From positions 47,897 to 111,896 of the forward strand of contig CAZEJG010000006.1 of assembly GCA_964511625.1 (NCBI GenBank): a DNA stretch of 64,000 nucleotides. Reading direction: 5' to 3'. Below, piece after piece: positions 1-64,000 of this stretch. The stretch's first letter is position 1, and the number at the start of each line of letters is the position of its first letter. The notes beneath the pieces were generated by a model. It saw nothing but the letters and a program-made list of their open reading frames with translations. It was not told where the DNA came from and made no database searches. The position numbers were made by a program, and so were the translations under genes. The DNA comes from an uncultured Hoeflea sp. (GTDB lineage: Bacteria > Pseudomonadota > Alphaproteobacteria > Rhizobiales > Rhizobiaceae).

Positions 1-1086
1 ATGGCGAGCATTGCCAATTTCGACAGCGAAATCCAGCAGACGCGCAAGACCGTCGAGGAGATGCGGACCAAGCTCGAACAGTCGGGCGTGGTCCTCGAGA
101 AGCTCGCCGACACCGACAAGAAGATCGGCGACGCCGAGTTCGACATCGAGAACGCGCGCATCGAGGACGTGCTGCGTCAGCAGAAGGTGATGGAGGCCAA
201 CATCGCCGATCTCATCATCGGGCTCGAGGACGCCACCAACGTGTTCGGCACCGAGTTCGAGAGCATGAAGGGCTATTCCGGCTGGGAGAATTTCGTCTCG
301 ATCTTCTCCAAGTCACGGGCACAGCGCATGCGTACCGACCGCGTGCGCAACATGTCGCTCGCGGGCAACCTGCAGGAGCTGCTCGCCAAGTCCGACACCA
401 TCGTCGGCATCCTGAAGGATCAGAAGACGATCCTCGAAAGCCGCTACAAGACCTCCGAGGAGAGCCTCGTGAAGGTGATCGAGCGCCGCAAGGCAACTAT
501 GGCTCGGCTCGAGGAGACGCAGAAGCGCATCGAGGAACTCAATCCGATGCTGCTCGATGTCGAGAACCGGATCGCCGCGTCGACCGACCAGAAGACCCGC
601 GCGGATCTGGAATCCGAGCGCGCGACACTGGCCACCGAATACAACGAGAAGCAGGCCAAGGAGCAGGAGCTTCTGGCCGAGAGCCAGACGCTGGAGCGCT
701 ATACCTCGATGTTCCAGACCTTCGTGGATTCGCTCAACAACCAGATCGCGGCGCAGTCGACGCTGATCAACAAGCTGTCGATCGATACCGAACAGCGCAT
801 TGTGCTCTACAAGTCGCTCGAGGACTCGCTGAAGACGGCGGCCCAGCAGGACGTCGCCCACAAGATCAACACCCTTGGCTCGAAGGTCGATACGGCCGCC
901 GAGGAAACGATGGCGGGCATCGGCGCCGCGGCGCAGAAGCACATCGGCGATCTTCTGGAAATGCACGAGAAGAACATGCTCTCGACGCAGGACATTCAGC
1001 GCCGCAAGAAGCTTGCCGACGATGCTTTCCAGCGCCGCTTCTCCGAGGTGATGGAGAAGCACAACTCCGCCAAATACGTCCAGTAG
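1..1086 (+). CDS. Coiled-coil protein, possibly a remote TelA/YaaN-like (toxic anion resistance family) protein; first gene of an uncharacterised six-gene cluster
   Basis: Codon position 3 is almost uniformly G/C. The 361-aa product has no TM segment or signal peptide. It is dominated by long charged heptad-like helices (KATMARLEETQKRIEELNPMLLDVENRIAAS, ATLATEYNEKQAKEQELLAESQTLERY). The layout (FVSIFSKSRAQ segment, then long helices, then an I-V-L-Y-K segment) resembles TelA/YaaN, but that is unverified. The ATG sits at window position 1, so the true start could lie upstream. Confidence 0.65.
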   Translation: MASIANFDSEIQQTRKTVEEMRTKLEQSGVVLEKLADTDKKIGDAEFDIENARIEDVLRQQKVMEANIADLIIGLEDATNVFGTEFESMKGYSGWENFVSIFSKSRAQRMRTDRVRNMSLAGNLQELLAKSDTIVGILKDQKTILESRYKTSEESLVKVIERRKATMARLEETQKRIEELNPMLLDVENRIAASTDQKTRADLESERATLATEYNEKQAKEQELLAESQTLERYTSMFQTFVDSLNNQIAAQSTLINKLSIDTEQRIVLYKSLEDSLKTAAQQDVAHKINTLGSKVDTAAEETMAGIGAAAQKHIGDLLEMHEKNMLSTQDIQRRKKLADDAFQRRFSEVMEKHNSAKYVQ

Positions 1087-1089
1087 ACG

Positions 1090-2268
1090 ATGGCCAGTCC
1101 GGCATCGGAGACAGGGGGCGTGGCGGCGGATCCGCAGGACGCCGTCGGGACATATTTCTCGGCCATGCGTTCGGCGCTGAAGGGCTTGCGCATCTATCTC
1201 GCCGATGATTCCTCGCCGCTCTACGGTCACGGTCTCGTCGGACAGGTTGTGGCGGAGTACGTCAACCGGCTGTCGGCCAGCTTTTCGGCCTGGGAGAACC
1301 GCATCGCCTTCATGGACCGGTTCCGCATCAACCGGGCGGAAAGCGGCTATCCGCTCTTCCAGAACGTGCTTGAGCTCGAGAACGATCGCGAGACCGCCAG
1401 GGACCGTCTGGCCGCCATTCCGGAAGCAGACGCGATCAAGGCGGAGATGGCTGACTTCATCCTCCGCCACAAGGCGTTTCCCGACCGGATGCAGACGCAG
1501 ATGGCGGAGCGGCTCTATCTCGAAGGGGTGATCGCGGGGGAGGCCTTCAGCCCCTTCGTGCTGCCGGAAACCATCAAGGTCTCGGTCAACCCGAAAACCA
1601 TGCGGCCTTACTACGTGGTTCACTGGGGCGTGTTCGACGGCAGCCAGATCCTGCCGATGGTCTACATGGCGACGATCGAGGATTCCTCCGAACGTATCCG
1701 TGAAATGCTGGTGACCGACCAGGGCAAGCTCGATCCGAAAGTGCGGATCCCGCTGCCGGTCGGCGGGCTTCTGAACCCCGAATTCGCCCGCGCTTTCGAT
1801 GCCTGCGTGGAACGTAACGGCGCCTATTCTCTCTCGCCGGTGACGATCGCGCAGAATATCGACCAGGAGTTCCCCGAGCTCCATCCCAAGCAGCTGCGGC
1901 GCATCGTGCTCGGCCCGTTCTATTCGGCTGGCATCACGGAGAATTCCGGCCGGGTCAACGAGATCCTGTCGCGGGTGCGCAATCCCGATAACGGATGGGT
2001 GCTGACCTGGACCATCCAGGAGGTCTTTTCCAAGGCGGAGCGTCCCGCCAAGAAGGGTCTGTGGAGCTCGACGCCGGCGGCCGAGGAATTCCACATCGAC
2101 ACCGACAATCTCGAGGCGGTGCGACAGGGTGTGAGCGCTTACGAGAAGCATGCGCTGGTGCCGCACGACGCCTATCAGGCGCTCTATGCGGAAGGGGAGG
2201 CTGCGCGCATCTTCGCCGACTACACCGTCCATGTGATTTCGGGCAACCAGGTGATAACGGAGGTTTGA
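1090..2268 (+). CDS. Hypothetical soluble protein (392 aa), no recognisable domain
   Basis: The ATG lies 3 nt after the stop of the upstream gene, suggesting translational coupling. G/C bias at codon position 3 is strong. No TM segment, signal peptide or motif that I recognise. Confidence 0.75.
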   Translation: MASPASETGGVAADPQDAVGTYFSAMRSALKGLRIYLADDSSPLYGHGLVGQVVAEYVNRLSASFSAWENRIAFMDRFRINRAESGYPLFQNVLELENDRETARDRLAAIPEADAIKAEMADFILRHKAFPDRMQTQMAERLYLEGVIAGEAFSPFVLPETIKVSVNPKTMRPYYVVHWGVFDGSQILPMVYMATIEDSSERIREMLVTDQGKLDPKVRIPLPVGGLLNPEFARAFDACVERNGAYSLSPVTIAQNIDQEFPELHPKQLRRIVLGPFYSAGITENSGRVNEILSRVRNPDNGWVLTWTIQEVFSKAERPAKKGLWSSTPAAEEFHIDTDNLEAVRQGVSAYEKHALVPHDAYQALYAEGEAARIFADYTVHVISGNQVITEV

Positions 2269-2272
2269 CGCG

Positions 2273-4186
2273 ATGAGCCAGACCGCGGGACTGACGACGC
2301 TCTCCGAGGAGGAGATCGAGGCCCATCGGCCGACGGCGCAGCAGATGGTCACGCGCATCGTCGTCGTCAGCGCCGACGATGGCGGGTCCAAGACCGCGCT
2401 TGCCGGCACCGGCCGGCGTTTCGTCTCCACCGTCTCGACCGGCGGCATGCGGCGGACACAGGAGGTGGAACTGGCGAAGACGATCGCCGGCCTGCCGCCG
2501 CAGGATCCGCTTCTCTCGATCCCGCAACATGCGCTGCTGTATCGCGCCCGGCGCGGACTGGCCGTGGCGCTGGCGGTGAGCGAGTCCTTTGCCCGGCAGA
2601 CCGATCTCGAAGACCTCAAGTCACGAAATCTCGGCGCCCCGTTGCAGGGCGAGGAGGCACAGCGCTTCCGCGATCTGCTCGGCGCCTCGAGCTATGTCAC
2701 GGCCTTCACTTTTGCCGCCTATCTCCTGCAGACGCTCGAAGGCGAGAGCGAGCCGGCCGAGGCGGGCGAGCCGAAGATCGAGTTCGACACCCCGCAGGAC
2801 GCGTTGAAATCGCTCGTGGCCGGGCTCGACACGGCGATTGCCGGAGCACCGGACGCCACGGTGATGACGGCGCGGGCCCGGGCCTTTGCCCGCGAGGCTA
2901 TCGAGGCGCTTCTGGCGCGGACGGCGCGGTTCGGTGCGCTTGCAGGTTTTGCCCAGTCGCACATCCGGCTCGAGAGCGACAATTTCACCCTCGACGGGTT
3001 CGAGGTGGCACCGGGCCAGCGTCGCAAGCCGCTCGCCATGAGCTTCAAGAAGCCCAACGAGATCGTCGGCAACCATCTGGCCAAGCACCAGGCCATGCGG
3101 CTGTCGCGGATGATCGTCGCCTATGATTTCGAGCGGCAGATGAACCCCTTCGTCGAGCTCGGCGGCTTCCTCTTCACCTTCATCGGCGACGGCGCGCCGG
3201 GCACCGGCAAGACGATCCTCATCCAGATGATGGCGGGGCTGATCAACGAGTACTGCCAGGTGGCGGGCTATCCCTTCCACTACGAGAATTTCGGCGTCGA
3301 CCAGATCTCCTCCTACCAGGGCAAGTCGGGGCAGAACTGCAAGGCCTTCATCGACGCGGTGGTCAATCCGCGGGCGATCGGCTTCGGCACCATCGACGAT
3401 ATCGATCAGGTGGCCGCCAAGCGATCGGACGACCGTGCCTCCTCGGGCCAGCAGGAAGTCACCGCGGTGCTGATGGAAGCCTTTGCGGGTGCGACCACGG
3501 TGGTGCGCGGCAACTGCACTTTCGGCATGTTCTCGAACTATCCGGAGAACGTCGACGACGCGCTCAGGCAGCGCGCGGGCGCCCGCTGGCTGGTCGACGG
3601 TCCGCAGTCGGAAGACGACTATATCGACATCTTCGCGCTGCTGGCCGGCAAGAACCACCAGATTCCGCTGGGCGACCACGAGCTCTACGCAAGCCAGGAA
3701 ATCAAGCGCGCCGTAAAATCGGCCTACGAGGGGCATTCCCGGCCTGACGAAGAGGGGCTGGCTGCCGTCTGGGAGCGCTTCGAGAAGGCGCACGGCGCGC
3801 CGAAGACGCTGCGCGACGTTGGTGTTTACCTGCACATGATCAAGCAGGCCGAGCCGCGCTTCACCGGTCGCGCGATCAAGAACATCACCGATGCGATCAA
3901 GATGCGGGCGATGGACTTCGATCTGCCGGACGACTGGTTCGCGACGCCCGAGCCGTTCCTGCAAAAATCCTACGACGAGAAGCTGGCGATGATTTCCGAA
4001 CTGCGCGAGCCGTTCACGATCGACATGGTGTTGCAGGAGATCAACCGCTATGCCGATTCCGAATTCCGCTACACCGACCGCGCCGACGATGCGGCAGTGA
4101 CCGACATCATCCGTCGCGAGCGCCAGCGCGAGAGGGCGGCGCGCGAGATCGGCGAACTGAAGGAAAAGGGCGCGTGGGGCGTGTGA
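2273..4186 (+). CDS. Classical-clade AAA ATPase with a large unknown N-terminal domain (~290 aa) and a C-terminal helical extension
   Basis: GGAGG lies 9 nt upstream of the ATG, which is 4 nt after the upstream stop. Walker A is GDGAPGTGKT and Walker B is FGTIDDIDQV. The post-Walker-A signature SSYQGKSGQNCKAFIDAV matches the S-x-[YW]-x-G-[EK]-S pattern of the FtsH/Vps4/p97 type. A second region of homology is present: FGMFSNYPENVDDALRQRAGAR. No protease, TM or known substrate-recognition domain is visible. Confidence 0.9.
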   Translation: MSQTAGLTTLSEEEIEAHRPTAQQMVTRIVVVSADDGGSKTALAGTGRRFVSTVSTGGMRRTQEVELAKTIAGLPPQDPLLSIPQHALLYRARRGLAVALAVSESFARQTDLEDLKSRNLGAPLQGEEAQRFRDLLGASSYVTAFTFAAYLLQTLEGESEPAEAGEPKIEFDTPQDALKSLVAGLDTAIAGAPDATVMTARARAFAREAIEALLARTARFGALAGFAQSHIRLESDNFTLDGFEVAPGQRRKPLAMSFKKPNEIVGNHLAKHQAMRLSRMIVAYDFERQMNPFVELGGFLFTFIGDGAPGTGKTILIQMMAGLINEYCQVAGYPFHYENFGVDQISSYQGKSGQNCKAFIDAVVNPRAIGFGTIDDIDQVAAKRSDDRASSGQQEVTAVLMEAFAGATTVVRGNCTFGMFSNYPENVDDALRQRAGARWLVDGPQSEDDYIDIFALLAGKNHQIPLGDHELYASQEIKRAVKSAYEGHSRPDEEGLAAVWERFEKAHGAPKTLRDVGVYLHMIKQAEPRFTGRAIKNITDAIKMRAMDFDLPDDWFATPEPFLQKSYDEKLAMISELREPFTIDMVLQEINRYADSEFRYTDRADDAAVTDIIRRERQRERAAREIGELKEKGAWGV

Positions 4187-4221
4187 CGAATTATGGTGCG
4201 GGTTGCGGCCGTGCTATCCTG

Positions 4222-4247
4222 CCCGCAGCTGTGCGGGGTTCATTTTT
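4222..4247 (+). terminator. Weak hairpin / possible partial terminator between the AAA gene and the phd-like gene
   Basis: CCCGCA (4222-4227) pairs with TGCGGG (4232-4237) across a GCTG loop, followed by GTTCATTTTT. The stem is only 6 bp and the T-run is offset. Confidence 0.35.
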
Positions 4248-4259
4248 CCGGGGTGGACG

Positions 4260-4469
4260 ATGAAGAGTTTCGGAGTGACTGAGGCACGCAAGCGCTGGAG
4301 TGAACTGTTGGCGAAAGTCGAAGGCGGGGACGAGATCCTCATCACCCGCAAGGGCAAGACGATCGCCAGGCTCGTCGCAGCCGGAGCGTCCCCAGAAGAT
4401 ACGCCTGACGATGCAGTGGTCCCGGTGCCGGGCGAAAAATCCGTGCGCGACATGATCGAGGAAGCATAG
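4260..4469 (+). CDS. Phd/YefM-family type II antitoxin-like protein (69 aa), with no adjacent canonical toxin
   Basis: The N-terminus MKSFGVTEARKRWSELLAKVEGGDEILITRKGKTIARLV is the typical Phd/YefM fold signature. The C-terminal tail is acidic and looks disordered. I chose the internal ATG of track ORF 4203-4469 because a GGTGGA lies upstream of it. Confidence 0.7.
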   Translation: MKSFGVTEARKRWSELLAKVEGGDEILITRKGKTIARLVAAGASPEDTPDDAVVPVPGEKSVRDMIEEA

Positions 4470-4557
4470 CGTTGTATTTCACTGCATCGACTGGCGCTGG
4501 CCGCTTCGGCCCCGAATGCCGTGAAGAGGCACTCCTGTCGAGGCCGGACGGTTTGTC

Positions 4558-5859
4558 ATGAAGCTTCTGGAAACATCCCGGCTGATCTTCGGCAGCCTGC
4601 TCAGGGTTGACGCCCCGCATCTGATCGAGCGCTACAACAAGGCGCTGGTGGCCTTCGGTCTGCGACCGACCGAACTCAAGGCCTTCAGGATCGACATGAC
4701 GGGCTACTCGCCCGAGGTGGCGGAGGAACTCGGCGACCAGGCTTATCTCGACCCCAACGGGGTCAACCGGCGCTTCATCATCCTCACCCCGGAACAGGAA
4801 CGGCTGCCGGTGGTGCACACCCAGTTCTCCAACACCGCCGGGCTGATGCACGAGTTCTTCGAGGGCAACCGCCGGGCGATCTCGGCGGTGACCATCAAGG
4901 ATGCCCTGTTCGGAGAGATCGAGGAGCCGGTGGCGATCGTCAACGATATCGAGGACCTGTTGAAGATCAACGAGGTCAGCTTCCGGGTGCTTTCCGCCGA
5001 CGGACTTCTGGTCAAGGCCACCGAATTGCGGATGCTGGTCGACACGCTGACCACGTCGGAGGCCGGCTGGCGCGACGATGCGATGCTGACCCGCATGGTG
5101 GAGCTGGCGCAGTCGACCGGCGACATCAGGCAGAACCCGCTGGTGCCGGACAAGCTCGTCTTCCCGCATCTGTCCTACTGGGCGGGCCATTTCGGCGGCA
5201 TATTCCTGTTCCGCGACGACAACGCGATGACGGTGATCTGCGACCGTTCGGCGCCCGGCTTCCGGCGCTCGCGACCCTGGGAAGTCAGCTATATCGATAT
5301 TGCCGATCACGAGCGGATCTTCGATTTCCTCGCTCGCAGCGGGCGGCTGCAACTGCCGCAGGCCTCCTGGGTGGAAGCATCGGGGCTCTACCTCCATCGC
5401 GCTCTCATGGCGGTGCACGACCTGATCGGACGTACCGCGCCGGACGAAGACATCTCCGCCTCCGATCCCGTCTGGCTCCAGACCTGGATCCAGCGCAACG
5501 CCCGGGCGATCGCCGCCGACGGTCTCTATCCCTTCTTCCAGGAGGCGTTGCGATCGATCGAGACGGGCGGCCATATCCGGATGGCCGACATCGCGCCGGA
5601 CCGCAGGATGCTTCTCGTACGCGCCGCGCCGGACCATCCCGACAAGTGGCTGGTCAACCGGTTGATCGCGCGGCTATCGCCCTTCGATTTCGTCAGCCGG
5701 TTCGTCTTCGACAAGCAGGGCTTTTACGAAACCTACGCCAGCTACCCGGAAAATTACCGGCGGCATGTTGTGGCGCATCTGACGAACACTTACCTTCCCG
5801 ACAAGGCGGCACTCAGGGCGCGCCTTTACGGTATCGATGGAGCCAGAGACGATGCTTGA
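4558..5859 (+). CDS. Hypothetical soluble protein (433 aa), no recognisable domain
   Basis: Long ORF with strong G/C bias at codon position 3. Its 3' end overlaps the start of the next gene. No TM segment or signal peptide, and no motif I recognise. Confidence 0.75.
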   Translation: MKLLETSRLIFGSLLRVDAPHLIERYNKALVAFGLRPTELKAFRIDMTGYSPEVAEELGDQAYLDPNGVNRRFIILTPEQERLPVVHTQFSNTAGLMHEFFEGNRRAISAVTIKDALFGEIEEPVAIVNDIEDLLKINEVSFRVLSADGLLVKATELRMLVDTLTTSEAGWRDDAMLTRMVELAQSTGDIRQNPLVPDKLVFPHLSYWAGHFGGIFLFRDDNAMTVICDRSAPGFRRSRPWEVSYIDIADHERIFDFLARSGRLQLPQASWVEASGLYLHRALMAVHDLIGRTAPDEDISASDPVWLQTWIQRNARAIAADGLYPFFQEALRSIETGGHIRMADIAPDRRMLLVRAAPDHPDKWLVNRLIARLSPFDFVSRFVFDKQGFYETYASYPENYRRHVVAHLTNTYLPDKAALRARLYGIDGARDDA

Positions 5860-6964
5860 TCCGGTGATCGAATTCTTCGCACGGATATTCAACGCCATCG
5901 GCCGCGGGATCGGCTGGCTGATCGCAATGATCCTCTGGCCGTTCATGGCGGTGGGGCGGTGGTACACCAGGCGCGGCTGGCTGGTGCGGGTGCCGATCCT
6001 GATCCTGCTCATTCTTCTCGTGGTCGGATACGGACACTTCATCTGGGTGGCGGAACGCTGGACGAACTACAATCCGGATTATCCGGACAGGTACGAATTT
6101 GCTGCGCGGACAGTCAGTCCGGGGCAAACGCTGGATGCGGCGCAGCCGGGCAAGTGCGCGCCTTCGGCCATCGTACAGGTGACCGGCGACCTGATCGACT
6201 TCAACGTCAACCAGAACACCTGGGTGCCCTCGATGCCGCTGTCGAAGGCCGGGCTCTTCGGTCTCGACTGGAAATACACCCCCTTCCTCGACAACAAGGC
6301 GGCCTTCCAGCTCGGCATCAACCAGGTGATCCGGCGCACGACCGTGGAACTGGTGGACCGGCTGGGGCGCGTGCGCGGCACCTCGCAGATCAACCAGAAC
6401 CTCCAGGATGCGCGTCAGGCGATGGCTTACGATGAGGACGCCTGGTGGCTGACCTTCACGCCGCCCTTCGTCCAGCCTTCGACCCCCGAACGGCAGCGCG
6501 AGGCGCTTCGCGCGCTGACGGCTTTCAACGGGGAACTCGAAAACTGCACCGGCGAATTCGACGCACGCTCCGACAACCTTCTGCAGTTCCTCGACCGCAT
6601 CACCGGCGACATCGGTTCGACCTCCGATATCCTCCGTCAGCAGATGGAGGCGAGCGACGCCGGCTGGTTCGACGTACGCGCCGACGACCGTTTCTGGTTC
6701 ACCTATGGCCAGCTCTACGCCTATTACGGCCTTCTGCGCGCCACCCAGTCCGACTTTGCCGACGTGTACAATGACCGTCGCATCGATATGGTGTGGGACC
6801 GGACGGCGGATCAGCTGCGCGCATCGCTGGACATGACGCCGTTCATCATTTCAAACGGCAACGAAGCAAGCTGGATCATGCCGTCGCATTTGGCGACGAT
6901 GGGCTTCTACGTTCTCAGGGTGCGTTCGAACCTGGTCGAGATGCGCGACATTCTGGACCGATAG
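5837..6964 (+). CDS. Two-TM membrane protein with a large C-terminal domain, DUF2333-like
   Basis: The N-terminus has two hydrophobic helices (GIGWLIAMILWPFMAV and VRVPILILLILLVVGYGHFIWV) separated by an Arg-rich loop (GRWYTRRGWLVR). About 290 aa of soluble domain follow. The DUF2333 assignment is from memory of that family's architecture. An alternative start at ATG 5852 has GGAG 9 nt upstream and an ATGCTTGA overlap with the upstream stop. Confidence 0.75.
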   Translation: MEPETMLDPVIEFFARIFNAIGRGIGWLIAMILWPFMAVGRWYTRRGWLVRVPILILLILLVVGYGHFIWVAERWTNYNPDYPDRYEFAARTVSPGQTLDAAQPGKCAPSAIVQVTGDLIDFNVNQNTWVPSMPLSKAGLFGLDWKYTPFLDNKAAFQLGINQVIRRTTVELVDRLGRVRGTSQINQNLQDARQAMAYDEDAWWLTFTPPFVQPSTPERQREALRALTAFNGELENCTGEFDARSDNLLQFLDRITGDIGSTSDILRQQMEASDAGWFDVRADDRFWFTYGQLYAYYGLLRATQSDFADVYNDRRIDMVWDRTADQLRASLDMTPFIISNGNEASWIMPSHLATMGFYVLRVRSNLVEMRDILDR

Positions 6965-6980
6965 GTCCGGTCAGGCGCAC

Positions 6981-7691
6981 CTACTGGATCAGTCCCAGAC
7001 GCAAGGCCTTGGCGACCAGCTGGGTCCGGTTGACGCAGTCGAGTTTGCGCATCGCCGCGTTCATGTAGGTGTTGATCGTGTGATCCGACAGCGAGAGGAT
7101 CGAGGCGATTTCGCCCGACGTCTTGCCGTTCGCCACCCATTCGAGAACCTCGACTTCGCGCGAGGTGAGCCTGATCGGCAGCGAATCCGTCCGATTTGGC
7201 AGGCGGTCGAAGATGTCGTAGGCGTGCACCGCTATGAGCCCGAGAATGCTGAGCTCGTGGGCGTTCACCTTGTCCCGGTCTCCGGCGAAAGACACGACGC
7301 CGCGTGTGCCGTCGATCTTGTGGACCGGGATCATCGCGCTGGAGCGAATACCGGCTTCAGCCGCGATTTCCCGCAGCTTGAGGTACTGGGCTTCGGAGCG
7401 CCCCTCACGCATGTCCTCGAGGCACCAGGTCTCCGGAGTTGTCGATTTCCGCAGCCGGGCGAAAAGCGGCGACGTGCCCAGAAGCTGGTGACGGTCGTAA
7501 TCGTCGTGAAACCGGCGCGCGTTGGTGAGGCGCACGTTCGGCTTCAGCTGGGTGTCTTCGGGGGAGGGGAGGTCGTATATCGTGAACGTCGACATGCCGA
7601 ATCTGGCAGCGATCCTCTCCAGGAGACCTGCCATTTCGCTCTCCGAGTGGACGTCCTGGAGAAGCTGCAAAAGTTGAACCCGGTCCGGCAT
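6981..7691 (-). CDS. LuxR-family transcription regulator (autoinducer-binding-like domain plus C-terminal HTH), LuxR solo
   Basis: The C-terminal HTH reads LTSREVEVLEWVANGKTSGEIASILSLSDHTINTYMNAAMRKLDCVNRTQLV. The N-terminal ~160 aa has the length and layout of the AHL-binding domain. No luxI-type gene is present in the window. Confidence 0.85.
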   Translation of the reverse strand: MPDRVQLLQLLQDVHSESEMAGLLERIAARFGMSTFTIYDLPSPEDTQLKPNVRLTNARRFHDDYDRHQLLGTSPLFARLRKSTTPETWCLEDMREGRSEAQYLKLREIAAEAGIRSSAMIPVHKIDGTRGVVSFAGDRDKVNAHELSILGLIAVHAYDIFDRLPNRTDSLPIRLTSREVEVLEWVANGKTSGEIASILSLSDHTINTYMNAAMRKLDCVNRTQLVAKALRLGLIQ

Positions 7692-7804
7692 TCGATAACT
7701 GAAATCAAGTTAAGCTGATAAGTTGTCAGGTTCTTCGTTACATCAATCGGCGTCCGGTACCAACGTCGGCGGAGTGTTTTGCGGAGATTTTCATAATCTA
7801 ATGG

Positions 7805-8275
7805 TTAAACCGGCAGCTTGTCGGTGTTCTTGATCTCCTCCATGACCGCGTAAGTATGGGTTTCGCGGATGCCAGGCAGGGAGAGGATTACATCGGAGAG
7901 AAAGCTGCGGTAGGTGTCCATGCCGCGCACCCGCGCCTTGATGAGGTAGTCGAAGCCGCCGGCGACCATGTGGCACTCCATCACCTCCTCGGCCTTGCGG
8001 ATGGCCCGGGCGAACTCGTCGAACACCTCCGGTGTGGTGCGATCGAGCTTGACCTCGACATAGACCAGCATCCCGAGTTCGAGCTTTTCAGGCGACAGCA
8101 TGGCTTGATAACCGAGAATGTAGCCGTCCCTTGTCAGCCTCTTGAGACGTTCGGCCGTCGCGGTCGGCGACAGGCTGATCTTCTCCGCCAGTTGCAGGTT
8201 CGTCAGCCGCCCGTCGTCCTGTACGGCGCGGAGGATCTTGCGGTCGATGCGGTCCAAACTCTTTGCGTTCACCAA
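7805..8275 (-). CDS. putR: Lrp/AsnC-family transcriptional regulator, divergent from putA (PutR-type proline-responsive activator)
   Basis: LDRIDRKILRAVQDDGRLTNLQLAEKISLSPTATAERLKRL is the HTH, followed by an AsnC-type ligand domain. It sits divergently next to putA, as in other alphaproteobacteria. The track start is TTG, and a GTG 3 nt downstream is equally possible. Confidence 0.85.
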   Translation of the reverse strand: MVNAKSLDRIDRKILRAVQDDGRLTNLQLAEKISLSPTATAERLKRLTRDGYILGYQAMLSPEKLELGMLVYVEVKLDRTTPEVFDEFARAIRKAEEVMECHMVAGGFDYLIKARVRGMDTYRSFLSDVILSLPGIRETHTYAVMEEIKNTDKLPV

Positions 8276-8378
8276 AAAGCGCCTTTCAGATGGAGATTTT
8301 CCCCAATTCTATATCCGTAATCGGTGAGATAATAGATGTATAATCCTGTATGGTGTGAAAAACACGGGAGAGTTATTC
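8276..8378. promoter_or_regulatory. putR-putA divergent control region
   Basis: An AT-rich 103-bp spacer in a GC-rich genome. A perfect TATAAT hexamer lies at 8339-8344 on the + strand, but it has no good -35 at 16-18 bp spacing, as expected for an activator-dependent promoter. A GGGAGA Shine-Dalgarno lies 7 nt before ATG 8379. Confidence 0.5.
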
Positions 8379-11300
8379 ATGGCCATTGCCCGCCCCCAGC
8401 CGGACACCGATCACACCGACATCGCGCCTTTCCACGCGCCGCATGCGCCCGACGACGACAAGTTGATCAAGGGGTTTGCCAGGAAGCTCACGCTCACCGA
8501 ATCCCAGGAGCGCTCGATCGATTTGCGTGCCACGCGGATGATCGAGGCGATCCGTGACGGGGCCGGGTCGATCGGCGGTGTCGAGGACTTCCTGCGCGAA
8601 TACGGCCTGTCGACCCGCGAGGGGCTGGCGTTGATGGTTCTGGCCGAAGCGCTGTTACGGGTGCCCGATGCGCTGACCCAGGACAAGCTGATTGAGGACA
8701 AGCTCAAGGAAGGCCATTGGAGCGAGCACGAAGCGCATGGCGAAAGCTGGTTCGTCTCGGCGTCGGCCTGGGCGCTCGGCATGTCGGCGCGGGTGATCCG
8801 TCCGGGGGAAACGCCCGAAGGCGTGATGCGCGGGATGGTCAAGCGCATGGGCATGCCGACGGTCCGCACCGCGACGCGCCAGGCGATGCGGTTCCTCGGC
8901 TACCATTTCGTGCTCGGCGAAACCATCGAGGATGCGCTCAGCCGCGCTGCCAGGAACGAGGCGCGGGGCTATCGGCACTCCTTTGACATGCTGGGCGAGG
9001 GCGCGCGTACCCGCGACGACGCGAGGCGCTATTTCAAATCCTATGCCGACGCGATTGCCGCCATCGGCAAGGCGGCGAAGAAGATGAATGCCGGCAAGAA
9101 GCTGCCCGACCGCCCCGGCATTTCGGTCAAGCTGTCGGCGCTGCATCCGCGCTATCTGCCGGCCCATGCCGAGCAGGTGATGGCCGAACTGGTGCCCGAC
9201 GTCATCGACCTGGCACGTATGGCCAAGGCGCACGATCTGAACTTCACCATCGACGCCGAGGAGGTCGATCGGCTCGAACTCTCTCTCGACGTCATCGACC
9301 GGGTGTTCTCCGATCCCTCGCTCTCCGGCTGGGACGGCTTCGGTCTGGCGATCCAGGCCTATCAGAAGCGCGCGCCGGAAGTGATCGAACATATCGGCGA
9401 ACTCTGCCGCTCGAACGACCGGCGCATGATGGTGCGGCTGGTCAAGGGCGCCTACTGGGACACGGAGATCAAGCGCGCTCAGGAGCGGGGTCTCGACGAC
9501 TACGCCGTCTACACCCGCAAGGCCGCGACCGATTTGAGCTATCTCGCCTGCGCGCGGCAGATGCTCGACATGCGCGACCGTCTCTATCCGCAATTCGCCA
9601 CTCACAACGCGCTCACCGTCGCGACCATCATGGAGATGGCCGGCGAGTTGAAGGGCTTCGAGTTCCAGCGCCTGCACGGCATGGGCGAGGTGCTCTACGA
9701 CAGCCTGATGAAGACCAACGAGCGGGTGTCCTGCCGCGTCTATGCGCCGGTCGGCGGCTACCGCGACCTGCTCGCCTATCTGGTGCGGCGGCTTCTCGAG
9801 AACGGCGCCAACTCCTCCTTCGTGGCGGTCGCAGGTGACAAGAAGATCCCGATTTCCGATCTCCTCGAACGCCCGGCCCGGAAGCTCGGCCTCGACGAGG
9901 GCCGCTCGGCGCGCAACGGCAACATTCCGCTACCCGGCGCGCTTTACGACGGCCGGCGCAATTCGTCCGGCATCGAGTTCGGCGACCGGTACGAACTGGC
10001 GGAAGTGACCGAGGGCATGGCGAAGGCCGTGGACACGGTCGACGCCGTCCCGCTCATTCCGGGCCTCAAGCCGTCCGGCACGGCGCGAAAGGTCGTCGCG
10101 CCACACGATCCGAAGCTGACGGTCGGATCGGTGGTCTTCGCCACGCCCGACGAGGTGGAGCCGGCGATGGCCGCGGCGCTGAAGGGGTTCAAGGTCTGGT
10201 CGCGCACGTCTGCCGAAGCGCGCGGGGTCATTCTCGAACGCGCCGCCGACCAGCTCGAGGCCAATCGCGACCGGCTTCTGTCGTTGCTTGCCCGCGAAGG
10301 CGGCAAGACGATCGAGGACGGCATTTCGGAGGTGCGCGAGGCGACCGATTTTCTTCGCTACTACGCCAATCGCGGACGCGAGATGTTTTCCGCCATGCAA
10401 GTGATGCCCGGGCCGACGGGCGAGGACAACCGCCTCGGCTGGCGCGGACGCGGCGTCTTCGCCTGTATCGCGCCGTGGAATTTTCCGCTCGCCATCTTCA
10501 TCGGCCAGGTAACGGCCGCACTCGCTGCCGGCAATGCGGTGGTCGCCAAGCCGGCCGAGCAGACGCCGCTGATCGCCTACGAGGCGATCCGGATCCTGCA
10601 TGAGGCGGGCGTGCCGAAGGATGCGCTGATCTTCCTGCCTGGCGAGGGCGATGTGGGCGCGGCGCTGACCGCACATCCGAAGATCGGCGGTGTAGCTTTC
10701 ACCGGTTCGACGCAAACCGCCCAGGCGATCAACCGGACGCTTGCCGCCAAGGACGGGCCCATCGTTCCGCTGATCGCGGAAACCGGCGGTCTCAACGCGA
10801 TGATCGTCGATGGCACGGCACTTCCCGAACAGGTGGCCGACGACGTGGTGATGTCGGCCTTCCGCTCCGCCGGCCAGCGCTGCTCGGCGCTCCGACTGCT
10901 GTTCGTGCAGGACGACGTCGCCGACCGCATGCTGGAGATGATCGAGGGGGCGGCGCGCGAACTCGTGCTTGGCGATCCGATGCTCCCCTCCACCGATATC
11001 GGTCCGGTGATCGACCGTGACCAGCAGACCATGCTCGCCGACCACGTCGCGGCCATGCGCAAGAGCCAGAAGGTTCGCTATCAGGGCGAGGCGCCGGCCG
11101 AGGGTACCTGGTTCGCACCGACGATCGTGGAGCTGTCGAAGGCGGAAGCGCTCGATCGCGAGATCTTCGGCCCGGTGCTGCATGTGGTCCGCTGGAAGGC
11201 CAAGGATCTGGACAAGGTGCTCGACAAGATCGAGGCGACCGGGTTCGGCCTGACGCTCGGAGTGCATACGCGCATCGAGGCGCTGGTGCGCAAGGTCGTC

Positions 11301-11513
11301 GACCGGCTCGACACCGGCAACGTCTATGTCAACCGCAACATCATCGGCGCAGTCGTCGGCACCCAACCCTTCGGCGGCTCGGGGCTCTCCGGAACCGGCT
11401 TCAAGGCGGGCGGACCCAACTATCTCAGCCGTTTCGCGGTCGAGCAGGTGGTTTCTGTCAACACGGCCGCCTCGGGCGGCAACGCCAGCCTGATTGCGAT
11501 GGGCGACGGTTAG
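8379..11513 (+). CDS. putA: Bifunctional proline dehydrogenase / L-glutamate gamma-semialdehyde dehydrogenase PutA (short form without an N-terminal ribbon-helix-helix domain)
   Basis: About 1044 aa, with a PRODH barrel region followed by an aldehyde dehydrogenase domain (FTGSTQTAQAI, ETGGLNAMIVD, SAGQRCSALR). I prefer ATG 8379, which has a strong SD, over the track's GTG at 8355. Confidence 0.95.
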   Translation: MAIARPQPDTDHTDIAPFHAPHAPDDDKLIKGFARKLTLTESQERSIDLRATRMIEAIRDGAGSIGGVEDFLREYGLSTREGLALMVLAEALLRVPDALTQDKLIEDKLKEGHWSEHEAHGESWFVSASAWALGMSARVIRPGETPEGVMRGMVKRMGMPTVRTATRQAMRFLGYHFVLGETIEDALSRAARNEARGYRHSFDMLGEGARTRDDARRYFKSYADAIAAIGKAAKKMNAGKKLPDRPGISVKLSALHPRYLPAHAEQVMAELVPDVIDLARMAKAHDLNFTIDAEEVDRLELSLDVIDRVFSDPSLSGWDGFGLAIQAYQKRAPEVIEHIGELCRSNDRRMMVRLVKGAYWDTEIKRAQERGLDDYAVYTRKAATDLSYLACARQMLDMRDRLYPQFATHNALTVATIMEMAGELKGFEFQRLHGMGEVLYDSLMKTNERVSCRVYAPVGGYRDLLAYLVRRLLENGANSSFVAVAGDKKIPISDLLERPARKLGLDEGRSARNGNIPLPGALYDGRRNSSGIEFGDRYELAEVTEGMAKAVDTVDAVPLIPGLKPSGTARKVVAPHDPKLTVGSVVFATPDEVEPAMAAALKGFKVWSRTSAEARGVILERAADQLEANRDRLLSLLAREGGKTIEDGISEVREATDFLRYYANRGREMFSAMQVMPGPTGEDNRLGWRGRGVFACIAPWNFPLAIFIGQVTAALAAGNAVVAKPAEQTPLIAYEAIRILHEAGVPKDALIFLPGEGDVGAALTAHPKIGGVAFTGSTQTAQAINRTLAAKDGPIVPLIAETGGLNAMIVDGTALPEQVADDVVMSAFRSAGQRCSALRLLFVQDDVADRMLEMIEGAARELVLGDPMLPSTDIGPVIDRDQQTMLADHVAAMRKSQKVRYQGEAPAEGTWFAPTIVELSKAEALDREIFGPVLHVVRWKAKDLDKVLDKIEATGFGLTLGVHTRIEALVRKVVDRLDTGNVYVNRNIIGAVVGTQPFGGSGLSGTGFKAGGPNYLSRFAVEQVVSVNTAASGGNASLIAMGDG

Positions 11514-11595
11514 GTCGACGCTCCGGCGTGTCGCAACCGGCATGAAATTACGGACGGATCGGTGGTGCATTCCCCAGCGAACCGCTTTAAGTCTT

Positions 11596-11617
11596 CCCCG
11601 GGTGGCATTCTCCGGGG
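11596..11617 (+). promoter_or_regulatory. Hairpin in the fhs 5' leader that overlaps the Shine-Dalgarno sequence
   Basis: CCCCGG (11596-11601) pairs with CCGGGG (11612-11617) across a 10-nt loop. The right arm overlaps the GGGGGAG SD (11614-11620), which lies 9 nt before ATG 11630. Confidence 0.3.
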
Positions 11618-11629
11618 GAGACCAAAGAC

Positions 11630-13309
11630 ATGAGTGAATACCGGTCGGATATCGAAATCGCGCGCGCGGCGCAAAAGAAGCCGATCGGCGAGATCGGCGC
11701 CAGGCTCGGTATTCCGGGCGAGCATCTTCTGCCCTTCGGCCACGACAAGGCGAAAATCTCCTCGGACTTCATCGCCTCGCTCGACGACCGGCCAGACGGC
11801 AAGCTGATCCTGGTAACGGCCATCAGCCCGACGCCGGCCGGTGAGGGCAAGACGACGACGACCGTGGGTCTCGGAGACGGGCTGTCCCGGATCGGCAAGA
11901 AGACGGCGATTTGTCTGCGCGAACCCTCACTGGGCCCCAATTTCGGCATCAAGGGCGGAGCGGCCGGCGGCGGCCGGGCGCAGGTCGTGCCGATGGAAGA
12001 CATCAACCTTCATTTCACCGGCGATTTTCATGCGATCACCACCGCCAACAACCTGCTGGCGGCCCTGATCGACAACCACATCCATTGGGGTAACGACCTC
12101 GATATCGACGTGCGGCGGGTCAGCTGGCGGCGGGTGGTCGACATGAACGACCGGGCGCTGCGCCAGATCGTCTCCTCGCTCGGCGGGGCGCCGAACGGGT
12201 TTCCGCGCGAGACCGGGTTCGACATCACGGTGGCTTCGGAAGTCATGGCAATTCTGTGCCTGGCGCGCGATCTCAGTGACCTGCAGCGCCGGCTCGGCAA
12301 CATCGTCATCGGTGCGCGGCGCGACAAGAGCCCCGTCTATGCCCGCGATCTCAAGACCGACGGCGCGATGACGGTGCTCCTGAAGGATGCGATGCAGCCC
12401 AATCTGGTGCAGACGCTCGAACATACGCCGGCTTTCGTGCATGGCGGTCCCTTTGCCAACATCGCCCATGGCTGCAATTCGGTGGTCGCCACGCGCACGG
12501 CGCTGAAGCTCGCGGATTTCGTCGTCACCGAGGCCGGCTTCGGGGCCGATCTCGGGGCGGAAAAGTTCTTCGACATCAAGTGCCGCAAGGCGGGGCTGAA
12601 CCCGGCTGCCGCGGTGATCGTCGCCACCGTCCGGGCGCTGAAGATGAACGGCGGGGTGGCGAAGGCCGATATCGGCGCCGAGAACATCGAGGCGCTGACG
12701 GCCGGCTGCGCCAATCTCGGTCGCCATGTCGAGAACGTCATGGGGTTCGGCGTGCCGGTGGTGGTCGCCATCAACCATTTCGCCACGGATACGCTCTCCG
12801 AAATCGAGGCGATCCGGAACTATTGCGACAGTCTCGGCGTGGAAGCGATCCTTTGCCGGCACTGGGCGCAGGGCTCGGCGGGCATCGAGGAACTCGCGCA
12901 CAAGGTGGCCGAACTCGCCGAAAGCGGGCAGGCGCAGTTCTCGCCTCTCTATCCCGACAGCATGCCGCTGTTCGAAAAGATCGAGACTGTTGCGCGCAGC
13001 ATCTACCGCGCGGGCGAAGTCGCCGCCGGAAAGTCGGTGCGTGACGATCTCGCGCGCTGGGAGGAGCAGGGCTACGGCAAGCTGCCGGTCTGCATGGCCA
13101 AGACGCAGTACTCGTTCTCCGCCGATCCGGGCCTGCTCGGCGCGCCGTCCGGCCACACGCTGCCGGTGCGCGAAGTACGGCTGTCGGCCGGGGCAGGTTT
13201 CGTCGTCGCCGTCTGCGGCGACATCATGACCATGCCCGGCCTGCCGCGCTCGCCGTCATCCGAACGGATCGGACTGACGGCGCAGGGCGATATCGAGGGG
13301 CTGTTCTGA
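11630..13309 (+). CDS. fhs: Formate--tetrahydrofolate ligase
   Basis: 559 aa. Family motifs are [24 protein letters not shown] and a conserved C-terminal region. Confidence 0.95.
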
Positions 13310-13313
13310 CAGC

Positions 13314-13349
13314 AAAAGACCCCGCTGCCATGAGACAGCGGGGTCTTTT
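13314..13349. terminator. Bidirectional rho-independent terminator between convergent fhs and the TonB-dependent receptor gene
   Basis: AAAAGACCCCGCTG - loop - CAGCGGGGTCTTTT. The 10-bp GC-rich stem is flanked by an A-run and a T-run. Confidence 0.8.
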
Positions 13350-13372
13350 CATGCACTGCCGATGCGCGACGA

Positions 13373-15667
13373 TCAGAAGGTCTTGGTGACCGAGAGGCGG
13401 AAAGAGCGTCCGGCTTCGCTGTAGTAGTCGCGCTTAGCGTTCGAAACGCCATCCGGCACGCTGACCGCGTCCCAATAGGTCTCGTCGAAGATGTTGAAGA
13501 CGCCGGCCTGGAGCTTGAGGCCCTCGACCTGCTCCGGTTCCCACCAGAAGGTGGTGTCGACCAAGCCGTAGGAAGGTGCCACGAAGCCGCCGCCGTTGAC
13601 CTTGTCACGTGCTGCGGCCGCGGTGAGGGACACGTCGGCGCCCCAGTTTTCCTTCGCATAGCCCAGACCGATGATGCCGCGAAGCGGGGCCACGGAGTTG
13701 AGATATTCGTCGGTATCGGTATCGCGGCCTTCCGTCCAGGCGAGCGAACCCCAGGTGCGCCATTCGGGCGTGATGTTCCACTGGCCGGCCAGTTCGACGC
13801 CGTAGATGTTGACGTGTGCGCGGTTGGCGTAGCCGGTGACGCCGCCGACGGGGTATTCGCCGCCCGGCGGCTGAAGCGTCACGGAATCGATGAAGTTCCG
13901 GTAGTAGGAGTTGAAGATCGTCGCGGAGAAAGCGAGATTGTCTGTCTCGTAGTTGGCGCCGATCTCGAAACCGTCGCTGCGCTCGGTCTTGAGCTCGGGA
14001 TTGCCGACGCGGGCGTAGGAACCGGGTGCGCCGTAGTTCTCATAGAGTTCCGCTACCGAAGGCGCGCGGAAGCCCTGCGCCCACTGGGCGAAAAGCTCGA
14101 GATCGCTTGTGGCCTGCCAGGCAAAGCGCAGTTTCGGCGAGATGCCGAAATCGTCGTTATCCCGGAGGTAGGACGGATCGTAGTTCGGGCTGTCCTCGTA
14201 GGCAGCGGTCGATTTCGGGTTGTGGCTGAACCAGTCGAAACGGATGCCGGGCGTGATGGTGAGCCGATCGTCCATAAGCTTGATGTCGTCCTCGACATAG
14301 AAGCCGAGCACCATGCTATCGACGTCCGGCATGTCGGACGCATTGGTATGCAGGAAGCGACAGGACTGCGGGCCAATGCTCGCTCCCGGCCCAAAGGAGA
14401 ATTCCGGAATCGTCGACCAGTCGACGTCGGGACAATTGTCGACGCCCGCCGAATACTGGTGGGTCTTCTGCAGATAGGCCTCGCCGCCGAACCGGAGGGA
14501 GTGGAAATTGTTACCGATCGTCAGATCTTTCGAGCTATCCGCGGTCAGTCCGTAAGCCGTCTGTTCGAGAAGATTGTCGCGCCGGTAAACGCCATCGGGC
14601 GGGCCGTAATAGTAGTTTGGTGGCGTAAAGGCGGCCCGACCGTCTTCCAGACGAATGCCGTCAGTCGTGTTGTTGAGCTTCTGCTTCTGCCAATACAACT
14701 GGATGCTCGCCTCGTCGACCATGTCCCCATCGCCGGGGGACAAGAAGTCGTAGGACAGCGAGACACGCTTGCGGTCGACGATCTCACCGCTTTTCAGCGT
14801 TCCCGGCTCATACAGCTCGGTGCCAGTGCTGGCGGAGGTCGTTCCCAGCAGGTTGTCGATGTCCTCGTCGCGTTTGTACCATTCGGCGGTAATGCCGAGG
14901 CGATGGCCGCCTTCGATGTACTGATGGAATTTCGCGAGCACGTTGCCCTGATCGAAATCCATCGGATTGGCCATCGTGCGATCCGCCCCGTAGCCGCCGA
15001 TTGTGCCCTGATTGTCGCGCTCGTGGCCCTGCTTGTAGCCACCCTGAACCATGAACCAGCTGTCTCCGGAGCGAACCGCCGCGGCAGCCGAGCCGCTGAC
15101 GCTTTCATCCGCGCTGTCGTAGGTGGATTTGAGTATTCCACCGTAGGTCCGGCCGTCCTTGATCAGGTCTTCGGGATCCAGCGTCCTGACATTGACCACG
15201 CCGCCGAGTGCACCGGATCCATAACGGCTCGAATCCGCGCCCTTGGTGATGTCGAGCGCGGAGATGCTGTCGAAGTCATAGGCGTTGACGCCGCCCTTGG
15301 CGTCGTCGCGGGGGTCGGTGAGCCAGGGCTGGCGGATGCCGTCGAGAAGGGTCAGAACCCGGTTGTCGCCGAGACCGCGCAGATTGATGCTGTTCGTGGA
15401 TGCGTTGTAGTTCACGCCGGCGTCGACGCGGCGGGAAAAATCCTCGAAGGAGAGGACCTGCCGCTCGTCGAGCGTCTCGCGGTCGGTCGTCTTGGTCAGA
15501 GGCGAGGCATCGGCTGCTTCCCCTTCGCCCTTTACACTGATTGTTTCCAAGGCGGTGGTTCCGCCGGAGCTTGCGTCCTGGGCGAGTGCGCCGCCGGATT
15601 GACCGGCGAGAAGCGCGAGGGCGCTGCCGCTCGCGAGGACGAGACGCCAATATGACGATAGGAACAT
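13373..15667 (-). CDS. TonB-dependent outer-membrane receptor, heme/hemoglobin-type
   Basis: 764 aa with a signal peptide ending ALAQD. It has a TonB-box/plug region (ETISVKG), a FRAP box (GFRAPSVAELY), an NPNL-like box (GNPELK) and a C-terminal aromatic residue (TKTF). Confidence 0.9.
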   Translation of the reverse strand: MFLSSYWRLVLASGSALALLAGQSGGALAQDASSGGTTALETISVKGEGEAADASPLTKTTDRETLDERQVLSFEDFSRRVDAGVNYNASTNSINLRGLGDNRVLTLLDGIRQPWLTDPRDDAKGGVNAYDFDSISALDITKGADSSRYGSGALGGVVNVRTLDPEDLIKDGRTYGGILKSTYDSADESVSGSAAAAVRSGDSWFMVQGGYKQGHERDNQGTIGGYGADRTMANPMDFDQGNVLAKFHQYIEGGHRLGITAEWYKRDEDIDNLLGTTSASTGTELYEPGTLKSGEIVDRKRVSLSYDFLSPGDGDMVDEASIQLYWQKQKLNNTTDGIRLEDGRAAFTPPNYYYGPPDGVYRRDNLLEQTAYGLTADSSKDLTIGNNFHSLRFGGEAYLQKTHQYSAGVDNCPDVDWSTIPEFSFGPGASIGPQSCRFLHTNASDMPDVDSMVLGFYVEDDIKLMDDRLTITPGIRFDWFSHNPKSTAAYEDSPNYDPSYLRDNDDFGISPKLRFAWQATSDLELFAQWAQGFRAPSVAELYENYGAPGSYARVGNPELKTERSDGFEIGANYETDNLAFSATIFNSYYRNFIDSVTLQPPGGEYPVGGVTGYANRAHVNIYGVELAGQWNITPEWRTWGSLAWTEGRDTDTDEYLNSVAPLRGIIGLGYAKENWGADVSLTAAAARDKVNGGGFVAPSYGLVDTTFWWEPEQVEGLKLQAGVFNIFDETYWDAVSVPDGVSNAKRDYYSEAGRSFRLSVTKTF

Positions 15668-15825
15668 GGATTGACCCCCTGACAGAGCCGCGAGATGGTT
15701 GCGGATTGCGGCTCTTCGAACATGTGTGATGATCGGCTGGCTGTCGGGCGGAAGGCTTCCGCGCAGAGGGCTGGCTGGTTTGTAATGGACTGTCTGCGTT
15801 CGCGAAATGCGCAGTCTGTAACTGC

Positions 15826-15854
15826 CACATAAAAAACATGAGGAATTAAGTCAA
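15826..15854 (-). promoter_or_regulatory. Candidate sigma70-type promoter of the heme receptor gene, overlapped by a TGA-N9-TCA (RirA IRO-box-like) motif
   Basis: On the minus strand, TTGACT (15854-15849) is followed by a 17-nt spacer and then TATGTG (15831-15826), all within an AT-rich island. On the + strand, TGA (15839-15841) - 9 nt - TCA (15851-15853) overlaps the -35 and spacer. This is a low-information motif. Confidence 0.4.
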
Positions 15855-16004
15855 CATAAACTGGACGAACATGGTCGGTTCGGCGGCGGCACGAGTTCGT
15901 CCGACGTGACCTGTTGCCAAAATGCCGCGCGTTTTTGCCACGGTGCAGGAACGCGCGCTATTTTCTATCTGCTCTCCTGTGACAACCGCCCGAAGGATCC
16001 CGCC

Positions 16005-16214
16005 ATGACCGATTTTGCACTTTCCACCGATCACGATGTCTCCGCCGATGCCGAATACGAGGCCGGCGTCCGCCAGATTTCGCTGTTCTTCGCCGCCGTC
16101 ATCGCGCTGGCCGTCGGTTCGACGGTGGTCTTCGGTTTCGCCGGGCTGATCACCTTCTTCGTCGCGGCCGCCGCGGTGATGCTTGTGACGCTGGTGGTCT
16201 TGACCCTCGGCTGA
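16005..16214 (+). CDS. Small membrane protein (69 aa), hypothetical
   Basis: An internal ATG of track ORF 15906-16214, with AAGGA 8 nt upstream. One or two hydrophobic helices are present (ISLFFAAVIALAVGSTVVFGFAGLITFFVAAAAVMLVTLVVL). G/C bias at codon position 3 is strong. Confidence 0.6.
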   Translation: MTDFALSTDHDVSADAEYEAGVRQISLFFAAVIALAVGSTVVFGFAGLITFFVAAAAVMLVTLVVLTLG

Positions 16215-16273
16215 GCCGCCGTCACGCTCGATCCATCTTGCGCGCGACCGGCGGTTTCGCTAAGGAGAACGCC

Positions 16274-16318
16274 ATGACTATTTGCGCACAGAACATGAAC
16301 TGGTGGTGGACCCGCTGA
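16274..16318 (+). CDS. trpL: Tryptophan leader peptide (14 aa, MTICAQNMNWWWTR)
   Basis: AAGGAG lies 6 nt upstream of the ATG. Three consecutive TGG codons occupy 16301-16309. The ORF sits immediately upstream of an attenuator hairpin and trpE(G). It is too short to appear in the ORF track. Confidence 0.85.
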   Translation: MTICAQNMNWWWTR

Positions 16319-16355
16319 AGGCGGTGCTGACCACGCATGTGTGCATGATCAACAA

Positions 16356-16387
16356 GCCGCCCGGAACAGGTCCAGGCGGCTTTTTTG
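16356..16387 (+). terminator. trp attenuator terminator
   Basis: GCCGCC (16356-16361) pairs with GGCGGC (16375-16380), followed by TTTTTTG. The alternative pairing of GGCGG (16320-16324) with CCGCC (16357-16361) would act as an antiterminator. Confidence 0.85.
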
Positions 16388-16432
16388 TTTCGGCCGTCCG
16401 GAGAGAACCTGACGGGCGAAACGGAGGGTGAC

Positions 16433-18622
16433 ATGGTTACGGTGGAACTGGCAGACGGCGGCGAGGGCTATACCACGCGCGGTGGCATCGAGGTGACGCG
16501 TCGGCGCAGGCCGACCACGTATGGCGAGGCGATCTCGGGCTATATCGACAAGCTCGATTCCCGCCGTGGCGCGGTGTTCTCCTCCAACTACGAATATCCG
16601 GGCCGCTATACCCGCTGGGACACGGCGATCGTCGATCCGCCGCTCGGCGTCATCTCGCGGGACCGGACCGTGCGCGTGGAAGCCTACAACGAGCGCGGCA
16701 AGGCCCTGGTGGCCATGATCGCGCCGCGGCTCGACGGCCATGCGGAATTCTCGGTGACCTCCGCTTCGGACGAGCTGATCGAGATCGCCGTGGCGACGCC
16801 GGAACGGACATTTGCCGAGGAGGAGCGCTCCAAGGCGCCGACGGTGTTTTCCGTCCTTCGCGTGATAAGCGACCTGTTTCATTCCGCCGAAGACGGCAAT
16901 ATCGGCCTCTACGGCGCCTTCGGCTACGATCTCACCTTCCAGTTCGATCCGGTGCCGTTCAAGCTGGAGCGTCCGGAAGACCAGCGCGACATGGTGCTCT
17001 ATCTGCCGGATGAGATCCTGGTGGTCGACCACTATTCGGCCAAGGCCTGGATCGATCGCTACGATTTCGCGCTCGGGGACATCACGACGGAGGGCAAGTC
17101 CGGCGAGATTCCGGCCGAGCCCTTCAAGTCCTCGGAGACGATCCCGCCGCGCGGCGACCACAAGCCCGGCGAATATGCCGAACTGGTGCGCAAGGCCAAG
17201 GAGAGCTTCCAGCGCGGCGACCTGTTCGAGGTCGTTCCCGGCCAGACCTTCTTCGAGCGTTGCGAGAGCAAGCCGTCGGAGATTTCACGACGGCTCAAGA
17301 CCATCAATCCGTCGCCCTATTCCTTCTTCATCAATCTCGGCAACCAGGAATATCTCGTCGGCGCATCGCCCGAGATGTTCGTGCGCGTCAACGGCCGCCG
17401 GGTGGAAACCTGCCCGATCTCCGGTACCATCAAGCGCGGCGATGACGCGATCTCGGATTCCGAGCAGATCCTGAAGCTTCTGAATTCCAAGAAGGATGAG
17501 TCCGAACTCACCATGTGCTCGGATGTCGACCGCAACGACAAGAGCCGGGTCTGCGAGCCGGGCTCGGTCAAGGTGATCGGCCGTCGGCAGATCGAGATGT
17601 ATTCGCGGCTTATCCACACGGTCGACCATATCGAGGGCCGGTTGCGCGACGGCATGGACGCCTTCGACGCGTTCCTGTCGCACACGTGGGCGGTGACCGT
17701 GACCGGCGCGCCGAAGCTCTGGGCCATGCGTTTTCTCGAAAACCACGAGAAGAGCCCGCGCGCCTGGTATGGCGGTGCGGTCGGCATGGTCAATTTCAAC
17801 GGCGACATGAACACCGGACTGACGCTCAGGACGATCCGCATCAAGGACGGCGTGGCGGAAGTGCGCGCCGGTGCGACATTGCTGTTCGATTCCGTCCCCG
17901 AGGACGAGGAAGCCGAAACCGAACTGAAGGCCTCGGCCATGTTGTCCGCCATCCGCGATGCCAAGCTCGGCAATTCGTCGGCGTCCGGACGCGATGCCTC
18001 GAAGGTGGGCGAGGGGGTGCGCATCCTGCTCGTCGACCACGAGGACAGTTTCGTCCATACGCTGGCCAATTATTTCCGTCAGACCGGGGCCGAGGTGACG
18101 ACCGTGCGCTCGCCGGTAGCCGACGAGGTCTATGACCGCGTCAATCCGGATCTCGTGGTGCTGTCGCCCGGACCGGGGTCCCCCAAGGACTTCGATACCA
18201 ACGCCACCATCAAGGCGGCCAAGAAGCGCGACCTGCCGATGTTCGGTGTCTGTCTCGGCCTTCAGGCGCTGGCCGAGAGTTTCGGCGGCGACCTCAGGCA
18301 GCTGGCGATCCCGATGCACGGCAAGCCCTCGCGCATCAAGGTGTCGCGCAACGGCGTGATCTTCTCAGGTCTGCCGCTGGAAGTCACGGTCGGCCGTTAT
18401 CATTCCATATTCGCCGACTATTCGACCCTTCCGAAGGAGTTCCGCGTCACCGCAGAGACCGACGACGGGGTGATCATGGCGATCGAGCACGAAAAACTGC
18501 CCATCGCGGCAGTGCAATTCCACCCCGAATCGATCATGACGCTCGGCCAGGACGCCGGCATGCGGATGATCGAGAACGTGGTCGCGCATCTGGCGCGGCG
18601 TGCAAAGGAGCGCGCCGCCTGA
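16433..18622 (+). CDS. trpE: Anthranilate synthase, fused component I/II (TrpE-TrpG fusion)
   Basis: 729 aa from ATG 16433, with GGAGGG upstream. The N-terminal part is a chorismate-binding TrpE domain. The C-terminal part is a class I glutamine amidotransferase ([13 protein letters not shown]). The fused architecture is typical of rhizobia. Confidence 0.95.
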
Positions 18623-18647
18623 TCTGCCACAGGCAGGGAGAGACGAG

Positions 18648-19022
18648 ATGGTCAGGTGGATGCGAGGGATCAGGGATGCCGAACCCGCGGGCATCCGTGT
18701 CGCTGCCCTGTCTGCGGTCATTCTGGTTGGCTCGGTGACGACAGGTGCAGTGTGCGCACAGGATGCTGCCGTCGAAGAGGGGCAGGCGCTGGTCGAGCTC
18801 AATTGCTCGAAGTGTCATGCGGTCGGGCGTCGGGATGCGAGCCCGCACCCGCAGGCTCCGGCTTTCCGCTCGCTTTCGCAACGCTACCCGCTCGATGCGC
18901 TGGAAGAGGCATTTGCCTCGGGGCACATCACCTCGGCGCATCCTGACATGCCTGATTTCGTCGCGCGTCCCGACCAGGTCGACGCCATCCTGACCTATAT
19001 CGGTTCGATCCAGGAGGACTGA
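18648..19022 (+). CDS. Small periplasmic c-type cytochrome
   Basis: A signal-peptide-like N-terminus, a CSKCH heme-binding motif and a candidate Met ligand in HPDMPDF. AGGGAGA lies upstream of ATG 18648. It starts 25 nt after the trpE(G) stop. Confidence 0.8.
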   Translation: MVRWMRGIRDAEPAGIRVAALSAVILVGSVTTGAVCAQDAAVEEGQALVELNCSKCHAVGRRDASPHPQAPAFRSLSQRYPLDALEEAFASGHITSAHPDMPDFVARPDQVDAILTYIGSIQED

Positions 19023-19025
19023 CGC

Positions 19026-19922
19026 GTGACACAAGGGGGCTCCACGGTTCGGAAGCTTGCCTTCTGGACGATCCCGCTGGCTTTTGTCGTGTTCGGGCTG
19101 AAGCTGGGCGCCTGGTACATGACCGGCTCGGTCGCGCTTCTCTCGGATGCGCTCGAATCCATCGTCAACGTGATTGCTGCCCTGGTCGCTTTCTTCGTGA
19201 TCGGCTATGCGCACAAACCGGCGGACGAGGGCCATCCTTACGGACATTCCAAGGCGGAGTATTTCTCCGCTGTCGTCGAGGGCGTTCTGATCGCGCTCGC
19301 TGCCCTGATGATCGTCAACGAAGCCTGGCCGGCCATTCTCGATCCGCAGCCGATCGATGCACCGGTCAGCGGCCTTGCAGTGAACGGTCTCGCGGCGGCG
19401 ATCAACGGTGTCTGGGCCATGATCCTGATCCGCAATGGTCGCTCGCATCGCTCGCCGGCGCTGGAGGCCGACGGCCATCACATCTTCTCCGACGTGGTGA
19501 CGTCGGGCGGTGTCATTCTCGGCCTCGTTCTGGCGATCGCCCTCGAACTGCCGATCCTCGACCCTCTGCTGGCGCTGATCGTCGCCTGCAATGTGCTGTG
19601 GCAGGGCTGGAAGGTGATCAGCTCCTCGATCGACGGGTTGATGGACCGGGCCATCGATCCGCTGGAAGAGGGCCGCATCCGCGATGTGATCGCGGCCAAT
19701 GCGACCGGCGCCATCGAGGCGCACGACATCAAGTCGCGGGTGGCCGGAGCGGTGCGCTTCGTCGAATTCCATCTGGTGGTCGACGGTCAGATGACGGTGG
19801 AGGAAAGCCACGAGATCTGCGACCGGCTGGAAGGGGTGATCAAGCGCGAAGTGCCGGGTGTCTCGGTCACCATCCACGTCGAACCGGCTTACAAGGCGAA
19901 GGACGAGGGCGTGGTTCTCTAA
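19026..19922 (+). CDS. Cation diffusion facilitator (CDF) family divalent metal efflux transporter
   Basis: GTG start 4 nt after the cytochrome c stop. Motifs are LLSDALESIVNV and HPYGHSKAEYFSA, with six TM helices and a cytoplasmic C-terminal domain. Confidence 0.9.
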   Translation: MTQGGSTVRKLAFWTIPLAFVVFGLKLGAWYMTGSVALLSDALESIVNVIAALVAFFVIGYAHKPADEGHPYGHSKAEYFSAVVEGVLIALAALMIVNEAWPAILDPQPIDAPVSGLAVNGLAAAINGVWAMILIRNGRSHRSPALEADGHHIFSDVVTSGGVILGLVLAIALELPILDPLLALIVACNVLWQGWKVISSSIDGLMDRAIDPLEEGRIRDVIAANATGAIEAHDIKSRVAGAVRFVEFHLVVDGQMTVEESHEICDRLEGVIKREVPGVSVTIHVEPAYKAKDEGVVL

Positions 19923-20208
19923 ATGCCGGAACGGCTTCGCCTTGACATTGACGCGTTTGTCAGGCTTATGCACATCAACCGGATGGGGGCCTCTCGGCCG
20001 CACTCGTGCGTAAGGACCAGTCAATGAGGACTGGCGGCGCGAACTGACTCCCCCTTTTCCCCTCGAAGAATTCACGTGCATCCGGCGGCGATGCACCGAA
20101 CCAGACACCCCGATGCGCATGTCGCGCACCGGGAGACACTCCGTTGCGGATCGCGCCGGAGGCCTCGTTCGTCGTTGTGCCCCGCTATCCGCCGAAAGAA
20201 AGAACCAA

Positions 20209-21624
20209 ATGAAATTTGAACAACTCGGTCTCTCCCAGCCGATCCTCGAAGCGCTGACCGCCCTTTCGATCACCGATCCGACCCCGATCCAGCTTGCCGC
20301 CATTCCGGCGGCACTGAAGGGCAACGACGTGGTGGGCCTCGCTCAGACCGGTACCGGCAAGACCGCCGCCTTCTCGCTTCCGCTGATCGAGAAGATCGTC
20401 GCCAGCGGCCGCCGTCCGGGGCCGCGCAAGGTGCACGCGCTCATCCTGTCGCCAACCCGCGAACTCGCTTCGCAGATCCACAAGTCGATCCGCGACTTCT
20501 CCCGCCGGGTGAAGCTGCGCAGCGTCCTGGCCGTCGGCGGCCTGTCCATCAACACCCAGACCAAGAACCTTTCGGGCGGTGCCGAAATCCTCATCGCCAC
20601 CCCGGGCCGGCTCGAGGACCTGATCCGTCAGGGCGCCGTTTCGCTCGACGAGGCGCGTTTCGTGGTACTCGACGAAGCCGACCAGATGCTCGACATCGGC
20701 TTCATGCCGGCGATCCGCCGCGTGTTCGGCCATCTGCCAGCCAAGCGTCAGGCGATGCTGTTCTCGGCCACCATGCCCGACGAGATCCGCAAGCTTGCGG
20801 CCCGCTACCTCAACGATCCGGTCGAAGTGTCCGTGACGCCTGCTGCCCGTACCGCCGACCGCATCGAACAGGGCGTCATGCACGTCTCGAGCAGGTCGAA
20901 GCCGAACGCACTCGCTGCGGTCATCAACGAGCACGAGGGCGACAAGGTCATCGTCTTCGCCCGCACCAAGCATGGTGCCGACAAGCTGGTGCGCCGTCTC
21001 GGCGCTGGCGGCATCGAAGCTGCTGCCATCCACGGCAACAAGTCGCAGGGTCAGCGCGAGAAGGCGCTCGCGCGCTTCCGCGACGGCTCGCTGCATGTGC
21101 TGGTCGCCACCGACATCGCCGCGCGCGGCATCGACGTTCCGGGTGTCACGCTGGTCATCAACCACGACCTGCCGAACGTGCCGGAAGTCTACGTCCACCG
21201 CATCGGCCGCACGGCACGTGCCGGCGCCGCCGGCCTGGCAATCGCCTTCTGCGCGCCCGACGAGCGTCCGCTGCTGCGCGACATCGAGAAGCTGATCAAG
21301 ATTTCGGTCCCCGTTCTGCCGACGCCGGAAGGTATCGAGACAGCTGCAGAACCCGCCGAGCAGGCCCCGCAGGAAAACCAGCGCCGCGGTCATCGCGGCT
21401 GGTCCGGCAAGGGCGGCCCCGGTGGTCAGAAGGCCGGCGGCCAGAAGCGCCGTCGTCCCCGCAACGCCGCTCCCGGCGGTCGTCCCGAAGGCGGTCGCGC
21501 CGAGGGTGCTTCGGCGGAAGGTCAAGCCCGTCCGGACGGCAAGCGTCCGTTCCGCTCCAAGCGCCGGAAGTCCGGCGGCGGTAACGGCCAGCGCAATGGC
21601 GGTGCCCAGCGCGCCACCGGCTAA
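20209..21624 (+). CDS. DEAD-box ATP-dependent RNA helicase (RhlE-like) with an Arg/Gly-rich C-terminal tail
   Basis: Q-motif region, AQTGTGKTAAF, VLDEADQML, SAT and HRIGRTARAG. The tail is rich in RRG/GGQ repeats. The family N-terminus MKFEQLGL supports ATG 20209. Confidence 0.9.
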   Translation: MKFEQLGLSQPILEALTALSITDPTPIQLAAIPAALKGNDVVGLAQTGTGKTAAFSLPLIEKIVASGRRPGPRKVHALILSPTRELASQIHKSIRDFSRRVKLRSVLAVGGLSINTQTKNLSGGAEILIATPGRLEDLIRQGAVSLDEARFVVLDEADQMLDIGFMPAIRRVFGHLPAKRQAMLFSATMPDEIRKLAARYLNDPVEVSVTPAARTADRIEQGVMHVSSRSKPNALAAVINEHEGDKVIVFARTKHGADKLVRRLGAGGIEAAAIHGNKSQGQREKALARFRDGSLHVLVATDIAARGIDVPGVTLVINHDLPNVPEVYVHRIGRTARAGAAGLAIAFCAPDERPLLRDIEKLIKISVPVLPTPEGIETAAEPAEQAPQENQRRGHRGWSGKGGPGGQKAGGQKRRRPRNAAPGGRPEGGRAEGASAEGQARPDGKRPFRSKRRKSGGGNGQRNGGAQRATG

Positions 21625-21644
21625 GCGCGAACGCCGGCGACAAA

Positions 21645-21680
21645 CAGAAAGGGCTCCCCGGCATCCGGGGAGCCTTTTTC
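21645..21680. terminator. Bidirectional rho-independent terminator between convergent genes
   Basis: AGAAAGGGCTCCCCGG-cat-CCGGGGAGCCTTTTTC. The 10-11 bp stem is perfect. Confidence 0.85.
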
Positions 21681-21700
21681 ATTGGTGGACTGTTTCGGGT

Positions 21701-22492
21701 TCAGAGGCCGGCGAGCCACCGACCGCCCATCCACATGCCCATCGCGATCATCATCAGGTTCTCGGTGAGCGAGATGAACCCCAGCGGCACGCTGGACGAA
21801 CCGCCGACGCAGGCGCATTTGAGTTCGCGCTTGTCGATATAGACGGCCTTGAAGACTGATGCAGCGCCCACGGTACCGATAAACAGCGCAACAGGCGCGG
21901 ACAGCCAGGTCAGCGCACCGGCAATCATCAGCACGCCTGCCAAAGTCTCGGCGTAAGGGTAGACGTAGGCGTATTCGACCCTCCTGCGGGCCAGTAGATC
22001 GTAGTTGAGAAACATGGTCGAGAAGCTTTCGACATCCTGCAGTTTCTGGATGCCGAGAAGCGTCATGGCGATGGCGATGAACCATTCGAAGGTGCGGACG
22101 GTCAGAAGCTCGTCGGTCGCGGCCCAGGCGACGGCGAGCGCCATTAACGCGGCAACCGCGAAAATCGCGATGACCGGCTGATAGGTCGTGTCGCCTTCCT
22201 TCAGCACGTTCTGACCGAAAAACGCGCGAAGATCGTCGTAGCCGCCGATCCGCTTGCCGTCGATGAAGGTCTGCGGCGTCGTCTTCACGCCGTGCTCTTC
22301 CTTGAAGGCGTCGGTCTCCTCGCGCGTCTCGAGCCAGTGGTCGTCGACCTCGTATCCCTTGCGCTCGAGCAAGGCCTTTGTCTTGAGCCCGTAGGGGCAG
22401 ATGTGGTCCGGCATCACCATGCGGTAGAGGGTGGCGGTCTTGGCCACCGATGCTTCCCGAGGCCGGTTCTGCGTTTCCTCGAAAGTGGTCAT
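21701..22492 (-). CDS. Glutaredoxin-like domain fused to a MauE/DoxX-type redox-associated membrane domain
   Basis: The N-terminal Grx fold carries CPYG (DHICPYGLK ... TTPQTFIDGKRIGGYDDL). It is followed by 4-5 TM helices with KCACVGG near the C-terminus. GGAGAA lies upstream of ATG 22492. Confidence 0.8.
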   Translation of the reverse strand: MTTFEETQNRPREASVAKTATLYRMVMPDHICPYGLKTKALLERKGYEVDDHWLETREETDAFKEEHGVKTTPQTFIDGKRIGGYDDLRAFFGQNVLKEGDTTYQPVIAIFAVAALMALAVAWAATDELLTVRTFEWFIAIAMTLLGIQKLQDVESFSTMFLNYDLLARRRVEYAYVYPYAETLAGVLMIAGALTWLSAPVALFIGTVGAASVFKAVYIDKRELKCACVGGSSSVPLGFISLTENLMMIAMGMWMGGRWLAGL

Positions 22493-22686
22493 GTCAAGTT
22501 CTCCCTTCCGTTCGAGGAGTAACAGCCTCCACCTGCTTCGGGTTCCAGATGGAGTGGCCATGCTGCGTGGTGCGGCCGGTGTCTGTACGCTGCATTTCAA
22601 TTTTGTTAGATATGTCAAAGTTAATGGCGCCCCGGCGCCCGGATGGTAGGATGAGATACGCAATTCTGCGTATGGAGGTGCTCGCT

Positions 22687-23751
22687 ATGGCCGCTCACGG
22701 CCTGTCCTTCCTGAACGGAAGCGGCACCAGTGCCAACAAGATCCGTTCACTGAACTGGGACAAAACCGAACTCGGACCGCCGGCCGGATGGCCCGCGTCG
22801 CTGAAGACGATCGTCAGTTTGATGCTGGCGTCGAAGTTTCCCAAGGCGATCGTCTGGGGACCCTCGCTGACGACGCTGTACAATGACGCGTTCGCGCCCA
22901 TTCTCGGTGAGAAGCCGGAGGCCATGGGGCGGCCGTTCAGCGAGGTCTGGTCGGAAGTCTGGGACCAGATCGGTCCCTTGACCGAGAAAGCCTACCAGGG
23001 CCATTCGACCTATATCGAGAACTTCGCCCTGACCATCAATCGGCATGGCTATGACGAGGATTGCAACTTCACCTTCTGCTACAGCCCGATTTTCGACGAG
23101 ACCGGAAACATCTGCGGGATGATGGATACGGTGATGGAGACGACCGAAACGGTGATGGTGCAGCGCCAGGTCTCGGCGGTGAATGCCGAACTGAGGCATC
23201 GCATGGGCAACCTCGTTGCCATGGTCTCGGCGCTTGCCGGCCAAACCTTCCGTGGCGAGCCCGGCATGGCCGAGAAGTTGTCGGTCTTTCAGCAGCGGCT
23301 GAAGGCGCTTGGTGACGCTCAGGCGATGCTGACTGCCGAAGACCATCCCGAGGCGACGATCAGCGAACTGGTCGAAAACATTGTCGGCATACGAGTCACA
23401 GACCGGAAGCGTATCGTCGCAGAGGGACCGGTCATCGCCATTCGCGGGCGAAAGGCGCTCTCCTTGTCGCTGGCGCTCAACGAGCTCTTCACCAATTCGA
23501 TCAAGTACGGTGCGCTGTCGGACGATGCCGGCCGGATCGACATCCGCTGGGGTTTGGACGATACACAGTTCTCGTTCCGCTGGATGGAGAGCGGCGGTCC
23601 CGCGGTGGTCGCCCCGACCCGGCAGGGGTTCGGCACAAAGCTGATCGAACGCTTTGTGGCGGCCCATTTCGAGGGCAACGCAAAGATCGACTATCTGCCG
23701 GAAGGCTTGCAGTACCAAATCCTCTCCAACGCTTCTCGCCTCAATCTCTGA
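22687..23751 (+). CDS. HWE/HisKA_2-type sensor histidine kinase with an N-terminal PAS domain; no adjacent response regulator
   Basis: The H-box is AELRHRMGNLVAMVSAL, with a PAS-like N-terminal region and an ATPase domain (ELFTNSIKYGAL, GFGTKLIE). GGAGG lies 8 nt before ATG 22687. Confidence 0.85.
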   Translation: MAAHGLSFLNGSGTSANKIRSLNWDKTELGPPAGWPASLKTIVSLMLASKFPKAIVWGPSLTTLYNDAFAPILGEKPEAMGRPFSEVWSEVWDQIGPLTEKAYQGHSTYIENFALTINRHGYDEDCNFTFCYSPIFDETGNICGMMDTVMETTETVMVQRQVSAVNAELRHRMGNLVAMVSALAGQTFRGEPGMAEKLSVFQQRLKALGDAQAMLTAEDHPEATISELVENIVGIRVTDRKRIVAEGPVIAIRGRKALSLSLALNELFTNSIKYGALSDDAGRIDIRWGLDDTQFSFRWMESGGPAVVAPTRQGFGTKLIERFVAAHFEGNAKIDYLPEGLQYQILSNASRLNL

Positions 23752-23812
23752 CAGATTCGGGGGTCAAGCGATCCTGCTTGCCTTGCCGCGTTCTCTGGAG
23801 TAAAGGGAGCGC

Positions 23813-23932
23813 ATGAACAAGTCCGCCTTCACCACAGCCCTGATCGACGCCGCCGTTTTCGCGGCGCGTTCGCGTGCGCTTCTCGGCGGCCTCCTTCTTC
23901 TTTCGCTTAGCGGCGATCGCCGGGCTCGTTGA
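23813..23932 (+). CDS. Candidate leucine-rich leader peptide upstream of leuA (39 aa)
   Basis: GGGAG lies 5 nt upstream of the ATG. Residues 23-32 are L-L-G-G-L-L-L-L-S-L, i.e. 7 Leu in 10 codons, 5 of them CTT. Alternative hairpins follow. The ORF is not in the track because it is shorter than 60 aa. Confidence 0.5.
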   Translation: MNKSAFTTALIDAAVFAARSRALLGGLLLLSLSGDRRAR

Positions 23933-24063
23933 GGAGCGACCGGCGGTCGATCCGCCTTTCGCGCAAGCTCCTCCCAAGCCAGATCACCCAAACTTGACTA
24001 CACAGTCGAAATCCGGTTTCAGCAGGCCTCAGTCGCCGCGCCGGAGCGAAAGCGAGAGATACG

Positions 24064-25785
24064 ATGGACACCAGATCCAACCAGAACCGATCGGCCGTGC
24101 CGGGCATGCCGGACGCTTCCCGTAAATACCGTCCCTATCCGCAGGTCGACATTCCCGACCGCACATGGCCGGGCAAGACTATCGATACAGCGCCGATCTG
24201 GTGCTCGGTCGATCTGCGCGACGGCAATCAGTCGCTGGTCAATCCGATGGGCCACGACCGCAAGGCGCGCATGTTCCAGCTGCTCCTGGACATGGGCTTC
24301 AAGGAAATTGAGATCGGTTTTCCCTCCGCATCCCAGACGGATTTCGACTTTGCGCGCTGGTGCGTCGAAGAGGGCAACGTACCTGCCGACGTGTCGTTGC
24401 AGGTGCTGGTCCAGTGCCGGCCGGAACTGATCACCCGGACCTTCGAATCACTGGAAGGTTCGATCAAGCCGATCATCCACTTCTACAATTCGACCTCGGA
24501 ACTGCAGCGGCGCGTCGTCTTCAACAAGGATGTGGCGGGCATCAAGCAGATCGCGGTCGATGCGGCCAAGATGATCACCGACATGGCCGAGAAAGCCGGC
24601 GGCGGCTATCGCTTCCAGTATTCCCCGGAGAGCTTTACCGGAACCGAACTGGACGTGGCGCTCGAGATCTGCAACGCGGTGATCGAGGAAGTGAAGCCGA
24701 CGGCCGACAACAAGCTGATCATCAACCTGCCGTCGACCGTCGAAATGGCCACTCCCAACGTCTATGCCGACCAGATCGAGTGGATGTGCCGCAACATCGA
24801 CAACCGTGAGAACGTGATCATTTCGTTGCATCCGCACAATGACCGGGGTACCGGCATCGCGGCCACCGAACTGGGCCTGATGGCAGGAGCCGACCGTGTC
24901 GAGGGCACCCTTTTCGGCAATGGCGAACGCACCGGCAATGTCGACGTCGTGACGCTGGCGCTGAACATGTACACGCAGGGCGTCGATCCCAAGCTCGACT
25001 GCACCGAGATCGAGCGGATCAAGGACGTCTACGAATATTCCAACCAGATGGTGATCCCGGAGCGGCATCCTTACGTGGGCGAACTGGTCTACACCGCGTT
25101 TTCGGGCTCGCACCAGGATGCGATCAACAAGGGCATGAAGGCGATTAAGGTCGCCAACGATCCGCATTGGGAGGTGCCTTACCTGCCGATCGATCCGCGC
25201 GATGTCGGCCGCACCTACGAGGCGATCATCCGCATCAACTCGCAGTCGGGCAAGGGCGGCATCGCCTATATCCTCAACCAGGACTACGGGCTGAACCTGC
25301 CGCGTGGGCTGCAGGTGGAGTTCCGCGAGGATATCCAGCGGATCACCGACGAGGAAGGCAAGGAACTGCCGTCGAAGGCGATCTACGACCGCTTCATCGA
25401 GCGCTATGTCGACCAGCCCGGCGCGCGCCTGCAGTTCGTCGAACACCACTCCCATACCGACAAGGCCAACAAGCAGGTCCGCTACGTCGAGGCCGAAATC
25501 ACCGACAATGGCGAGACCAGGCGCATCGACGGCAAGGGCACCGGTCCGATCGACGGGTTCGTCAACGCGCTGTCGAGCTATCTCGGTTTCGAAATGACCG
25601 TTGCCAACTATTCCGAGCACTCGCTGCAGCACGGGTCCAACGCGGCGGCCATCTGCTACATGGAGATGGAGAGCCCGGCCGGGAAGGTCTACGGCGTCGG
25701 CATCAACACCAACATCGTTGCCGCCTCGCTCGCCGCCGTGGTCTCCGCCGCCAACCGCTATCTCGAGCTCCAGGCCAACGCCTGA
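24064..25785 (+). CDS. leuA: 2-isopropylmalate synthase (long, actinobacterial/LeuA2-type)
   Basis: 573 aa. IWCSVDLRDGNQS, the HMGL-like TIM barrel (HPHNDRGTG) and a C-terminal LeuA dimerisation/regulatory domain are present. Confidence 0.95.
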   Translation: MDTRSNQNRSAVPGMPDASRKYRPYPQVDIPDRTWPGKTIDTAPIWCSVDLRDGNQSLVNPMGHDRKARMFQLLLDMGFKEIEIGFPSASQTDFDFARWCVEEGNVPADVSLQVLVQCRPELITRTFESLEGSIKPIIHFYNSTSELQRRVVFNKDVAGIKQIAVDAAKMITDMAEKAGGGYRFQYSPESFTGTELDVALEICNAVIEEVKPTADNKLIINLPSTVEMATPNVYADQIEWMCRNIDNRENVIISLHPHNDRGTGIAATELGLMAGADRVEGTLFGNGERTGNVDVVTLALNMYTQGVDPKLDCTEIERIKDVYEYSNQMVIPERHPYVGELVYTAFSGSHQDAINKGMKAIKVANDPHWEVPYLPIDPRDVGRTYEAIIRINSQSGKGGIAYILNQDYGLNLPRGLQVEFREDIQRITDEEGKELPSKAIYDRFIERYVDQPGARLQFVEHHSHTDKANKQVRYVEAEITDNGETRRIDGKGTGPIDGFVNALSSYLGFEMTVANYSEHSLQHGSNAAAICYMEMESPAGKVYGVGINTNIVAASLAAVVSAANRYLELQANA

Positions 25786-25800
25786 TCGATCGACCTTCGG

Positions 25801-25834
25801 CGCCCGGGGTTCTGCTCCGGGCGTCTTTCGTTTC
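25801..25834 (+). terminator. Rho-independent terminator after leuA
   Basis: CGCCCGG (25801-25807) pairs with CCGGGCG (25817-25823), followed by TCTTTCGTTTC. Confidence 0.7.
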
Positions 25835-25846
25835 AGGGAGGCGAGC

Positions 25847-26623
25847 ATGGCGGGACCTGCATTTCGGCGGATCGGCAAGGGCGATAGGACGCCTCTGGTG
25901 CTGCTGCACGGCTTCGGCGGCAACATGCGCACCTGGAACCGGGTCTTGCCGCTCCTCAAGGATGAGGTCCCGCTGATCCTCTTCGATCTGCCCGGGCATG
26001 GAAAATCCGTCAAATCGGACGGGCGCGGCGGCGCGGGGCGGATGGCGAAAGCCATTCTTCTCGAACTGCAAGCCAACGGCATCGATCGCTTTCACATCGC
26101 CGGCCACTCGATGGGGGGCGCAGTGGCGGCACTTGTTACCATGCGCGCGCCGGAAGCCGTCAGCTCACTAAGCCTGATCGCGCCGGGTGGGATGGCCCCC
26201 GAGATCAACGCGCCGCTGCTGGAAGAGTTTGCTGCGGCGGACACAGCCGAAGCGCTCGAAGGCGTCATTCGATGCATGGCCGGGCCTGGACTCGAGGTCC
26301 TTCCGGGCTATTTCGCGGCGGCCGCGGAATTCCGGCAGGCGCCGGGTGCGCTCGAAGCGCTCCGGGAGACCTATGCCGCGATGTTCCCGACGGGACCGGA
26401 AGCGGGGCAGGGCGTCTTGCCGAAGGAGCAGCTTGCGGACCTGCCGATGCCCGTCCGGGCGTTGTGGGGTTCGGACGATACGGTTCTCCCTTGTCCCCAG
26501 GAGGGAATGCTGGCCGCAAACATCGAGCTGACAATTCTGCCGGGAGCCGGGCACATGCTGCCCGAGGAACAACCGTCAGATGTGGCGCAGTTTCTGATCG
26601 GCTCCATCGAACGAAGCGCCTAG
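25847..26623 (+). CDS. Alpha/beta-fold hydrolase
   Basis: HGFGG oxyanion region, GHSMGG nucleophile elbow and a C-terminal GAGHMLPEE. AGGGAGG lies upstream of ATG 25847. The track ORF start at 25601 overlaps leuA and I rejected it. Confidence 0.85.
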   Translation: MAGPAFRRIGKGDRTPLVLLHGFGGNMRTWNRVLPLLKDEVPLILFDLPGHGKSVKSDGRGGAGRMAKAILLELQANGIDRFHIAGHSMGGAVAALVTMRAPEAVSSLSLIAPGGMAPEINAPLLEEFAAADTAEALEGVIRCMAGPGLEVLPGYFAAAAEFRQAPGALEALRETYAAMFPTGPEAGQGVLPKEQLADLPMPVRALWGSDDTVLPCPQEGMLAANIELTILPGAGHMLPEEQPSDVAQFLIGSIERSA

Positions 26624-26737
26624 CGCCCGCGAGTTAACCGGGACCGGCGAATGCGTCTCGCCACCCGTCTCCCTCCGTGTTAATAAATTCCTAACCATCC
26701 GGATGCCCGTCAGGGCTGCGTAGCGGAGAGCGCCATC

Positions 26738-27433
26738 ATGAGCGACAACCACAACGACAATCGCGGCCAGACCGACAAGCGCGGTTCCGTCGACAAAGCC
26801 GAACGGCGGCTCACCGACATCGTGCGCGAGGTCAAGATCGCGGCCGCCGAACGCTCCGACGTCGTAGTCGACATGCGCGACGCCGACCGGGCGCGGCTCG
26901 AACTGCTGGCGGAGGAATTGCAGCCGGTCATCGAGGATATCGATCCGGCCGACGACCGGTTCGACTTCGGCATTTCCACCGGACAGCAGCCGCGCTTCTG
27001 GATCGATGCGGTGGCGCATGTGCATATGGGTCCCGACCGGCGGCTCTATCGCGTCGTGCGCGATACCCGTCTCGGACGTACGGTTCTTGCCGAGACGGTC
27101 GAGGTCAAGGCCGCCGCAGACGCGGTGACACGCTATGTGGCCGAGCGCGTGATCGAGCGCGAGCGGGTGCTCGCGGGTGATTTCGAACCTCTGAGCGGCA
27201 TGCGCCCGGAGCTGGCAACCCGCGAGGATGACGAACGGTCATCCGCGGAGGCCGTAAAGGCGGAAGCGGCTCCTCTTCGGCAGGCCGACACCGTCGCCGT
27301 GCCGCCGGCGCGCAAGCAGCCGAGGGACGCCGGTTTCGTCATTGGCGCCTCCTGGTTCATCCTCGGATGCGTGGCGGGTGCGGCAGCATTGGTCGTTGCG
27401 TTCTGGGACCGTATTTCGGCGTTGATCGGCTAG
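26738..27433 (+). CDS. Hypothetical protein with a C-terminal TM anchor (231 aa)
   Basis: GGAGAG SD and G/C bias at codon position 3. The soluble part is charged, and a single C-terminal hydrophobic helix is present (FVIGASWFILGCVAGAAALVVAFW). Confidence 0.7.
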   Translation: MSDNHNDNRGQTDKRGSVDKAERRLTDIVREVKIAAAERSDVVVDMRDADRARLELLAEELQPVIEDIDPADDRFDFGISTGQQPRFWIDAVAHVHMGPDRRLYRVVRDTRLGRTVLAETVEVKAAADAVTRYVAERVIERERVLAGDFEPLSGMRPELATREDDERSSAEAVKAEAAPLRQADTVAVPPARKQPRDAGFVIGASWFILGCVAGAAALVVAFWDRISALIG

Positions 27434-27460
27434 GTCTCCGTCGCCGGACCGGAATCTGGA

Positions 27461-28384
27461 TCAGGTGGTGGGTACAGGTGCCTCGGTGCCTGCGCGAGGC
27501 GCGGTGGTATTCTCGCTTACCGAGTGACCATCGTCATTGAGGCTGAAACGCCGGTGGACCATGGTCCAGGCCCCCGGCTTTCCCGTGATCTCGAACAGGT
27601 TGAAGCCCGCATTGGGCTTTGAGCCCTTCGGCCCCTGGCTCGCCGAGGCGATGCCGACGACGGGAACCCGGCCGCGATCGGTGTCGATGTGGTGGAGGGA
27701 ATCGAGATGGGTGTGGCCGTGGAGCACGAGTTCGGCGCCGTTCTTGCGGATCATCTTCTGGAAGCGGCGAATGCCCTTGAGTCGTTTGTACCAGGGAGCC
27801 GCGTCCTCGACCGGGGGATGATGGATGAGAACGACGCGGAACTTGCCGCGTTCGCCGGCTTCGGCGAGCAGCTTGCCGGCCTTTCTCGCCTGCCGGCTGG
27901 ACAGATCGCCAGTCGCCATGAACGGCAGCGACGGGTTCGCCGATGACATTCCGATGATGGCGCAGTCGCCGCGCTCGGTCAGGGTCGGGAAGTAGGTGCC
28001 CTTGCCGTGCGCCTCGCCGCCGGCGAGGATCCAGGGCTTCCAGGCCTTGACCGCCCGCTTGAGCGCGCCCGGGACATAGGCGTCGTGATTGCCGGGCACC
28101 AGCGTGGTACGGTCGGGCAGGAAATTGACCTCCAGCCACTTGGTTACCGTCTCGATTTCCGTCGAGGTCGCGAGGTTGACCAGATCGCCGGTGATGGCGA
28201 CGTGATCGAGCTCGGTTTCGGCCATCGCCTCGATGACCTCCTCGAGCGCGGTGCCGAAAAGGTGCTTGCGGCGATTGCGCCGCCAGTTCACATAGCCGGT
28301 GATCCGCTTGGAGGCGAGCTCCGAGAGCGAGACCTTCGGCAAGGGACCTAGATGGACATCGGAAATATGGGCCAGGCGGAACAT
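27461..28384 (-). CDS. Metallophosphoesterase (calcineurin-like)
   Basis: Motifs DVHLG, GDLVN, GNHD, HHPP and GHTH occur in the canonical order. Confidence 0.9.
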   Translation of the reverse strand: MFRLAHISDVHLGPLPKVSLSELASKRITGYVNWRRNRRKHLFGTALEEVIEAMAETELDHVAITGDLVNLATSTEIETVTKWLEVNFLPDRTTLVPGNHDAYVPGALKRAVKAWKPWILAGGEAHGKGTYFPTLTERGDCAIIGMSSANPSLPFMATGDLSSRQARKAGKLLAEAGERGKFRVVLIHHPPVEDAAPWYKRLKGIRRFQKMIRKNGAELVLHGHTHLDSLHHIDTDRGRVPVVGIASASQGPKGSKPNAGFNLFEITGKPGAWTMVHRRFSLNDDGHSVSENTTAPRAGTEAPVPTT

Positions 28385-28480
28385 GGACAGTCACATAGCG
28401 GGGGGAGGCAGGCGCGGCAAGCGCGGGCGCAGAATGATGTCCCGACACCGCTCGACAACGATGTCGCGCGCCCTCCCGAA

Positions 28481-28945
28481 ATGCGGTCGCTGCGCGCCCG
28501 GCTGATAACCCGTGTGGTCCATGCCTGGTTCGCGCTGACACGGGCGATGACCTTCGGCGTGCGAGCAGCCTGCTTCGACAAGGACGGCCGCATCTTCCTC
28601 GTCCGCCACTCCTATGTTACCGGCTGGCACATGCCGGGCGGCGGCGTGGAGCGGGGACAGACGGCGGGCGAGGCGCTGGCGCGTGAACTCAAGGAAGAGG
28701 GTAATCTCGAAGTCATCGGCGTACCGGAACTCCTGGCGATCTACTTCAATCCGCGTACGTCCAAGCGCGACCACGTCGCCTTCTATCGCTGCAGCGTGCG
28801 CCAGACGACGCCGAAGGTGCCGGACGCGGAAATCGTCGAGACTGGCTTCTTTTCCCTCGATGCACTACCCGACGGCACCACCTCGGCGACCCGTCGCCGG
28901 CTGGAGGAGCTTGCCGGAAAGCGTCAGCAGGAGCATATCTGGTAG
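28481..28945 (+). CDS. NUDIX hydrolase
   Basis: The Nudix box is GGGVERGQTAGEALARELKEEGNL. I chose the internal ATG at 28481. The upstream part of the track ORF overlaps the divergent promoter region. Confidence 0.8.
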   Translation: MRSLRARLITRVVHAWFALTRAMTFGVRAACFDKDGRIFLVRHSYVTGWHMPGGGVERGQTAGEALARELKEEGNLEVIGVPELLAIYFNPRTSKRDHVAFYRCSVRQTTPKVPDAEIVETGFFSLDALPDGTTSATRRRLEELAGKRQQEHIW

Positions 28946-29029
28946 CCCAATCGGCGCTTGCGCGCTTGAATCGCTTACCGCTTGGCTTACATACCCCGCA
29001 CCATCCTTCCAACGTCCGGACCCTCTCCC

Positions 29030-29952
<923 letters not shown>

Positions 29953-29956
<4 letters not shown>

Positions 29957-30714
29957 ACTTCCGCGCGGTCTATTCCATCTATTATTTCGAGATGGCCCGG
30001 TTCTTCCGGACCATCACCCAGAGCCTGATCTCGCCGGTGCTGTCGACGTCGCTCTATTTCATCGTCTTCGGCACCGCGATCGGTTCGCGGATTCAAGAGG
30101 TCGAGGGCATCTCCTACGGCGCCTTCATCGTGCCGGGGCTGATCATGCTCTCGGTGCTGCAGCAGAGCATCTCCAACGCCTCCTTCGGCATCTACTTCCC
30201 GAAATTCATCGGCTCGGTCTACGAGGTAAACGCGGCTCCGGTCTCCTTCGTCGAGATCGTTCTGGGCTATGTGGGGGCTGCTGCCACGAAGTCGGCCTTC
30301 ATCGGCCTGATCATCCTCGGTACCGCCTTCTTCTTCGTCGATCTGCACATCCAGCATCCGTTGCCGATGGTCGCCTTTCTGGTGCTGACCTGCATCTCGT
30401 TCAGCCTGTTCGGCTTTATCATCGGTCTGTGGTCGAAGAATTTCGAGCAGCTGCAGCTGGTGCCGCTGCTCGTCATCACGCCGCTCGTCTTTCTCGGCGG
30501 CAGCTTCTACTCGATCGACATGCTGCCCGAGGGCTGGCAGACGGTGGCGCTGTTCAACCCCGTCGTCTACCTGATCTCCGGCTTCCGCTGGAGCTTCTTC
30601 GGCATGGCCGACGTCGCCGTCGGCATCTCGCTGGCGATGATCGCGCTGTTTCTGGTGCTGTGCCTCGCGGTCATCGGCTGGACATACCGGACAGGCTACA
30701 AGATCCGGTCGTAA
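29953..30714 (+). CDS. ABC-2 type transporter permease
   Basis: An ATGA start/stop overlap with the ATPase gene. Six hydrophobic helices are present. Confidence 0.9.
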
Positions 30715-30718
30715 CGTC

Positions 30719-31105
30719 TCAGACCGTGGCGACGACCTTCTCCAGCATGCCGCGAACATCGCCTGCGACAGCGTGGAGCTTGTCGTTGTCGATGGCCTGC
30801 ATGGAGGCCACCGGGTCGACCGCGCTCACCATCACGCCGCCATCGGCCTCTCGAACGATGACGTTGCAGGGAAGCATGGCGCCGATCTTCGGTTCGATGC
30901 CGATCGCCTGAAAGGCCATGTTGGGATTGCAGGCGCCTAGGATGAGATAGGGCGGAAGATCCTTGTCGATCTTCTTTTTCATCGTCGCGGCGACGTCGAT
31001 CTCGGTCAGGACGCCGAAGCCGTTGTCTGCGAGTGCCGCGCGGGTCCGCTCGACGATCGTGTCGAAGGTCTCGCCGGTGAAAGTTCGGTCGATCGTGTAG
31101 GCCAT
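30719..31105 (-). CDS. DUF302 domain protein
   Basis: 128 aa. GFGVLTEIDVAATMKKKIDKDLPPYLILGACNP is typical of DUF302. Confidence 0.85.
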   Translation of the reverse strand: MAYTIDRTFTGETFDTIVERTRAALADNGFGVLTEIDVAATMKKKIDKDLPPYLILGACNPNMAFQAIGIEPKIGAMLPCNVIVREADGGVMVSAVDPVASMQAIDNDKLHAVAGDVRGMLEKVVATV

Positions 31106-31167
31106 CGGAAACTCCCTTTCTCTGGATGGGGTGTTTCCGATATATGCATCAATTAATATATATCAAG

Positions 31168-31193
31168 GGCCGACGGTCCGGGGACCGCCGGCC
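31168..31193 (-). terminator. GC-rich hairpin after the GS-hydroquinone reductase gene
   Basis: GGCCGACGGTCC / GGACCGCCGGCC form an imperfect 12-bp stem 10 nt after the stop. On the minus strand it is followed by the T/A-rich CTTGATATATATT rather than a clean U-tract. Confidence 0.45.
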
Positions 31194-31203
31194 ATGCCGA
31201 AAA

Positions 31204-32196
31204 TCATGCGGCCTTCTTGAGGCCGTCGCGTCCATGCGCTGCATCGAGCTCCATCTCCGGTCCGACCGGCACGATGCCGTTCGGATTGATGGTGCCGTGG
31301 CTGCCGTAATAGTGGTTCTTGATGTGCAGGAAATCCACCGTGCCGGCGACGCCGGGTACCTGGTAGAGTTCGCGCAGGTAACCGTAGAGGTTCGGGTAGT
31401 CGGCAATCCGGCGAATGTTGCACTTGAAGTGGCCGACATAGACCGGATCGAACCGCACCAGCGTGGTGAACAGACGCCAGTCGGCCTCTGTCAGCCGGTC
31501 GCCGACGAGATAGCGCTGCCTGGACAGCCGCTCCTCGAGCTTGTCGAGCGTATCGAACAGTTTGCCGACATTTTCCTCGTAGACATCCTGTTCGGTGGCG
31601 AAGCCGGCCTTGTACACGCCGTTATTGACGGTGTTGTAGACGAGGTCGTTGATCTCGTCGATTTCGGCGTGCAGCGCCTCGGGATAGAAGTCCGGCGCGT
31701 CGGGATCGGCGATATCGGCGAAGGCCGAGTTGAACATGCGGATGATCTCGGCGGATTCGTTCGAGACGATGGTCTTCTTCTGCTTGTCCCACAGGACCGG
31801 CACGGTGACGCGGCCGGTGTAGTTCGGATCGGCTTCCGTATAGACCTGATGCAGATAGTCCTTGCCCATCAGGCTGTCGCCCGTGGCGCCGTCGCGCTTT
31901 TTGAACTCCCAGCCGTTTTCACCCATGTGGTAGTCGACGATGTCGACGGTGATGGCGTCCTGCAGGCCCATCAGTTCGCGAAAGATCAGCGTGCGGTGCG
32001 CCCAGGGACAGGCGAGGGAAACGTAGAGATGGTAGCGTCCGGCCTCGGCCTTGAAGCCGCCGTCGCCGGACGGACCAGCGGAACCGTCCTTCGTCACCCA
32101 GTTGCGAAACGACGATGTCGACCGCTTGAAGCGGCCGCCGGTGGATTTCGTGTCGTACCAGACGTCCTTCCAGACGCCATTGTCCAGCATACCCAT
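31204..32196 (-). CDS. yqjG: Xi-class glutathione transferase / glutathionyl-hydroquinone reductase (YqjG/ECM4 family)
   Basis: The CPWAHR active-site motif (YVSLACPWAHRTLI), plus family length and layout. AAGGAG lies 7 nt before ATG 32196. The track start at 32202 is a TTG. Confidence 0.9.
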   Translation of the reverse strand: MGMLDNGVWKDVWYDTKSTGGRFKRSTSSFRNWVTKDGSAGPSGDGGFKAEAGRYHLYVSLACPWAHRTLIFRELMGLQDAITVDIVDYHMGENGWEFKKRDGATGDSLMGKDYLHQVYTEADPNYTGRVTVPVLWDKQKKTIVSNESAEIIRMFNSAFADIADPDAPDFYPEALHAEIDEINDLVYNTVNNGVYKAGFATEQDVYEENVGKLFDTLDKLEERLSRQRYLVGDRLTEADWRLFTTLVRFDPVYVGHFKCNIRRIADYPNLYGYLRELYQVPGVAGTVDFLHIKNHYYGSHGTINPNGIVPVGPEMELDAAHGRDGLKKAA

Positions 32197-32433
32197 GATC
32201 AATCTCCTTTGAGATGAAACATAGTGCCCTTCGCCGCCAAGTCGAAGCGTGTCGGGGTGAACGCTGTGTTTTCCGATAGACGAGGGGGAGCGGCTCTGCT
32301 ATCAGCGCTGTCTCCAAGGAGATGAAGCTTGCTGAGCCACCGGACGACCCGACGACGCTGATCGAACTGCTCGCGCACAGTGCGCGGGACCCTTTTTGCG
32401 CTCTCGTTCAAAGTCTCCTGTCCGGAAAATCCG

Positions 32434-32940
32434 ATGCCCAAGCTCGATCTCGTCTATCTCACCGAAGACGCATCTCATGATGCAGCCATCAACCTCATCA
32501 ACGAGGAAGCCTTCGGGCCTGGGCGTTTCACGCGTGCCGCCGAACGGATCCGCGAACAGGGGCCGCACGATCGCCATCTGTCCTTCGTCTGCGCCGATGG
32601 CGGCGAAACGATAGCCTCGGTGCGGATGACGCCGGTGCTGGCAGGTGCGGTGCCGACCCATCTTCTCGGACCCTTGGCCGTGCGGCCGTCGCACAAGAAT
32701 CTCGGCATCGGCCGCGAACTTGTGCGCATCGCCGTCGATGGGGCGCGGCGGGCGGGCAGCCATGCGATTATACTGATCGGTGATCCGCCCTATTACGGGC
32801 CGCTCGGCTTCGCGCCGACGCGGCCGGGTGCGCTGATCATGCCCGGACCGGTCGATCCGCGGCGGGTGCTTGCCGCTTGTTTCGATGCTTTGAAAGCCGA
32901 AGATCTGGAAGGCATGGTCCGTCACGCAAGCCGCGGCTAG
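32434..32940 (+). CDS. GNAT-family N-acetyltransferase
   Basis: 168 aa. An acetyl-CoA binding region is present (LAVRPSHKNLGIGRELVR). Confidence 0.8.
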   Translation: MPKLDLVYLTEDASHDAAINLINEEAFGPGRFTRAAERIREQGPHDRHLSFVCADGGETIASVRMTPVLAGAVPTHLLGPLAVRPSHKNLGIGRELVRIAVDGARRAGSHAIILIGDPPYYGPLGFAPTRPGALIMPGPVDPRRVLAACFDALKAEDLEGMVRHASRG

Positions 32941-32952
32941 CGTATTCGTTTC

Positions 32953-35013
32953 TTACCGACCTTCGCGGAACCAGGTTGCGCCGAGCGCCAGGATCATCAG
33001 CATCAGACCCAGGAAGCCCGCAAACAGCGGCACCGAGCGCACCCCGAGCAGAACCGTCTCGGAGGAGGTGCGCAGCGTCAGGCGACCGCCGGTGTCACGG
33101 AAGCCGGAGCGGACCGGAAGGATCTGGGGCAGGTCGCCGCCATCTGCGGTGACGCGGGTAACGATGCCGCCGGTTTCCTCCGCCAGCGGCCGCAGCACCT
33201 CGGTGGTGGAGACGGTGGCGCGGAACTCCGGTGCGTCGATGGCGCCGATATGGGCGAGCGCGGAGAGTTCGCCGTCGCGGACCTCGACAAGACCGAACTC
33301 GTCAAGCGGCAATTCGGCCGAGAACAGCCCGTCGCTTTCGTTCTGAAGCTGGACCTGGCGGGTCGCGCCCGAAGGCAGCGTCAACGTCACCGGGTCGGCG
33401 GTATCGGCCATCGTCTGGCGCTCGACCCGGAGCGTCCGTCCGCTCGCCGAGGCCCTGAGCGCCTCTTCCTCGAGCGAGGGTTCCTTCATCAGCCAATGGG
33501 CGATGCGGCGGTAGAGCGCCACATGCGGACCGCCGCCCTCGAAGCCGCGCGCCCAGAGCCAGCCCTGGTCGGAGAGAAGCATGGCGACCCGGCCCTCACC
33601 GTAGCGGTTGAGAACCAGAAGCGGTTCGTCATTGGCGGCCTTCATGACGGTGTCGCCGGAGACGTTCTGGACGGAAACCGAGCGGAACCAGCGACCCCAG
33701 GCCGGCGGATCCTGCAGTCCGCCGGGCAGTTCCCGGGTAACGGGATGGCGGCGGCCGGCATCGGTCAGGCGCGGGTAGAATCCCTCGACGTCCATGTTGC
33801 CCGTCGGTGTGGCCGGCAGGGCCGGGCCGAGCGGGGTCTGGGCGATGGATTCGATGCCGGAAAGTTCCGGCCCGGAAGCCACGAGCAGCGCACCGCCGTT
33901 TTCCACATACTGGGCGATGTAGTCGTAATAGAGCACCGGCAGCACGCCGCGGTTCTGGTAGCGGTCGAAGATGATGAGATCGAACTGGTCGATCTTTTCG
34001 ACGAAGAGCTCACGCGTCGGGAAGGCGATCAGCGAGAGCTCGGTGATCGGCGTGCCGTCCTGTTTTTCCGGCGGACGCAGAATGGTGAAGTGGACGAGGT
34101 CGACCGAGGCGTCGGACTTCAACAGGTTGCGCCAGGCGCGCTCGCCCGAATGCGGTTCGCCCGAAACCAGCAGGACACGCAGGTTCTCGCGAATGCCCTC
34201 GATGCGGGCCACCGCCCGGTTGTTGGCGGTCGAGACCTCGGAGGGCTCTTCCTCGACGGCAAGTTCGATGATGTTGTCGCCACCGCGCGGCACTTCCAGC
34301 GTGAAGGTGGATTCCTCGCCGGGCACGGCCTCGGCGATGCCCCGGTCCTCGCCGTTGACCCGCACGGTAACGGGGAGAGGGCCGCGCTCCGGCCGGCCGT
34401 CGACCATCACCCGATAGACGATGTTCTGCTCCTCGCCGACGATGCCGAAGCGGGGGGCGCGGACGATCTCGACGCGGCGGTCGATCTCGTTCTCGTCGCC
34501 GGTGATCAGCCCGTGGATCGGCACGTCGAGCCCCAGCGCCTCGCCGTTCACCGGCACGTCGTGGATTTGGCCGTCGGTGATCATCACCGCGCCGGCGAGG
34601 CGCGAGGTGGGAATGTCGCGGATGCCGGTCGACAGCGCCTCGAAGAGCCGGGTCGACGGCGATTCCGAATCCGGGTCGCCGCGGGCCTCGATGATGCGGA
34701 GCTCGAAGTCGGGGAAGCGGTCGAGACGGGCCTTGAGCGCGGTCAGCGCCGCATCCGTCTGGTCGATGCGATCGCCGAGGTCCTGGCTCTGGCTGCGGTC
34801 GACGACCACGGCGACGACGCTCTTGACCGGCGCGCGCTCCTCGAAGCTCGCCACCGGATTGGCGAGCGCCAGCACCAGCGTGGCCAGTGCCAACGCACGG
34901 ATGACGGAACCACGCTGGCGGACGAAGAGCGCCCAGCCGGCCAGCAGCGCGGCAACAAACGCCAGACCGATCAGCAACGGCAGGGGGATGAAGGGGGCGA
35001 AGGACAGGTTCAT
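32953..35013 (-). CDS. Large membrane protein with an N-terminal double TM, a vWA-like domain with an intact MIDAS motif, and a C-terminal TM anchor (last gene of the MoxR operon)
   Basis: N-terminal helices are followed by VVAVVVDRSQSQ (DxSxS) and a later AVMITDGQ. A C-terminal hydrophobic helix is present (VPLFAGFLGLMLMILALGATWF). The gene starts 1 nt after the upstream stop. Confidence 0.85.
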   Translation of the reverse strand: MNLSFAPFIPLPLLIGLAFVAALLAGWALFVRQRGSVIRALALATLVLALANPVASFEERAPVKSVVAVVVDRSQSQDLGDRIDQTDAALTALKARLDRFPDFELRIIEARGDPDSESPSTRLFEALSTGIRDIPTSRLAGAVMITDGQIHDVPVNGEALGLDVPIHGLITGDENEIDRRVEIVRAPRFGIVGEEQNIVYRVMVDGRPERGPLPVTVRVNGEDRGIAEAVPGEESTFTLEVPRGGDNIIELAVEEEPSEVSTANNRAVARIEGIRENLRVLLVSGEPHSGERAWRNLLKSDASVDLVHFTILRPPEKQDGTPITELSLIAFPTRELFVEKIDQFDLIIFDRYQNRGVLPVLYYDYIAQYVENGGALLVASGPELSGIESIAQTPLGPALPATPTGNMDVEGFYPRLTDAGRRHPVTRELPGGLQDPPAWGRWFRSVSVQNVSGDTVMKAANDEPLLVLNRYGEGRVAMLLSDQGWLWARGFEGGGPHVALYRRIAHWLMKEPSLEEEALRASASGRTLRVERQTMADTADPVTLTLPSGATRQVQLQNESDGLFSAELPLDEFGLVEVRDGELSALAHIGAIDAPEFRATVSTTEVLRPLAEETGGIVTRVTADGGDLPQILPVRSGFRDTGGRLTLRTSSETVLLGVRSVPLFAGFLGLMLMILALGATWFREGR

Positions 35014-35014
35014 G

Positions 35015-37825
35015 TCATTGGCCCAGCCGTTCGAGCAGTGCCGGGATATGCACCTGGTCGGATTTGTAGTTGCCGGTCAGCATGTACATCATGATGTTGA
35101 CGCCGGCGCGGAAGGCATATTCGCGCTGCCACGGATCGTTCGGCACAGTCGGATAGAGCCGGTTGCCCGTTTCATCTTCGGCCCAGGCGGCGGCGAAATC
35201 GTTCGACGTGATCAGGATCGAGGAGACGCCGTCGCCGGCGCGCGCAGGCCGGTCGGCAGTCGCTTCCTCCTCGCTGGTGGCCGTCGCCTCGACCCAGAGC
35301 GGACCATCGGCGTAGCGACCGGGAAAATTGTCCAGAAGGTAGAAGGCCTTTGTCAGCACGTGATCGGAGGGCACGGGTTCGAGCGGCGGGATGTCGAGAT
35401 CGGCGAGGATCGTCTGCAGCCGGCGGGTGGGCCCGGCAGTGGCGCCACCGATATCGTCGATGCGGTCGCGGGTGTCGAAAAGCACCGATCCGCCGTTCTT
35501 CATATAGGCGTCGATCCGGCTGATCGCGCCCTCCGAGGGCATCGGCGCGTCCTCGCTCATTGGCCAGTAGATGAGCGGATAGAAGGTGAGCTGGTCGCTT
35601 TCGATGTCGACGCCGACGGGTTCACCCGGTTCGAGCGCGGTGCGGCTGGCGAGATAGTTGGTCAGGCCGTTCAGGCCTTGCCGGCTGATCGTGTCGACCG
35701 TGTCGTCGCCGGTGATCACGAAGGCAAGGTGCGTCTGGTCGAGCTTGTCGAGAATGTCGGCGTCGCCGGGCTGGACGTCCTGGGCCGAAGCCGGCTGCGG
35801 CGCGGCGATCAGAACCGTCATCGCCGCCGCGAGGAAAACGGCGGAAGCCGTCGCCGCGCGACGACCGGTCAGCCGCCGCAGCGCCCCGCCGAGGAAGAGG
35901 ACGATCAGCGTGTCGGCGAGAAGTCCGAGCAGGGCCGCGCCGAAGAGCCAGGGCTTGAGGTCGAGCGCCTCGCCGCGGCCGATCGAGGCGCGGCTGACGG
36001 GCGCGCCGGCATCGGGAATGTCCAGCGGTTCGATGCGTTCGTCCGGCGTGAACAGGTTGAGCGCGACATAGCCGTCCTCGGTGCCGTAGAGACCGGGCGG
36101 GTTGTCGGGGCCGGCGCGCGGCGTGCGGCCGTTCGACAGGTCGAGCGGCTTGGCGTCGCCCGATGCCGGCAACAGCGCGCCCGAGGCATCGAGAAGCTGG
36201 TATGGCGGCAGCACGGCGTTGGAGGATCCGCCGGCGCGGCCCACATTGTTGGAGAGCTGCACCACGCGGCGCAGCATGTCGACGAAATGGCCGGAGATCG
36301 GCAGGTTCGACCACCCGGCTTCGGCGGTGACGTGGAAGAGCACGATCCGGCCGTCGCCACGGTCGGCGGCGGTGACGAGCGGCGTACCGTCGGCAAGCGA
36401 TGCCCAGGTTCGGGCGGCGAGATCGGCCGAGGGTTCGGCGAGTACCTGGCGGTTGACGGTGACGTCGCGGGGCACCGGCAGGCCGGCAAACGGGCTCGTG
36501 GGCGGATAGTCGGCCAGCGGTTGCGGCTCGTCCCAAGAGAGCGCCCCGCCCAGTTCGCGCTCGCCCCGCCGCAGCTTGACCGGTGTCAGAGTGTCATTCT
36601 CGGCGGCAGCGAGGCGAGGGCCGGCGAAGCGGACCAGCGTGCCGCCGTTCTCGATCCACTGTTCGAGCGCAGCCGCCTCGGCTTCCGGCAGCGAGCCGAT
36701 ATCGGCCATGATGATGATCGCAGGCCGGCGCTCGATCAGCCCCGGGATCGACTTGGCGAGGTCGGCGCTTTCGGCGCGGACGATGTCGGCAAACGGCGAG
36801 AGCGCCTTGTCGATGTAGTAGAGCGGTGAGAGCAGCGGCTGGGCGATATCGGCGGATTCACCCGAGATCAACGCGACGCGGCGGCGGCGGAAACTGTCAT
36901 CGACCAGCCGGACGCCGGCGGCGGTGCGCTCGGCATCGACGTCGATCCGGGCGATGTCGTTGCGGATCTCGAAGGGAGCGTTGATCTCGCCCGTGCCGGT
37001 ATCCGCGCCGGTGGCAAAAGCCACCTCGCCGCGGGCGATGTCGCGGCCACGGCTGTCGCGGGCGGTGACCGTAACCGTGCGGGCGCCGTCACCGGGCAGA
37101 CGGCTTGCGGCGATCTCGAGTGCATCGGAGCCGTTGGAGGTCGATGTCAGCGCCACCGGCGGCTCGGCATCCGAGCCGAGGATCTGGATGTCGGCCGCGC
37201 CGAGCGCGAAGAGCCGCGAAAGCGCCTCGGTCCCATCCTCGCTTGCCATGTCGTCGGTAATGTAGGCGATGGTGCCGGGCGTCTGGCCGTTAAGCGCGGC
37301 TTCCATGGCGATCACCGTTGCGCCGCGTTGGGGCCGCGCGGGGCGCGGGGCAGCGGCAAGAAGCTGCTCGAGCGCGTCCGACGCGCTCATCGGCGTGGCG
37401 TCATTGCGTCGGTCGGCGGTGAACGCGATGGAGACCGGCACGCCGGCGTCGCGCGCCTCGCTGATCAGGTCTTCCGCGGCGGTCACACGATCCTCCCAGT
37501 CGGGTGCCGTGGCCCAGCCATTGTCGATCAGGAGCGCCAGCGGGCCGCTGGTCGCCAGTGTCTTGTCGCGCGGATTGAGAATGGGTTCGGAGAGCGCCAG
37601 GATGATCAGGGCCGCCACGAGGAGCCTGAGCGCCGTCAGCCACCAGGGGCTGTGCGCCGGGGTCTCCTCGGGCTTGAGCACGCGCGCCAGGATCGCCAGC
37701 GGGGCGAAGGGCTCGGCCTGCGGGCGCGGCGGGGTGAGGCGCAGGAGCCACCAGATGACAGGCAGGGCGAGGAGACCGAACAGGATCGCCGGTGCGCCGA
37801 AAGCGAGCGGCAGGCCGCCGATCAT
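35015..37825 (-). CDS. Large membrane protein: BatA_N-type N-terminal double TM, degenerate vWA-like region, C-terminal DUF4159-like domain
   Basis: The N-terminus is MIGGLPLAFGAPAILFGLLALPVIWWLLRLTPPRP. The position equivalent to MIDAS reads LALLIDNGWA, with no DxSxS. The C-terminal part (NDFAAAW, GVNIMMYMLTGNYKSDQVH) resembles DUF4159. An ATGA overlap joins it to the DUF58 gene. Confidence 0.85.
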   Translation of the reverse strand: MIGGLPLAFGAPAILFGLLALPVIWWLLRLTPPRPQAEPFAPLAILARVLKPEETPAHSPWWLTALRLLVAALIILALSEPILNPRDKTLATSGPLALLIDNGWATAPDWEDRVTAAEDLISEARDAGVPVSIAFTADRRNDATPMSASDALEQLLAAAPRPARPQRGATVIAMEAALNGQTPGTIAYITDDMASEDGTEALSRLFALGAADIQILGSDAEPPVALTSTSNGSDALEIAASRLPGDGARTVTVTARDSRGRDIARGEVAFATGADTGTGEINAPFEIRNDIARIDVDAERTAAGVRLVDDSFRRRRVALISGESADIAQPLLSPLYYIDKALSPFADIVRAESADLAKSIPGLIERRPAIIIMADIGSLPEAEAAALEQWIENGGTLVRFAGPRLAAAENDTLTPVKLRRGERELGGALSWDEPQPLADYPPTSPFAGLPVPRDVTVNRQVLAEPSADLAARTWASLADGTPLVTAADRGDGRIVLFHVTAEAGWSNLPISGHFVDMLRRVVQLSNNVGRAGGSSNAVLPPYQLLDASGALLPASGDAKPLDLSNGRTPRAGPDNPPGLYGTEDGYVALNLFTPDERIEPLDIPDAGAPVSRASIGRGEALDLKPWLFGAALLGLLADTLIVLFLGGALRRLTGRRAATASAVFLAAAMTVLIAAPQPASAQDVQPGDADILDKLDQTHLAFVITGDDTVDTISRQGLNGLTNYLASRTALEPGEPVGVDIESDQLTFYPLIYWPMSEDAPMPSEGAISRIDAYMKNGGSVLFDTRDRIDDIGGATAGPTRRLQTILADLDIPPLEPVPSDHVLTKAFYLLDNFPGRYADGPLWVEATATSEEEATADRPARAGDGVSSILITSNDFAAAWAEDETGNRLYPTVPNDPWQREYAFRAGVNIMMYMLTGNYKSDQVHIPALLERLGQ

Positions 37826-38739
37826 GACCGGTCCCCGGCAGAGGCCGCGGGAATGCCCGACAGGTGACCATGGAGGGCGGCGAGCGCTTCGGAGGCGAGA
37901 CGGTCGGTGCCGTGCGAGAGAAAGCTCCAGCCCTTGCGGCGGATCGCTTCCGACATGGCGGCGCGGCGGGCATGCCAGACGCGGCGATAGTCGTCGGCGA
38001 CGGTCTCGGCCCGACCGGCGACGAGCTTCTGCCCCGTTTCGGGATCACGGAACTCGGTGCGGCCGGAATAGGGGAAGCGTTCCTCGGCCGGATCGTGGAT
38101 CTCGACGGCATGGCCGCGCACGCCGCGTCCGGCTGCCGGGGCGATGGTGCGTTCGAGAACGGCTTCCTCGTCGAGGAAATCGCTGATCAGGACGACGTCG
38201 CTCATTCGGCCGACATGGACGAGGTCGGGCATGCCGCCATCGAGCGAGGTGTGGGAGAGCGCCAGCGCCAGCCGCTCGGCGGCGTTGCGCGAGGAGACCG
38301 GTTCCATCACGCCGGGGCAGCCGACGCGTTCGCCGGAACGTGACAGGAGCTCGGCAATCGCGAGCATGATGACGAGCGCGCGGCTTTCCTTCGAGGCGAT
38401 GGCGAGATCGCTCTGGTAGTGCATTGAGGGCGAAAGGTCGGCCCAGAGCCAGATCGTGTGGGCAGCCTCCCACTCGCGGTCGCGGACATAGAGATGGTCG
38501 TCGCGCGCCGAGCGGCGCCAGTCGATGCGCGACTGCGCCTCGCCGTCGACATAGGGGCGGAATTGCCAAAAGGTTTCGCCGATGCCGCGTTTGCGGCGAC
38601 CGTGCCAGCCGGCGATCACCGTGTTGGCGACACGGCGGGCCTCGGCCAGGCAGTCCGGCAAAAGGCTGGCGCGCATCCGCGCGCGGGCGAGCACGTCAAG
38701 CCGCGGCGTCGGGTCGATGATGCGGCCGATGGATGCCAT
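37822..38739 (-). CDS. DUF58 domain protein (MoxR partner)
   Basis: The FRPYVDGEAQSRIDWRRSARDDHLYVRDREWE signature is present. It lies 4 nt downstream of the MoxR gene. Confidence 0.9.
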   Translation of the reverse strand: MASIGRIIDPTPRLDVLARARMRASLLPDCLAEARRVANTVIAGWHGRRKRGIGETFWQFRPYVDGEAQSRIDWRRSARDDHLYVRDREWEAAHTIWLWADLSPSMHYQSDLAIASKESRALVIMLAIAELLSRSGERVGCPGVMEPVSSRNAAERLALALSHTSLDGGMPDLVHVGRMSDVVLISDFLDEEAVLERTIAPAAGRGVRGHAVEIHDPAEERFPYSGRTEFRDPETGQKLVAGRAETVADDYRRVWHARRAAMSEAIRRKGWSFLSHGTDRLASEALAALHGHLSGIPAASAGDRS

Positions 38740-38743
38740 GCGT

Positions 38744-39772
<1,029 letters not shown>

Positions 39773-39922
39773 GCTCGTCTCCGGAGTTTGGCGGGAACCG
39801 GCGCTCGGGAAAGCGATTCGCGATACCCTCTCTTCAAGCTTAGTCCCGGGGACAAGGCTGACAAGTGGCGTCGACTTGACTATCTCGTTACCGGCTACAG
39901 GTCTCGATTGACGGACAGCAGA

Positions 39923-40546
39923 ATGGCGAAAATGAGTTCAACGGGGAAATCGACGACGGCCGCCGGTCTGGCGGGCCTGATCGAGCGCGCGGCCGGAGAT
40001 CGCAATGCCGGCAAGGACGGTCTGCCGCCCGTAGAGCGCTGGAACCCGGACTTCTGCGGCGATATCGACATGGAAATCCGCTCAGACGGCACCTGGTTCT
40101 ACATGGGTACGCCGATCGGCCGGCAGGCGCTGGTGCGGCTGTTCTCCACCGTTCTGCGCAAGGACGAAGACGGAAAGACCTATCTCGTCACCCCTGTGGA
40201 AAAGCTCGGAATCACCGTCGAGGACGCACCCTTCGTCGCCGTCGAGATGACGCGGACCGAGGAGGGAGGCGAGCCGTCGATCACCTTCCGCACCAATCTC
40301 GGCGACGTGGTGACGGCTTCAGCCGACAATCCGCTGCGCTTCGTCGTTACGGCGGAGCACCAGCAACTCAAGCCCTATGTGCTGGTTCGCGGCCGGCTGG
40401 AGGCGCTCCTTTCCCGCGCCGTGACCTACGAGCTTCTGGAATATGGCGAGGAAGCCGATATCGACGCCACGGCGATGTTCGTCATCCGCTCGCAAGGCGC
40501 GATCTTCCCGGTCATGGCGATGGCGGAACTGGAGCGCCAAAGCTGA
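39923..40546 (+). CDS. DUF1285 domain protein
   Basis: [30 protein letters not shown] is typical of DUF1285. I chose the internal ATG at 39923. The upstream part of track ORF 39287-40546 is antisense to moxR. Confidence 0.85.
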
Positions 40547-41196
40547 TGGTCAGCGAGTTGCAGCGTTTCGACGCGGCCGATTTCCGGAGCCGCGCCTCCC
40601 GGCATTCCCCCGACGAGGAAGTGACCGGGCCGGGGCCGACCTATCTCGCCCATGGCGATCACGCGCTCAACGCCGACATGGTGCTCGGGATCGACCAGGC
40701 GCGGCTGCGCCGGGCGGCGGTTCTGATCCCGGTCATCGACGACGGTGACGAGGCGCGGGTGATCCTGACCCAGCGCACGGCGACGCTCAGGAAGCATTCC
40801 GGCCAGATCGCCTTTCCGGGCGGCGCCGTAGATCCCGACGACAGGACCGTCGATCATGCAGCCATGCGCGAGGCGCACGAGGAGATCGGGCTCGATCCTG
40901 GACTGGTGGAAGTGGTCGGCCATCTGCCGGACTATCTGACGATGACCGGATTTCGGATCACGCCGGTTCTTTCGGTTGTCAAACCGGGGTTCGATCTCGT
41001 ACCCAACCCGGCGGAGGTCGATGCGATCTTCGACGTGCCGCTCGGCTTTCTGATGGATCCTGCCAACCACCGGCAGGAAAGCCGTGTCTGGGAGGGGCGG
41101 GAACGCCACTATTTTGTCATGCCTTATGGCGAGCGCTACATCTGGGGCGTGACCGCGGGCATCATCCGCCTTCTTTACGAAAGGCTCTATTCGTGA
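40546..41196 (+). CDS. CoA pyrophosphatase (NUDIX family, NudL-type)
   Basis: The NuCoA motif ILTQRTATLRKHSGQIAFPGG is followed by the Nudix box AMREAHEEIGL. A TGATG overlap joins it to the upstream gene. Confidence 0.85.
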   Translation: MVSELQRFDAADFRSRASRHSPDEEVTGPGPTYLAHGDHALNADMVLGIDQARLRRAAVLIPVIDDGDEARVILTQRTATLRKHSGQIAFPGGAVDPDDRTVDHAAMREAHEEIGLDPGLVEVVGHLPDYLTMTGFRITPVLSVVKPGFDLVPNPAEVDAIFDVPLGFLMDPANHRQESRVWEGRERHYFVMPYGERYIWGVTAGIIRLLYERLYS

Positions 41197-42464
41197 GCGA
41201 GACCGACAGAAGCGTCGCCGGCGAAACCTGGTTTCGGGACCGCGCGCTCAAGCGCATCTTCGACCTGCTGAACACCGACGGCGGCGAGGTTCGCGTGGTC
41301 GGCGGCGCGGTGCGCAACGCCCTGATGGGCGAACCCGTCGGCGACATCGACATGGCGACGACGCACACACCCGACGCGGTGACGGCGCGGGCACAGGCCG
41401 CCGGCATCAAGGTGGTGCCGACGGGTATCGACCACGGCACCGTGACGCTGGTCGTCGACGGACGCGGTTTCGAGGTCACCACGCTGCGCGAGGACGTGGA
41501 GACCACCGGGCGTCATGCCCAGGTCGCCTTCGGCACAGACTGGCAGGTCGATGCCGAGCGGCGGGATTTCACCATCAACGCGCTCTATGCCGATGCGTCG
41601 GGTCGGGTGATCGATCCGGTCGGCGGGCTTGCCGATATCGAGAGCCGCACGATCCGTTTCATCGGCGAGGCCGAACGGCGCATCGCCGAGGATCACCTAC
41701 GCATCCTGCGTTTCTTCCGCTTCTTCGCCTGGTATGGCGGTGGCCGTCCCGATGCTGAGGGGCTCAAGGCGTGCGTGCGCGCCAAGGACAGTCTCGGCGC
41801 GTTGTCAGCCGAGCGGGTCTGGAAGGAACTGAAGTCTTTACTGTCCGCTCCGGATCCGGGGCGGTCGCTGCTCTGGATGCGGCAGACGGGGGTCCTGACT
41901 TTCCTTTTGCCGGAGACCGAGAAGTGGGGGATAGACGCCATTCCGGGCCTTATCCTCGTCGAGGCGGATTTCGAATGGGCGCCCGATCCGCTGTTGCGTC
42001 TGATGGCGATGCTGCCGCCCGACCGGGTGCGGATGGAAAATCTCGCCGAACGGCTGAAGATGAGCCGGGCAGAGGCGCAGCGGCTCTACGACTGGTCGAT
42101 GTCGACGCCGCCGCAGCCGACGACGGCAGGGACCGCGCTCGAACGGCTTATGTACAGGCACGGCCGCGATGCGACCATCGACCGGCTGAAGATCGCCTTG
42201 GCCGTGACCAAGGGGCGGGCGGCCGAAGCGCAGGAAGCAGCGATGTCCGACATGGCCAAACTGACTGGCTTGCTTCGCAGGGCGATCAACTGGGAGCGGC
42301 CGGTCCTGCCGATTTCGGGGAAGGATCTGCTCGAGGCAGGGATGGAGCCGGGCGAAATGCTCGGCCAGCGACTCCGTCTGGCCGAGGAGAAATGGGTGGA
42401 AAGCAATTTCGCGCTGGATCGCGACCGCCTGATGGAGATCGCGACCCGCACGGGGCAGGCATAA
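41193..42464 (+). CDS. cca: CCA tRNA nucleotidyltransferase / poly(A) polymerase family protein
   Basis: The head-domain motif is VRVVGGAVRNALMGEPVGDIDMATT. The GTG start overlaps the upstream stop (GTGA). Confidence 0.85.
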   Translation: MSETDRSVAGETWFRDRALKRIFDLLNTDGGEVRVVGGAVRNALMGEPVGDIDMATTHTPDAVTARAQAAGIKVVPTGIDHGTVTLVVDGRGFEVTTLREDVETTGRHAQVAFGTDWQVDAERRDFTINALYADASGRVIDPVGGLADIESRTIRFIGEAERRIAEDHLRILRFFRFFAWYGGGRPDAEGLKACVRAKDSLGALSAERVWKELKSLLSAPDPGRSLLWMRQTGVLTFLLPETEKWGIDAIPGLILVEADFEWAPDPLLRLMAMLPPDRVRMENLAERLKMSRAEAQRLYDWSMSTPPQPTTAGTALERLMYRHGRDATIDRLKIALAVTKGRAAEAQEAAMSDMAKLTGLLRRAINWERPVLPISGKDLLEAGMEPGEMLGQRLRLAEEKWVESNFALDRDRLMEIATRTGQA

Positions 42465-42467
42465 GCC

Positions 42468-42659
42468 TCAGGCGGCCTTGCCCTTCTTGTCGTCGGTGAT
42501 TGCGGCCTTGATGCGCTCGACCATGGTTTCGCGGATGATGGTCTCGCCGTGGGTCTCGCGCATGTGCTCGACCGCCCGGGCCACGAGGTCGGCCTCGGTA
42601 TCGGAACTCGTGTGCCACGGACATCCCGGCACGACGGCTGCGCATTCGAACTTTTTCAT
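42468..42659 (-). CDS. DUF1059 small protein (63 aa)
   Basis: MKKFECAAVVPGCPWHTSSDTEADLVARAVEHMRETHG. GGAGG lies 7 nt upstream of ATG 42659. Confidence 0.8.
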   Translation of the reverse strand: MKKFECAAVVPGCPWHTSSDTEADLVARAVEHMRETHGETIIRETMVERIKAAITDDKKGKAA

Positions 42660-42805
42660 GGTTTCTACCTCCCTGTCTGGCGTGACGGGAGACCGGTCGT
42701 TTCCGGTCACCCGGCCGACCCGCATCCGGAGGCATAAGTGTTGTCTCCGGCGTGACCGGCTACGTCCCTCAATCTAGGGTCGGCTGGGGGCGATGTGAAC
42801 CCGGC

Positions 42806-43717
42806 TCAGGGAAAAAGCACGGTCGGCGGCAGCGAGGAGAGGATCGATTCGACGTTGCCGCCGGTCTTCAGGCCGAAGATGGTGCCGCGGTCGTAGAGCA
42901 GGTTGAACTCGACATAGCGGCCGCGGCGGATCATCTGCTCGCGGCGGTCGTCCTCGCTCCAGGGCTCCGCCCAGTTGGCGCGCACGATCTTCGGATAGAC
43001 CACGTGGAAGGCCTTGCCGACATCCTGGGTGAAGGCGAAATCGGCGTCCCAGCCGCCGTCTTCCTCCGAGGAATGCAGCCAGTCGTAGAAGATGCCGCCG
43101 ATGCCGCGCGCCTCGTTGCGGTGCGGCAGATAGAAATACTCGTCGCACCATTCCTTCATGCGCGGATAGTCCGCGACCTTGTTGCGGTTGCAGGCCAGTT
43201 CCATGGCGCGATGGAACAGGCGGGTGTCCGGGTCTTCCTGGGTGCGACGGCGGTCGAGCACGGGCGTGAGATCGGCGCCGCCGCCGAACCAGTTGCTGGT
43301 GGTCACGACCATGCGTGTGTTCATGTGGACGGTCGGCACGTGCGGATTGACCGGGTGGCAGATGAGCGAGACGCCGCTCGCCCAGTAGCGCGGGTCTTCC
43401 TCCGCACCGGGGATCTGCTTGCGGAATTCCTCGGAGAACTCGCCGTGCACCGTCGAGGTATGCACCCCGACCTTCTCGAACAGGCGCCCCTTCATCACCG
43501 ACATGACGCCGCCGCCGGTCTCGCCGCCCTCCCGTTCCCAGGGGGAGCGGACGAAGCGGCCAGGCTCGCCCTCGCACTGGGGATGATCGACCTCGTCCTC
43601 GAGATCCTCGAACCCCTTGCAGATGACGTCGCGCAGGCTCTCGAACCAGTGGCGGGCCGTCTGCTTCTTGTCTTCGATGTCCGCGGGGATGGCGCGCGGG
43701 AGGTCCGGTCTTTTCAT
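42806..43717 (-). CDS. hemF: Oxygen-dependent coproporphyrinogen III oxidase
   Basis: 303 aa from ATG 43717. Conserved segments are [27 protein letters not shown] and [15 protein letters not shown]. Confidence 0.9.
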
Positions 43718-43859
43718 GGTGCACCTTGTCGTTCTGCGATCCCTTATCATCCTGAAGTCGCTACGCAAAGCTGCCGGAGTCCGCTGCTCAAGCAGGAAAG
43801 ACTCGGAATCGCCGACGTGTGGGCCTATATTTTTTTACACAACCGGATCGGAGGATCGC

Positions 43860-44126
43860 ATGCGCAACAACAGACAAGCGCCGCCTCTCGAAGGACTGCG
43901 CCGTCAGATGGGACGGGCGCGCGGGCAGACTGAGCGCCCGAAGAACAAGACCGATTCCTTTGTCCGCGAAACCTTTCTGCTCGATCGTGAGGCCGCCCGG
44001 ACCAAGGCCCGGGAATGGTTCGACGCCTGGCCGAAACAGGCTTACTGGACGGCGGTGGAAAGCTGGCGACAACTGCCCGACGACCGGATCGAGTTCACGA
44101 TGCGGCGGCTGCCGTCCGCCGATTGA
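43860..44126 (+). CDS. Hypothetical small protein (88 aa)
   Basis: GGAGG lies 5 nt upstream of ATG 43860, and G/C bias at codon position 3 is plausible. The 3' end overlaps the convergent reductase gene by 32 nt. Confidence 0.55.
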   Translation: MRNNRQAPPLEGLRRQMGRARGQTERPKNKTDSFVRETFLLDREAARTKAREWFDAWPKQAYWTAVESWRQLPDDRIEFTMRRLPSAD

Positions 44127-45126
44127 TCTCGACGTCGACTGCGTCGGCGGTCCATGTTCGCCGGCCGCCGTCTTCCGCCCTGTGAACGAGATCGACGATC
44201 GCCGTGTTGACCGGAGATGGCACGCCGTGACGTGCGGCCAGGGCCACGACGGCGCCGTTGATGAAATCGATCTCCGTTTGTCGGCCTGCGATGAAATCTT
44301 CCGCCATCGAGGTGCGGGAACCGGCCTCGATGCGCTGCAACTTCAACCCCGTGCGATTGAAGAACCAGTCGGGCGTGTCAAGGAAGGCCGGGATCAGGCG
44401 TGGCGGCAGGGGTCCGAGTTTTGCGGGCTCGATGCTCTCGGCCTTCATCGCCGCCAGGCCTTCGCGCTGGGCGCGGGCAAGGAGCCGACGCCAACCGCGT
44501 TGCGAGATCTGTTCGTAGAGGGTCTGGCCCGATAGCGCGTTGAGCGGATTGTTGAGATTGAGAAGCAGCTTGCTCCATTTGACCGCACGCATGTCGTCGC
44601 GGAATTCGACGGCGAAGGGACTGCCGGACAGCGGTGCCAGAAATGTTTCGAGGAGCGCATTGCGGGCAATCATCGTATGGCCGGAACTGGCCTTTCGGAA
44701 CTGGCTGGGCTCGGGTCGAACCACATTATAGGGGACCATGGCCTCGACGATCTCCATCGTCGGCATCATCGCGGCAAGCCGGCCCGTGTTCTCGACGCCG
44801 TTCTGAAGCGACAGCACCAGCGTGCCCGGACGGGCCTGGCGATTGATGGCGGCAGCGGCTTCCTCGTCGCCGGTCAGCTTGGTCGCCAGCGCGACGATGT
44901 CCGCGGTGGCGAGAATTTCCGGCGTCTCGGAAAAGCGGATCTGTCCGGCCGCGATCGTCTCTGTCCGTCCGTCGGCGGTAATCCTGGCGCCCGCCGACAA
45001 GGCATCGTTCATCGCCTTGCGACCGATGAAGGCGACGTCGAGGCCCGCGTTCACCCATGACAGTCCGACAAAGCAGCCGATGGACCCGGCGCCCAGAACG
45101 ACAGCTTTGGCCCGTGTCTTCTCCAT
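44095..45126 (-). CDS. 2-dehydropantoate 2-reductase family (PanE/ApbA-like) oxidoreductase
   Basis: An N-terminal Rossmann motif (VVLGAGSIGCFVG) and ketopantoate-reductase-like length and C-terminal domain. Confidence 0.75.
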   Translation of the reverse strand: MEKTRAKAVVLGAGSIGCFVGLSWVNAGLDVAFIGRKAMNDALSAGARITADGRTETIAAGQIRFSETPEILATADIVALATKLTGDEEAAAAINRQARPGTLVLSLQNGVENTGRLAAMMPTMEIVEAMVPYNVVRPEPSQFRKASSGHTMIARNALLETFLAPLSGSPFAVEFRDDMRAVKWSKLLLNLNNPLNALSGQTLYEQISQRGWRRLLARAQREGLAAMKAESIEPAKLGPLPPRLIPAFLDTPDWFFNRTGLKLQRIEAGSRTSMAEDFIAGRQTEIDFINGAVVALAARHGVPSPVNTAIVDLVHRAEDGGRRTWTADAVDVEINRRTAAAAS

Positions 45127-45127
45127 C

Positions 45128-45586
45128 TCAGTCTTGTCTGCTTGCGAGAACGTGCCGCGGACCGCAGCCGGTGCGTGCGGCTACGTCATCCGGATTGTAG
45201 AGCGCGCAGCAGTCCATCGACAGGCAGCCGCAGCCGATGCAGCCGTCGAGATTGTCGCGCAGCCGTGTCAGCACCGCGATGCGCTCGTCGAGGCGCGCAC
45301 GGAAGCCTTCGGCGATCTTCGCCCAGTCGCGTTTGCTGGGCGTCCGCTCCAGCGGCAGCGAGGCCAGGCGCTCGCGGATTTCCTCGAGCGAGAAGCCGAA
45401 GCGCTGGGCCACCGTGATGAAGGAGATGCGGCGGATGTCGGAGCGCATGAAGAGCCTGCGGCCGCCGGGCGAGCGGCGTGCGGTGATCAGACCCTCGTCT
45501 TCATAGAAGCGGATGGCGGAGACGGCGAGACCGGTGCGCGCTGCGACTTCGCCGATCGGCAGAAGGGGCGGGGAATGCTTGTTCAT
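45128..45586 (-). CDS. soxR: Redox-sensitive MerR-family transcriptional activator SoxR
   Basis: The MerR HTH is IGEVAARTGLAVSAIRFYEDEGL. The [2Fe-2S] cluster motif CIGCGCLSMDCC lies near the C-terminus. Confidence 0.9.
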   Translation of the reverse strand: MNKHSPPLLPIGEVAARTGLAVSAIRFYEDEGLITARRSPGGRRLFMRSDIRRISFITVAQRFGFSLEEIRERLASLPLERTPSKRDWAKIAEGFRARLDERIAVLTRLRDNLDGCIGCGCLSMDCCALYNPDDVAARTGCGPRHVLASRQD

Positions 45587-45604
45587 GAAATTTTGAATTA
45601 GCTA

Positions 45605-45635
45605 TTGACCTCAAGTGCACTTGAGAAAGTAGACT
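45605..45635 (+). promoter_or_regulatory. SoxR-box promoter: -35 TTGACC, 19-bp spacer containing a perfect 16-bp palindrome, -10 TAGACT
   Basis: TTGACC occupies 45605-45610. The palindrome CTCAAGTGCACTTGAG occupies 45610-45625. The spacer 45611-45629 is 19 nt, and TAGACT occupies 45630-45635. The over-long spacer and the CCTCAAG...CTTGAG dyad match MerR/SoxR target promoters. Confidence 0.75.
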
Positions 45636-45670
45636 GGCTTCCATCGGCATGCAACAGGGAGTGCATCACC

Positions 45671-46045
45671 ATGACACGGAGCTTCACCCACCAGCGTTTT
45701 CTGGTCGACAACGCCCAGCAGACCGCGCGCCTCTTCCAGGACCTCTTCGGCTGGGACATCCGATGGGAAGGGATTGTTCTCGGACAGTCCTACGTCATCC
45801 ACATGGATGCCGGTCAGGCCGATGGTGCGGACCGTTTCGTCACCCTGTCGGATCGCGGGCCCATGGCATCGGACGTGGACGAGGCCACCCCGCGGATGGC
45901 TGTCGATGTCGACGATCTCGAAACGATTTCGCGCCGGGCGGGACGACTCGGCATCCTGATGCAGGATTGTCTCTGCGCCCAGGCCGCCGACAGTCTCTGC
46001 ATCGATGATGCGGGCGGTGTCTCCATCCGGGTGCGCAAGGTCTGA
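45671..46045 (+). CDS. Small VOC (glyoxalase/bleomycin-resistance/dioxygenase)-like protein, probable SoxR target
   Basis: 124 aa. An N-terminal beta-alpha-beta-beta-beta-like pattern is present (FLVDNAQQTARLFQDLFGWDIRWEG). The assignment is weak and based on pattern only. AGGGAG lies 10 nt upstream. Confidence 0.6.
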   Translation: MTRSFTHQRFLVDNAQQTARLFQDLFGWDIRWEGIVLGQSYVIHMDAGQADGADRFVTLSDRGPMASDVDEATPRMAVDVDDLETISRRAGRLGILMQDCLCAQAADSLCIDDAGGVSIRVRKV

Positions 46046-46047
46046 GT

Positions 46048-46533
46048 TCAGTCGGTCCCGGATGTCTGACCTGTGCCCGGCCCGAAACGGCGCAACAGGT
46101 CGCCGGCGATCATGCCGGCGGAAATCGCCAAGTTGATCGAACGGACCTCCGGACGCATCGGGATGGTGATCCGGGCGTCGGCGGTGTCATGGACTTGATC
46201 GGGGACGCCGGCGCTTTCGCGGCCGAAGAGCACGATGTCATCGGCGCGGTAGTCGAAGGCGAAATAGGGTGTCGTCGCGCGGGTGGTGGCGAGGATCAGA
46301 CGGCGGCCTTGCGCCTTGCGCCAGTCCTCGAATGTCGCCCAGGACACGTGGTCGGTCAGGGAGGCAATGGCGAGGTAATCCATGCCGGCGCGCTTGAGCG
46401 CCTTGTGGGACAGGTCGAAACCGGCCGGCCCGATGACATGAACGTCGAAGCCGAGGCAGGCGCCGAGACGCAGGATCGTGCCGGTGTTGCCGGGAATGTC
46501 GGGCTGGTAGAGGGCGAGCGCGGGATGAGCCAT
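46048..46533 (-). CDS. trmL: tRNA (cytidine(34)/5-carboxymethylaminomethyluridine(34)-2'-O)-methyltransferase, SpoU family
   Basis: 161 aa. LYQPDIPGNTGTILRLGACLG and a C-terminal knot motif (RSINLAISAGM). Confidence 0.9.
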   Translation of the reverse strand: MAHPALALYQPDIPGNTGTILRLGACLGFDVHVIGPAGFDLSHKALKRAGMDYLAIASLTDHVSWATFEDWRKAQGRRLILATTRATTPYFAFDYRADDIVLFGRESAGVPDQVHDTADARITIPMRPEVRSINLAISAGMIAGDLLRRFGPGTGQTSGTD

Positions 46534-46695
46534 GGCTTCCTGCTACGCCACGGGCCCTCCTTGCTCAAGATGGATTGTTCGAGTGCCTTGCCGTGACCGT
46601 TGCGCCACAGGGGCCCGGCAAGGTGGGGTCGGGATGAGGATTGAGGCTTCAATTTTGCGTTCGGAACGGCTAAGGAAAAGGCATTGTTTATCCGA

Positions 46696-46743
46696 CCGGG
46701 GAGGCATTGATGATATCGATCGAGCGAATGCCCTTCGCCCCGG
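46696..46743. repeat. Nested inverted repeat / hairpin in the trmL-ABC intergenic region
   Basis: CCGGGG (46696-46701) pairs with CCCCGG (46738-46743). Inside it, GGCATT (46703-46708) pairs with AATGCC (46727-46732). The loop contains GATATCGATCG. Confidence 0.55.
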
Positions 46744-46858
46744 CAGTTGGTTGGCCACGGATCGTCATTCCACGACTGCTCGCCTAGCGAGCGCCGGCTT
46801 CCTCCGCCTTTCGCAACCTTTCCGCAGCCGTACGGGCTGCGTGATATTCCGTTTTCCC

Positions 46859-46895
46859 GGCATCCGATGAGCGCGATATCGCCGCTCCGGATGCC
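46859..46895. repeat. Long imperfect inverted repeat / hairpin 36 nt upstream of the ABC exporter start
   Basis: GGCATCCG (46859-46866) pairs with CGGATGCC (46888-46895). Inside it, GAGCG pairs with CGCTC, and the central palindrome CGATATCG occupies 46874-46881. Confidence 0.55.
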
Positions 46896-46930
46896 TGCCC
46901 GGTCCATCTGGCGGGCATTCAAGGATTTGA

Positions 46931-48784
46931 ATGATGTTCGATTGGTTTGAAAAGAGGCTCAACGCCTATCCGGACACCACGCTCGACACGCCGCCGAAGG
47001 GTCTGGTGGCGTTCTGCTGGCACTATTCCAGGGATGCGGCCCCGTGGCTTTTTGCCATGGGTGTGCTCACCGCTTTGATCTCGATCGGCGAAGTGATGCT
47101 GTTCGGCTTCCTCGGTTCGATCGTCGACTGGCTGTCGGCGGCCGACCCGGACGGGTTCCTGCAGCGTGAAGGCTGGCGGCTGGCCGGCATGGCGGCGCTG
47201 GTGCTCGTCGGCCTGCCGCTCGCCGTTGCGCTCGATTCGCTGATCCTGCACCAGACGCTGCTCGGCAACTACGCCATGATCGCCCGCTGGCAGATGCACC
47301 GGCGATTGTTGCGCCAGAGCCTGACGTTCTTCTCCAACGAGTTCGCCGGCCGCGTCGCCACCAAGGTGATGCAGACCTCGCTGTCGATCCGCGAGACGGT
47401 GATCAAGCTGCTCGACGTCTTCGTCTATGTCAGCGTCTATTTCATCGCCATGGTGGTGCTGGTCGCCAGTTCCGACTGGGTCCTGGCGCTGCCGCTGCTT
47501 CTCTGGCTGGTGATCTATGTCGGTCTGCTTGCCTATTTCGTGCCACGGCTGAAACATCTCTCGGCGATCCAAGCGGATGCGCGTTCCGACATGACCGGCC
47601 GGGTGGTCGACAGCTACACCAACATCTCGACGGTGAAGCTGTTCTCGCACAGCCGCCGCGAGGAAGAGTACGCGCGCGGCGGGATGGACCGCTTTCTGCA
47701 GTCGGTTCACCGGCAGATGCGCAAGATCACGCTGTTCCAGATCACGGTGCATCTCAACAATGCGCTGCTTCTGTTCCTGGTGTCGGTGCTGGCGATCGGC
47801 TTCTGGCTGAACGGCGCGGTTTCCGTCGGTGCGATCGCGGTGGCCATCGGTCTCGCGCTCAGGCTCAACGGCATGTCGCAGTGGATCATGTGGGAAGTCG
47901 CGGGCCTGTTCGAGAACATCGGCATCGTCCAGGACGGCATGGAGATGATGACGATGCCGGTCGACGTCACCGACGCCCGCAAGGCCGCCAGCTTCGCGTC
48001 GGGCGCCGGCGAGATCCGTTTCGAGAACGTCCGCTTCCATTACGGCAAGGCGCGTGGCGTGATCGAGGATCTGTCGCTGACGATCAATCCCGGCGAAAAG
48101 GTCGGGCTGGTCGGTCGGTCGGGCGCGGGCAAGACCACGATTACCAATCTGCTCCTGCGATTCTACAACCTCGAGGGCGGGCGCATTCTCGTCGACGGGC
48201 AGGACGTTTCGGAGCTGACGCAGGAATCGCTGCGCGCGGCGATCGGCGTGGTGACCCAGGACACGTCGCTGCTCCACCGTTCGGTGCGCGAGAACATCGC
48301 CTATGGCCGGCCGGATGCCAGCGAGGAGGCGATCATCGAGGCGGCGCGCAAGGCCAATGCGCTCGAGTTCATCGGTGAACTGGAGGATCCCGCCGGCCGC
48401 AAGGGGCTCGATACCCATGTCGGCGAACGCGGAGTGAAGCTGTCCGGCGGCCAGCGCCAGCGTGTGGCGATCGCCCGCGTCTTTCTCAAGGACGCGCCTA
48501 TCCTCGTTCTCGACGAGGCCACCTCGGCGCTCGATTCCGAGGTCGAGGCGGCCATCCAGGAGAACCTGTTCAAGCTGATGGAGAACAAGACGGTGATCGC
48601 CATCGCCCACCGGCTGTCGACGATCGCGCAGATGGACCGGCTGATTGTTCTCGATCGTGGGCGGATCGTCGAGACGGGAACGCACGAGGACCTCATCGCC
48701 GCCGGCGGGCTCTACGCCGAACTCTGGTCGCGGCAGTCCGGCGGTTTCATCGACGATGCCGAGGAGGCCGCCGCGGCGGAGTGA
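46931..48784 (+). CDS. ABC exporter, fused permease/ATPase (type I exporter half-transporter), first of a tandem pair
   Basis: An N-terminal six-TM domain is followed by GRSGAGKTT, LSGGQRQRVAIAR, ILVLDEATSALD and AHRLST. Confidence 0.9.
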   Translation: MMFDWFEKRLNAYPDTTLDTPPKGLVAFCWHYSRDAAPWLFAMGVLTALISIGEVMLFGFLGSIVDWLSAADPDGFLQREGWRLAGMAALVLVGLPLAVALDSLILHQTLLGNYAMIARWQMHRRLLRQSLTFFSNEFAGRVATKVMQTSLSIRETVIKLLDVFVYVSVYFIAMVVLVASSDWVLALPLLLWLVIYVGLLAYFVPRLKHLSAIQADARSDMTGRVVDSYTNISTVKLFSHSRREEEYARGGMDRFLQSVHRQMRKITLFQITVHLNNALLLFLVSVLAIGFWLNGAVSVGAIAVAIGLALRLNGMSQWIMWEVAGLFENIGIVQDGMEMMTMPVDVTDARKAASFASGAGEIRFENVRFHYGKARGVIEDLSLTINPGEKVGLVGRSGAGKTTITNLLLRFYNLEGGRILVDGQDVSELTQESLRAAIGVVTQDTSLLHRSVRENIAYGRPDASEEAIIEAARKANALEFIGELEDPAGRKGLDTHVGERGVKLSGGQRQRVAIARVFLKDAPILVLDEATSALDSEVEAAIQENLFKLMENKTVIAIAHRLSTIAQMDRLIVLDRGRIVETGTHEDLIAAGGLYAELWSRQSGGFIDDAEEAAAAE

Positions 48785-48839
48785 CCTCTTCGTCGGCCAC
48801 GGCTTGGACGCGCGACCCGCGAGGACTATATCAGCCCAG

Positions 48840-50708
48840 ATGATCGCAAAATCCGTCGCCCGCTTCTTCGAGAACTGGATCGATCCCTTCGGGCGCCGGG
48901 GGGATCTCCGTCCGCCGCAGACCACATTCGCCTTCGTCTGGCATTATGTGCGGCAGGCCAAGTGGCCCTTCGTCGGAATGGCCTTCTTCGGCGGCGCTGT
49001 GGCGGTTCTGGAAGCCGCGCTGTTCTTCTTCGTCGGGCGCGTGGTCGATATTCTCGATACTGCCGACAAGGCGACCGGCTGGTCGGGGCTCTTTGCCGCG
49101 CATGGGACGGAACTGGCACTCATGGCGCTGGTGGTGCTCCTCGGGCGTTTCCTTGTCGTCGCGCTCGGCGCGCTGATCGAAGAGCAGGTGATCGTCCTCA
49201 ACTTCTTCAATCTCGTGCGCTGGCAGTCCTATGCCCATGTGGCGCGGCAGTCGCTGTCCTTCTTCCAGAACGATTTCGCCGGCCGCATCGTCACCAAGGT
49301 CTGGTCGGCGGGGCAGGCGACCGGCGACCTGATGACCTCGCTGCTGCAGGTGGCGTGGTTCATGCTCATCTACACGGTGTCGACCATGACGCTCGTCGGC
49401 CAGCTGGACTGGCGGCTGGCGCTGGTGGTTGGCGTCTGGGTGGTGATCTTTGCGCTGCTGGCGCGCTATTTCGTGCCGCGCATCCGCCGCCATGCGCGCG
49501 AGACGGCCGAAGCGGGTTCCATGCTCAACGGCCGGCTGGTCGACAGTTTCGGCAATGTCCAGACGCTGAAACTGTTTGGCCGCGAGGACGAGAACGACAG
49601 CTACATTCGCTCGGGCTTCGACCGTTTCCAGGCGACGCTGAGACCGTTTGCCCGGCTTCTGACGGGCGTGCGCTCCTCGCTGGCGCTCCTGTCCGGGATC
49701 ATGATCACCATGATCGCCTATCTGTCGGTCGACCTGTGGCTTGCCGGCGCGATCACCGCCGGCGGCGTCGCTTTCACGCTGGGTCTGGTCTTGCGGCTCA
49801 ACATGCTGCTCGGTCGGATGATGACGCAGCTCAACGGCATCATGCGCAATATCGGTACCATCCAGAATTCGGCGGAACTCATTTCCCAGCCGATCGGCCT
49901 GACCGACAAGCCTGACGCAAAGCCGCTTTCGGTCGAGAAGGCCGCGATCGAATTCGATCATGTCGGCTTCGGCTATGATCACGCTCTGCCGGTGCTCGAC
50001 GACCTGACGCTCAAAGTCGCTGCGGGTGAAAAGGTCGGCATCGTCGGACGCTCCGGCGCCGGCAAGTCGACGATGGTCAATCTGCTATTGCGCTTCTACG
50101 ACGTCGATTCGGGCCGGATCCTGATCGACGGCCAGAACATAGCAGATGTCACCCAAGCGTCCTTGCGTCGACATATCGGGATGGTGACGCAGGATACGGC
50201 GCTGCTGCATCGCTCGATCCGCGACAACATCGCCTTTGGACGCCCGGATGCAGATGATGACGAGATCCTCAAGGCCGCCCGGCGTGCCGAGGCCGCAGAC
50301 TTCATCGCGAGCCTCGTCGACCAGAAGGGCAGGCGCGGTCTCGACGCCCATGTCGGAGAACGCGGCGTCAAACTCTCTGGCGGCCAGCGGCAGCGAATCG
50401 CCATCGCCCGGGTGATGCTGAAGGACGCCCCGATTCTCGTCCTCGACGAGGCGACCTCGGCGCTCGATTCGGAAGTCGAGGCGGCGATCCAGGACAATCT
50501 GGAGGACCTCATGACCGGCAAGACGGTGATCGCGATCGCCCACAGGCTGTCGACAATCGCCCGCATGGACCGGCTGATCGTCATCGACGCAGGTCGCATC
50601 ATTGAGGCCGGAACCCACACCGAACTCGTCGCCAAGGGTGGTCTCTACGCGGAATTGTGGGCCCGGCAGTCCGGCGGGTTCATCGGCGGCGAGTTGGCTG
50701 CGGAGTAA
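48840..50708 (+). CDS. ABC exporter, fused permease/ATPase, second of the tandem pair (paralogue of the upstream gene)
   Basis: Same architecture: GRSGAGKST, LSGGQRQRIAIAR, ILVLDEATSALD and AHRLST. I chose the internal ATG at 48840 (MIAKSVARFFENWIDPF, parallel to MMFDWFEKRLNAYP of the first gene). Confidence 0.9.
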   Translation: MIAKSVARFFENWIDPFGRRGDLRPPQTTFAFVWHYVRQAKWPFVGMAFFGGAVAVLEAALFFFVGRVVDILDTADKATGWSGLFAAHGTELALMALVVLLGRFLVVALGALIEEQVIVLNFFNLVRWQSYAHVARQSLSFFQNDFAGRIVTKVWSAGQATGDLMTSLLQVAWFMLIYTVSTMTLVGQLDWRLALVVGVWVVIFALLARYFVPRIRRHARETAEAGSMLNGRLVDSFGNVQTLKLFGREDENDSYIRSGFDRFQATLRPFARLLTGVRSSLALLSGIMITMIAYLSVDLWLAGAITAGGVAFTLGLVLRLNMLLGRMMTQLNGIMRNIGTIQNSAELISQPIGLTDKPDAKPLSVEKAAIEFDHVGFGYDHALPVLDDLTLKVAAGEKVGIVGRSGAGKSTMVNLLLRFYDVDSGRILIDGQNIADVTQASLRRHIGMVTQDTALLHRSIRDNIAFGRPDADDDEILKAARRAEAADFIASLVDQKGRRGLDAHVGERGVKLSGGQRQRIAIARVMLKDAPILVLDEATSALDSEVEAAIQDNLEDLMTGKTVIAIAHRLSTIARMDRLIVIDAGRIIEAGTHTELVAKGGLYAELWARQSGGFIGGELAAE

Positions 50709-50889
50709 CCCTCCACGGTTTTTGCGCGACATTCTGCCTCTATCGTTTCGGCGGTCTGGACTTCTCGTCGCTTCCCGCTTAGAAACCGCGCAATTGACAG
50801 GATTTTGCCACAATGCCAAAGCGCGTCCTCAGGGATGCCGGGGATGGCTGGTCCTGAGCCGGTATACAGCCTTGAGAGGATGACACGCC

Positions 50890-51480
50890 GTGAGCGACAA
50901 CACTGCAAACACCGGGGACATGGGTGGCCACGATCACGAGCCGACCCGCCGCGACTTTCTTTATCTCGCTACTGGCATGACTGCCGTTGTCGGCGCCGGC
51001 GCCGTGGCATGGCCGTTCATCGACCAGATGCGCCCTGATGCGTCCACACTCGCCCAGGCCTCGATCGACGTGAACGTGTCGGCGGTCGAGCCGGGCATGT
51101 CGCTGACCGTCAAATGGCGCGGCAAGCCGGTCTTCATCCGCAACCGGACCGATCAGGAAGTGCAGGAAGCCAAGGATACCCCGCTCAGCGAGCTGAAGGA
51201 TCCGGTCGCCCGCAACGAGAACCTCAAGGGCGACGCCACGGCGACGGACCTCGACCGGTCCGCCGGCGAAGGCAAGGAAAACTGGATCGTGATGCTCGGC
51301 GTCTGCACCCACCTGGGTTGCGTGCCGCTTGGCCAGGCCGGCGAATACGGCGGCTGGTTCTGCCCCTGTCACGGCTCGGTCTACGATACCGCTGGTCGCA
51401 TCCGTAAGGGTCCGGCGCCTGAAAATCTTCATATTCCGCCATACGCGTTCTCGTCGGACGACGTAATCTCGATCGGTTAA
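50890..51480 (+). CDS. petA: Ubiquinol-cytochrome c reductase Rieske iron-sulfur subunit
   Basis: A Tat-like RRDFLY, and the Rieske motifs CTHLGC and CPCHGS. GTG start with GAGAGGA upstream. Confidence 0.95.
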
Positions 51481-51496
51481 GGGGACAGAGAACGAC

Positions 51497-52753
51497 ATGA
51501 GCTCCGATCATTCGACCTACAAACCTTCGTCGGGCTTTGAGAAGTGGCTGGATTCCCGGCTGCCGATCATGCGGATGGGGCACGACAGCTTCATTTCCTA
51601 CCCGGTTCCGCGCAACCTGAACTATGCCTACACCTTCGGCGCCATGCTGATGGTGATGCTCGTCGCTCAGATACTGACCGGGGTGGTGCTCGCCATGCAC
51701 TATGTCGCCAGCACCGGCGAGGCCTTCAATTCCGTCGAGAAGATCATGCGCGACGTCAACCACGGTTGGCTGCTGCGTTACATGCACGCCAACGGCGCGT
51801 CGTTCTTCTTCATCGCGGTGTATCTCCACATCGCCCGCGGCCTCTACTATGGTTCCTACAAGGCGCCGCGCGAGATCCTCTGGATCCTCGGCGTGGTGAT
51901 CTATCTCCTGATGATGGCGACCGGTTTCATGGGCTACGTTCTGCCCTGGGGTCAGATGTCCTTCTGGGGCGCGACCGTGATCACCGGCTTCTTCTCGGCT
52001 TTCCCGCTCGTCGGCGACTGGATCCAGCAGTTCCTGCTCGGTGGTTTCGCGGTCGATCAACCGACGCTCAACCGGTTCTTCTCGCTGCATTACCTGCTGC
52101 CGTTCATGATCGCGGGCGTCGTCGTCCTGCACGTCTGGGCGCTGCACGTGACCGGTCAGACCAACCCGACAGGCGTGGAAGTGAAGTCGAAGACCGACAC
52201 GCTGCCCTTCACGCCTTACGCAACGATGAAGGACGCGCTCGGCGTCTCGATCTTCCTGATCGCGTTCGCCTGGTTCATCTTCTACATGCCGAACTATCTC
52301 GGCCACCCGGACAACTATATTCCGGCCAATGCGTTGAAGACGCCTGCCCATATCGTGCCCGAATGGTACTACCTGCCTTTCTACGCGATGCTGCGCGCAA
52401 TCACCTTCAACATCGGTCCCATCGACTCCAAGCTCGGCGGCGTTCTGGTGATGTTCGGTTCGATCATCGTCCTGTTCTTCCTGCCCTGGCTCGATACGTC
52501 GAAGGTCCGCTCGGCCGTCTACCGTCCGTGGTATCGCCTTTTCTTCTGGCTCTTCGTCATCAACGCCATCTTCCTCGGATGGCTAGGTTCGAAGCCGGCT
52601 GAAGGTCTCTACACCACTCTCGCGCTGTGCGGCACGATCTACTACTTCGGCTTCTTCCTCATCATCATGCCGATCCTCGGCCTGATCGAGACCCCAAAAC
52701 GCATTCCGAACTCGATCACGGAAGCGGTTCTCGAGAAGAACGCCAAGGCGTAA
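51497..52753 (+). CDS. petB: Cytochrome b
   Basis: 418 aa. Conserved cytochrome b helices with heme-ligand histidines are present ([26 protein letters not shown]). Confidence 0.95.
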
Positions 52754-52777
52754 CCGGGCAGCGAAAGGACGACAAAG

Positions 52778-53683
52778 ATGAAAAAGCTTCTTGCAAGCAT
52801 TCTCGTGGCCGCTGCTGTTTCGGGCGCATCCATGGCCGCATTCGCGGCCGAGGAGGGAGAGCACGGACTGGCGGAGGAAACCACTCACGCCATTGCCAAC
52901 AGCCACTTCCCGGTTCTCAAACCCGAAGAAGAGAAGTGGAGCTTTGCCGGCCCCTTCGGCACCTACGACAAGGGGCAGCTTCAGCGCGGTCTGAAGGTGT
53001 ATACCGAGGTGTGCTCGGCCTGCCATTCGATGAACCTCGTGTCATTCCGCACGCTCGAGCATCTCGGCTACTCGGAAGCCCAGGTGAAGACCTTCGCCGC
53101 CAACTACGAGGTCGAGGACGGCCCCAACGCTGACGGCGAAATGTTCACCCGTACGGCGGTGGCGTCGGACTACTTCCCGTCGCCGTTCCCCAACGAGGAA
53201 GCGGCTGCTGCCGCCAACAACAACGCGGCTCCGCCGGACATGTCGCTGCTGGCCAAGGCGCGCGGCGTCACCCGCGGATTTCCGACCTTCATCTTCGATA
53301 TCTTCACCCAGTACCAGGAAGGCGGACCGGACTATATCCACGCTCTGCTGACCGGCTACCAGGATCCGCCTGAAGGCATCAAGAACACCGACGGTTCGGA
53401 CTGGGAGCTGCCCGAAGGCACCTATTACAATCCGTATTTCGCCAGCGCCCCGTCGCTCGCCATGGCCCAACCGATCTCGGACGGCCAGGTGACCTACGAC
53501 GACGGCTCGCCCGAAACGCTCGATCAGTATTCGCGGGACGTTTCGGCTTTCCTCATGTGGGCGGCAGAGCCGCACCTCGAAGAACGCAAGCATACCGGCT
53601 TCATGGTGATGGTGTTCCTTCTCATCTTTACGGCGCTCATCTATCTGACGAAGAAGTCGATCTTCTCGCGCATCGAACACTAA
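52778..53683 (+). CDS. petC: Cytochrome c1
   Basis: A signal peptide, the CSACHS heme motif, PPDMSL and a C-terminal TM anchor. Confidence 0.95.
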   Translation: MKKLLASILVAAAVSGASMAAFAAEEGEHGLAEETTHAIANSHFPVLKPEEEKWSFAGPFGTYDKGQLQRGLKVYTEVCSACHSMNLVSFRTLEHLGYSEAQVKTFAANYEVEDGPNADGEMFTRTAVASDYFPSPFPNEEAAAAANNNAAPPDMSLLAKARGVTRGFPTFIFDIFTQYQEGGPDYIHALLTGYQDPPEGIKNTDGSDWELPEGTYYNPYFASAPSLAMAQPISDGQVTYDDGSPETLDQYSRDVSAFLMWAAEPHLEERKHTGFMVMVFLLIFTALIYLTKKSIFSRIEH

Positions 53684-53705
53684 GAGACGCGCTATCAGTG
53701 GTATG

Positions 53706-53733
53706 AAACACCGCCTTCGGGCGGTGTTTTTTT
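53706..53733 (+). terminator. Rho-independent terminator after petC
   Basis: CACCGCC-TTCG-GGCGGTG followed by TTTTTTT. Confidence 0.85.
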
Positions 53734-53812
53734 GTGAGCAGGTCGCGTCGCCCCTTGTGCGGACGGGCCAATTGCCAAATCCTCATCAGGCGATGAGCCA
53801 TCGGAGGCACCC

Positions 53813-54355
53813 GTGACCGAACTCGTGGACACCCTCAAAGCGTCGATCCGCACGATTGCGGACTATCCCAAGCCCGGAATCCTGTTTCGCGACATCACCA
53901 CGCTGCTCGGCCAGCCGCGCGCCTTCCGCCGCGCGGTGGATGAACTCGTCCATCCCTATGCGGGCGACGGGATCGCCAAGATCGCCGGGATCGAGGCGCG
54001 TGGCTTCATCCTGGGCGGCGCCATCGCCCACCAGCTTTCGGCCGGCTTCGTTCCGATCCGCAAGAAAGGCAAGCTGCCGCACGAGACCGTTCGGATTGCC
54101 TACAGTCTGGAATACGGCGTCGACGAGATGGAGATGCACAAGGACGCGATCAAGCCCGGCGAGCGGGTGCTGCTGGTCGACGATCTGGTCGCCACCGGCG
54201 GCACCGCCGAGGGTGCGGTCAAGCTCCTCAAGCAGATGGGTGCCGAAGTGGTGGCCGCGTGTTTCGTCATCGATCTCCCGGACCTCGGCGGTCGGAAGAA
54301 GATCGGGGCTCTCGGCGTTCCTGTCCGCACGCTGATTTCCTACGAAGGCCACTGA
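53813..54355 (+). CDS. apt: Adenine phosphoribosyltransferase
   Basis: 180 aa. The PRPP-binding motif is [16 protein letters not shown] start with GGAGG upstream. Confidence 0.95.
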
Positions 54356-54369
54356 CCTTTGTGAAGGGC

Positions 54370-55599
54370 TCAGTGGGTTCCGCCGGACGCGCCGGCATAT
54401 AGTTGCCACAGTAATATCCCTGCCGTCGGGAAGGCGGCAGCCATCCCCCACCAACGCCATCGCCCGATACCGAATTCCGGTGATCGTGTCCCGATCATGA
54501 AGAGGGAGAGGTTGACGAGCGTGAAGACCGCGAGCGTTACGAGGCTCGTGAGCTCGGCCAGGCGCGCGAGATCCAAACCCATGGCCAGGATGATGACCGC
54601 CGTTGCGACCAGTGCGGTGGCGACGACCGGCGTGTGTCGCCGCCGGTCGATCCGGGCGAGGGGTTGCGGGAGTTGCCCGTTCGAGGCCATGCCGTAGAGC
54701 ACGCGCGCTGCCATGACGACCTGGACCAGGATGCCGTTGACCATGGCGAGTGCGCTGACTGTGGCGACCGGTTTGCCCGAGAGCCCGCTGAGGCTCTCGA
54801 ACAGCGTCGCCATCGGGGCGCGAGAGGAAACCACGGCTTGGCTGTCTCGTGTCAGCGTGGCGATCGTGGCCAGCAGCAGATAGATGAGGATGGTGATCGC
54901 CAGCGTCGCGATGATGGCGCGCGGCACGGTGCGTTCGGGATCGCGGGTCTCCTCGGCCATGTTGACCATGTCCTCGAAACCGATAAAGGCGAAGAAGGCC
55001 AGGACAGCCCCGGCCAGGATCGCCTCGGCGTGCAGTGGCGCGGCGGCGAGCGTGCGGAAGATGTCACTGGCTTCGGCGTCGACGAGCACAGGGAGCCCGT
55101 AGCCGACCACCACGATGAGCGTTCCGGTTTCCAGAAGAGTTACGACGGCCGCGACCATGACGCTCTCGCGTACGCCGCGCCATGCGACGACTGCGAGCAG
55201 CACAACGAGAACGACCGCGGCGGGCTTGGGCGCGACAGGGACGAGTTCGGAAAGGTAACCGCCGAAGGCGAGCGCGATCGTGGCGCTCGAGACGATGCCG
55301 GTGACGACAACACCGAGGCCGGCGATGCGGCCGGCGACGGGACCGAGCCCGCGCGTGACGTAGATCGCTTCACCACCCGCAAAGGGAAAGCGTCGAACCA
55401 GAAGCGCGTAGGACCAGGCGGTGCTGCCGGCAATCAGGCCAGCGACCAGGAAAGAAAGAGGTGCGAACGGCCCCGCGACTCCAAGTATGGTGCCGATCAA
55501 CGCGAAAATGCCGGCGCCAACGGTCACCCCTACGCCGTAGAAGACCAACCCCGGCAGGGAGAGGACGCGCGAGAGAGCTGGTGCGGCAGGGTCGGACAT
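54370..55599 (-). CDS. APC-superfamily amino acid/polyamine permease
   Basis: About 12 TM helices, and an N-terminal FYGVGVTVGAGIFALIG motif. The start is uncertain: I chose ATG 55599, the track gives TTG 55647, and neither has a clear SD. Confidence 0.85.
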   Translation of the reverse strand: MSDPAAPALSRVLSLPGLVFYGVGVTVGAGIFALIGTILGVAGPFAPLSFLVAGLIAGSTAWSYALLVRRFPFAGGEAIYVTRGLGPVAGRIAGLGVVVTGIVSSATIALAFGGYLSELVPVAPKPAAVVLVVLLAVVAWRGVRESVMVAAVVTLLETGTLIVVVGYGLPVLVDAEASDIFRTLAAAPLHAEAILAGAVLAFFAFIGFEDMVNMAEETRDPERTVPRAIIATLAITILIYLLLATIATLTRDSQAVVSSRAPMATLFESLSGLSGKPVATVSALAMVNGILVQVVMAARVLYGMASNGQLPQPLARIDRRRHTPVVATALVATAVIILAMGLDLARLAELTSLVTLAVFTLVNLSLFMIGTRSPEFGIGRWRWWGMAAAFPTAGILLWQLYAGASGGTH

Positions 55600-55660
55600 G
55601 TGCACATCATGCCGCAGCTGCCAGCTCTTCTCCGTGACCGGGATCAATCCGGTCGGATTT

Positions 55661-56152
55661 TTATGCTCCGCTTTCGCTGGAGGAGGGATAGGCGCAAAGA
55701 ACGGCGCTGTCGAAAGTCATGACGGGCGTGCCGTCCTCGGCCAGCGCTTCTGCCTTGCCCGACAGCATCGACCAGCCCTCGCGGCCGCGATAGGGCTTGA
55801 TGCCGGTCAGCGTATTGGCAAAAGAGATCGTGCTGCCGGCATAGACAGGCCTGATCCAGCGCAGGTTCCGGAATCCCGGGGAGGGGCCAAACTGGTAGAC
55901 GGGCAGGCCTGCCTTGGTTCTCTCGCGCAGCCGGCGCATGGTGGTCGCCACATTGAGCTTCATCCAGACCGCGGTGGTGTGCCAGCCACTGGCGCAGAGG
56001 CCGCCGAACATGCTTTCCCTCGCCGCTTCCGGATCGGTGTGGAAGGGTTGCGGATCGTATTTCCTTGCGAATTCGATGATCGCTTCCTCGGTGAAGAGGT
56101 AGCTGCCCAGTTCGATGCGGGTGCCGATGGTGAAATCCGGATCCTGGGTCAT
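55661..56152 (-). CDS. MaoC-like (hot-dog fold) dehydratase, second of a tandem pair
   Basis: YDPQPFHTDPEAA is the hydratase-type D-x-x-P-x-H segment, together with GGLCASGWH. An ATGA overlap joins it to the upstream gene. Confidence 0.8.
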   Translation of the reverse strand: MTQDPDFTIGTRIELGSYLFTEEAIIEFARKYDPQPFHTDPEAARESMFGGLCASGWHTTAVWMKLNVATTMRRLRERTKAGLPVYQFGPSPGFRNLRWIRPVYAGSTISFANTLTGIKPYRGREGWSMLSGKAEALAEDGTPVMTFDSAVLCAYPSSSESGA

Positions 56153-56613
56153 GCCGGCTCCTCGGGGTTGCGCACGCGGATCATCACAGCGTTCTCGCAT
56201 TCGAAAACGGTATCACCGCGCTGGTTTCTCAGTTCGGTGCGGAAGCGGACGATGCCGATCGCGGGGCGCGAGCCCGAGCGCCGCAACTCGAGCACCTCGG
56301 AGGTGCCGGTGAGAGTATCGCCGGCGAGCACCGGGCGTTTCCAGGCGACGAACTCGATGCCCGGCGCGCCTTCGCCGGCAGATCGACTGACATAGGCGTC
56401 ATAGATCATACGCATCATCATCGCGCAGGTATGCCAGCCGGAAGCCGCGAGACCGCCTAGAATGGAAGCCTCGCCGGCCTTCTCGTCTAGGTGCATGGGC
56501 TGTGGATCGAACTCGCTGGCGAATTCGATGATCTCGTCGCGTGAAACGGGTCTGGGTCCGAGCTCGAAGGTGGTGCCCGGTGTCAGATCCTCGAAATGGA
56601 TCATGTCTGTCAT
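56149..56613 (-). CDS. MaoC-like (hot-dog fold) dehydratase, first of a tandem pair
   Basis: FDPQPMHLDEKAG and GGLAASGWH. 154 aa. Confidence 0.85.
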   Translation of the reverse strand: MTDMIHFEDLTPGTTFELGPRPVSRDEIIEFASEFDPQPMHLDEKAGEASILGGLAASGWHTCAMMMRMIYDAYVSRSAGEGAPGIEFVAWKRPVLAGDTLTGTSEVLELRRSGSRPAIGIVRFRTELRNQRGDTVFECENAVMIRVRNPEEPA

Positions 56614-56752
56614 GGGTGGGTGTCTGGTCCGTTGGGGGGATGAGCCGCAGATTCCGCACGGCGGTGATCTGTGTCAAATGCAAAGATCATGATGTATGAG
56701 AGTATAGCCAATCCGGAAGCGACGGGCTTCCGCTGGTAACGAGGAGTGATCC

Positions 56753-56959
56753 ATGTTGAAGACCAATGTCGGCGGTATCGACCGCATTCTGCGCATCGTC
56801 GTCGGGCTCGCGCTCATCGCCTGCTTCTTCATCTTCCCGGCGTCCGAATGGCGCTACGCTTTTCTGCTCGGGATCATCCCGCTGGCCACGGGGCTGATGT
56901 CGACCTGTCCGCTCTATTCGATCCTCGGCCTCTCCACCTGTCCGGTGCGCAAGGCCTGA
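56753..56959 (+). CDS. DUF2892 (YgaP-like) small membrane protein
   Basis: 68 aa. N-V-G-x-x-D-R-x-L-R-x-V-x-G and a C-terminal CPLYSILGLSTC, typical of DUF2892. GAGGAG SD. Confidence 0.85.
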   Translation: MLKTNVGGIDRILRIVVGLALIACFFIFPASEWRYAFLLGIIPLATGLMSTCPLYSILGLSTCPVRKA

Positions 56960-56972
56960 GGCGCCGGCGTGG

Positions 56973-57314
56973 TCAGTGCAGGGTGGTGTCGGAGAAGAGA
57001 TTGATCACGGCCACTCCGGCGATGATCAGCGAAATCCCGACCACCGCCGCGGTATCGAGCCGCTGCCCGTACCAGACCCAGGCAACTGCGGCGATGAGAA
57101 CGATGCCTGCGCCCGACCAGACGGCATAGACGATGCCTGAGGGCATGAAGCGCAGCGCATAGGCGAGAAGCCAGATGGCGAGCGCATAGCCGACGATGGC
57201 GATGGCGCTGGGCCCGAGTTTCGTAAAGCCGACGGACCGCGCCAGCGCCGTGGTGGCGATGACCTCGGCCACGATCGCCACCACGAGGGCCGAGTGGACC
57301 ATCAGCATGTTCAT
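56973..57314 (-). CDS. Small multidrug resistance (SMR) family efflux transporter
   Basis: 113 aa with four TM helices. The conserved membrane-embedded Glu lies in TM1 (AIVAEVIATTAL). Confidence 0.85.
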   Translation of the reverse strand: MNMLMVHSALVVAIVAEVIATTALARSVGFTKLGPSAIAIVGYALAIWLLAYALRFMPSGIVYAVWSGAGIVLIAAVAWVWYGQRLDTAAVVGISLIIAGVAVINLFSDTTLH

Positions 57315-57350
57315 CGGCGCTCTCCTCGCGTGGCGATAGCAGCCTGTGGA

Positions 57351-58454
57351 TCAGGTGTTGAAGCGGAAGAGAAGCACGTCGCCGTCCTGGACGACGTATT
57401 CCTTGCCTTCGTCACGCGCCTTGCCGGCTTCCTTGGCGGGGACTTCGCCGCCGAGCGTGACATAGTCGTTATAGGCGATCGTCTGGGCGCGGATGAAGCC
57501 GCGCTCGAAGTCCGTATGGATGACGCCAGCTGCCTGCGGTGCCTTGGTGCCGCGGGAGATCGTCCAGGCGCGCGTCTCCTTCGGCCCGGCGGTGAAATAG
57601 GTGATGAGGTCGAGAAGCGTGTAGCCGGCCTGGATCAGGCGATCGAGGCCGGGTTCTTCCAGTCCCATGGCGCCGAGGAATTCGGCCTGTTCCTCGTCGG
57701 AAAGCTGGGAGACCTCTGCCTCGATGGCCGCAGAGATGATCACCGTCTCGGCGTTCTGTTCGGCGGCCATGGCCTCGACTGCCTTGGTGAACTCGTTGCC
57801 GGTCGCGGCATCGCCTTCCTCAACGTTGCAGACATAGAGGACCGGCTTGGAGGTCAGGAGGTTGAGGCCGCGGAGAATGCGCAGGTCTTCCGCCGCGATG
57901 CCCTTGAGCATCAGCCGCACCGGCTTGCCTTCGCGCAGAAGCGCCAGCGCCTCGTCCATGACCGGCAGAAGCGTCTGGGCTTCCTTGTCCTTGCCGGTGG
58001 CACGCTTGCGCATCTGCTCGGTGCGGCGTTCGAGGCTTTCGAGGTCCGAGAGCATCAATTCGGTTTCCACCGTCTCGGCGTCGGCCACGGGATCGATGCG
58101 ACCGTCGACATGGGTGATGTCCTCGTCCTCGAAACAGCGCAGCACGTGGACGATGGCGTCGACTTCACGGATGTTGGCGAGGAACTGGTTGCCGAGGCCT
58201 TCGCCCTTGGAAGCGCCACGCACCAGCCCCGCAATGTCCACGAAGGAGATGCGGGTGGGGATGATTTCCTTCGATCCGGCCACCTTGGCGATCGCGCGCA
58301 TGCGCGGATCCGGCACCGCGACCTCGCCGGTGTTCGGCTCGATGGTGCAGAAGGGATAGTTGGCCGCCTGGGCCGCCGCTGTTCTGGTTAGCGCGTTGAA
58401 GAGCGTGGACTTGCCGACATTGGGAAGTCCGACGATTCCGCATTTGAAACCCAT
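57351..58454 (-). CDS. ychF: Redox-regulated ribosome-binding ATPase YchF
   Basis: MGFKCGIVGLPNVGKSTLFNALT, and a C-terminal TGS-like domain ending VVQDGDVLLFRFN. Confidence 0.95.
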   Translation of the reverse strand: MGFKCGIVGLPNVGKSTLFNALTRTAAAQAANYPFCTIEPNTGEVAVPDPRMRAIAKVAGSKEIIPTRISFVDIAGLVRGASKGEGLGNQFLANIREVDAIVHVLRCFEDEDITHVDGRIDPVADAETVETELMLSDLESLERRTEQMRKRATGKDKEAQTLLPVMDEALALLREGKPVRLMLKGIAAEDLRILRGLNLLTSKPVLYVCNVEEGDAATGNEFTKAVEAMAAEQNAETVIISAAIEAEVSQLSDEEQAEFLGAMGLEEPGLDRLIQAGYTLLDLITYFTAGPKETRAWTISRGTKAPQAAGVIHTDFERGFIRAQTIAYNDYVTLGGEVPAKEAGKARDEGKEYVVQDGDVLLFRFNT

Positions 58455-58593
58455 GGTTTTTCAGCTTTCGGATGTCGATTTCGATGTTGGGCAGGCTATG
58501 GGCGAAAGCGCCCTGCGGGTCAAGGGGAGAGGCCGGACGGGCCGCCTTCCGGGCGTCAACCGGCGGGAAAGATTTGGCAGCTAGCATGGCGGC

Positions 58594-58986
58594 ATGGAAA
58601 CGGAACTCGCAACCTGGCACTTCGTCGCCGCGGCAGTGGCCTTCGCCCTGTTCGGCGTCGGCTTCCATGTGTGTCGCGCGGTCTTCAACCTGTTTCCGGA
58701 CAAGCTCTCGGACACGGCGGCGGTCAACATCTTCGTTTCGAGCGGGTATGGCTGGGCGGATCATGTCTTCGGCACGGAGTATGATGACGCGGGCTACTAC
58801 CGTCTCGACAGCCTGAAGAACCTCCGCCTCGCCGTCGGCTTCTCCCTGCTTGGCGGCATGGGGGCGATGCTTTTCGCGCCCGACGTTGCTCAAGGCATCG
58901 CGAAACTCCTGGATATGGGGCTTGCAGCCTTCCTCGAGCTTCTGGTCTACCGCGTGCAGAATTTCCGCCTCGCGACGATGGGTTGA
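58594..58986 (+). CDS. Hypothetical membrane protein (130 aa)
   Basis: G/C bias at codon position 3 is strong. Hydrophobic segments are WHFVAAAVAFALFGVGF and LAVGFSLLGGMGAMLF. No recognisable family. Confidence 0.6.
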   Translation: METELATWHFVAAAVAFALFGVGFHVCRAVFNLFPDKLSDTAAVNIFVSSGYGWADHVFGTEYDDAGYYRLDSLKNLRLAVGFSLLGGMGAMLFAPDVAQGIAKLLDMGLAAFLELLVYRVQNFRLATMG

Positions 58987-59053
58987 TTGCCGCCTCACGC
59001 AGTGCGAAAATCGCGTCACGCTCCCACATCGAAAAACGCCGGAGAATTGCGCC

Positions 59054-59365
59054 ATGGGCGACAAGGACACCGTTCTTGCTCCGAAACCGAAGACCAAACC
59101 GAAGGTCGAGCGGCCGAAGCTCTACAAGGTCATTCTGCTCAACGATGACTATACGCCGCGCGAATTCGTCGTTCTGGTGCTCAAGGCCGTCTTCCGCCTG
59201 TCGGCCGATGTCAGCCATCGGCTGATGATGACCGCTCACAGGATGGGCTCCTGCGTCATCGTGGTCTGCCCGCGCGACGTCGCCGAAACGAAGGCGAAGG
59301 AAGCCAATGATCTCGCGAAGGACGCCGGATTTCCGCTGATGTTCGCGACGGAACCGGAGGAATAG
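59054..59365 (+). CDS. clpS: ATP-dependent Clp protease adaptor ClpS (paralogue not linked to clpA)
   Basis: 103 aa. The core KVILLNDDYTPREFVVLVL and the MMTAHRMGSCVIV His motif are present. GGAG lies upstream of ATG 59054. Confidence 0.85.
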   Translation: MGDKDTVLAPKPKTKPKVERPKLYKVILLNDDYTPREFVVLVLKAVFRLSADVSHRLMMTAHRMGSCVIVVCPRDVAETKAKEANDLAKDAGFPLMFATEPEE

Positions 59366-59384
59366 GGGCTGAGACCGGTAAAGG

Positions 59385-60116
59385 TCAGTCCTTGCCGCCG
59401 AAGAGCTTCTTGAGCATGTCGGCCATCGGGCCGGATTCGGGGAGCTTGCCCTGAGGCTTGTTCTGCCGCGCCTGGCGGATATGGGATTGGCCACCTGCGG
59501 ACTTAGGCTGCTTGGCGGGCTTTGCGGCGGGTTGTTCCTTAGGCGCCTTGCCGCCGGTGGCTAGCGCCACCTTGTTCATGAACTGGGAATCCTCGCCCCG
59601 CGCGATCATCTCGGCATTGTCGGCGATGGCGTCGAGCAGCGGTTCCAGCCATTCGGTGTCGACCTTGGCGAAATCACCCAATACATGGCCGTTGACGCGC
59701 GCCTTGTCGCCGGGATGGCCGATACCTATGCGCATGCGCCGGTAGTCCTTGCCGCAATGGGCGTCGATCGAGCGCAGTCCGTTGTGGCCGCCATGGCCGC
59801 CGCCGACCTTCAGGCGCAGCTTGCCGGGCGCGAGGTCGAGCTCGTCATGCATGACGACGATGTCGGCAGTGGAGAGCTTGTAGAAGCGCATGGCCTCGCC
59901 GACGGCTTCGCCGGAGAGGTTCATGAAGGTGGTGGGCTTGAGGAGCAGCACCTTCTCGCCGGCGAGCGTGCCCTCGGCGATCTCCGCCTTGAACTTCCTG
60001 CTCCAGGGCGAAAAGGAATGGCGGCGGGCTATCGCGTCCGCCGCCATGAAGCCGACATTGTGCCGGTTGTTCTCGTATTTCGCGCCGGGATTTCCAAGAC
60101 CCGCGATGAGCAGCAT
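59385..60116 (-). CDS. pth: Peptidyl-tRNA hydrolase (with a long Lys/Pro-rich C-terminal extension)
   Basis: [30 protein letters not shown] lies 6 nt upstream of ATG 60116. The track start at 60218 would overlap rplY. Confidence 0.9.
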
Positions 60117-60147
60117 GGAAATTCTCCCCGGCGCGCCGGGACGACGA

Positions 60148-60813
60148 TTACTCTTCGCCGCCCTCTGCTTCGTCTTCTGCAGCTTCGTCGGCTTCGTCTT
60201 CAGCCTCTTCAGCAGCATCTTCCGCAGCTTCGTCGCTCTTCAGGCCGGCAGGCGCTGCGACGGTGGCGACGGTGAAGTCGCGGTCGGTGATGACAGGCGA
60301 GGTGCCTTCCGGCAGTTCGATCGCCGAGATGTGGATACCGTCACCGATTTCCAGACCGGTCAGGTCGGCGGTGAGGGCTTCCGGAATCGCGCCGGCCGAG
60401 CAGTAGAGTTCGACTTCGTGGCGAACGACGTTGAGAACGCCGCCGCGCTTGATGCCCGGGGACTTCTCTTCGTTGATGAAGTGAACCGGGATCGCGACCT
60501 GCACCTTGGTCTTCGCCGAAACGCGAAGGAAGTCGACATGCATAACGAAGTCACGCACCGGGTCGAGCTGATAATCCTTCGGCAGCACGCGGACCTTCTC
60601 GCCGTTGACGTCGATGGTCGCAGTGGTGGTCATGAAGCCGCCGCTGTGGATCTTCAGCGAAACTTCCTTGCGGGGCAGGGCGATGGAAATGGGGTCTTTC
60701 TTGTCGCCGTAGATCACGGCGGGAATCATACCATTGCGGCGCAGTTCGCGGGCGGACCCCTTACCAACCCGATCGCGCGCCTCGGCCTTCAGCTCATAGC
60801 TATCGTGGCTCAT
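60148..60813 (-). CDS. rplY: 50S ribosomal protein L25 / general stress protein Ctc
   Basis: An N-terminal L25 domain ([20 protein letters not shown]), a Ctc-type C-terminal domain and an acidic tail. Confidence 0.95.
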
Positions 60814-60954
60814 GAACTTTCCTTTCGAGGTTCGAATTTTGGAGCTGTCATCCGGCGCCCCCGAAAGGGTCTCCAGAAAACATCAAGCGCCGTCCGGATC
60901 GGTACGGCGCTTCATCCGCGTTGCCTCCAAGGGTGTCTGCGCGGACGAGGCGGT

Positions 60955-61218
60955 CTATAGCGGACGAGCCCCTGCAATGCAAGGCTTGGCGGCGGATGCG
61001 CCATGGGCGTCCCGAATGGTCCTTGTCCGACGCGCGGCGATCTCTTCACATGCGGGAAGGGCATAGGGATCGAAAGGCAGGTCCGCAAGTTGCGACTGGC
61101 TCATCCGGGCCAGATCGGGATGGGACAGCGGGTCGGCGAAGGATGTGTCGGGCGCAGGGCGGAAAAAGCGGGCCGCCAGGTCGCGCAGGACGTGTTTGAA
61201 GTCTGTTGTCGGTATCAC
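60955..61218 (-). CDS. Possible small hypothetical protein (87 aa), uncertain
   Basis: GTG start with AAAGGA 8 nt upstream. G/C bias at codon position 3 is good in the first two thirds and weakens later. No recognisable family, and a competing + strand ORF lies at 61003-61239. Confidence 0.35.
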   Translation of the reverse strand: MIPTTDFKHVLRDLAARFFRPAPDTSFADPLSHPDLARMSQSQLADLPFDPYALPACEEIAARRTRTIRDAHGASAAKPCIAGARPL

Positions 61219-61313
61219 AGGTTTTTTCCTTTGTTATAGTTATGCTGAGGAGATAGGCTCTGTTATCGCTGAAAACCATCGAATGTTTCTGTCACCAGCT
61301 TTAGGAAAACTAA

Positions 61314-62207
61314 ATGAGGGTCCTGAGCCGCCTCCATCTCAACGGATTGCGCGCCGTGGAAGCCGCAGGCCGGTTGGGGGGACTCAAGGCTGCGGCGGAC
61401 GAACTCGGCGTGACGCCGGGTGCTGTGAGCCAGCAGATCCAGAAGGTCGAAAGCCAGCTCGGTCGTCCGCTTTTCGTCCGCGGAGCGCGCGGCCTGGTAC
61501 CGACGCCGCTCGGTGCCGAAGTCATGGTGCATCTCTCGGCCGGTTTCAGCGAACTGGCGCGCGGTGTGGAGCGCGGTCTCGAACGAGGCCCCAAGGCGCT
61601 GGTTGTCTCGGTAGCGCCGGTCTTCGCGTCGAAATGGCTGGTCTGGCGGCTCAAGGCCTTCAACGACACCCATCCCGACCTTCGGGTGCGGATGGATGCG
61701 ACGACGACCATCGTCGACCCGAACACCTCCGACGTCGATCTGTGCATCCGCGTCTTCTTCGGCACGCCGCCGGGCAGGAACGTGTCGAAACTGCTCGAGC
61801 AGCGGATTTTTCCGGTCTGCAGTCCCGCGATCGCGGACAAGATCCGCAATCCGAAGGATCTGCGCGGCATTCCGGTGATCCGCGATTCGCTGTCGCGGTT
61901 CGGCTGGGACCTGTGGCTCGACAAGCTGGGCCTGGCCGAGAGCGACCTCACCGACGGCCCCTCCTTCTCCGATGCGGCCCTGTGTCTCGATGCGGCGATC
62001 GCCGGGCAGGGGATATTCCTGGCCTGGGAAACGCTCGCCAATGACGCGATGGCGCGGGGCCAGGTAATCGCGCCCTTCGAGGGGCGGCTGAAGACGGGTG
62101 CCGCCTACTGGCTGGTCGCCAAGGAGCATTCGGACAAGGCGGCCGACGTGGCCAAATTCTCCGATTGGCTCAGGGCGGAACTCGGCAAATCCTTCGAGAT
62201 GGCCTGA
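61314..62207 (+). CDS. LysR-family transcriptional regulator (GcvA-like)
   Basis: The N-terminal HTH is LRAVEAAGRLGGLKAAADELGVTPGAVSQQIQKVE, followed by a LysR substrate-binding domain. Confidence 0.9.
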   Translation: MRVLSRLHLNGLRAVEAAGRLGGLKAAADELGVTPGAVSQQIQKVESQLGRPLFVRGARGLVPTPLGAEVMVHLSAGFSELARGVERGLERGPKALVVSVAPVFASKWLVWRLKAFNDTHPDLRVRMDATTTIVDPNTSDVDLCIRVFFGTPPGRNVSKLLEQRIFPVCSPAIADKIRNPKDLRGIPVIRDSLSRFGWDLWLDKLGLAESDLTDGPSFSDAALCLDAAIAGQGIFLAWETLANDAMARGQVIAPFEGRLKTGAAYWLVAKEHSDKAADVAKFSDWLRAELGKSFEMA

Positions 62208-62282
62208 TGGCGGCTGTCATACGCTTGTCATCCGCGACGGGAACACACCGCCAATGATCAGGGCAGGGGAAATGGCACAGCG

Positions 62283-63569
62283 ATGACGACGGAAACGGTA
62301 TCCACGCGCGAGCTCGTCTCGGTCTTCGGGCGGATAGGCCTCCTGTCTTTCGGCGGACCGGCGGGGCAGATCGCGCTGATGCATCGTGAACTGGTGGAGG
62401 AGCGCCAATGGCTCGACGAGGCCCGTTTCCTGCACGCGCTCAATTTCTGCATGCTGCTGCCCGGGCCGGAAGCCATGCAGCTTGCGACCTATGCGGGTTG
62501 GCTCAAGCGCGGTGTGACAGGCGGGCTGATTGCCGGGTTGTTGTTCGTGCTGCCCGGCTTCGCGGTAATGCTGGCGCTTTCGGCCGCCTATCTGGCCTAT
62601 GGCGATGTGCCTGCCGCCGAGGGCGTGTTGCTCGGTCTCAAGGCGGCCGTGCTGGCCATCGTCGTTCAGGCGCTGGTGCGTGTGGCGGGGCGGGCACTGA
62701 AAACCTGGCTCGCCTGGGTGTTGGCGCCGGCCGCCTTTCTGGCCATCGCGTTCCTGCATCTGCCGTTCCCGCTGATCGTGCTCGGCGCCGGTCTCGTCGG
62801 GCTTCTGTCTTCCCTGCTGCGGCGGGATCGAACCGAAGCCGTTGTGCCGGTGGACGAAGTCGAGCGCGGTGTAGGCGGGTTGAAGGCCGTTTTCATCTGG
62901 TGCGCCATCTGGCTGCTGCCGCTTGCCGCCATGACAGCCCTGTTTCCAGGCCCCTTCGCCGACATGGCGGTGTTCTTCTCGAAGGCGGCGGTCGTCACCT
63001 TCGGGGGCGCCTATGCGGTGCTCGCCTATGTCGGCCAGCAGGCGGTCGAGGTGCATGGCTGGCTGATGCCGGGTGATATGCTGGCGGGTCTCGGTCTGGC
63101 CGAGACGACGCCTGGGCCGCTCATTCTCGTCCTGGTCTTCGTCGGCTTCCTCGGTGGAGCCCGGTCATGGGCCGAACTGCCGATTGCCGGCGGCCTGACC
63201 GGTGGTGTTGTGGCGCTGTTCTTCACCTTTGCGCCCTGCTTCCTCTGGATCTTTGCCGGTGCGCCGCATGTCGAGCGCTTGCGCGGGGTACGCTGGCTCG
63301 CCGATGCGCTGGCCGCCATCACCGCGGCGGTCGTCGGCGTGATCGCCAATCTCGCCGTCTGGTTCGCACTGCACGTGCTCTTTACCGATGTGGGGGAGGT
63401 GCGCGCGGGACCGCTTCACGTGCCGACGGTGAATGTCTTCAGCATGGACATGGCGGCACTTGTCATCGCGCTCGCCGCGGGCGTGGCGCTGATCGGTTTC
63501 CGCATCGGATTGCTCAAGGTGCTCGCGGGCGCCGTCGTCGCGGGGCTGATCGTCACACTCGCCGGGTGA
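62283..63569 (+). CDS. chrA: Chromate ion transporter (CHR family, duplicated-domain ChrA)
   Basis: FGRIGLLSFGGPAGQIALMH in the first half and VVTFGGAYAVLAYV in the second half. About 12 TM helices. Confidence 0.9.
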   Translation: MTTETVSTRELVSVFGRIGLLSFGGPAGQIALMHRELVEERQWLDEARFLHALNFCMLLPGPEAMQLATYAGWLKRGVTGGLIAGLLFVLPGFAVMLALSAAYLAYGDVPAAEGVLLGLKAAVLAIVVQALVRVAGRALKTWLAWVLAPAAFLAIAFLHLPFPLIVLGAGLVGLLSSLLRRDRTEAVVPVDEVERGVGGLKAVFIWCAIWLLPLAAMTALFPGPFADMAVFFSKAAVVTFGGAYAVLAYVGQQAVEVHGWLMPGDMLAGLGLAETTPGPLILVLVFVGFLGGARSWAELPIAGGLTGGVVALFFTFAPCFLWIFAGAPHVERLRGVRWLADALAAITAAVVGVIANLAVWFALHVLFTDVGEVRAGPLHVPTVNVFSMDMAALVIALAAGVALIGFRIGLLKVLAGAVVAGLIVTLAG

Positions 63570-63575
63570 CGGCGA

Positions 63576-64000
63576 TCAGTCGAACAGGCTCGAGACAGAC
63601 TGCTCGGCTGCGGTGCGGTTGATCGCCTCGCCGATCAGCGTGTCGGTGGAGATGACGCGGATATTGTGCGCGCTCTGCACGGCGGGGGTCGGCTGGATGG
63701 AATCGGTGATCACCAGTTCGCGCAGCTTGGAGGCCGACACGCGGGCCACCGCACCGCCGGAAAGCACGCCGTGGGTGATGTAGGCGGTGACGCTGGTCGC
63801 GCCCTTGTCGAGAAGCGTCTCGGCGGCGTTGCAGAGCGTGCCGCCGGAATCGACGATGTCGTCGATCAGCAGGCAATCCTTGCCGGTGACGTCGCCGATG
63901 ACGTTCATAACCTCGGATTCGCCGGGCCGGTCGCGGCGCTTGTCGACGATGGCGAGCTGGGAATCGAGGCGTTTGGCGAGCGCGCGGGCGCGCACCACAC
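63576..64000 (-). CDS. prs: Ribose-phosphate pyrophosphokinase, C-terminal part (5' end beyond the window)
   Basis: The PRPP-binding loop is [21 protein letters not shown], with a C-terminal SVSSLFD. The ORF is open at the window edge. Confidence 0.9.

Follow-up and report, generated by a model that had tools for sequence, protein, structure and literature searches.

Layout of the locus

Six open reading frames (ORFs), all on the + strand, occupy the start of the window, that is, the whole 64,000-nucleotide stretch of DNA analysed here. ORF calling verified their coordinates and spacings, in agreement with the shared direction, positions and gaps listed by an earlier, sequence-only reading of this DNA. 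The features are as follows.

1..1086, + strand: ORF1, 361 aa, core gene 1; entirely helical, with a long hairpin
1090..2268, + strand: ORF2, 392-aa soluble protein, core gene 2; family not recognisable
2273..4186, + strand: ORF3, 637-aa classical-clade AAA ATPase, core gene 3, the motor; PF00004 E=5e-11, aa 307-437
4222..4247, + strand: terminator-like hairpin (4222-4237) and T-run, 36 nt past the AAA stop; consensus match only
4260..4469, + strand: phd-like solo antitoxin, 69 aa; PF02604 E=7e-9, TIGR01552 E=4e-7, N-terminal 41 aa only
4558..5859, + strand: ORF5, DUF6638 protein, 433 aa, core gene 4; PF20343 E=2e-80, full length
5837..6964, + strand: ORF6, DUF2333 membrane protein, 375 aa, alternative start 5852; PF10095 E=1e-19

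Consecutive ORFs are spaced by 3, 4, 73 and 88 nt, followed by a final overlap of 23 nt, or of 8 nt if the second ATG (5852) is the start of ORF6. The GC content of the cluster (0.60-0.67) matches its surroundings, and searches returned no tRNA in window positions 1-20000 and no Rfam match in positions 1-12000. ORF6 is the sole product with transmembrane segments, none being predicted in the four core proteins. Pfam revealed no DNA-binding domain in any core protein, and Pfam, NCBIfam and PADLOC searches were negative for nuclease, protease, NADase and pore-forming effector domains.

A four-gene core with a membrane partner is conserved across deep lineages

Where the sequence-only reading had seen a six-gene unit, comparison of loci revealed a different one: the conserved unit consists of the four core genes and a membrane partner gene, and excludes the phd-like gene, an accessory insert. 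The core order ORF1-ORF2-AAA-DUF6638 was kept in 55/55 testable genome loci; in metagenome loci, the upstream ORF1-ORF2 pair was in place in 56/56 cases and DUF6638 followed the AAA gene in 54/55. At least six deep lineages carry the core, with pairwise identities down to 21-35% and GC contents of 34-64%. Six additional divergent contigs (GC 34-65%) keep the order, as do a Rhizobium leguminosarum plasmid and a Vibrio megaplasmid (identities of the latter 36/24/38/26%). Within Hyphomicrobiales, the module is intact in all 55 testable species genomes, and upstream neighbours are common to about 50 of 61 related loci. Of 72,556 plasmid records, 10 have the AAA N-domain, and DUF6638 is found in precisely these 10. 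In some lineages the AAA and DUF6638 genes overlap by 4 nt.

The phd-like gene behaves differently. Searching with the window protein (tblastn) recovered a homologue in just 3 of 61 related genome loci, and elsewhere the gap between the AAA and DUF6638 genes holds HTH_3, DUF559 endonuclease, ParE, PIN or RHH genes instead. Its 69-aa product shares the N-terminal fold of Phd, as in the Phd/YefM type II toxin-antitoxin systems (Phd-Doc, YefM-YoeB, Phd-type/VapC), and locus L056 has, at the equivalent position, a Phd-like gene and a PIN toxin gene that overlap each other, the latter also overlapping the DUF6638 start. Unlike in those systems, no toxin ORF follows the gene in the window. As a solo antitoxin in a toxin-antitoxin/endonuclease insertion hotspot, the phd-like gene is a remnant of a Phd-VapC cassette unrelated to the module, and no component of the machine. 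The hairpin upstream of it, CCCGCAGCTGTGCGGG, followed by the T-run GTTCATTTTT, lies 3' of the AAA gene; terminator-like sites are not enriched in the region (6 versus 5.1 expected from shuffled sequence).

The AAA motor and its soluble partners

In ORF3, the AAA module (about 300-460) is preceded by an N-domain specific to the family (about 1-280) and followed by a conserved C-terminal region. The Pfam match and a residue-level alignment to Cdc48 (Walker A GAPGTGKT, pore loop 1 YQG, sensor-1 N, SRH ALRQR) bear out its earlier assignment as a classical AAA ATPase, and its closest PDB sequences are Cdc48, i-AAA/YME1, proteasomal Rpt/PAN and FIGL1. Walker B reads IDDID, with D-D replacing the canonical D-E. 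Seven divergent members show no variation in Walker A, Walker B, the pore-loop-1 YQG, sensor 1 or the SRH arginines. Judged by sequence, the AAA module carries all motifs for ATP-driven threading of polypeptides through a central pore. The N-domain had no PDB relative and no detected MIT domain, and Pfam gave neither a protease domain nor a protease partner.

ORF1 is the first core gene in all loci tested and, at 80-95% identity across Hyphomicrobiales, the most conserved module protein there. It matches no family of Pfam, NCBIfam, PADLOC or PHROG. A search of 1.84 billion 50%-identity clusters returned just 301 representatives of its own family at E<=1e-3, the full-length ones having a near-constant length of about 340-390 aa; this family has no Pfam entry. 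In line with the all-helical coiled coil proposed earlier, the AlphaFold2 model (mean pLDDT 66.6) is all-helical, with helices 121-193 and 197-287 forming a hairpin. Foldseek gave no PDB match at E<=1e-3 (TM 0.2-0.4), and the matches obtained, headed by an SMC coiled-coil arm, are of the generic kind that long helical bundles give. Weak fold matches included membrane-active helical bundles, namely ClyA-family toxins, F-BAR domains and TelA-annotated phage proteins. One NCBI record labels an ORF1 homologue 'chromosome segregation ATPase'.

Sequence tests were negative for two candidate relatives of ORF1. The TelA likeness raised with a question mark by the sequence-only reading failed the sequence tests, with no Pfam TelA match at E<=0.1 for the window protein and no TelA among the families shown for 36 ORF1 family members at E<=10; what it retains is a weak structural resemblance to phage TelA-annotated proteins of 366-367 aa among the top BFVD matches (E 1.3e-3 to 3.3e-3, TM ~0.3). 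Homology to PspA/ESCRT-III was likewise undetectable (hhalign probability 0.5%), and PspA/Vipp1 gave non-significant PDB matches (E 0.15-1.2).

ORF2, the fastest evolving core protein, lies between the ORF1 and AAA genes in every lineage, its homologues sharing 20-44% identity between deep lineages. The gap between it and the AAA gene measures -1 to 15 nt in 8/9 lineage representatives compared and 98 nt in Vibrio. It has no family in Pfam, NCBIfam, PADLOC or PHROG, and its profile retrieved Csm6 as the only, marginal match to PDB sequences (E=0.01). Of the two soluble proteins previously left nameless, ORF2 still lacks a family, and the 433-aa protein is DUF6638. The DUF6638 homologues among the matches listed are single-domain proteins of 429-433 aa. 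No relative was found among PDB sequences, and the AlphaFold2 model, confident for the C-terminal helical domain (about 250-425) alone, yielded no Foldseek match (best E=0.38). The structure comparisons suggested earlier, run here on the ORF1 and DUF6638 models, thus gave no confident structural relative.

A membrane protein accompanies the core

ORF6 has two N-terminal hydrophobic helices (about 21-39 and 44-74), joined by the loop RWYTRRGWLVR with a charge of +4 and followed by a domain of about 300 aa. Phage-borne DUF2333 homologues have one N-terminal signal anchor. From the positive-inside rule and these single-anchor homologues, the large domain is predicted to face the periplasm, as the sequence-only reading had suggested for its DUF2333-like membrane protein. 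The cytoplasmic portion is very small, which would limit direct contact with cytoplasmic partners.

A membrane protein was the fifth gene in 105/105 testable loci, DUF2333 in 96 (55/55 genome and 41/50 metagenome loci) and DUF1523 in the other nine. The two families are unrelated (hhalign probability 0.2%), which implies that membrane partners were recruited independently. Linkage between DUF2333 and the core was seen in three deep lineages, with two distinct positions of the gene. At loci L065 and L068, the module also contains small extra 2-TM proteins and a dynamin-family GTPase of full length; on the R. leguminosarum plasmid copy and at locus L071, no membrane partner was recognisable near the core.

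Promoter and carriers

Because the ORF1 ATG is the first base of the window, the promoter region could be examined in related loci only. These share a conserved promoter of the housekeeping type, CTTGxx-N17-TATATAA, with no sigma-EcfG box, and expression of the module is probably constitutive. The stress-response role put forward earlier finds no support in such a promoter.

Carriers of the module include rhizobial chromosomes, a rhizobial plasmid, Vibrio megaplasmids and huge-phage-like contigs. The earlier description as a resident chromosomal module holds for this genome and its relatives, but not for the family as a whole. The Vibrio megaplasmids with the core, of about 0.9 Mb (0.88-0.94 Mb), number four, among just six plasmid records having this DUF2333 type. 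On them, DUF2333 lies about 350 kb from the core, flanked by a membrane-anchored GTPase and a TolA-C protein, and the Vibrio-type core neighbours mfd and an RNase H-family gene. Two phage-like contigs carry core and DUF2333: L078, a 359-kb IMG/VR viral contig with DUF2333 upstream of ORF1, where the module is close to genes for DnaJ, peptide deformylase and a ClpA/B-like ATPase; and L077, where it is surrounded by PTH2, YqeY, Thg1 and a DnaJ-type zinc-finger protein. These neighbours are related to proteostasis and tRNA, not to the envelope. No homologues were found among 50,697 deposited phage genomes.

Comparison with known systems

Like ESCRT-III/Vps4 (archaeal CdvB/CdvC) and PspA/Vipp1, the module pairs a classical-clade AAA gene with a conserved helical-hairpin protein, and it too is accompanied by membrane proteins, with a dynamin-family GTPase in one lineage. 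However, ORF1 is longer than PspA/Vipp1 (about 360 versus 220 aa) and not detectably homologous, no MIT domain was detected in the N-domain of the AAA protein, and neither system has a counterpart of the obligatory ORF2 and DUF6638. Proteins of the TelA family (PF05816; KlaB of RK2, YceH), which is linked to envelope stress, are similar to ORF1 in size and likewise all-helical, unlike it in Pfam match and fold score; we are aware of no TelA gene reported alongside an AAA ATPase or DUF6638. The ORF3 ATPase module truly belongs to the clade of Cdc48/p97, FtsH/YME1, Rpt/PAN, Msp1 and FIGL1, but differs from those unfoldases in its single AAA module, its N-domain (about 280 aa) and C-terminal region without detectable relatives, its Walker B D-D, and its lack of a protease domain or transmembrane anchor. 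AAA defence systems (CBASS TRIP13-HORMA, ietAS, RADAR) also combine an AAA protein with accessory proteins, partly on mobile elements; here, in contrast, similarity to TRIP13 and IetA is generic to the AAA domain (E 1.4e-4 to 0.05), the partner proteins are unmatched, and inheritance in Hyphomicrobiales is vertical and syntenic.

No characterised relatives of ORF1, ORF2, DUF6638 or DUF2333 were found, profile searches placed the unknown proteins in no characterised pathway, and the literature yielded no paper linking these families into one system. Nor did a characterised system made up of these genes come to light, in agreement with the sequence-only reading. The region codes for a conserved protein machine that had not been described before.

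Possible functions

The two larger gaps and the hairpin past the AAA gene could mean separate transcription units, and the cluster could then be a set of unrelated genes that share a strand in this genome. Conservation of order and co-occurrence across some 140 loci in widely different organisms, at identities down to 21-35%, refutes chance adjacency, as does the 4-nt AAA/DUF6638 overlap of some lineages; we give it practically no credence, and the functional cluster proposed earlier stands. Highly improbable, too, is a role in organising or segregating large replicons, with ORF1 as an SMC-like coiled coil and the ATPase remodelling DNA or the nucleoid. The sizes of the Vibrio plasmids and the 359-kb viral contig, the mfd and RNase H-family neighbours, the SMC arm as top Foldseek match and the 'segregation' label would suit it. 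Yet ORF1, at about 360 aa, has no ATPase head or hinge, its SMC-type matches reflect coiled-coil composition, the core lacks DNA-binding domains, the near-universal fifth gene encodes a periplasm-facing membrane protein, and classical-clade AAA proteins are established to act on polypeptides, not DNA.

Conflict with phages or other elements would have ORF2 or DUF6638 sense infection, the AAA protein transduce the signal and DUF2333/DUF1523 act as membrane effector (for example by membrane disruption or abortive infection); carried on phages and megaplasmids, the system would serve superinfection exclusion. Presence on mobile and giant elements (the rhizobial plasmid, Vibrio megaplasmids, L077, L078), fast-evolving ORF2, membrane partners exchanged as if by effector swapping, the hotspot inside the operon and the weak TRIP13 and IetA matches all fit. 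Still, we consider it unlikely: PADLOC, whose use had been suggested earlier, matched no known defence system beyond generic AAA similarity (best E=1.4e-4), an intact module in 55/55 testable Hyphomicrobiales species with upstream neighbours shared in about 50/61 is unlike patchy defence islands, ORF1 is 80-95% conserved, the promoter is of the housekeeping type, Pfam, NCBIfam and PADLOC showed no effector domain, and the deposited phage genomes gave no homologue. Similarly doubtful, although overlapping with the explanation we prefer and hard to separate from it in silico, is proteostasis or membrane-protein quality control, in which an Msp1/Cdc48/FtsH-like unfoldase or extractase would use ORF1, ORF2 and DUF6638 as adaptors and DUF2333-type proteins as anchor or client. 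Classical-clade unfoldase motifs with an aromatic pore loop, the chaperone-type neighbours on L078 and L077, the constitutive-type promoter and the tiny cytoplasmic part of DUF2333, which suits a client or anchor more than a signalling partner, point that way. Against it, there is no protease partner or domain, the chaperone neighbours occur on two phage-like contigs only and may reflect giant-phage genome organisation, and the constant co-inheritance of three soluble proteins and the conservation of ORF1 are left unexplained.

We tentatively favour, at somewhat less than even confidence, a cytoplasmic AAA remodeller with dedicated partners working at the inner membrane, and the membrane-associated, ATP-driven machine of the sequence-only reading is still the best one. 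The membrane link draws on the fifth gene, the extra 2-TM proteins and GTPases, and the DUF2333 topology; counting against the proposed remodeller are the non-envelope neighbours on phage-like contigs, a core without transmembrane segments, the very small cytoplasmic part of DUF2333, the D-D Walker B, the generic fold matches of ORF1 and its lack of detectable PspA/ESCRT-III or Pfam TelA homology, and the L071 and R. leguminosarum copies, near which no membrane partner was recognised. From its top conservation in Hyphomicrobiales, modelled hairpin and weak membrane-active fold matches, we infer that ORF1 is the candidate client. In such a machine, the AAA protein would form a ring whose family-specific N-domain recognises one dedicated soluble partner, most likely the slowly evolving ORF1, which may self-assemble. 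The ring would remodel or disassemble this client on the cytoplasmic side of the inner membrane, with ORF2 and DUF6638 as putative adaptors or regulators. No homology to ESCRT-III/Vps4, PspA, Msp1 or FtsH substrates was detected; by analogy, the action may resemble that of ESCRT-III/Vps4, PspA-type membrane maintenance, or Msp1/FtsH-type extraction of membrane proteins, and DUF2333 would link the process to the periplasm or envelope.

Gene layout of the cluster

Six ORFs fill the first 6,964 nt of the window on the + strand, and the ORF calls agree with the positions and spacings that an earlier, sequence-only reading of this DNA had given them. Successive genes lie 3, 4, 73 and 88 nt apart, and the last two overlap by 23 nt; with ORF6 starting at its second ATG (5852), the overlap falls to 8 nt.

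Genes of the cluster and its downstream border (window coordinates, strand, product)
1-1086, +, ORF1, 361 aa
1090-2268, +, ORF2, 392 aa
2273-4186, +, ORF3, AAA protein, 637 aa (Pfam AAA, E = 5e-11)
4260-4469, +, phd-like gene, 69 aa (Pfam Phd, E = 7e-9)
4558-5859, +, ORF5, DUF6638, 433 aa (Pfam, E = 2e-80)
5837-6964, +, ORF6, DUF2333, 375 aa (Pfam, E = 1e-19)
6981-7691, -, LuxR-family solo, convergent with the cluster and forming its border
7805-8275, -, Lrp-type regulator, beyond the LuxR solo
8355-11513, +, PutA, next after the Lrp-type regulator and divergently transcribed

Pfam agreed with the AAA, phd-like and DUF2333 identities already proposed and supplied a name, DUF6638, for the 433-aa protein that had been left without one. 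ORF1 and ORF2 gave no match in Pfam, NCBIfam, PADLOC or PHROGs, and an exact-sequence lookup of ORF2 found it not on record. The convergent LuxR solo is present at the border as described, GC content is uniform across the cluster and the same as in the flanks, and a search for tRNA and Rfam elements near the cluster returned none, as had been claimed for tRNAs. Downstream of the AAA stop codon lies a hairpin (4222-4237) with a T-run; terminator-like hairpin sites are no commoner in the region than in shuffled sequence.

Conservation of the module

Searching genomes with ORF2 as query, at one genome per species, returned 61 loci spanning Rhizobiaceae (Ensifer/Sinorhizobium, Pararhizobium, Shinella), the Hoeflea/Pseudohoeflea group, Mesorhizobium, Nitratireductor, Roseitalea and Ahrensia, with the closest ORF2 relatives in a Hyphomicrobiales MAG and Pseudohoeflea suaedae (84-87% identity). 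The order ORF1, ORF2, AAA, DUF6638, DUF2333 was the same in all 61 (tblastn). The LuxR, Lrp and PutA flanks were common only to the nearest relatives (L001, L002 and partly L014) and therefore lie outside the module. A metagenome scan with two AAA motifs specific to the family added 80 further loci of at least 357 relatives. Both sets were annotated with HMMs built for this analysis.

Gene content of related loci (denominators are the loci in which the feature was testable)
ORF1 and ORF2 upstream in order: genome loci 55/55; metagenome loci 56/56
DUF6638 downstream: genome loci 55/55; metagenome loci 54/55
DUF2333 as fifth gene: genome loci 55/55; metagenome loci 41/50
DUF1523 as fifth gene: genome loci 0/55; metagenome loci 9/50
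Fifth gene absent: genome loci 0/55; metagenome loci 0/50

The sole DUF6638 exception, metagenome locus L094 (GC 22%), encodes a high-scoring member of the module's AAA family (814 bits) at 72-1967, with no DUF6638 detected within 8 kb downstream of it and a contig edge on the upstream side. Conservation of the neighbourhood extends well beyond close relatives, the four-gene order being kept in divergent contigs and on plasmids. The most divergent contigs (L065, L067, L068, L069, L071, L072, L073 and L077) range from 34 to 65% GC, and identity between their lineages is as low as 21-35%. Among 72,556 plasmid records, DUF6638 was found in 10 (tblastn) and the AAA N-terminal domain in exactly those 10. 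Plasmids of 0.88-0.94 Mb from Vibrio parahaemolyticus and V. vulnificus carry, in order, ORF1-like (36% identity to the window, E = 3e-70), ORF2-like (24%, 3e-40), AAA (38%, 4e-159) and DUF6638 (26%, 5e-42) genes, and a diverged copy of the module (50-63% identity) sits on a plasmid of R. leguminosarum. The ORF1 family itself is small: an exhaustive HMMER search of 1.84 billion clusters yielded 301 representatives at E<=1e-3, with full-length members of about 340-390 aa.

These data show that the module is real and ancient and that, over evolutionary time, it is transferred horizontally; chance adjacency of its genes is refuted. The earlier description of a resident chromosomal module holds here and in relatives, where a cytochrome c gene and a divergent choline/betaine ABC transporter upstream represent ordinary chromosomal synteny; it does not hold for the family as a whole, which is also found on plasmids, Vibrio megaplasmids and phage-like contigs.

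Megaplasmid and phage-like carriers

At a distance of about 350 kb from the core, all four core-bearing Vibrio megaplasmids have a DUF2333 gene as well (E = 6e-111), and such a protein was present in only 6 of the 72,556 plasmid records. L077, a phage-like contig with PHROG matches, a tRNA-Val gene, an amber-suppressor tRNA and tightly packed co-directional small genes, keeps all five module genes in the order of the window. In the 359-kb IMG/VR viral contig UViG_3300035698_035310 (L078), a full-length DUF2333 gene (E = 8e-91) lies upstream of ORF1 (42.5% identical to that of the window), followed by ORF2, AAA and DUF6638; the flanks encode HNH endonucleases, tRNAs, a DnaQ-like exonuclease, DnaJ, peptide deformylase and a ClpA/B-like ATPase. 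Deposited phage genomes yielded no homologue of ORF1 or DUF6638, and the viral carriers are therefore uncultured. The Vibrio ORF1, used as query against viral contigs, retrieved no relatives.

Several features of these carriers were recorded alongside. The suppressor-type tRNA of L077 (4540-4614; contig 35.5% GC) has anticodon CTA, which reads amber (ARAGORN label Pyl), and hints that this phage may recode stop codons. L078 has about 900 nt (8941-9835) free of any ORF of at least 90 aa between ORF2 and the AAA gene; outside L078 this separation is almost always <=15 nt. On L071, a 13-kb contig of 55% GC, 14 tRNA genes (Pro, Leu, His, Val, Tyr) adjoin the module at 60-3923, an array that suggests a huge phage or megaplasmid as carrier. 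The core has constant flanks in a low-GC megaplasmid lineage of Vibrio-type context (L062, L069, L072 and L073): on the upstream side come an RNase H-family gene and a pair of small genes, of which one has a methyltransferase-like DxGxGxG motif, and on the downstream side a plasmid-borne mfd. Carriage of this transcription-repair coupling factor by a plasmid is unusual.

An insertion hotspot between the AAA and DUF6638 genes

The distance between the AAA and DUF6638 genes was bimodal: 49 loci have <=150 nt, 66 have 0.4-1 kb and 3 have >1 kb. An insert of 0.4-1 kb was seen in about half of some 127 loci, and L098, a metagenome locus, holds one of 6.1 kb. The gap (window 4187-4557, with its equivalent in L003-L061 and L079-L158) is an insertion hotspot, occupied by a range of gene types. 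In one S. meliloti strain (L064) it holds an IS element with an ISRm16 transposase. The record of that strain (CP090106.1, 3.72 Mb) bears the label 'S. meliloti strain Ak57 plasmid pSymB'; it includes choVWX, tdk and fhs, and its size and gene content suggest a chromosome mislabelled within the plasmid collection.

Genes found in the AAA-DUF6638 gap
HTH_3 protein: 25 loci
DUF559 endonuclease: 12 loci
ParE-family toxins, two groups: 9 and 8 loci
PIN toxin: 4 loci
RHH antitoxin: 4 loci

The window's own occupant scores as an antitoxin of the Phd/YefM type (PF02604, 35.8 bits against a cut-off of 29.8; TIGR01552, 29.2 bits against 20.8). Type II toxin-antitoxin pairs combine such a domain with an adjoining cognate toxin gene; here the latter is absent, with no toxin-sized ORF at 4469-4558 or upstream of 4260. 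In L056, a PIN toxin gene occupies the equivalent place, overlapped by 4 nt by a Phd-like gene and itself overlapping the start of DUF6638. A homologue of the window protein was found in only 3 of the 61 genome loci (tblastn). The phd-like gene is a solo antitoxin remnant in the hotspot and no component of the machine, and the six-gene unit proposed earlier has to be reduced accordingly.

The motor and its partners

The call of a classical AAA ATPase was upheld by Pfam (PF00004) and by motif alignment to Cdc48, which together with YME1, Rpt/PAN and FIGL1 is among the best PDB sequence relatives. Walker A (GAPGTGKT, aligned on GPPGTGKT of Cdc48) is invariant in 7-10 divergent members, and pore loop 1 (SYQGKS, aligned with SKMAGES/SMWFGES pore loops), sensor 1 (SNYP with TNRP) and the SRH (DDALRQRAGAR with DPALRR) are conserved. 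The motor is thus shown, at the level of its motifs, to be a classical AAA protein with its substrate-threading motifs intact. It departs from the clade's hhhhDE form in Walker B, which reads I-D-D-I/V-D (IDDID on IDEID of Cdc48; window 3383-3397, residues ~371-375), so that Asp replaces the catalytic Glu. This unusual D-D Walker B was present in every family member examined and is a signature of the family. The C-terminal region is family-specific, and a profile of the ~280-aa N-domain detected no relative among PDB sequences. Vps4/meiotic-clade AAA proteins bear an N-terminal MIT domain that binds substrate MIM motifs; for residues 1-300 here, Pfam gave no domain.

ORF1, described earlier as all-helical, is modelled by AF2 as shorter helices leading into a long hairpin (helices 121-193 and 197-287), with a mean pLDDT of 66.6 and values >90 around residues 160-220; its best-conserved sequence segments are ~93-124 and 262-300. 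Foldseek matched the model to nothing in the PDB at E<=1e-3 and returned generic helical bundles only (SMC arms, ClyA-family toxins, F-BAR domains, chemoreceptors). The ESCRT-III fold has an alpha1-alpha2 hairpin packed by alpha3-5 and polymerises on membranes; ESCRT-III/PspA structures were absent from the top 50 matches. PDB sequence and profile searches gave coiled-coil noise only (PspA/Vipp1, E 0.15-1.2), and neither Pfam PspA_IM30 nor Snf7 matched. Aligned by hhalign to E. coli PspA, a 36-sequence ORF1 profile gave a probability of 0.5%, and homology to PspA was rejected. The likeness to TelA suggested earlier was rejected at the level of sequence: the window's ORF1 did not match TelA (PF05816) at E<=0.1, and the family was absent among those shown for 36 ORF1 members scanned at E<=10. 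Viral models (BFVD) bearing the names 'Tellurite resistance protein' and 'Toxic anion resistance protein', from phages and 366-367 aa long, were among the top structural hits (E = 1.3e-3 and 3.3e-3, TM only 0.26-0.29, for a query model of pLDDT 66.6).

For ORF2, a PDB profile match to Csm6 was marginal (E=0.01) and was treated as chance. DUF6638 (PF20343) is matched over its full length, with 271 bits (cut-off 27) and residues 10-428 aligned to profile positions 1-413 of 439. Sequence and profile searches of the PDB with it found nothing, and the structure search (best E=0.38) was uninformative because the AF2 model is confident for the C-terminal helical domain only, with pLDDT<50 at residues 1-245.

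The window's DUF2333 (PF10095) protein scores 71 bits (Pfam cut-off 22) over part of the profile (87-202 of 330), shares 37% identity with the L077 protein over 273 aa, and matches proteins of L078 (E=5.5e-8) and Vibrio (E=1.7e-12) that are themselves full-length DUF2333 (E = 8e-91 and 6e-111); the link between DUF2333 and the core reaches beyond Hyphomicrobiales. PDB sequence and profile searches gave nothing. N-terminal TM helices are present in the window protein. Phage-borne members have one N-terminal signal anchor, and those of Hyphomicrobiales an extra helix with an Arg-rich +4 loop between the two; in both arrangements the ~300-aa domain is predicted to be periplasmic. DUF1523, the alternative fifth gene, also encodes a membrane protein; a common superfamily with DUF2333 was ruled out (hhalign probability 0.2%). 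What is shown is that the core is almost always inherited along with a membrane protein bearing an extracytoplasmic domain. Further membrane-linked genes accompany some loci: small 2-TM proteins in L065 and L068 as accessory genes, a full-length dynamin-family GTPase within the L065 module (Dynamin_N 1-167 of 168, E = 2e-16), and, next to the Vibrio DUF2333 gene, a membrane-anchored GTPase and a TolA-C protein. The Vibrio GTPase was not called a dynamin because it has only the P-loop region in common with the L065 protein.

Promoter and regulation

Since the window begins without the region upstream of ORF1, the promoter was read from related loci. In Rhizobiaceae loci, a conserved CTTGTG/CTTGAC-N17-TATATAA element lies ~70-90 nt upstream of ORF1; across L003-L050 its place is given as about 130 nt upstream of the ORF1 homologue. 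No EcfG box (GGAAC-N16-17-CGTT) was found upstream of ORF1 in related loci. A sigma-70-type promoter lacking this box suggests housekeeping-type expression. Downstream of the promoter comes a conserved leader of ~70 nt, containing CTGAATAAT and a GC-rich segment, that could be a regulatory 5' UTR. In S. meliloti 1021 the module's orthologues, probably SMc02730-SMc02735, are placed between tdk/choXWV and fhs; by count from choXWV, SMc02733 might be the AAA gene. A screen of the ExoS/ChvI envelope-stress regulon placed a ChvI-binding fragment (F9) inside SMc02733, at 2,587,012-2,587,177 of the S. meliloti 1021 chromosome (PMC3687685). A search for the neighbouring locus tags returned nothing, and the fragment was left out of the evidence.

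Interpretation

We propose that the AAA ring would act at the inner membrane to remodel a dedicated partner, with ORF1 the leading candidate; ORF2 and DUF6638 would be its adaptors, and DUF2333 or DUF1523 would tie the machine to the envelope. Taken whole, we rate this model somewhat below an even chance. More tentative still is the joint reading of a hitherto unrecognised ATP-driven envelope- or membrane-remodelling machine, analogous and non-homologous to ESCRT-III/Vps4 or PspA and built from families that lack characterised members (the ORF1 hairpin protein, ORF2 and DUF6638, with DUF2333 or DUF1523), that would serve as housekeeping equipment in many alphaproteobacteria and with which giant phages and megaplasmids presumably manipulate the host envelope.

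A defence or conflict system, for which the mobility of the module and its swappable membrane partners speak, appears unlikely: conservation is vertical and syntenic, the promoter looks housekeeping-type and PADLOC was negative. In PADLOC-DB v2, the AAA domain alone matched, weakly and generically (TRIP13, 1.4e-4; IetA, 0.005-0.05), ORF2, phd, DUF6638 and DUF2333 gave no match, and no known anti-phage system was matched by several components. Similarly improbable in our estimate is a proteostasis or extraction unit, which overlaps the main model, and a DNA or replicon function seems very improbable. Of the five conserved proteins, four lack any characterised relative, two being without a family and two DUF-only. 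Neither our literature search nor the profile libraries contained this gene set, in agreement with the earlier statement that no characterised system with it was known: no paper in the literature searched linked DUF2333, DUF6638 or DUF1523 to a system (DUF2333, one incidental mention; DUF6638, none; DUF1523, nothing relevant). The motor comes from a known superfamily; the whole system has no described counterpart, and its function is one that we infer.

Together, these findings describe five proteins, an AAA motor among them, whose joint inheritance spans replicons of alpha- and gammaproteobacteria as well as giant-phage-like elements. They give two large DUF families, DUF2333 and DUF6638, a functional setting and define two new families, and annotation is corrected in that the phd-like gene should be left out of the system and its gap treated as a toxin-antitoxin insertion hotspot. 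The presence of the module in Sinorhizobium meliloti and Ensifer makes it experimentally tractable, both being open to routine in-frame deletion, localisation and ATPase-trap pull-down. If the membrane reading is true, it would represent a novel type of envelope machine in bacteria, powered by an AAA ATPase and carried by huge phages and megaplasmids too.
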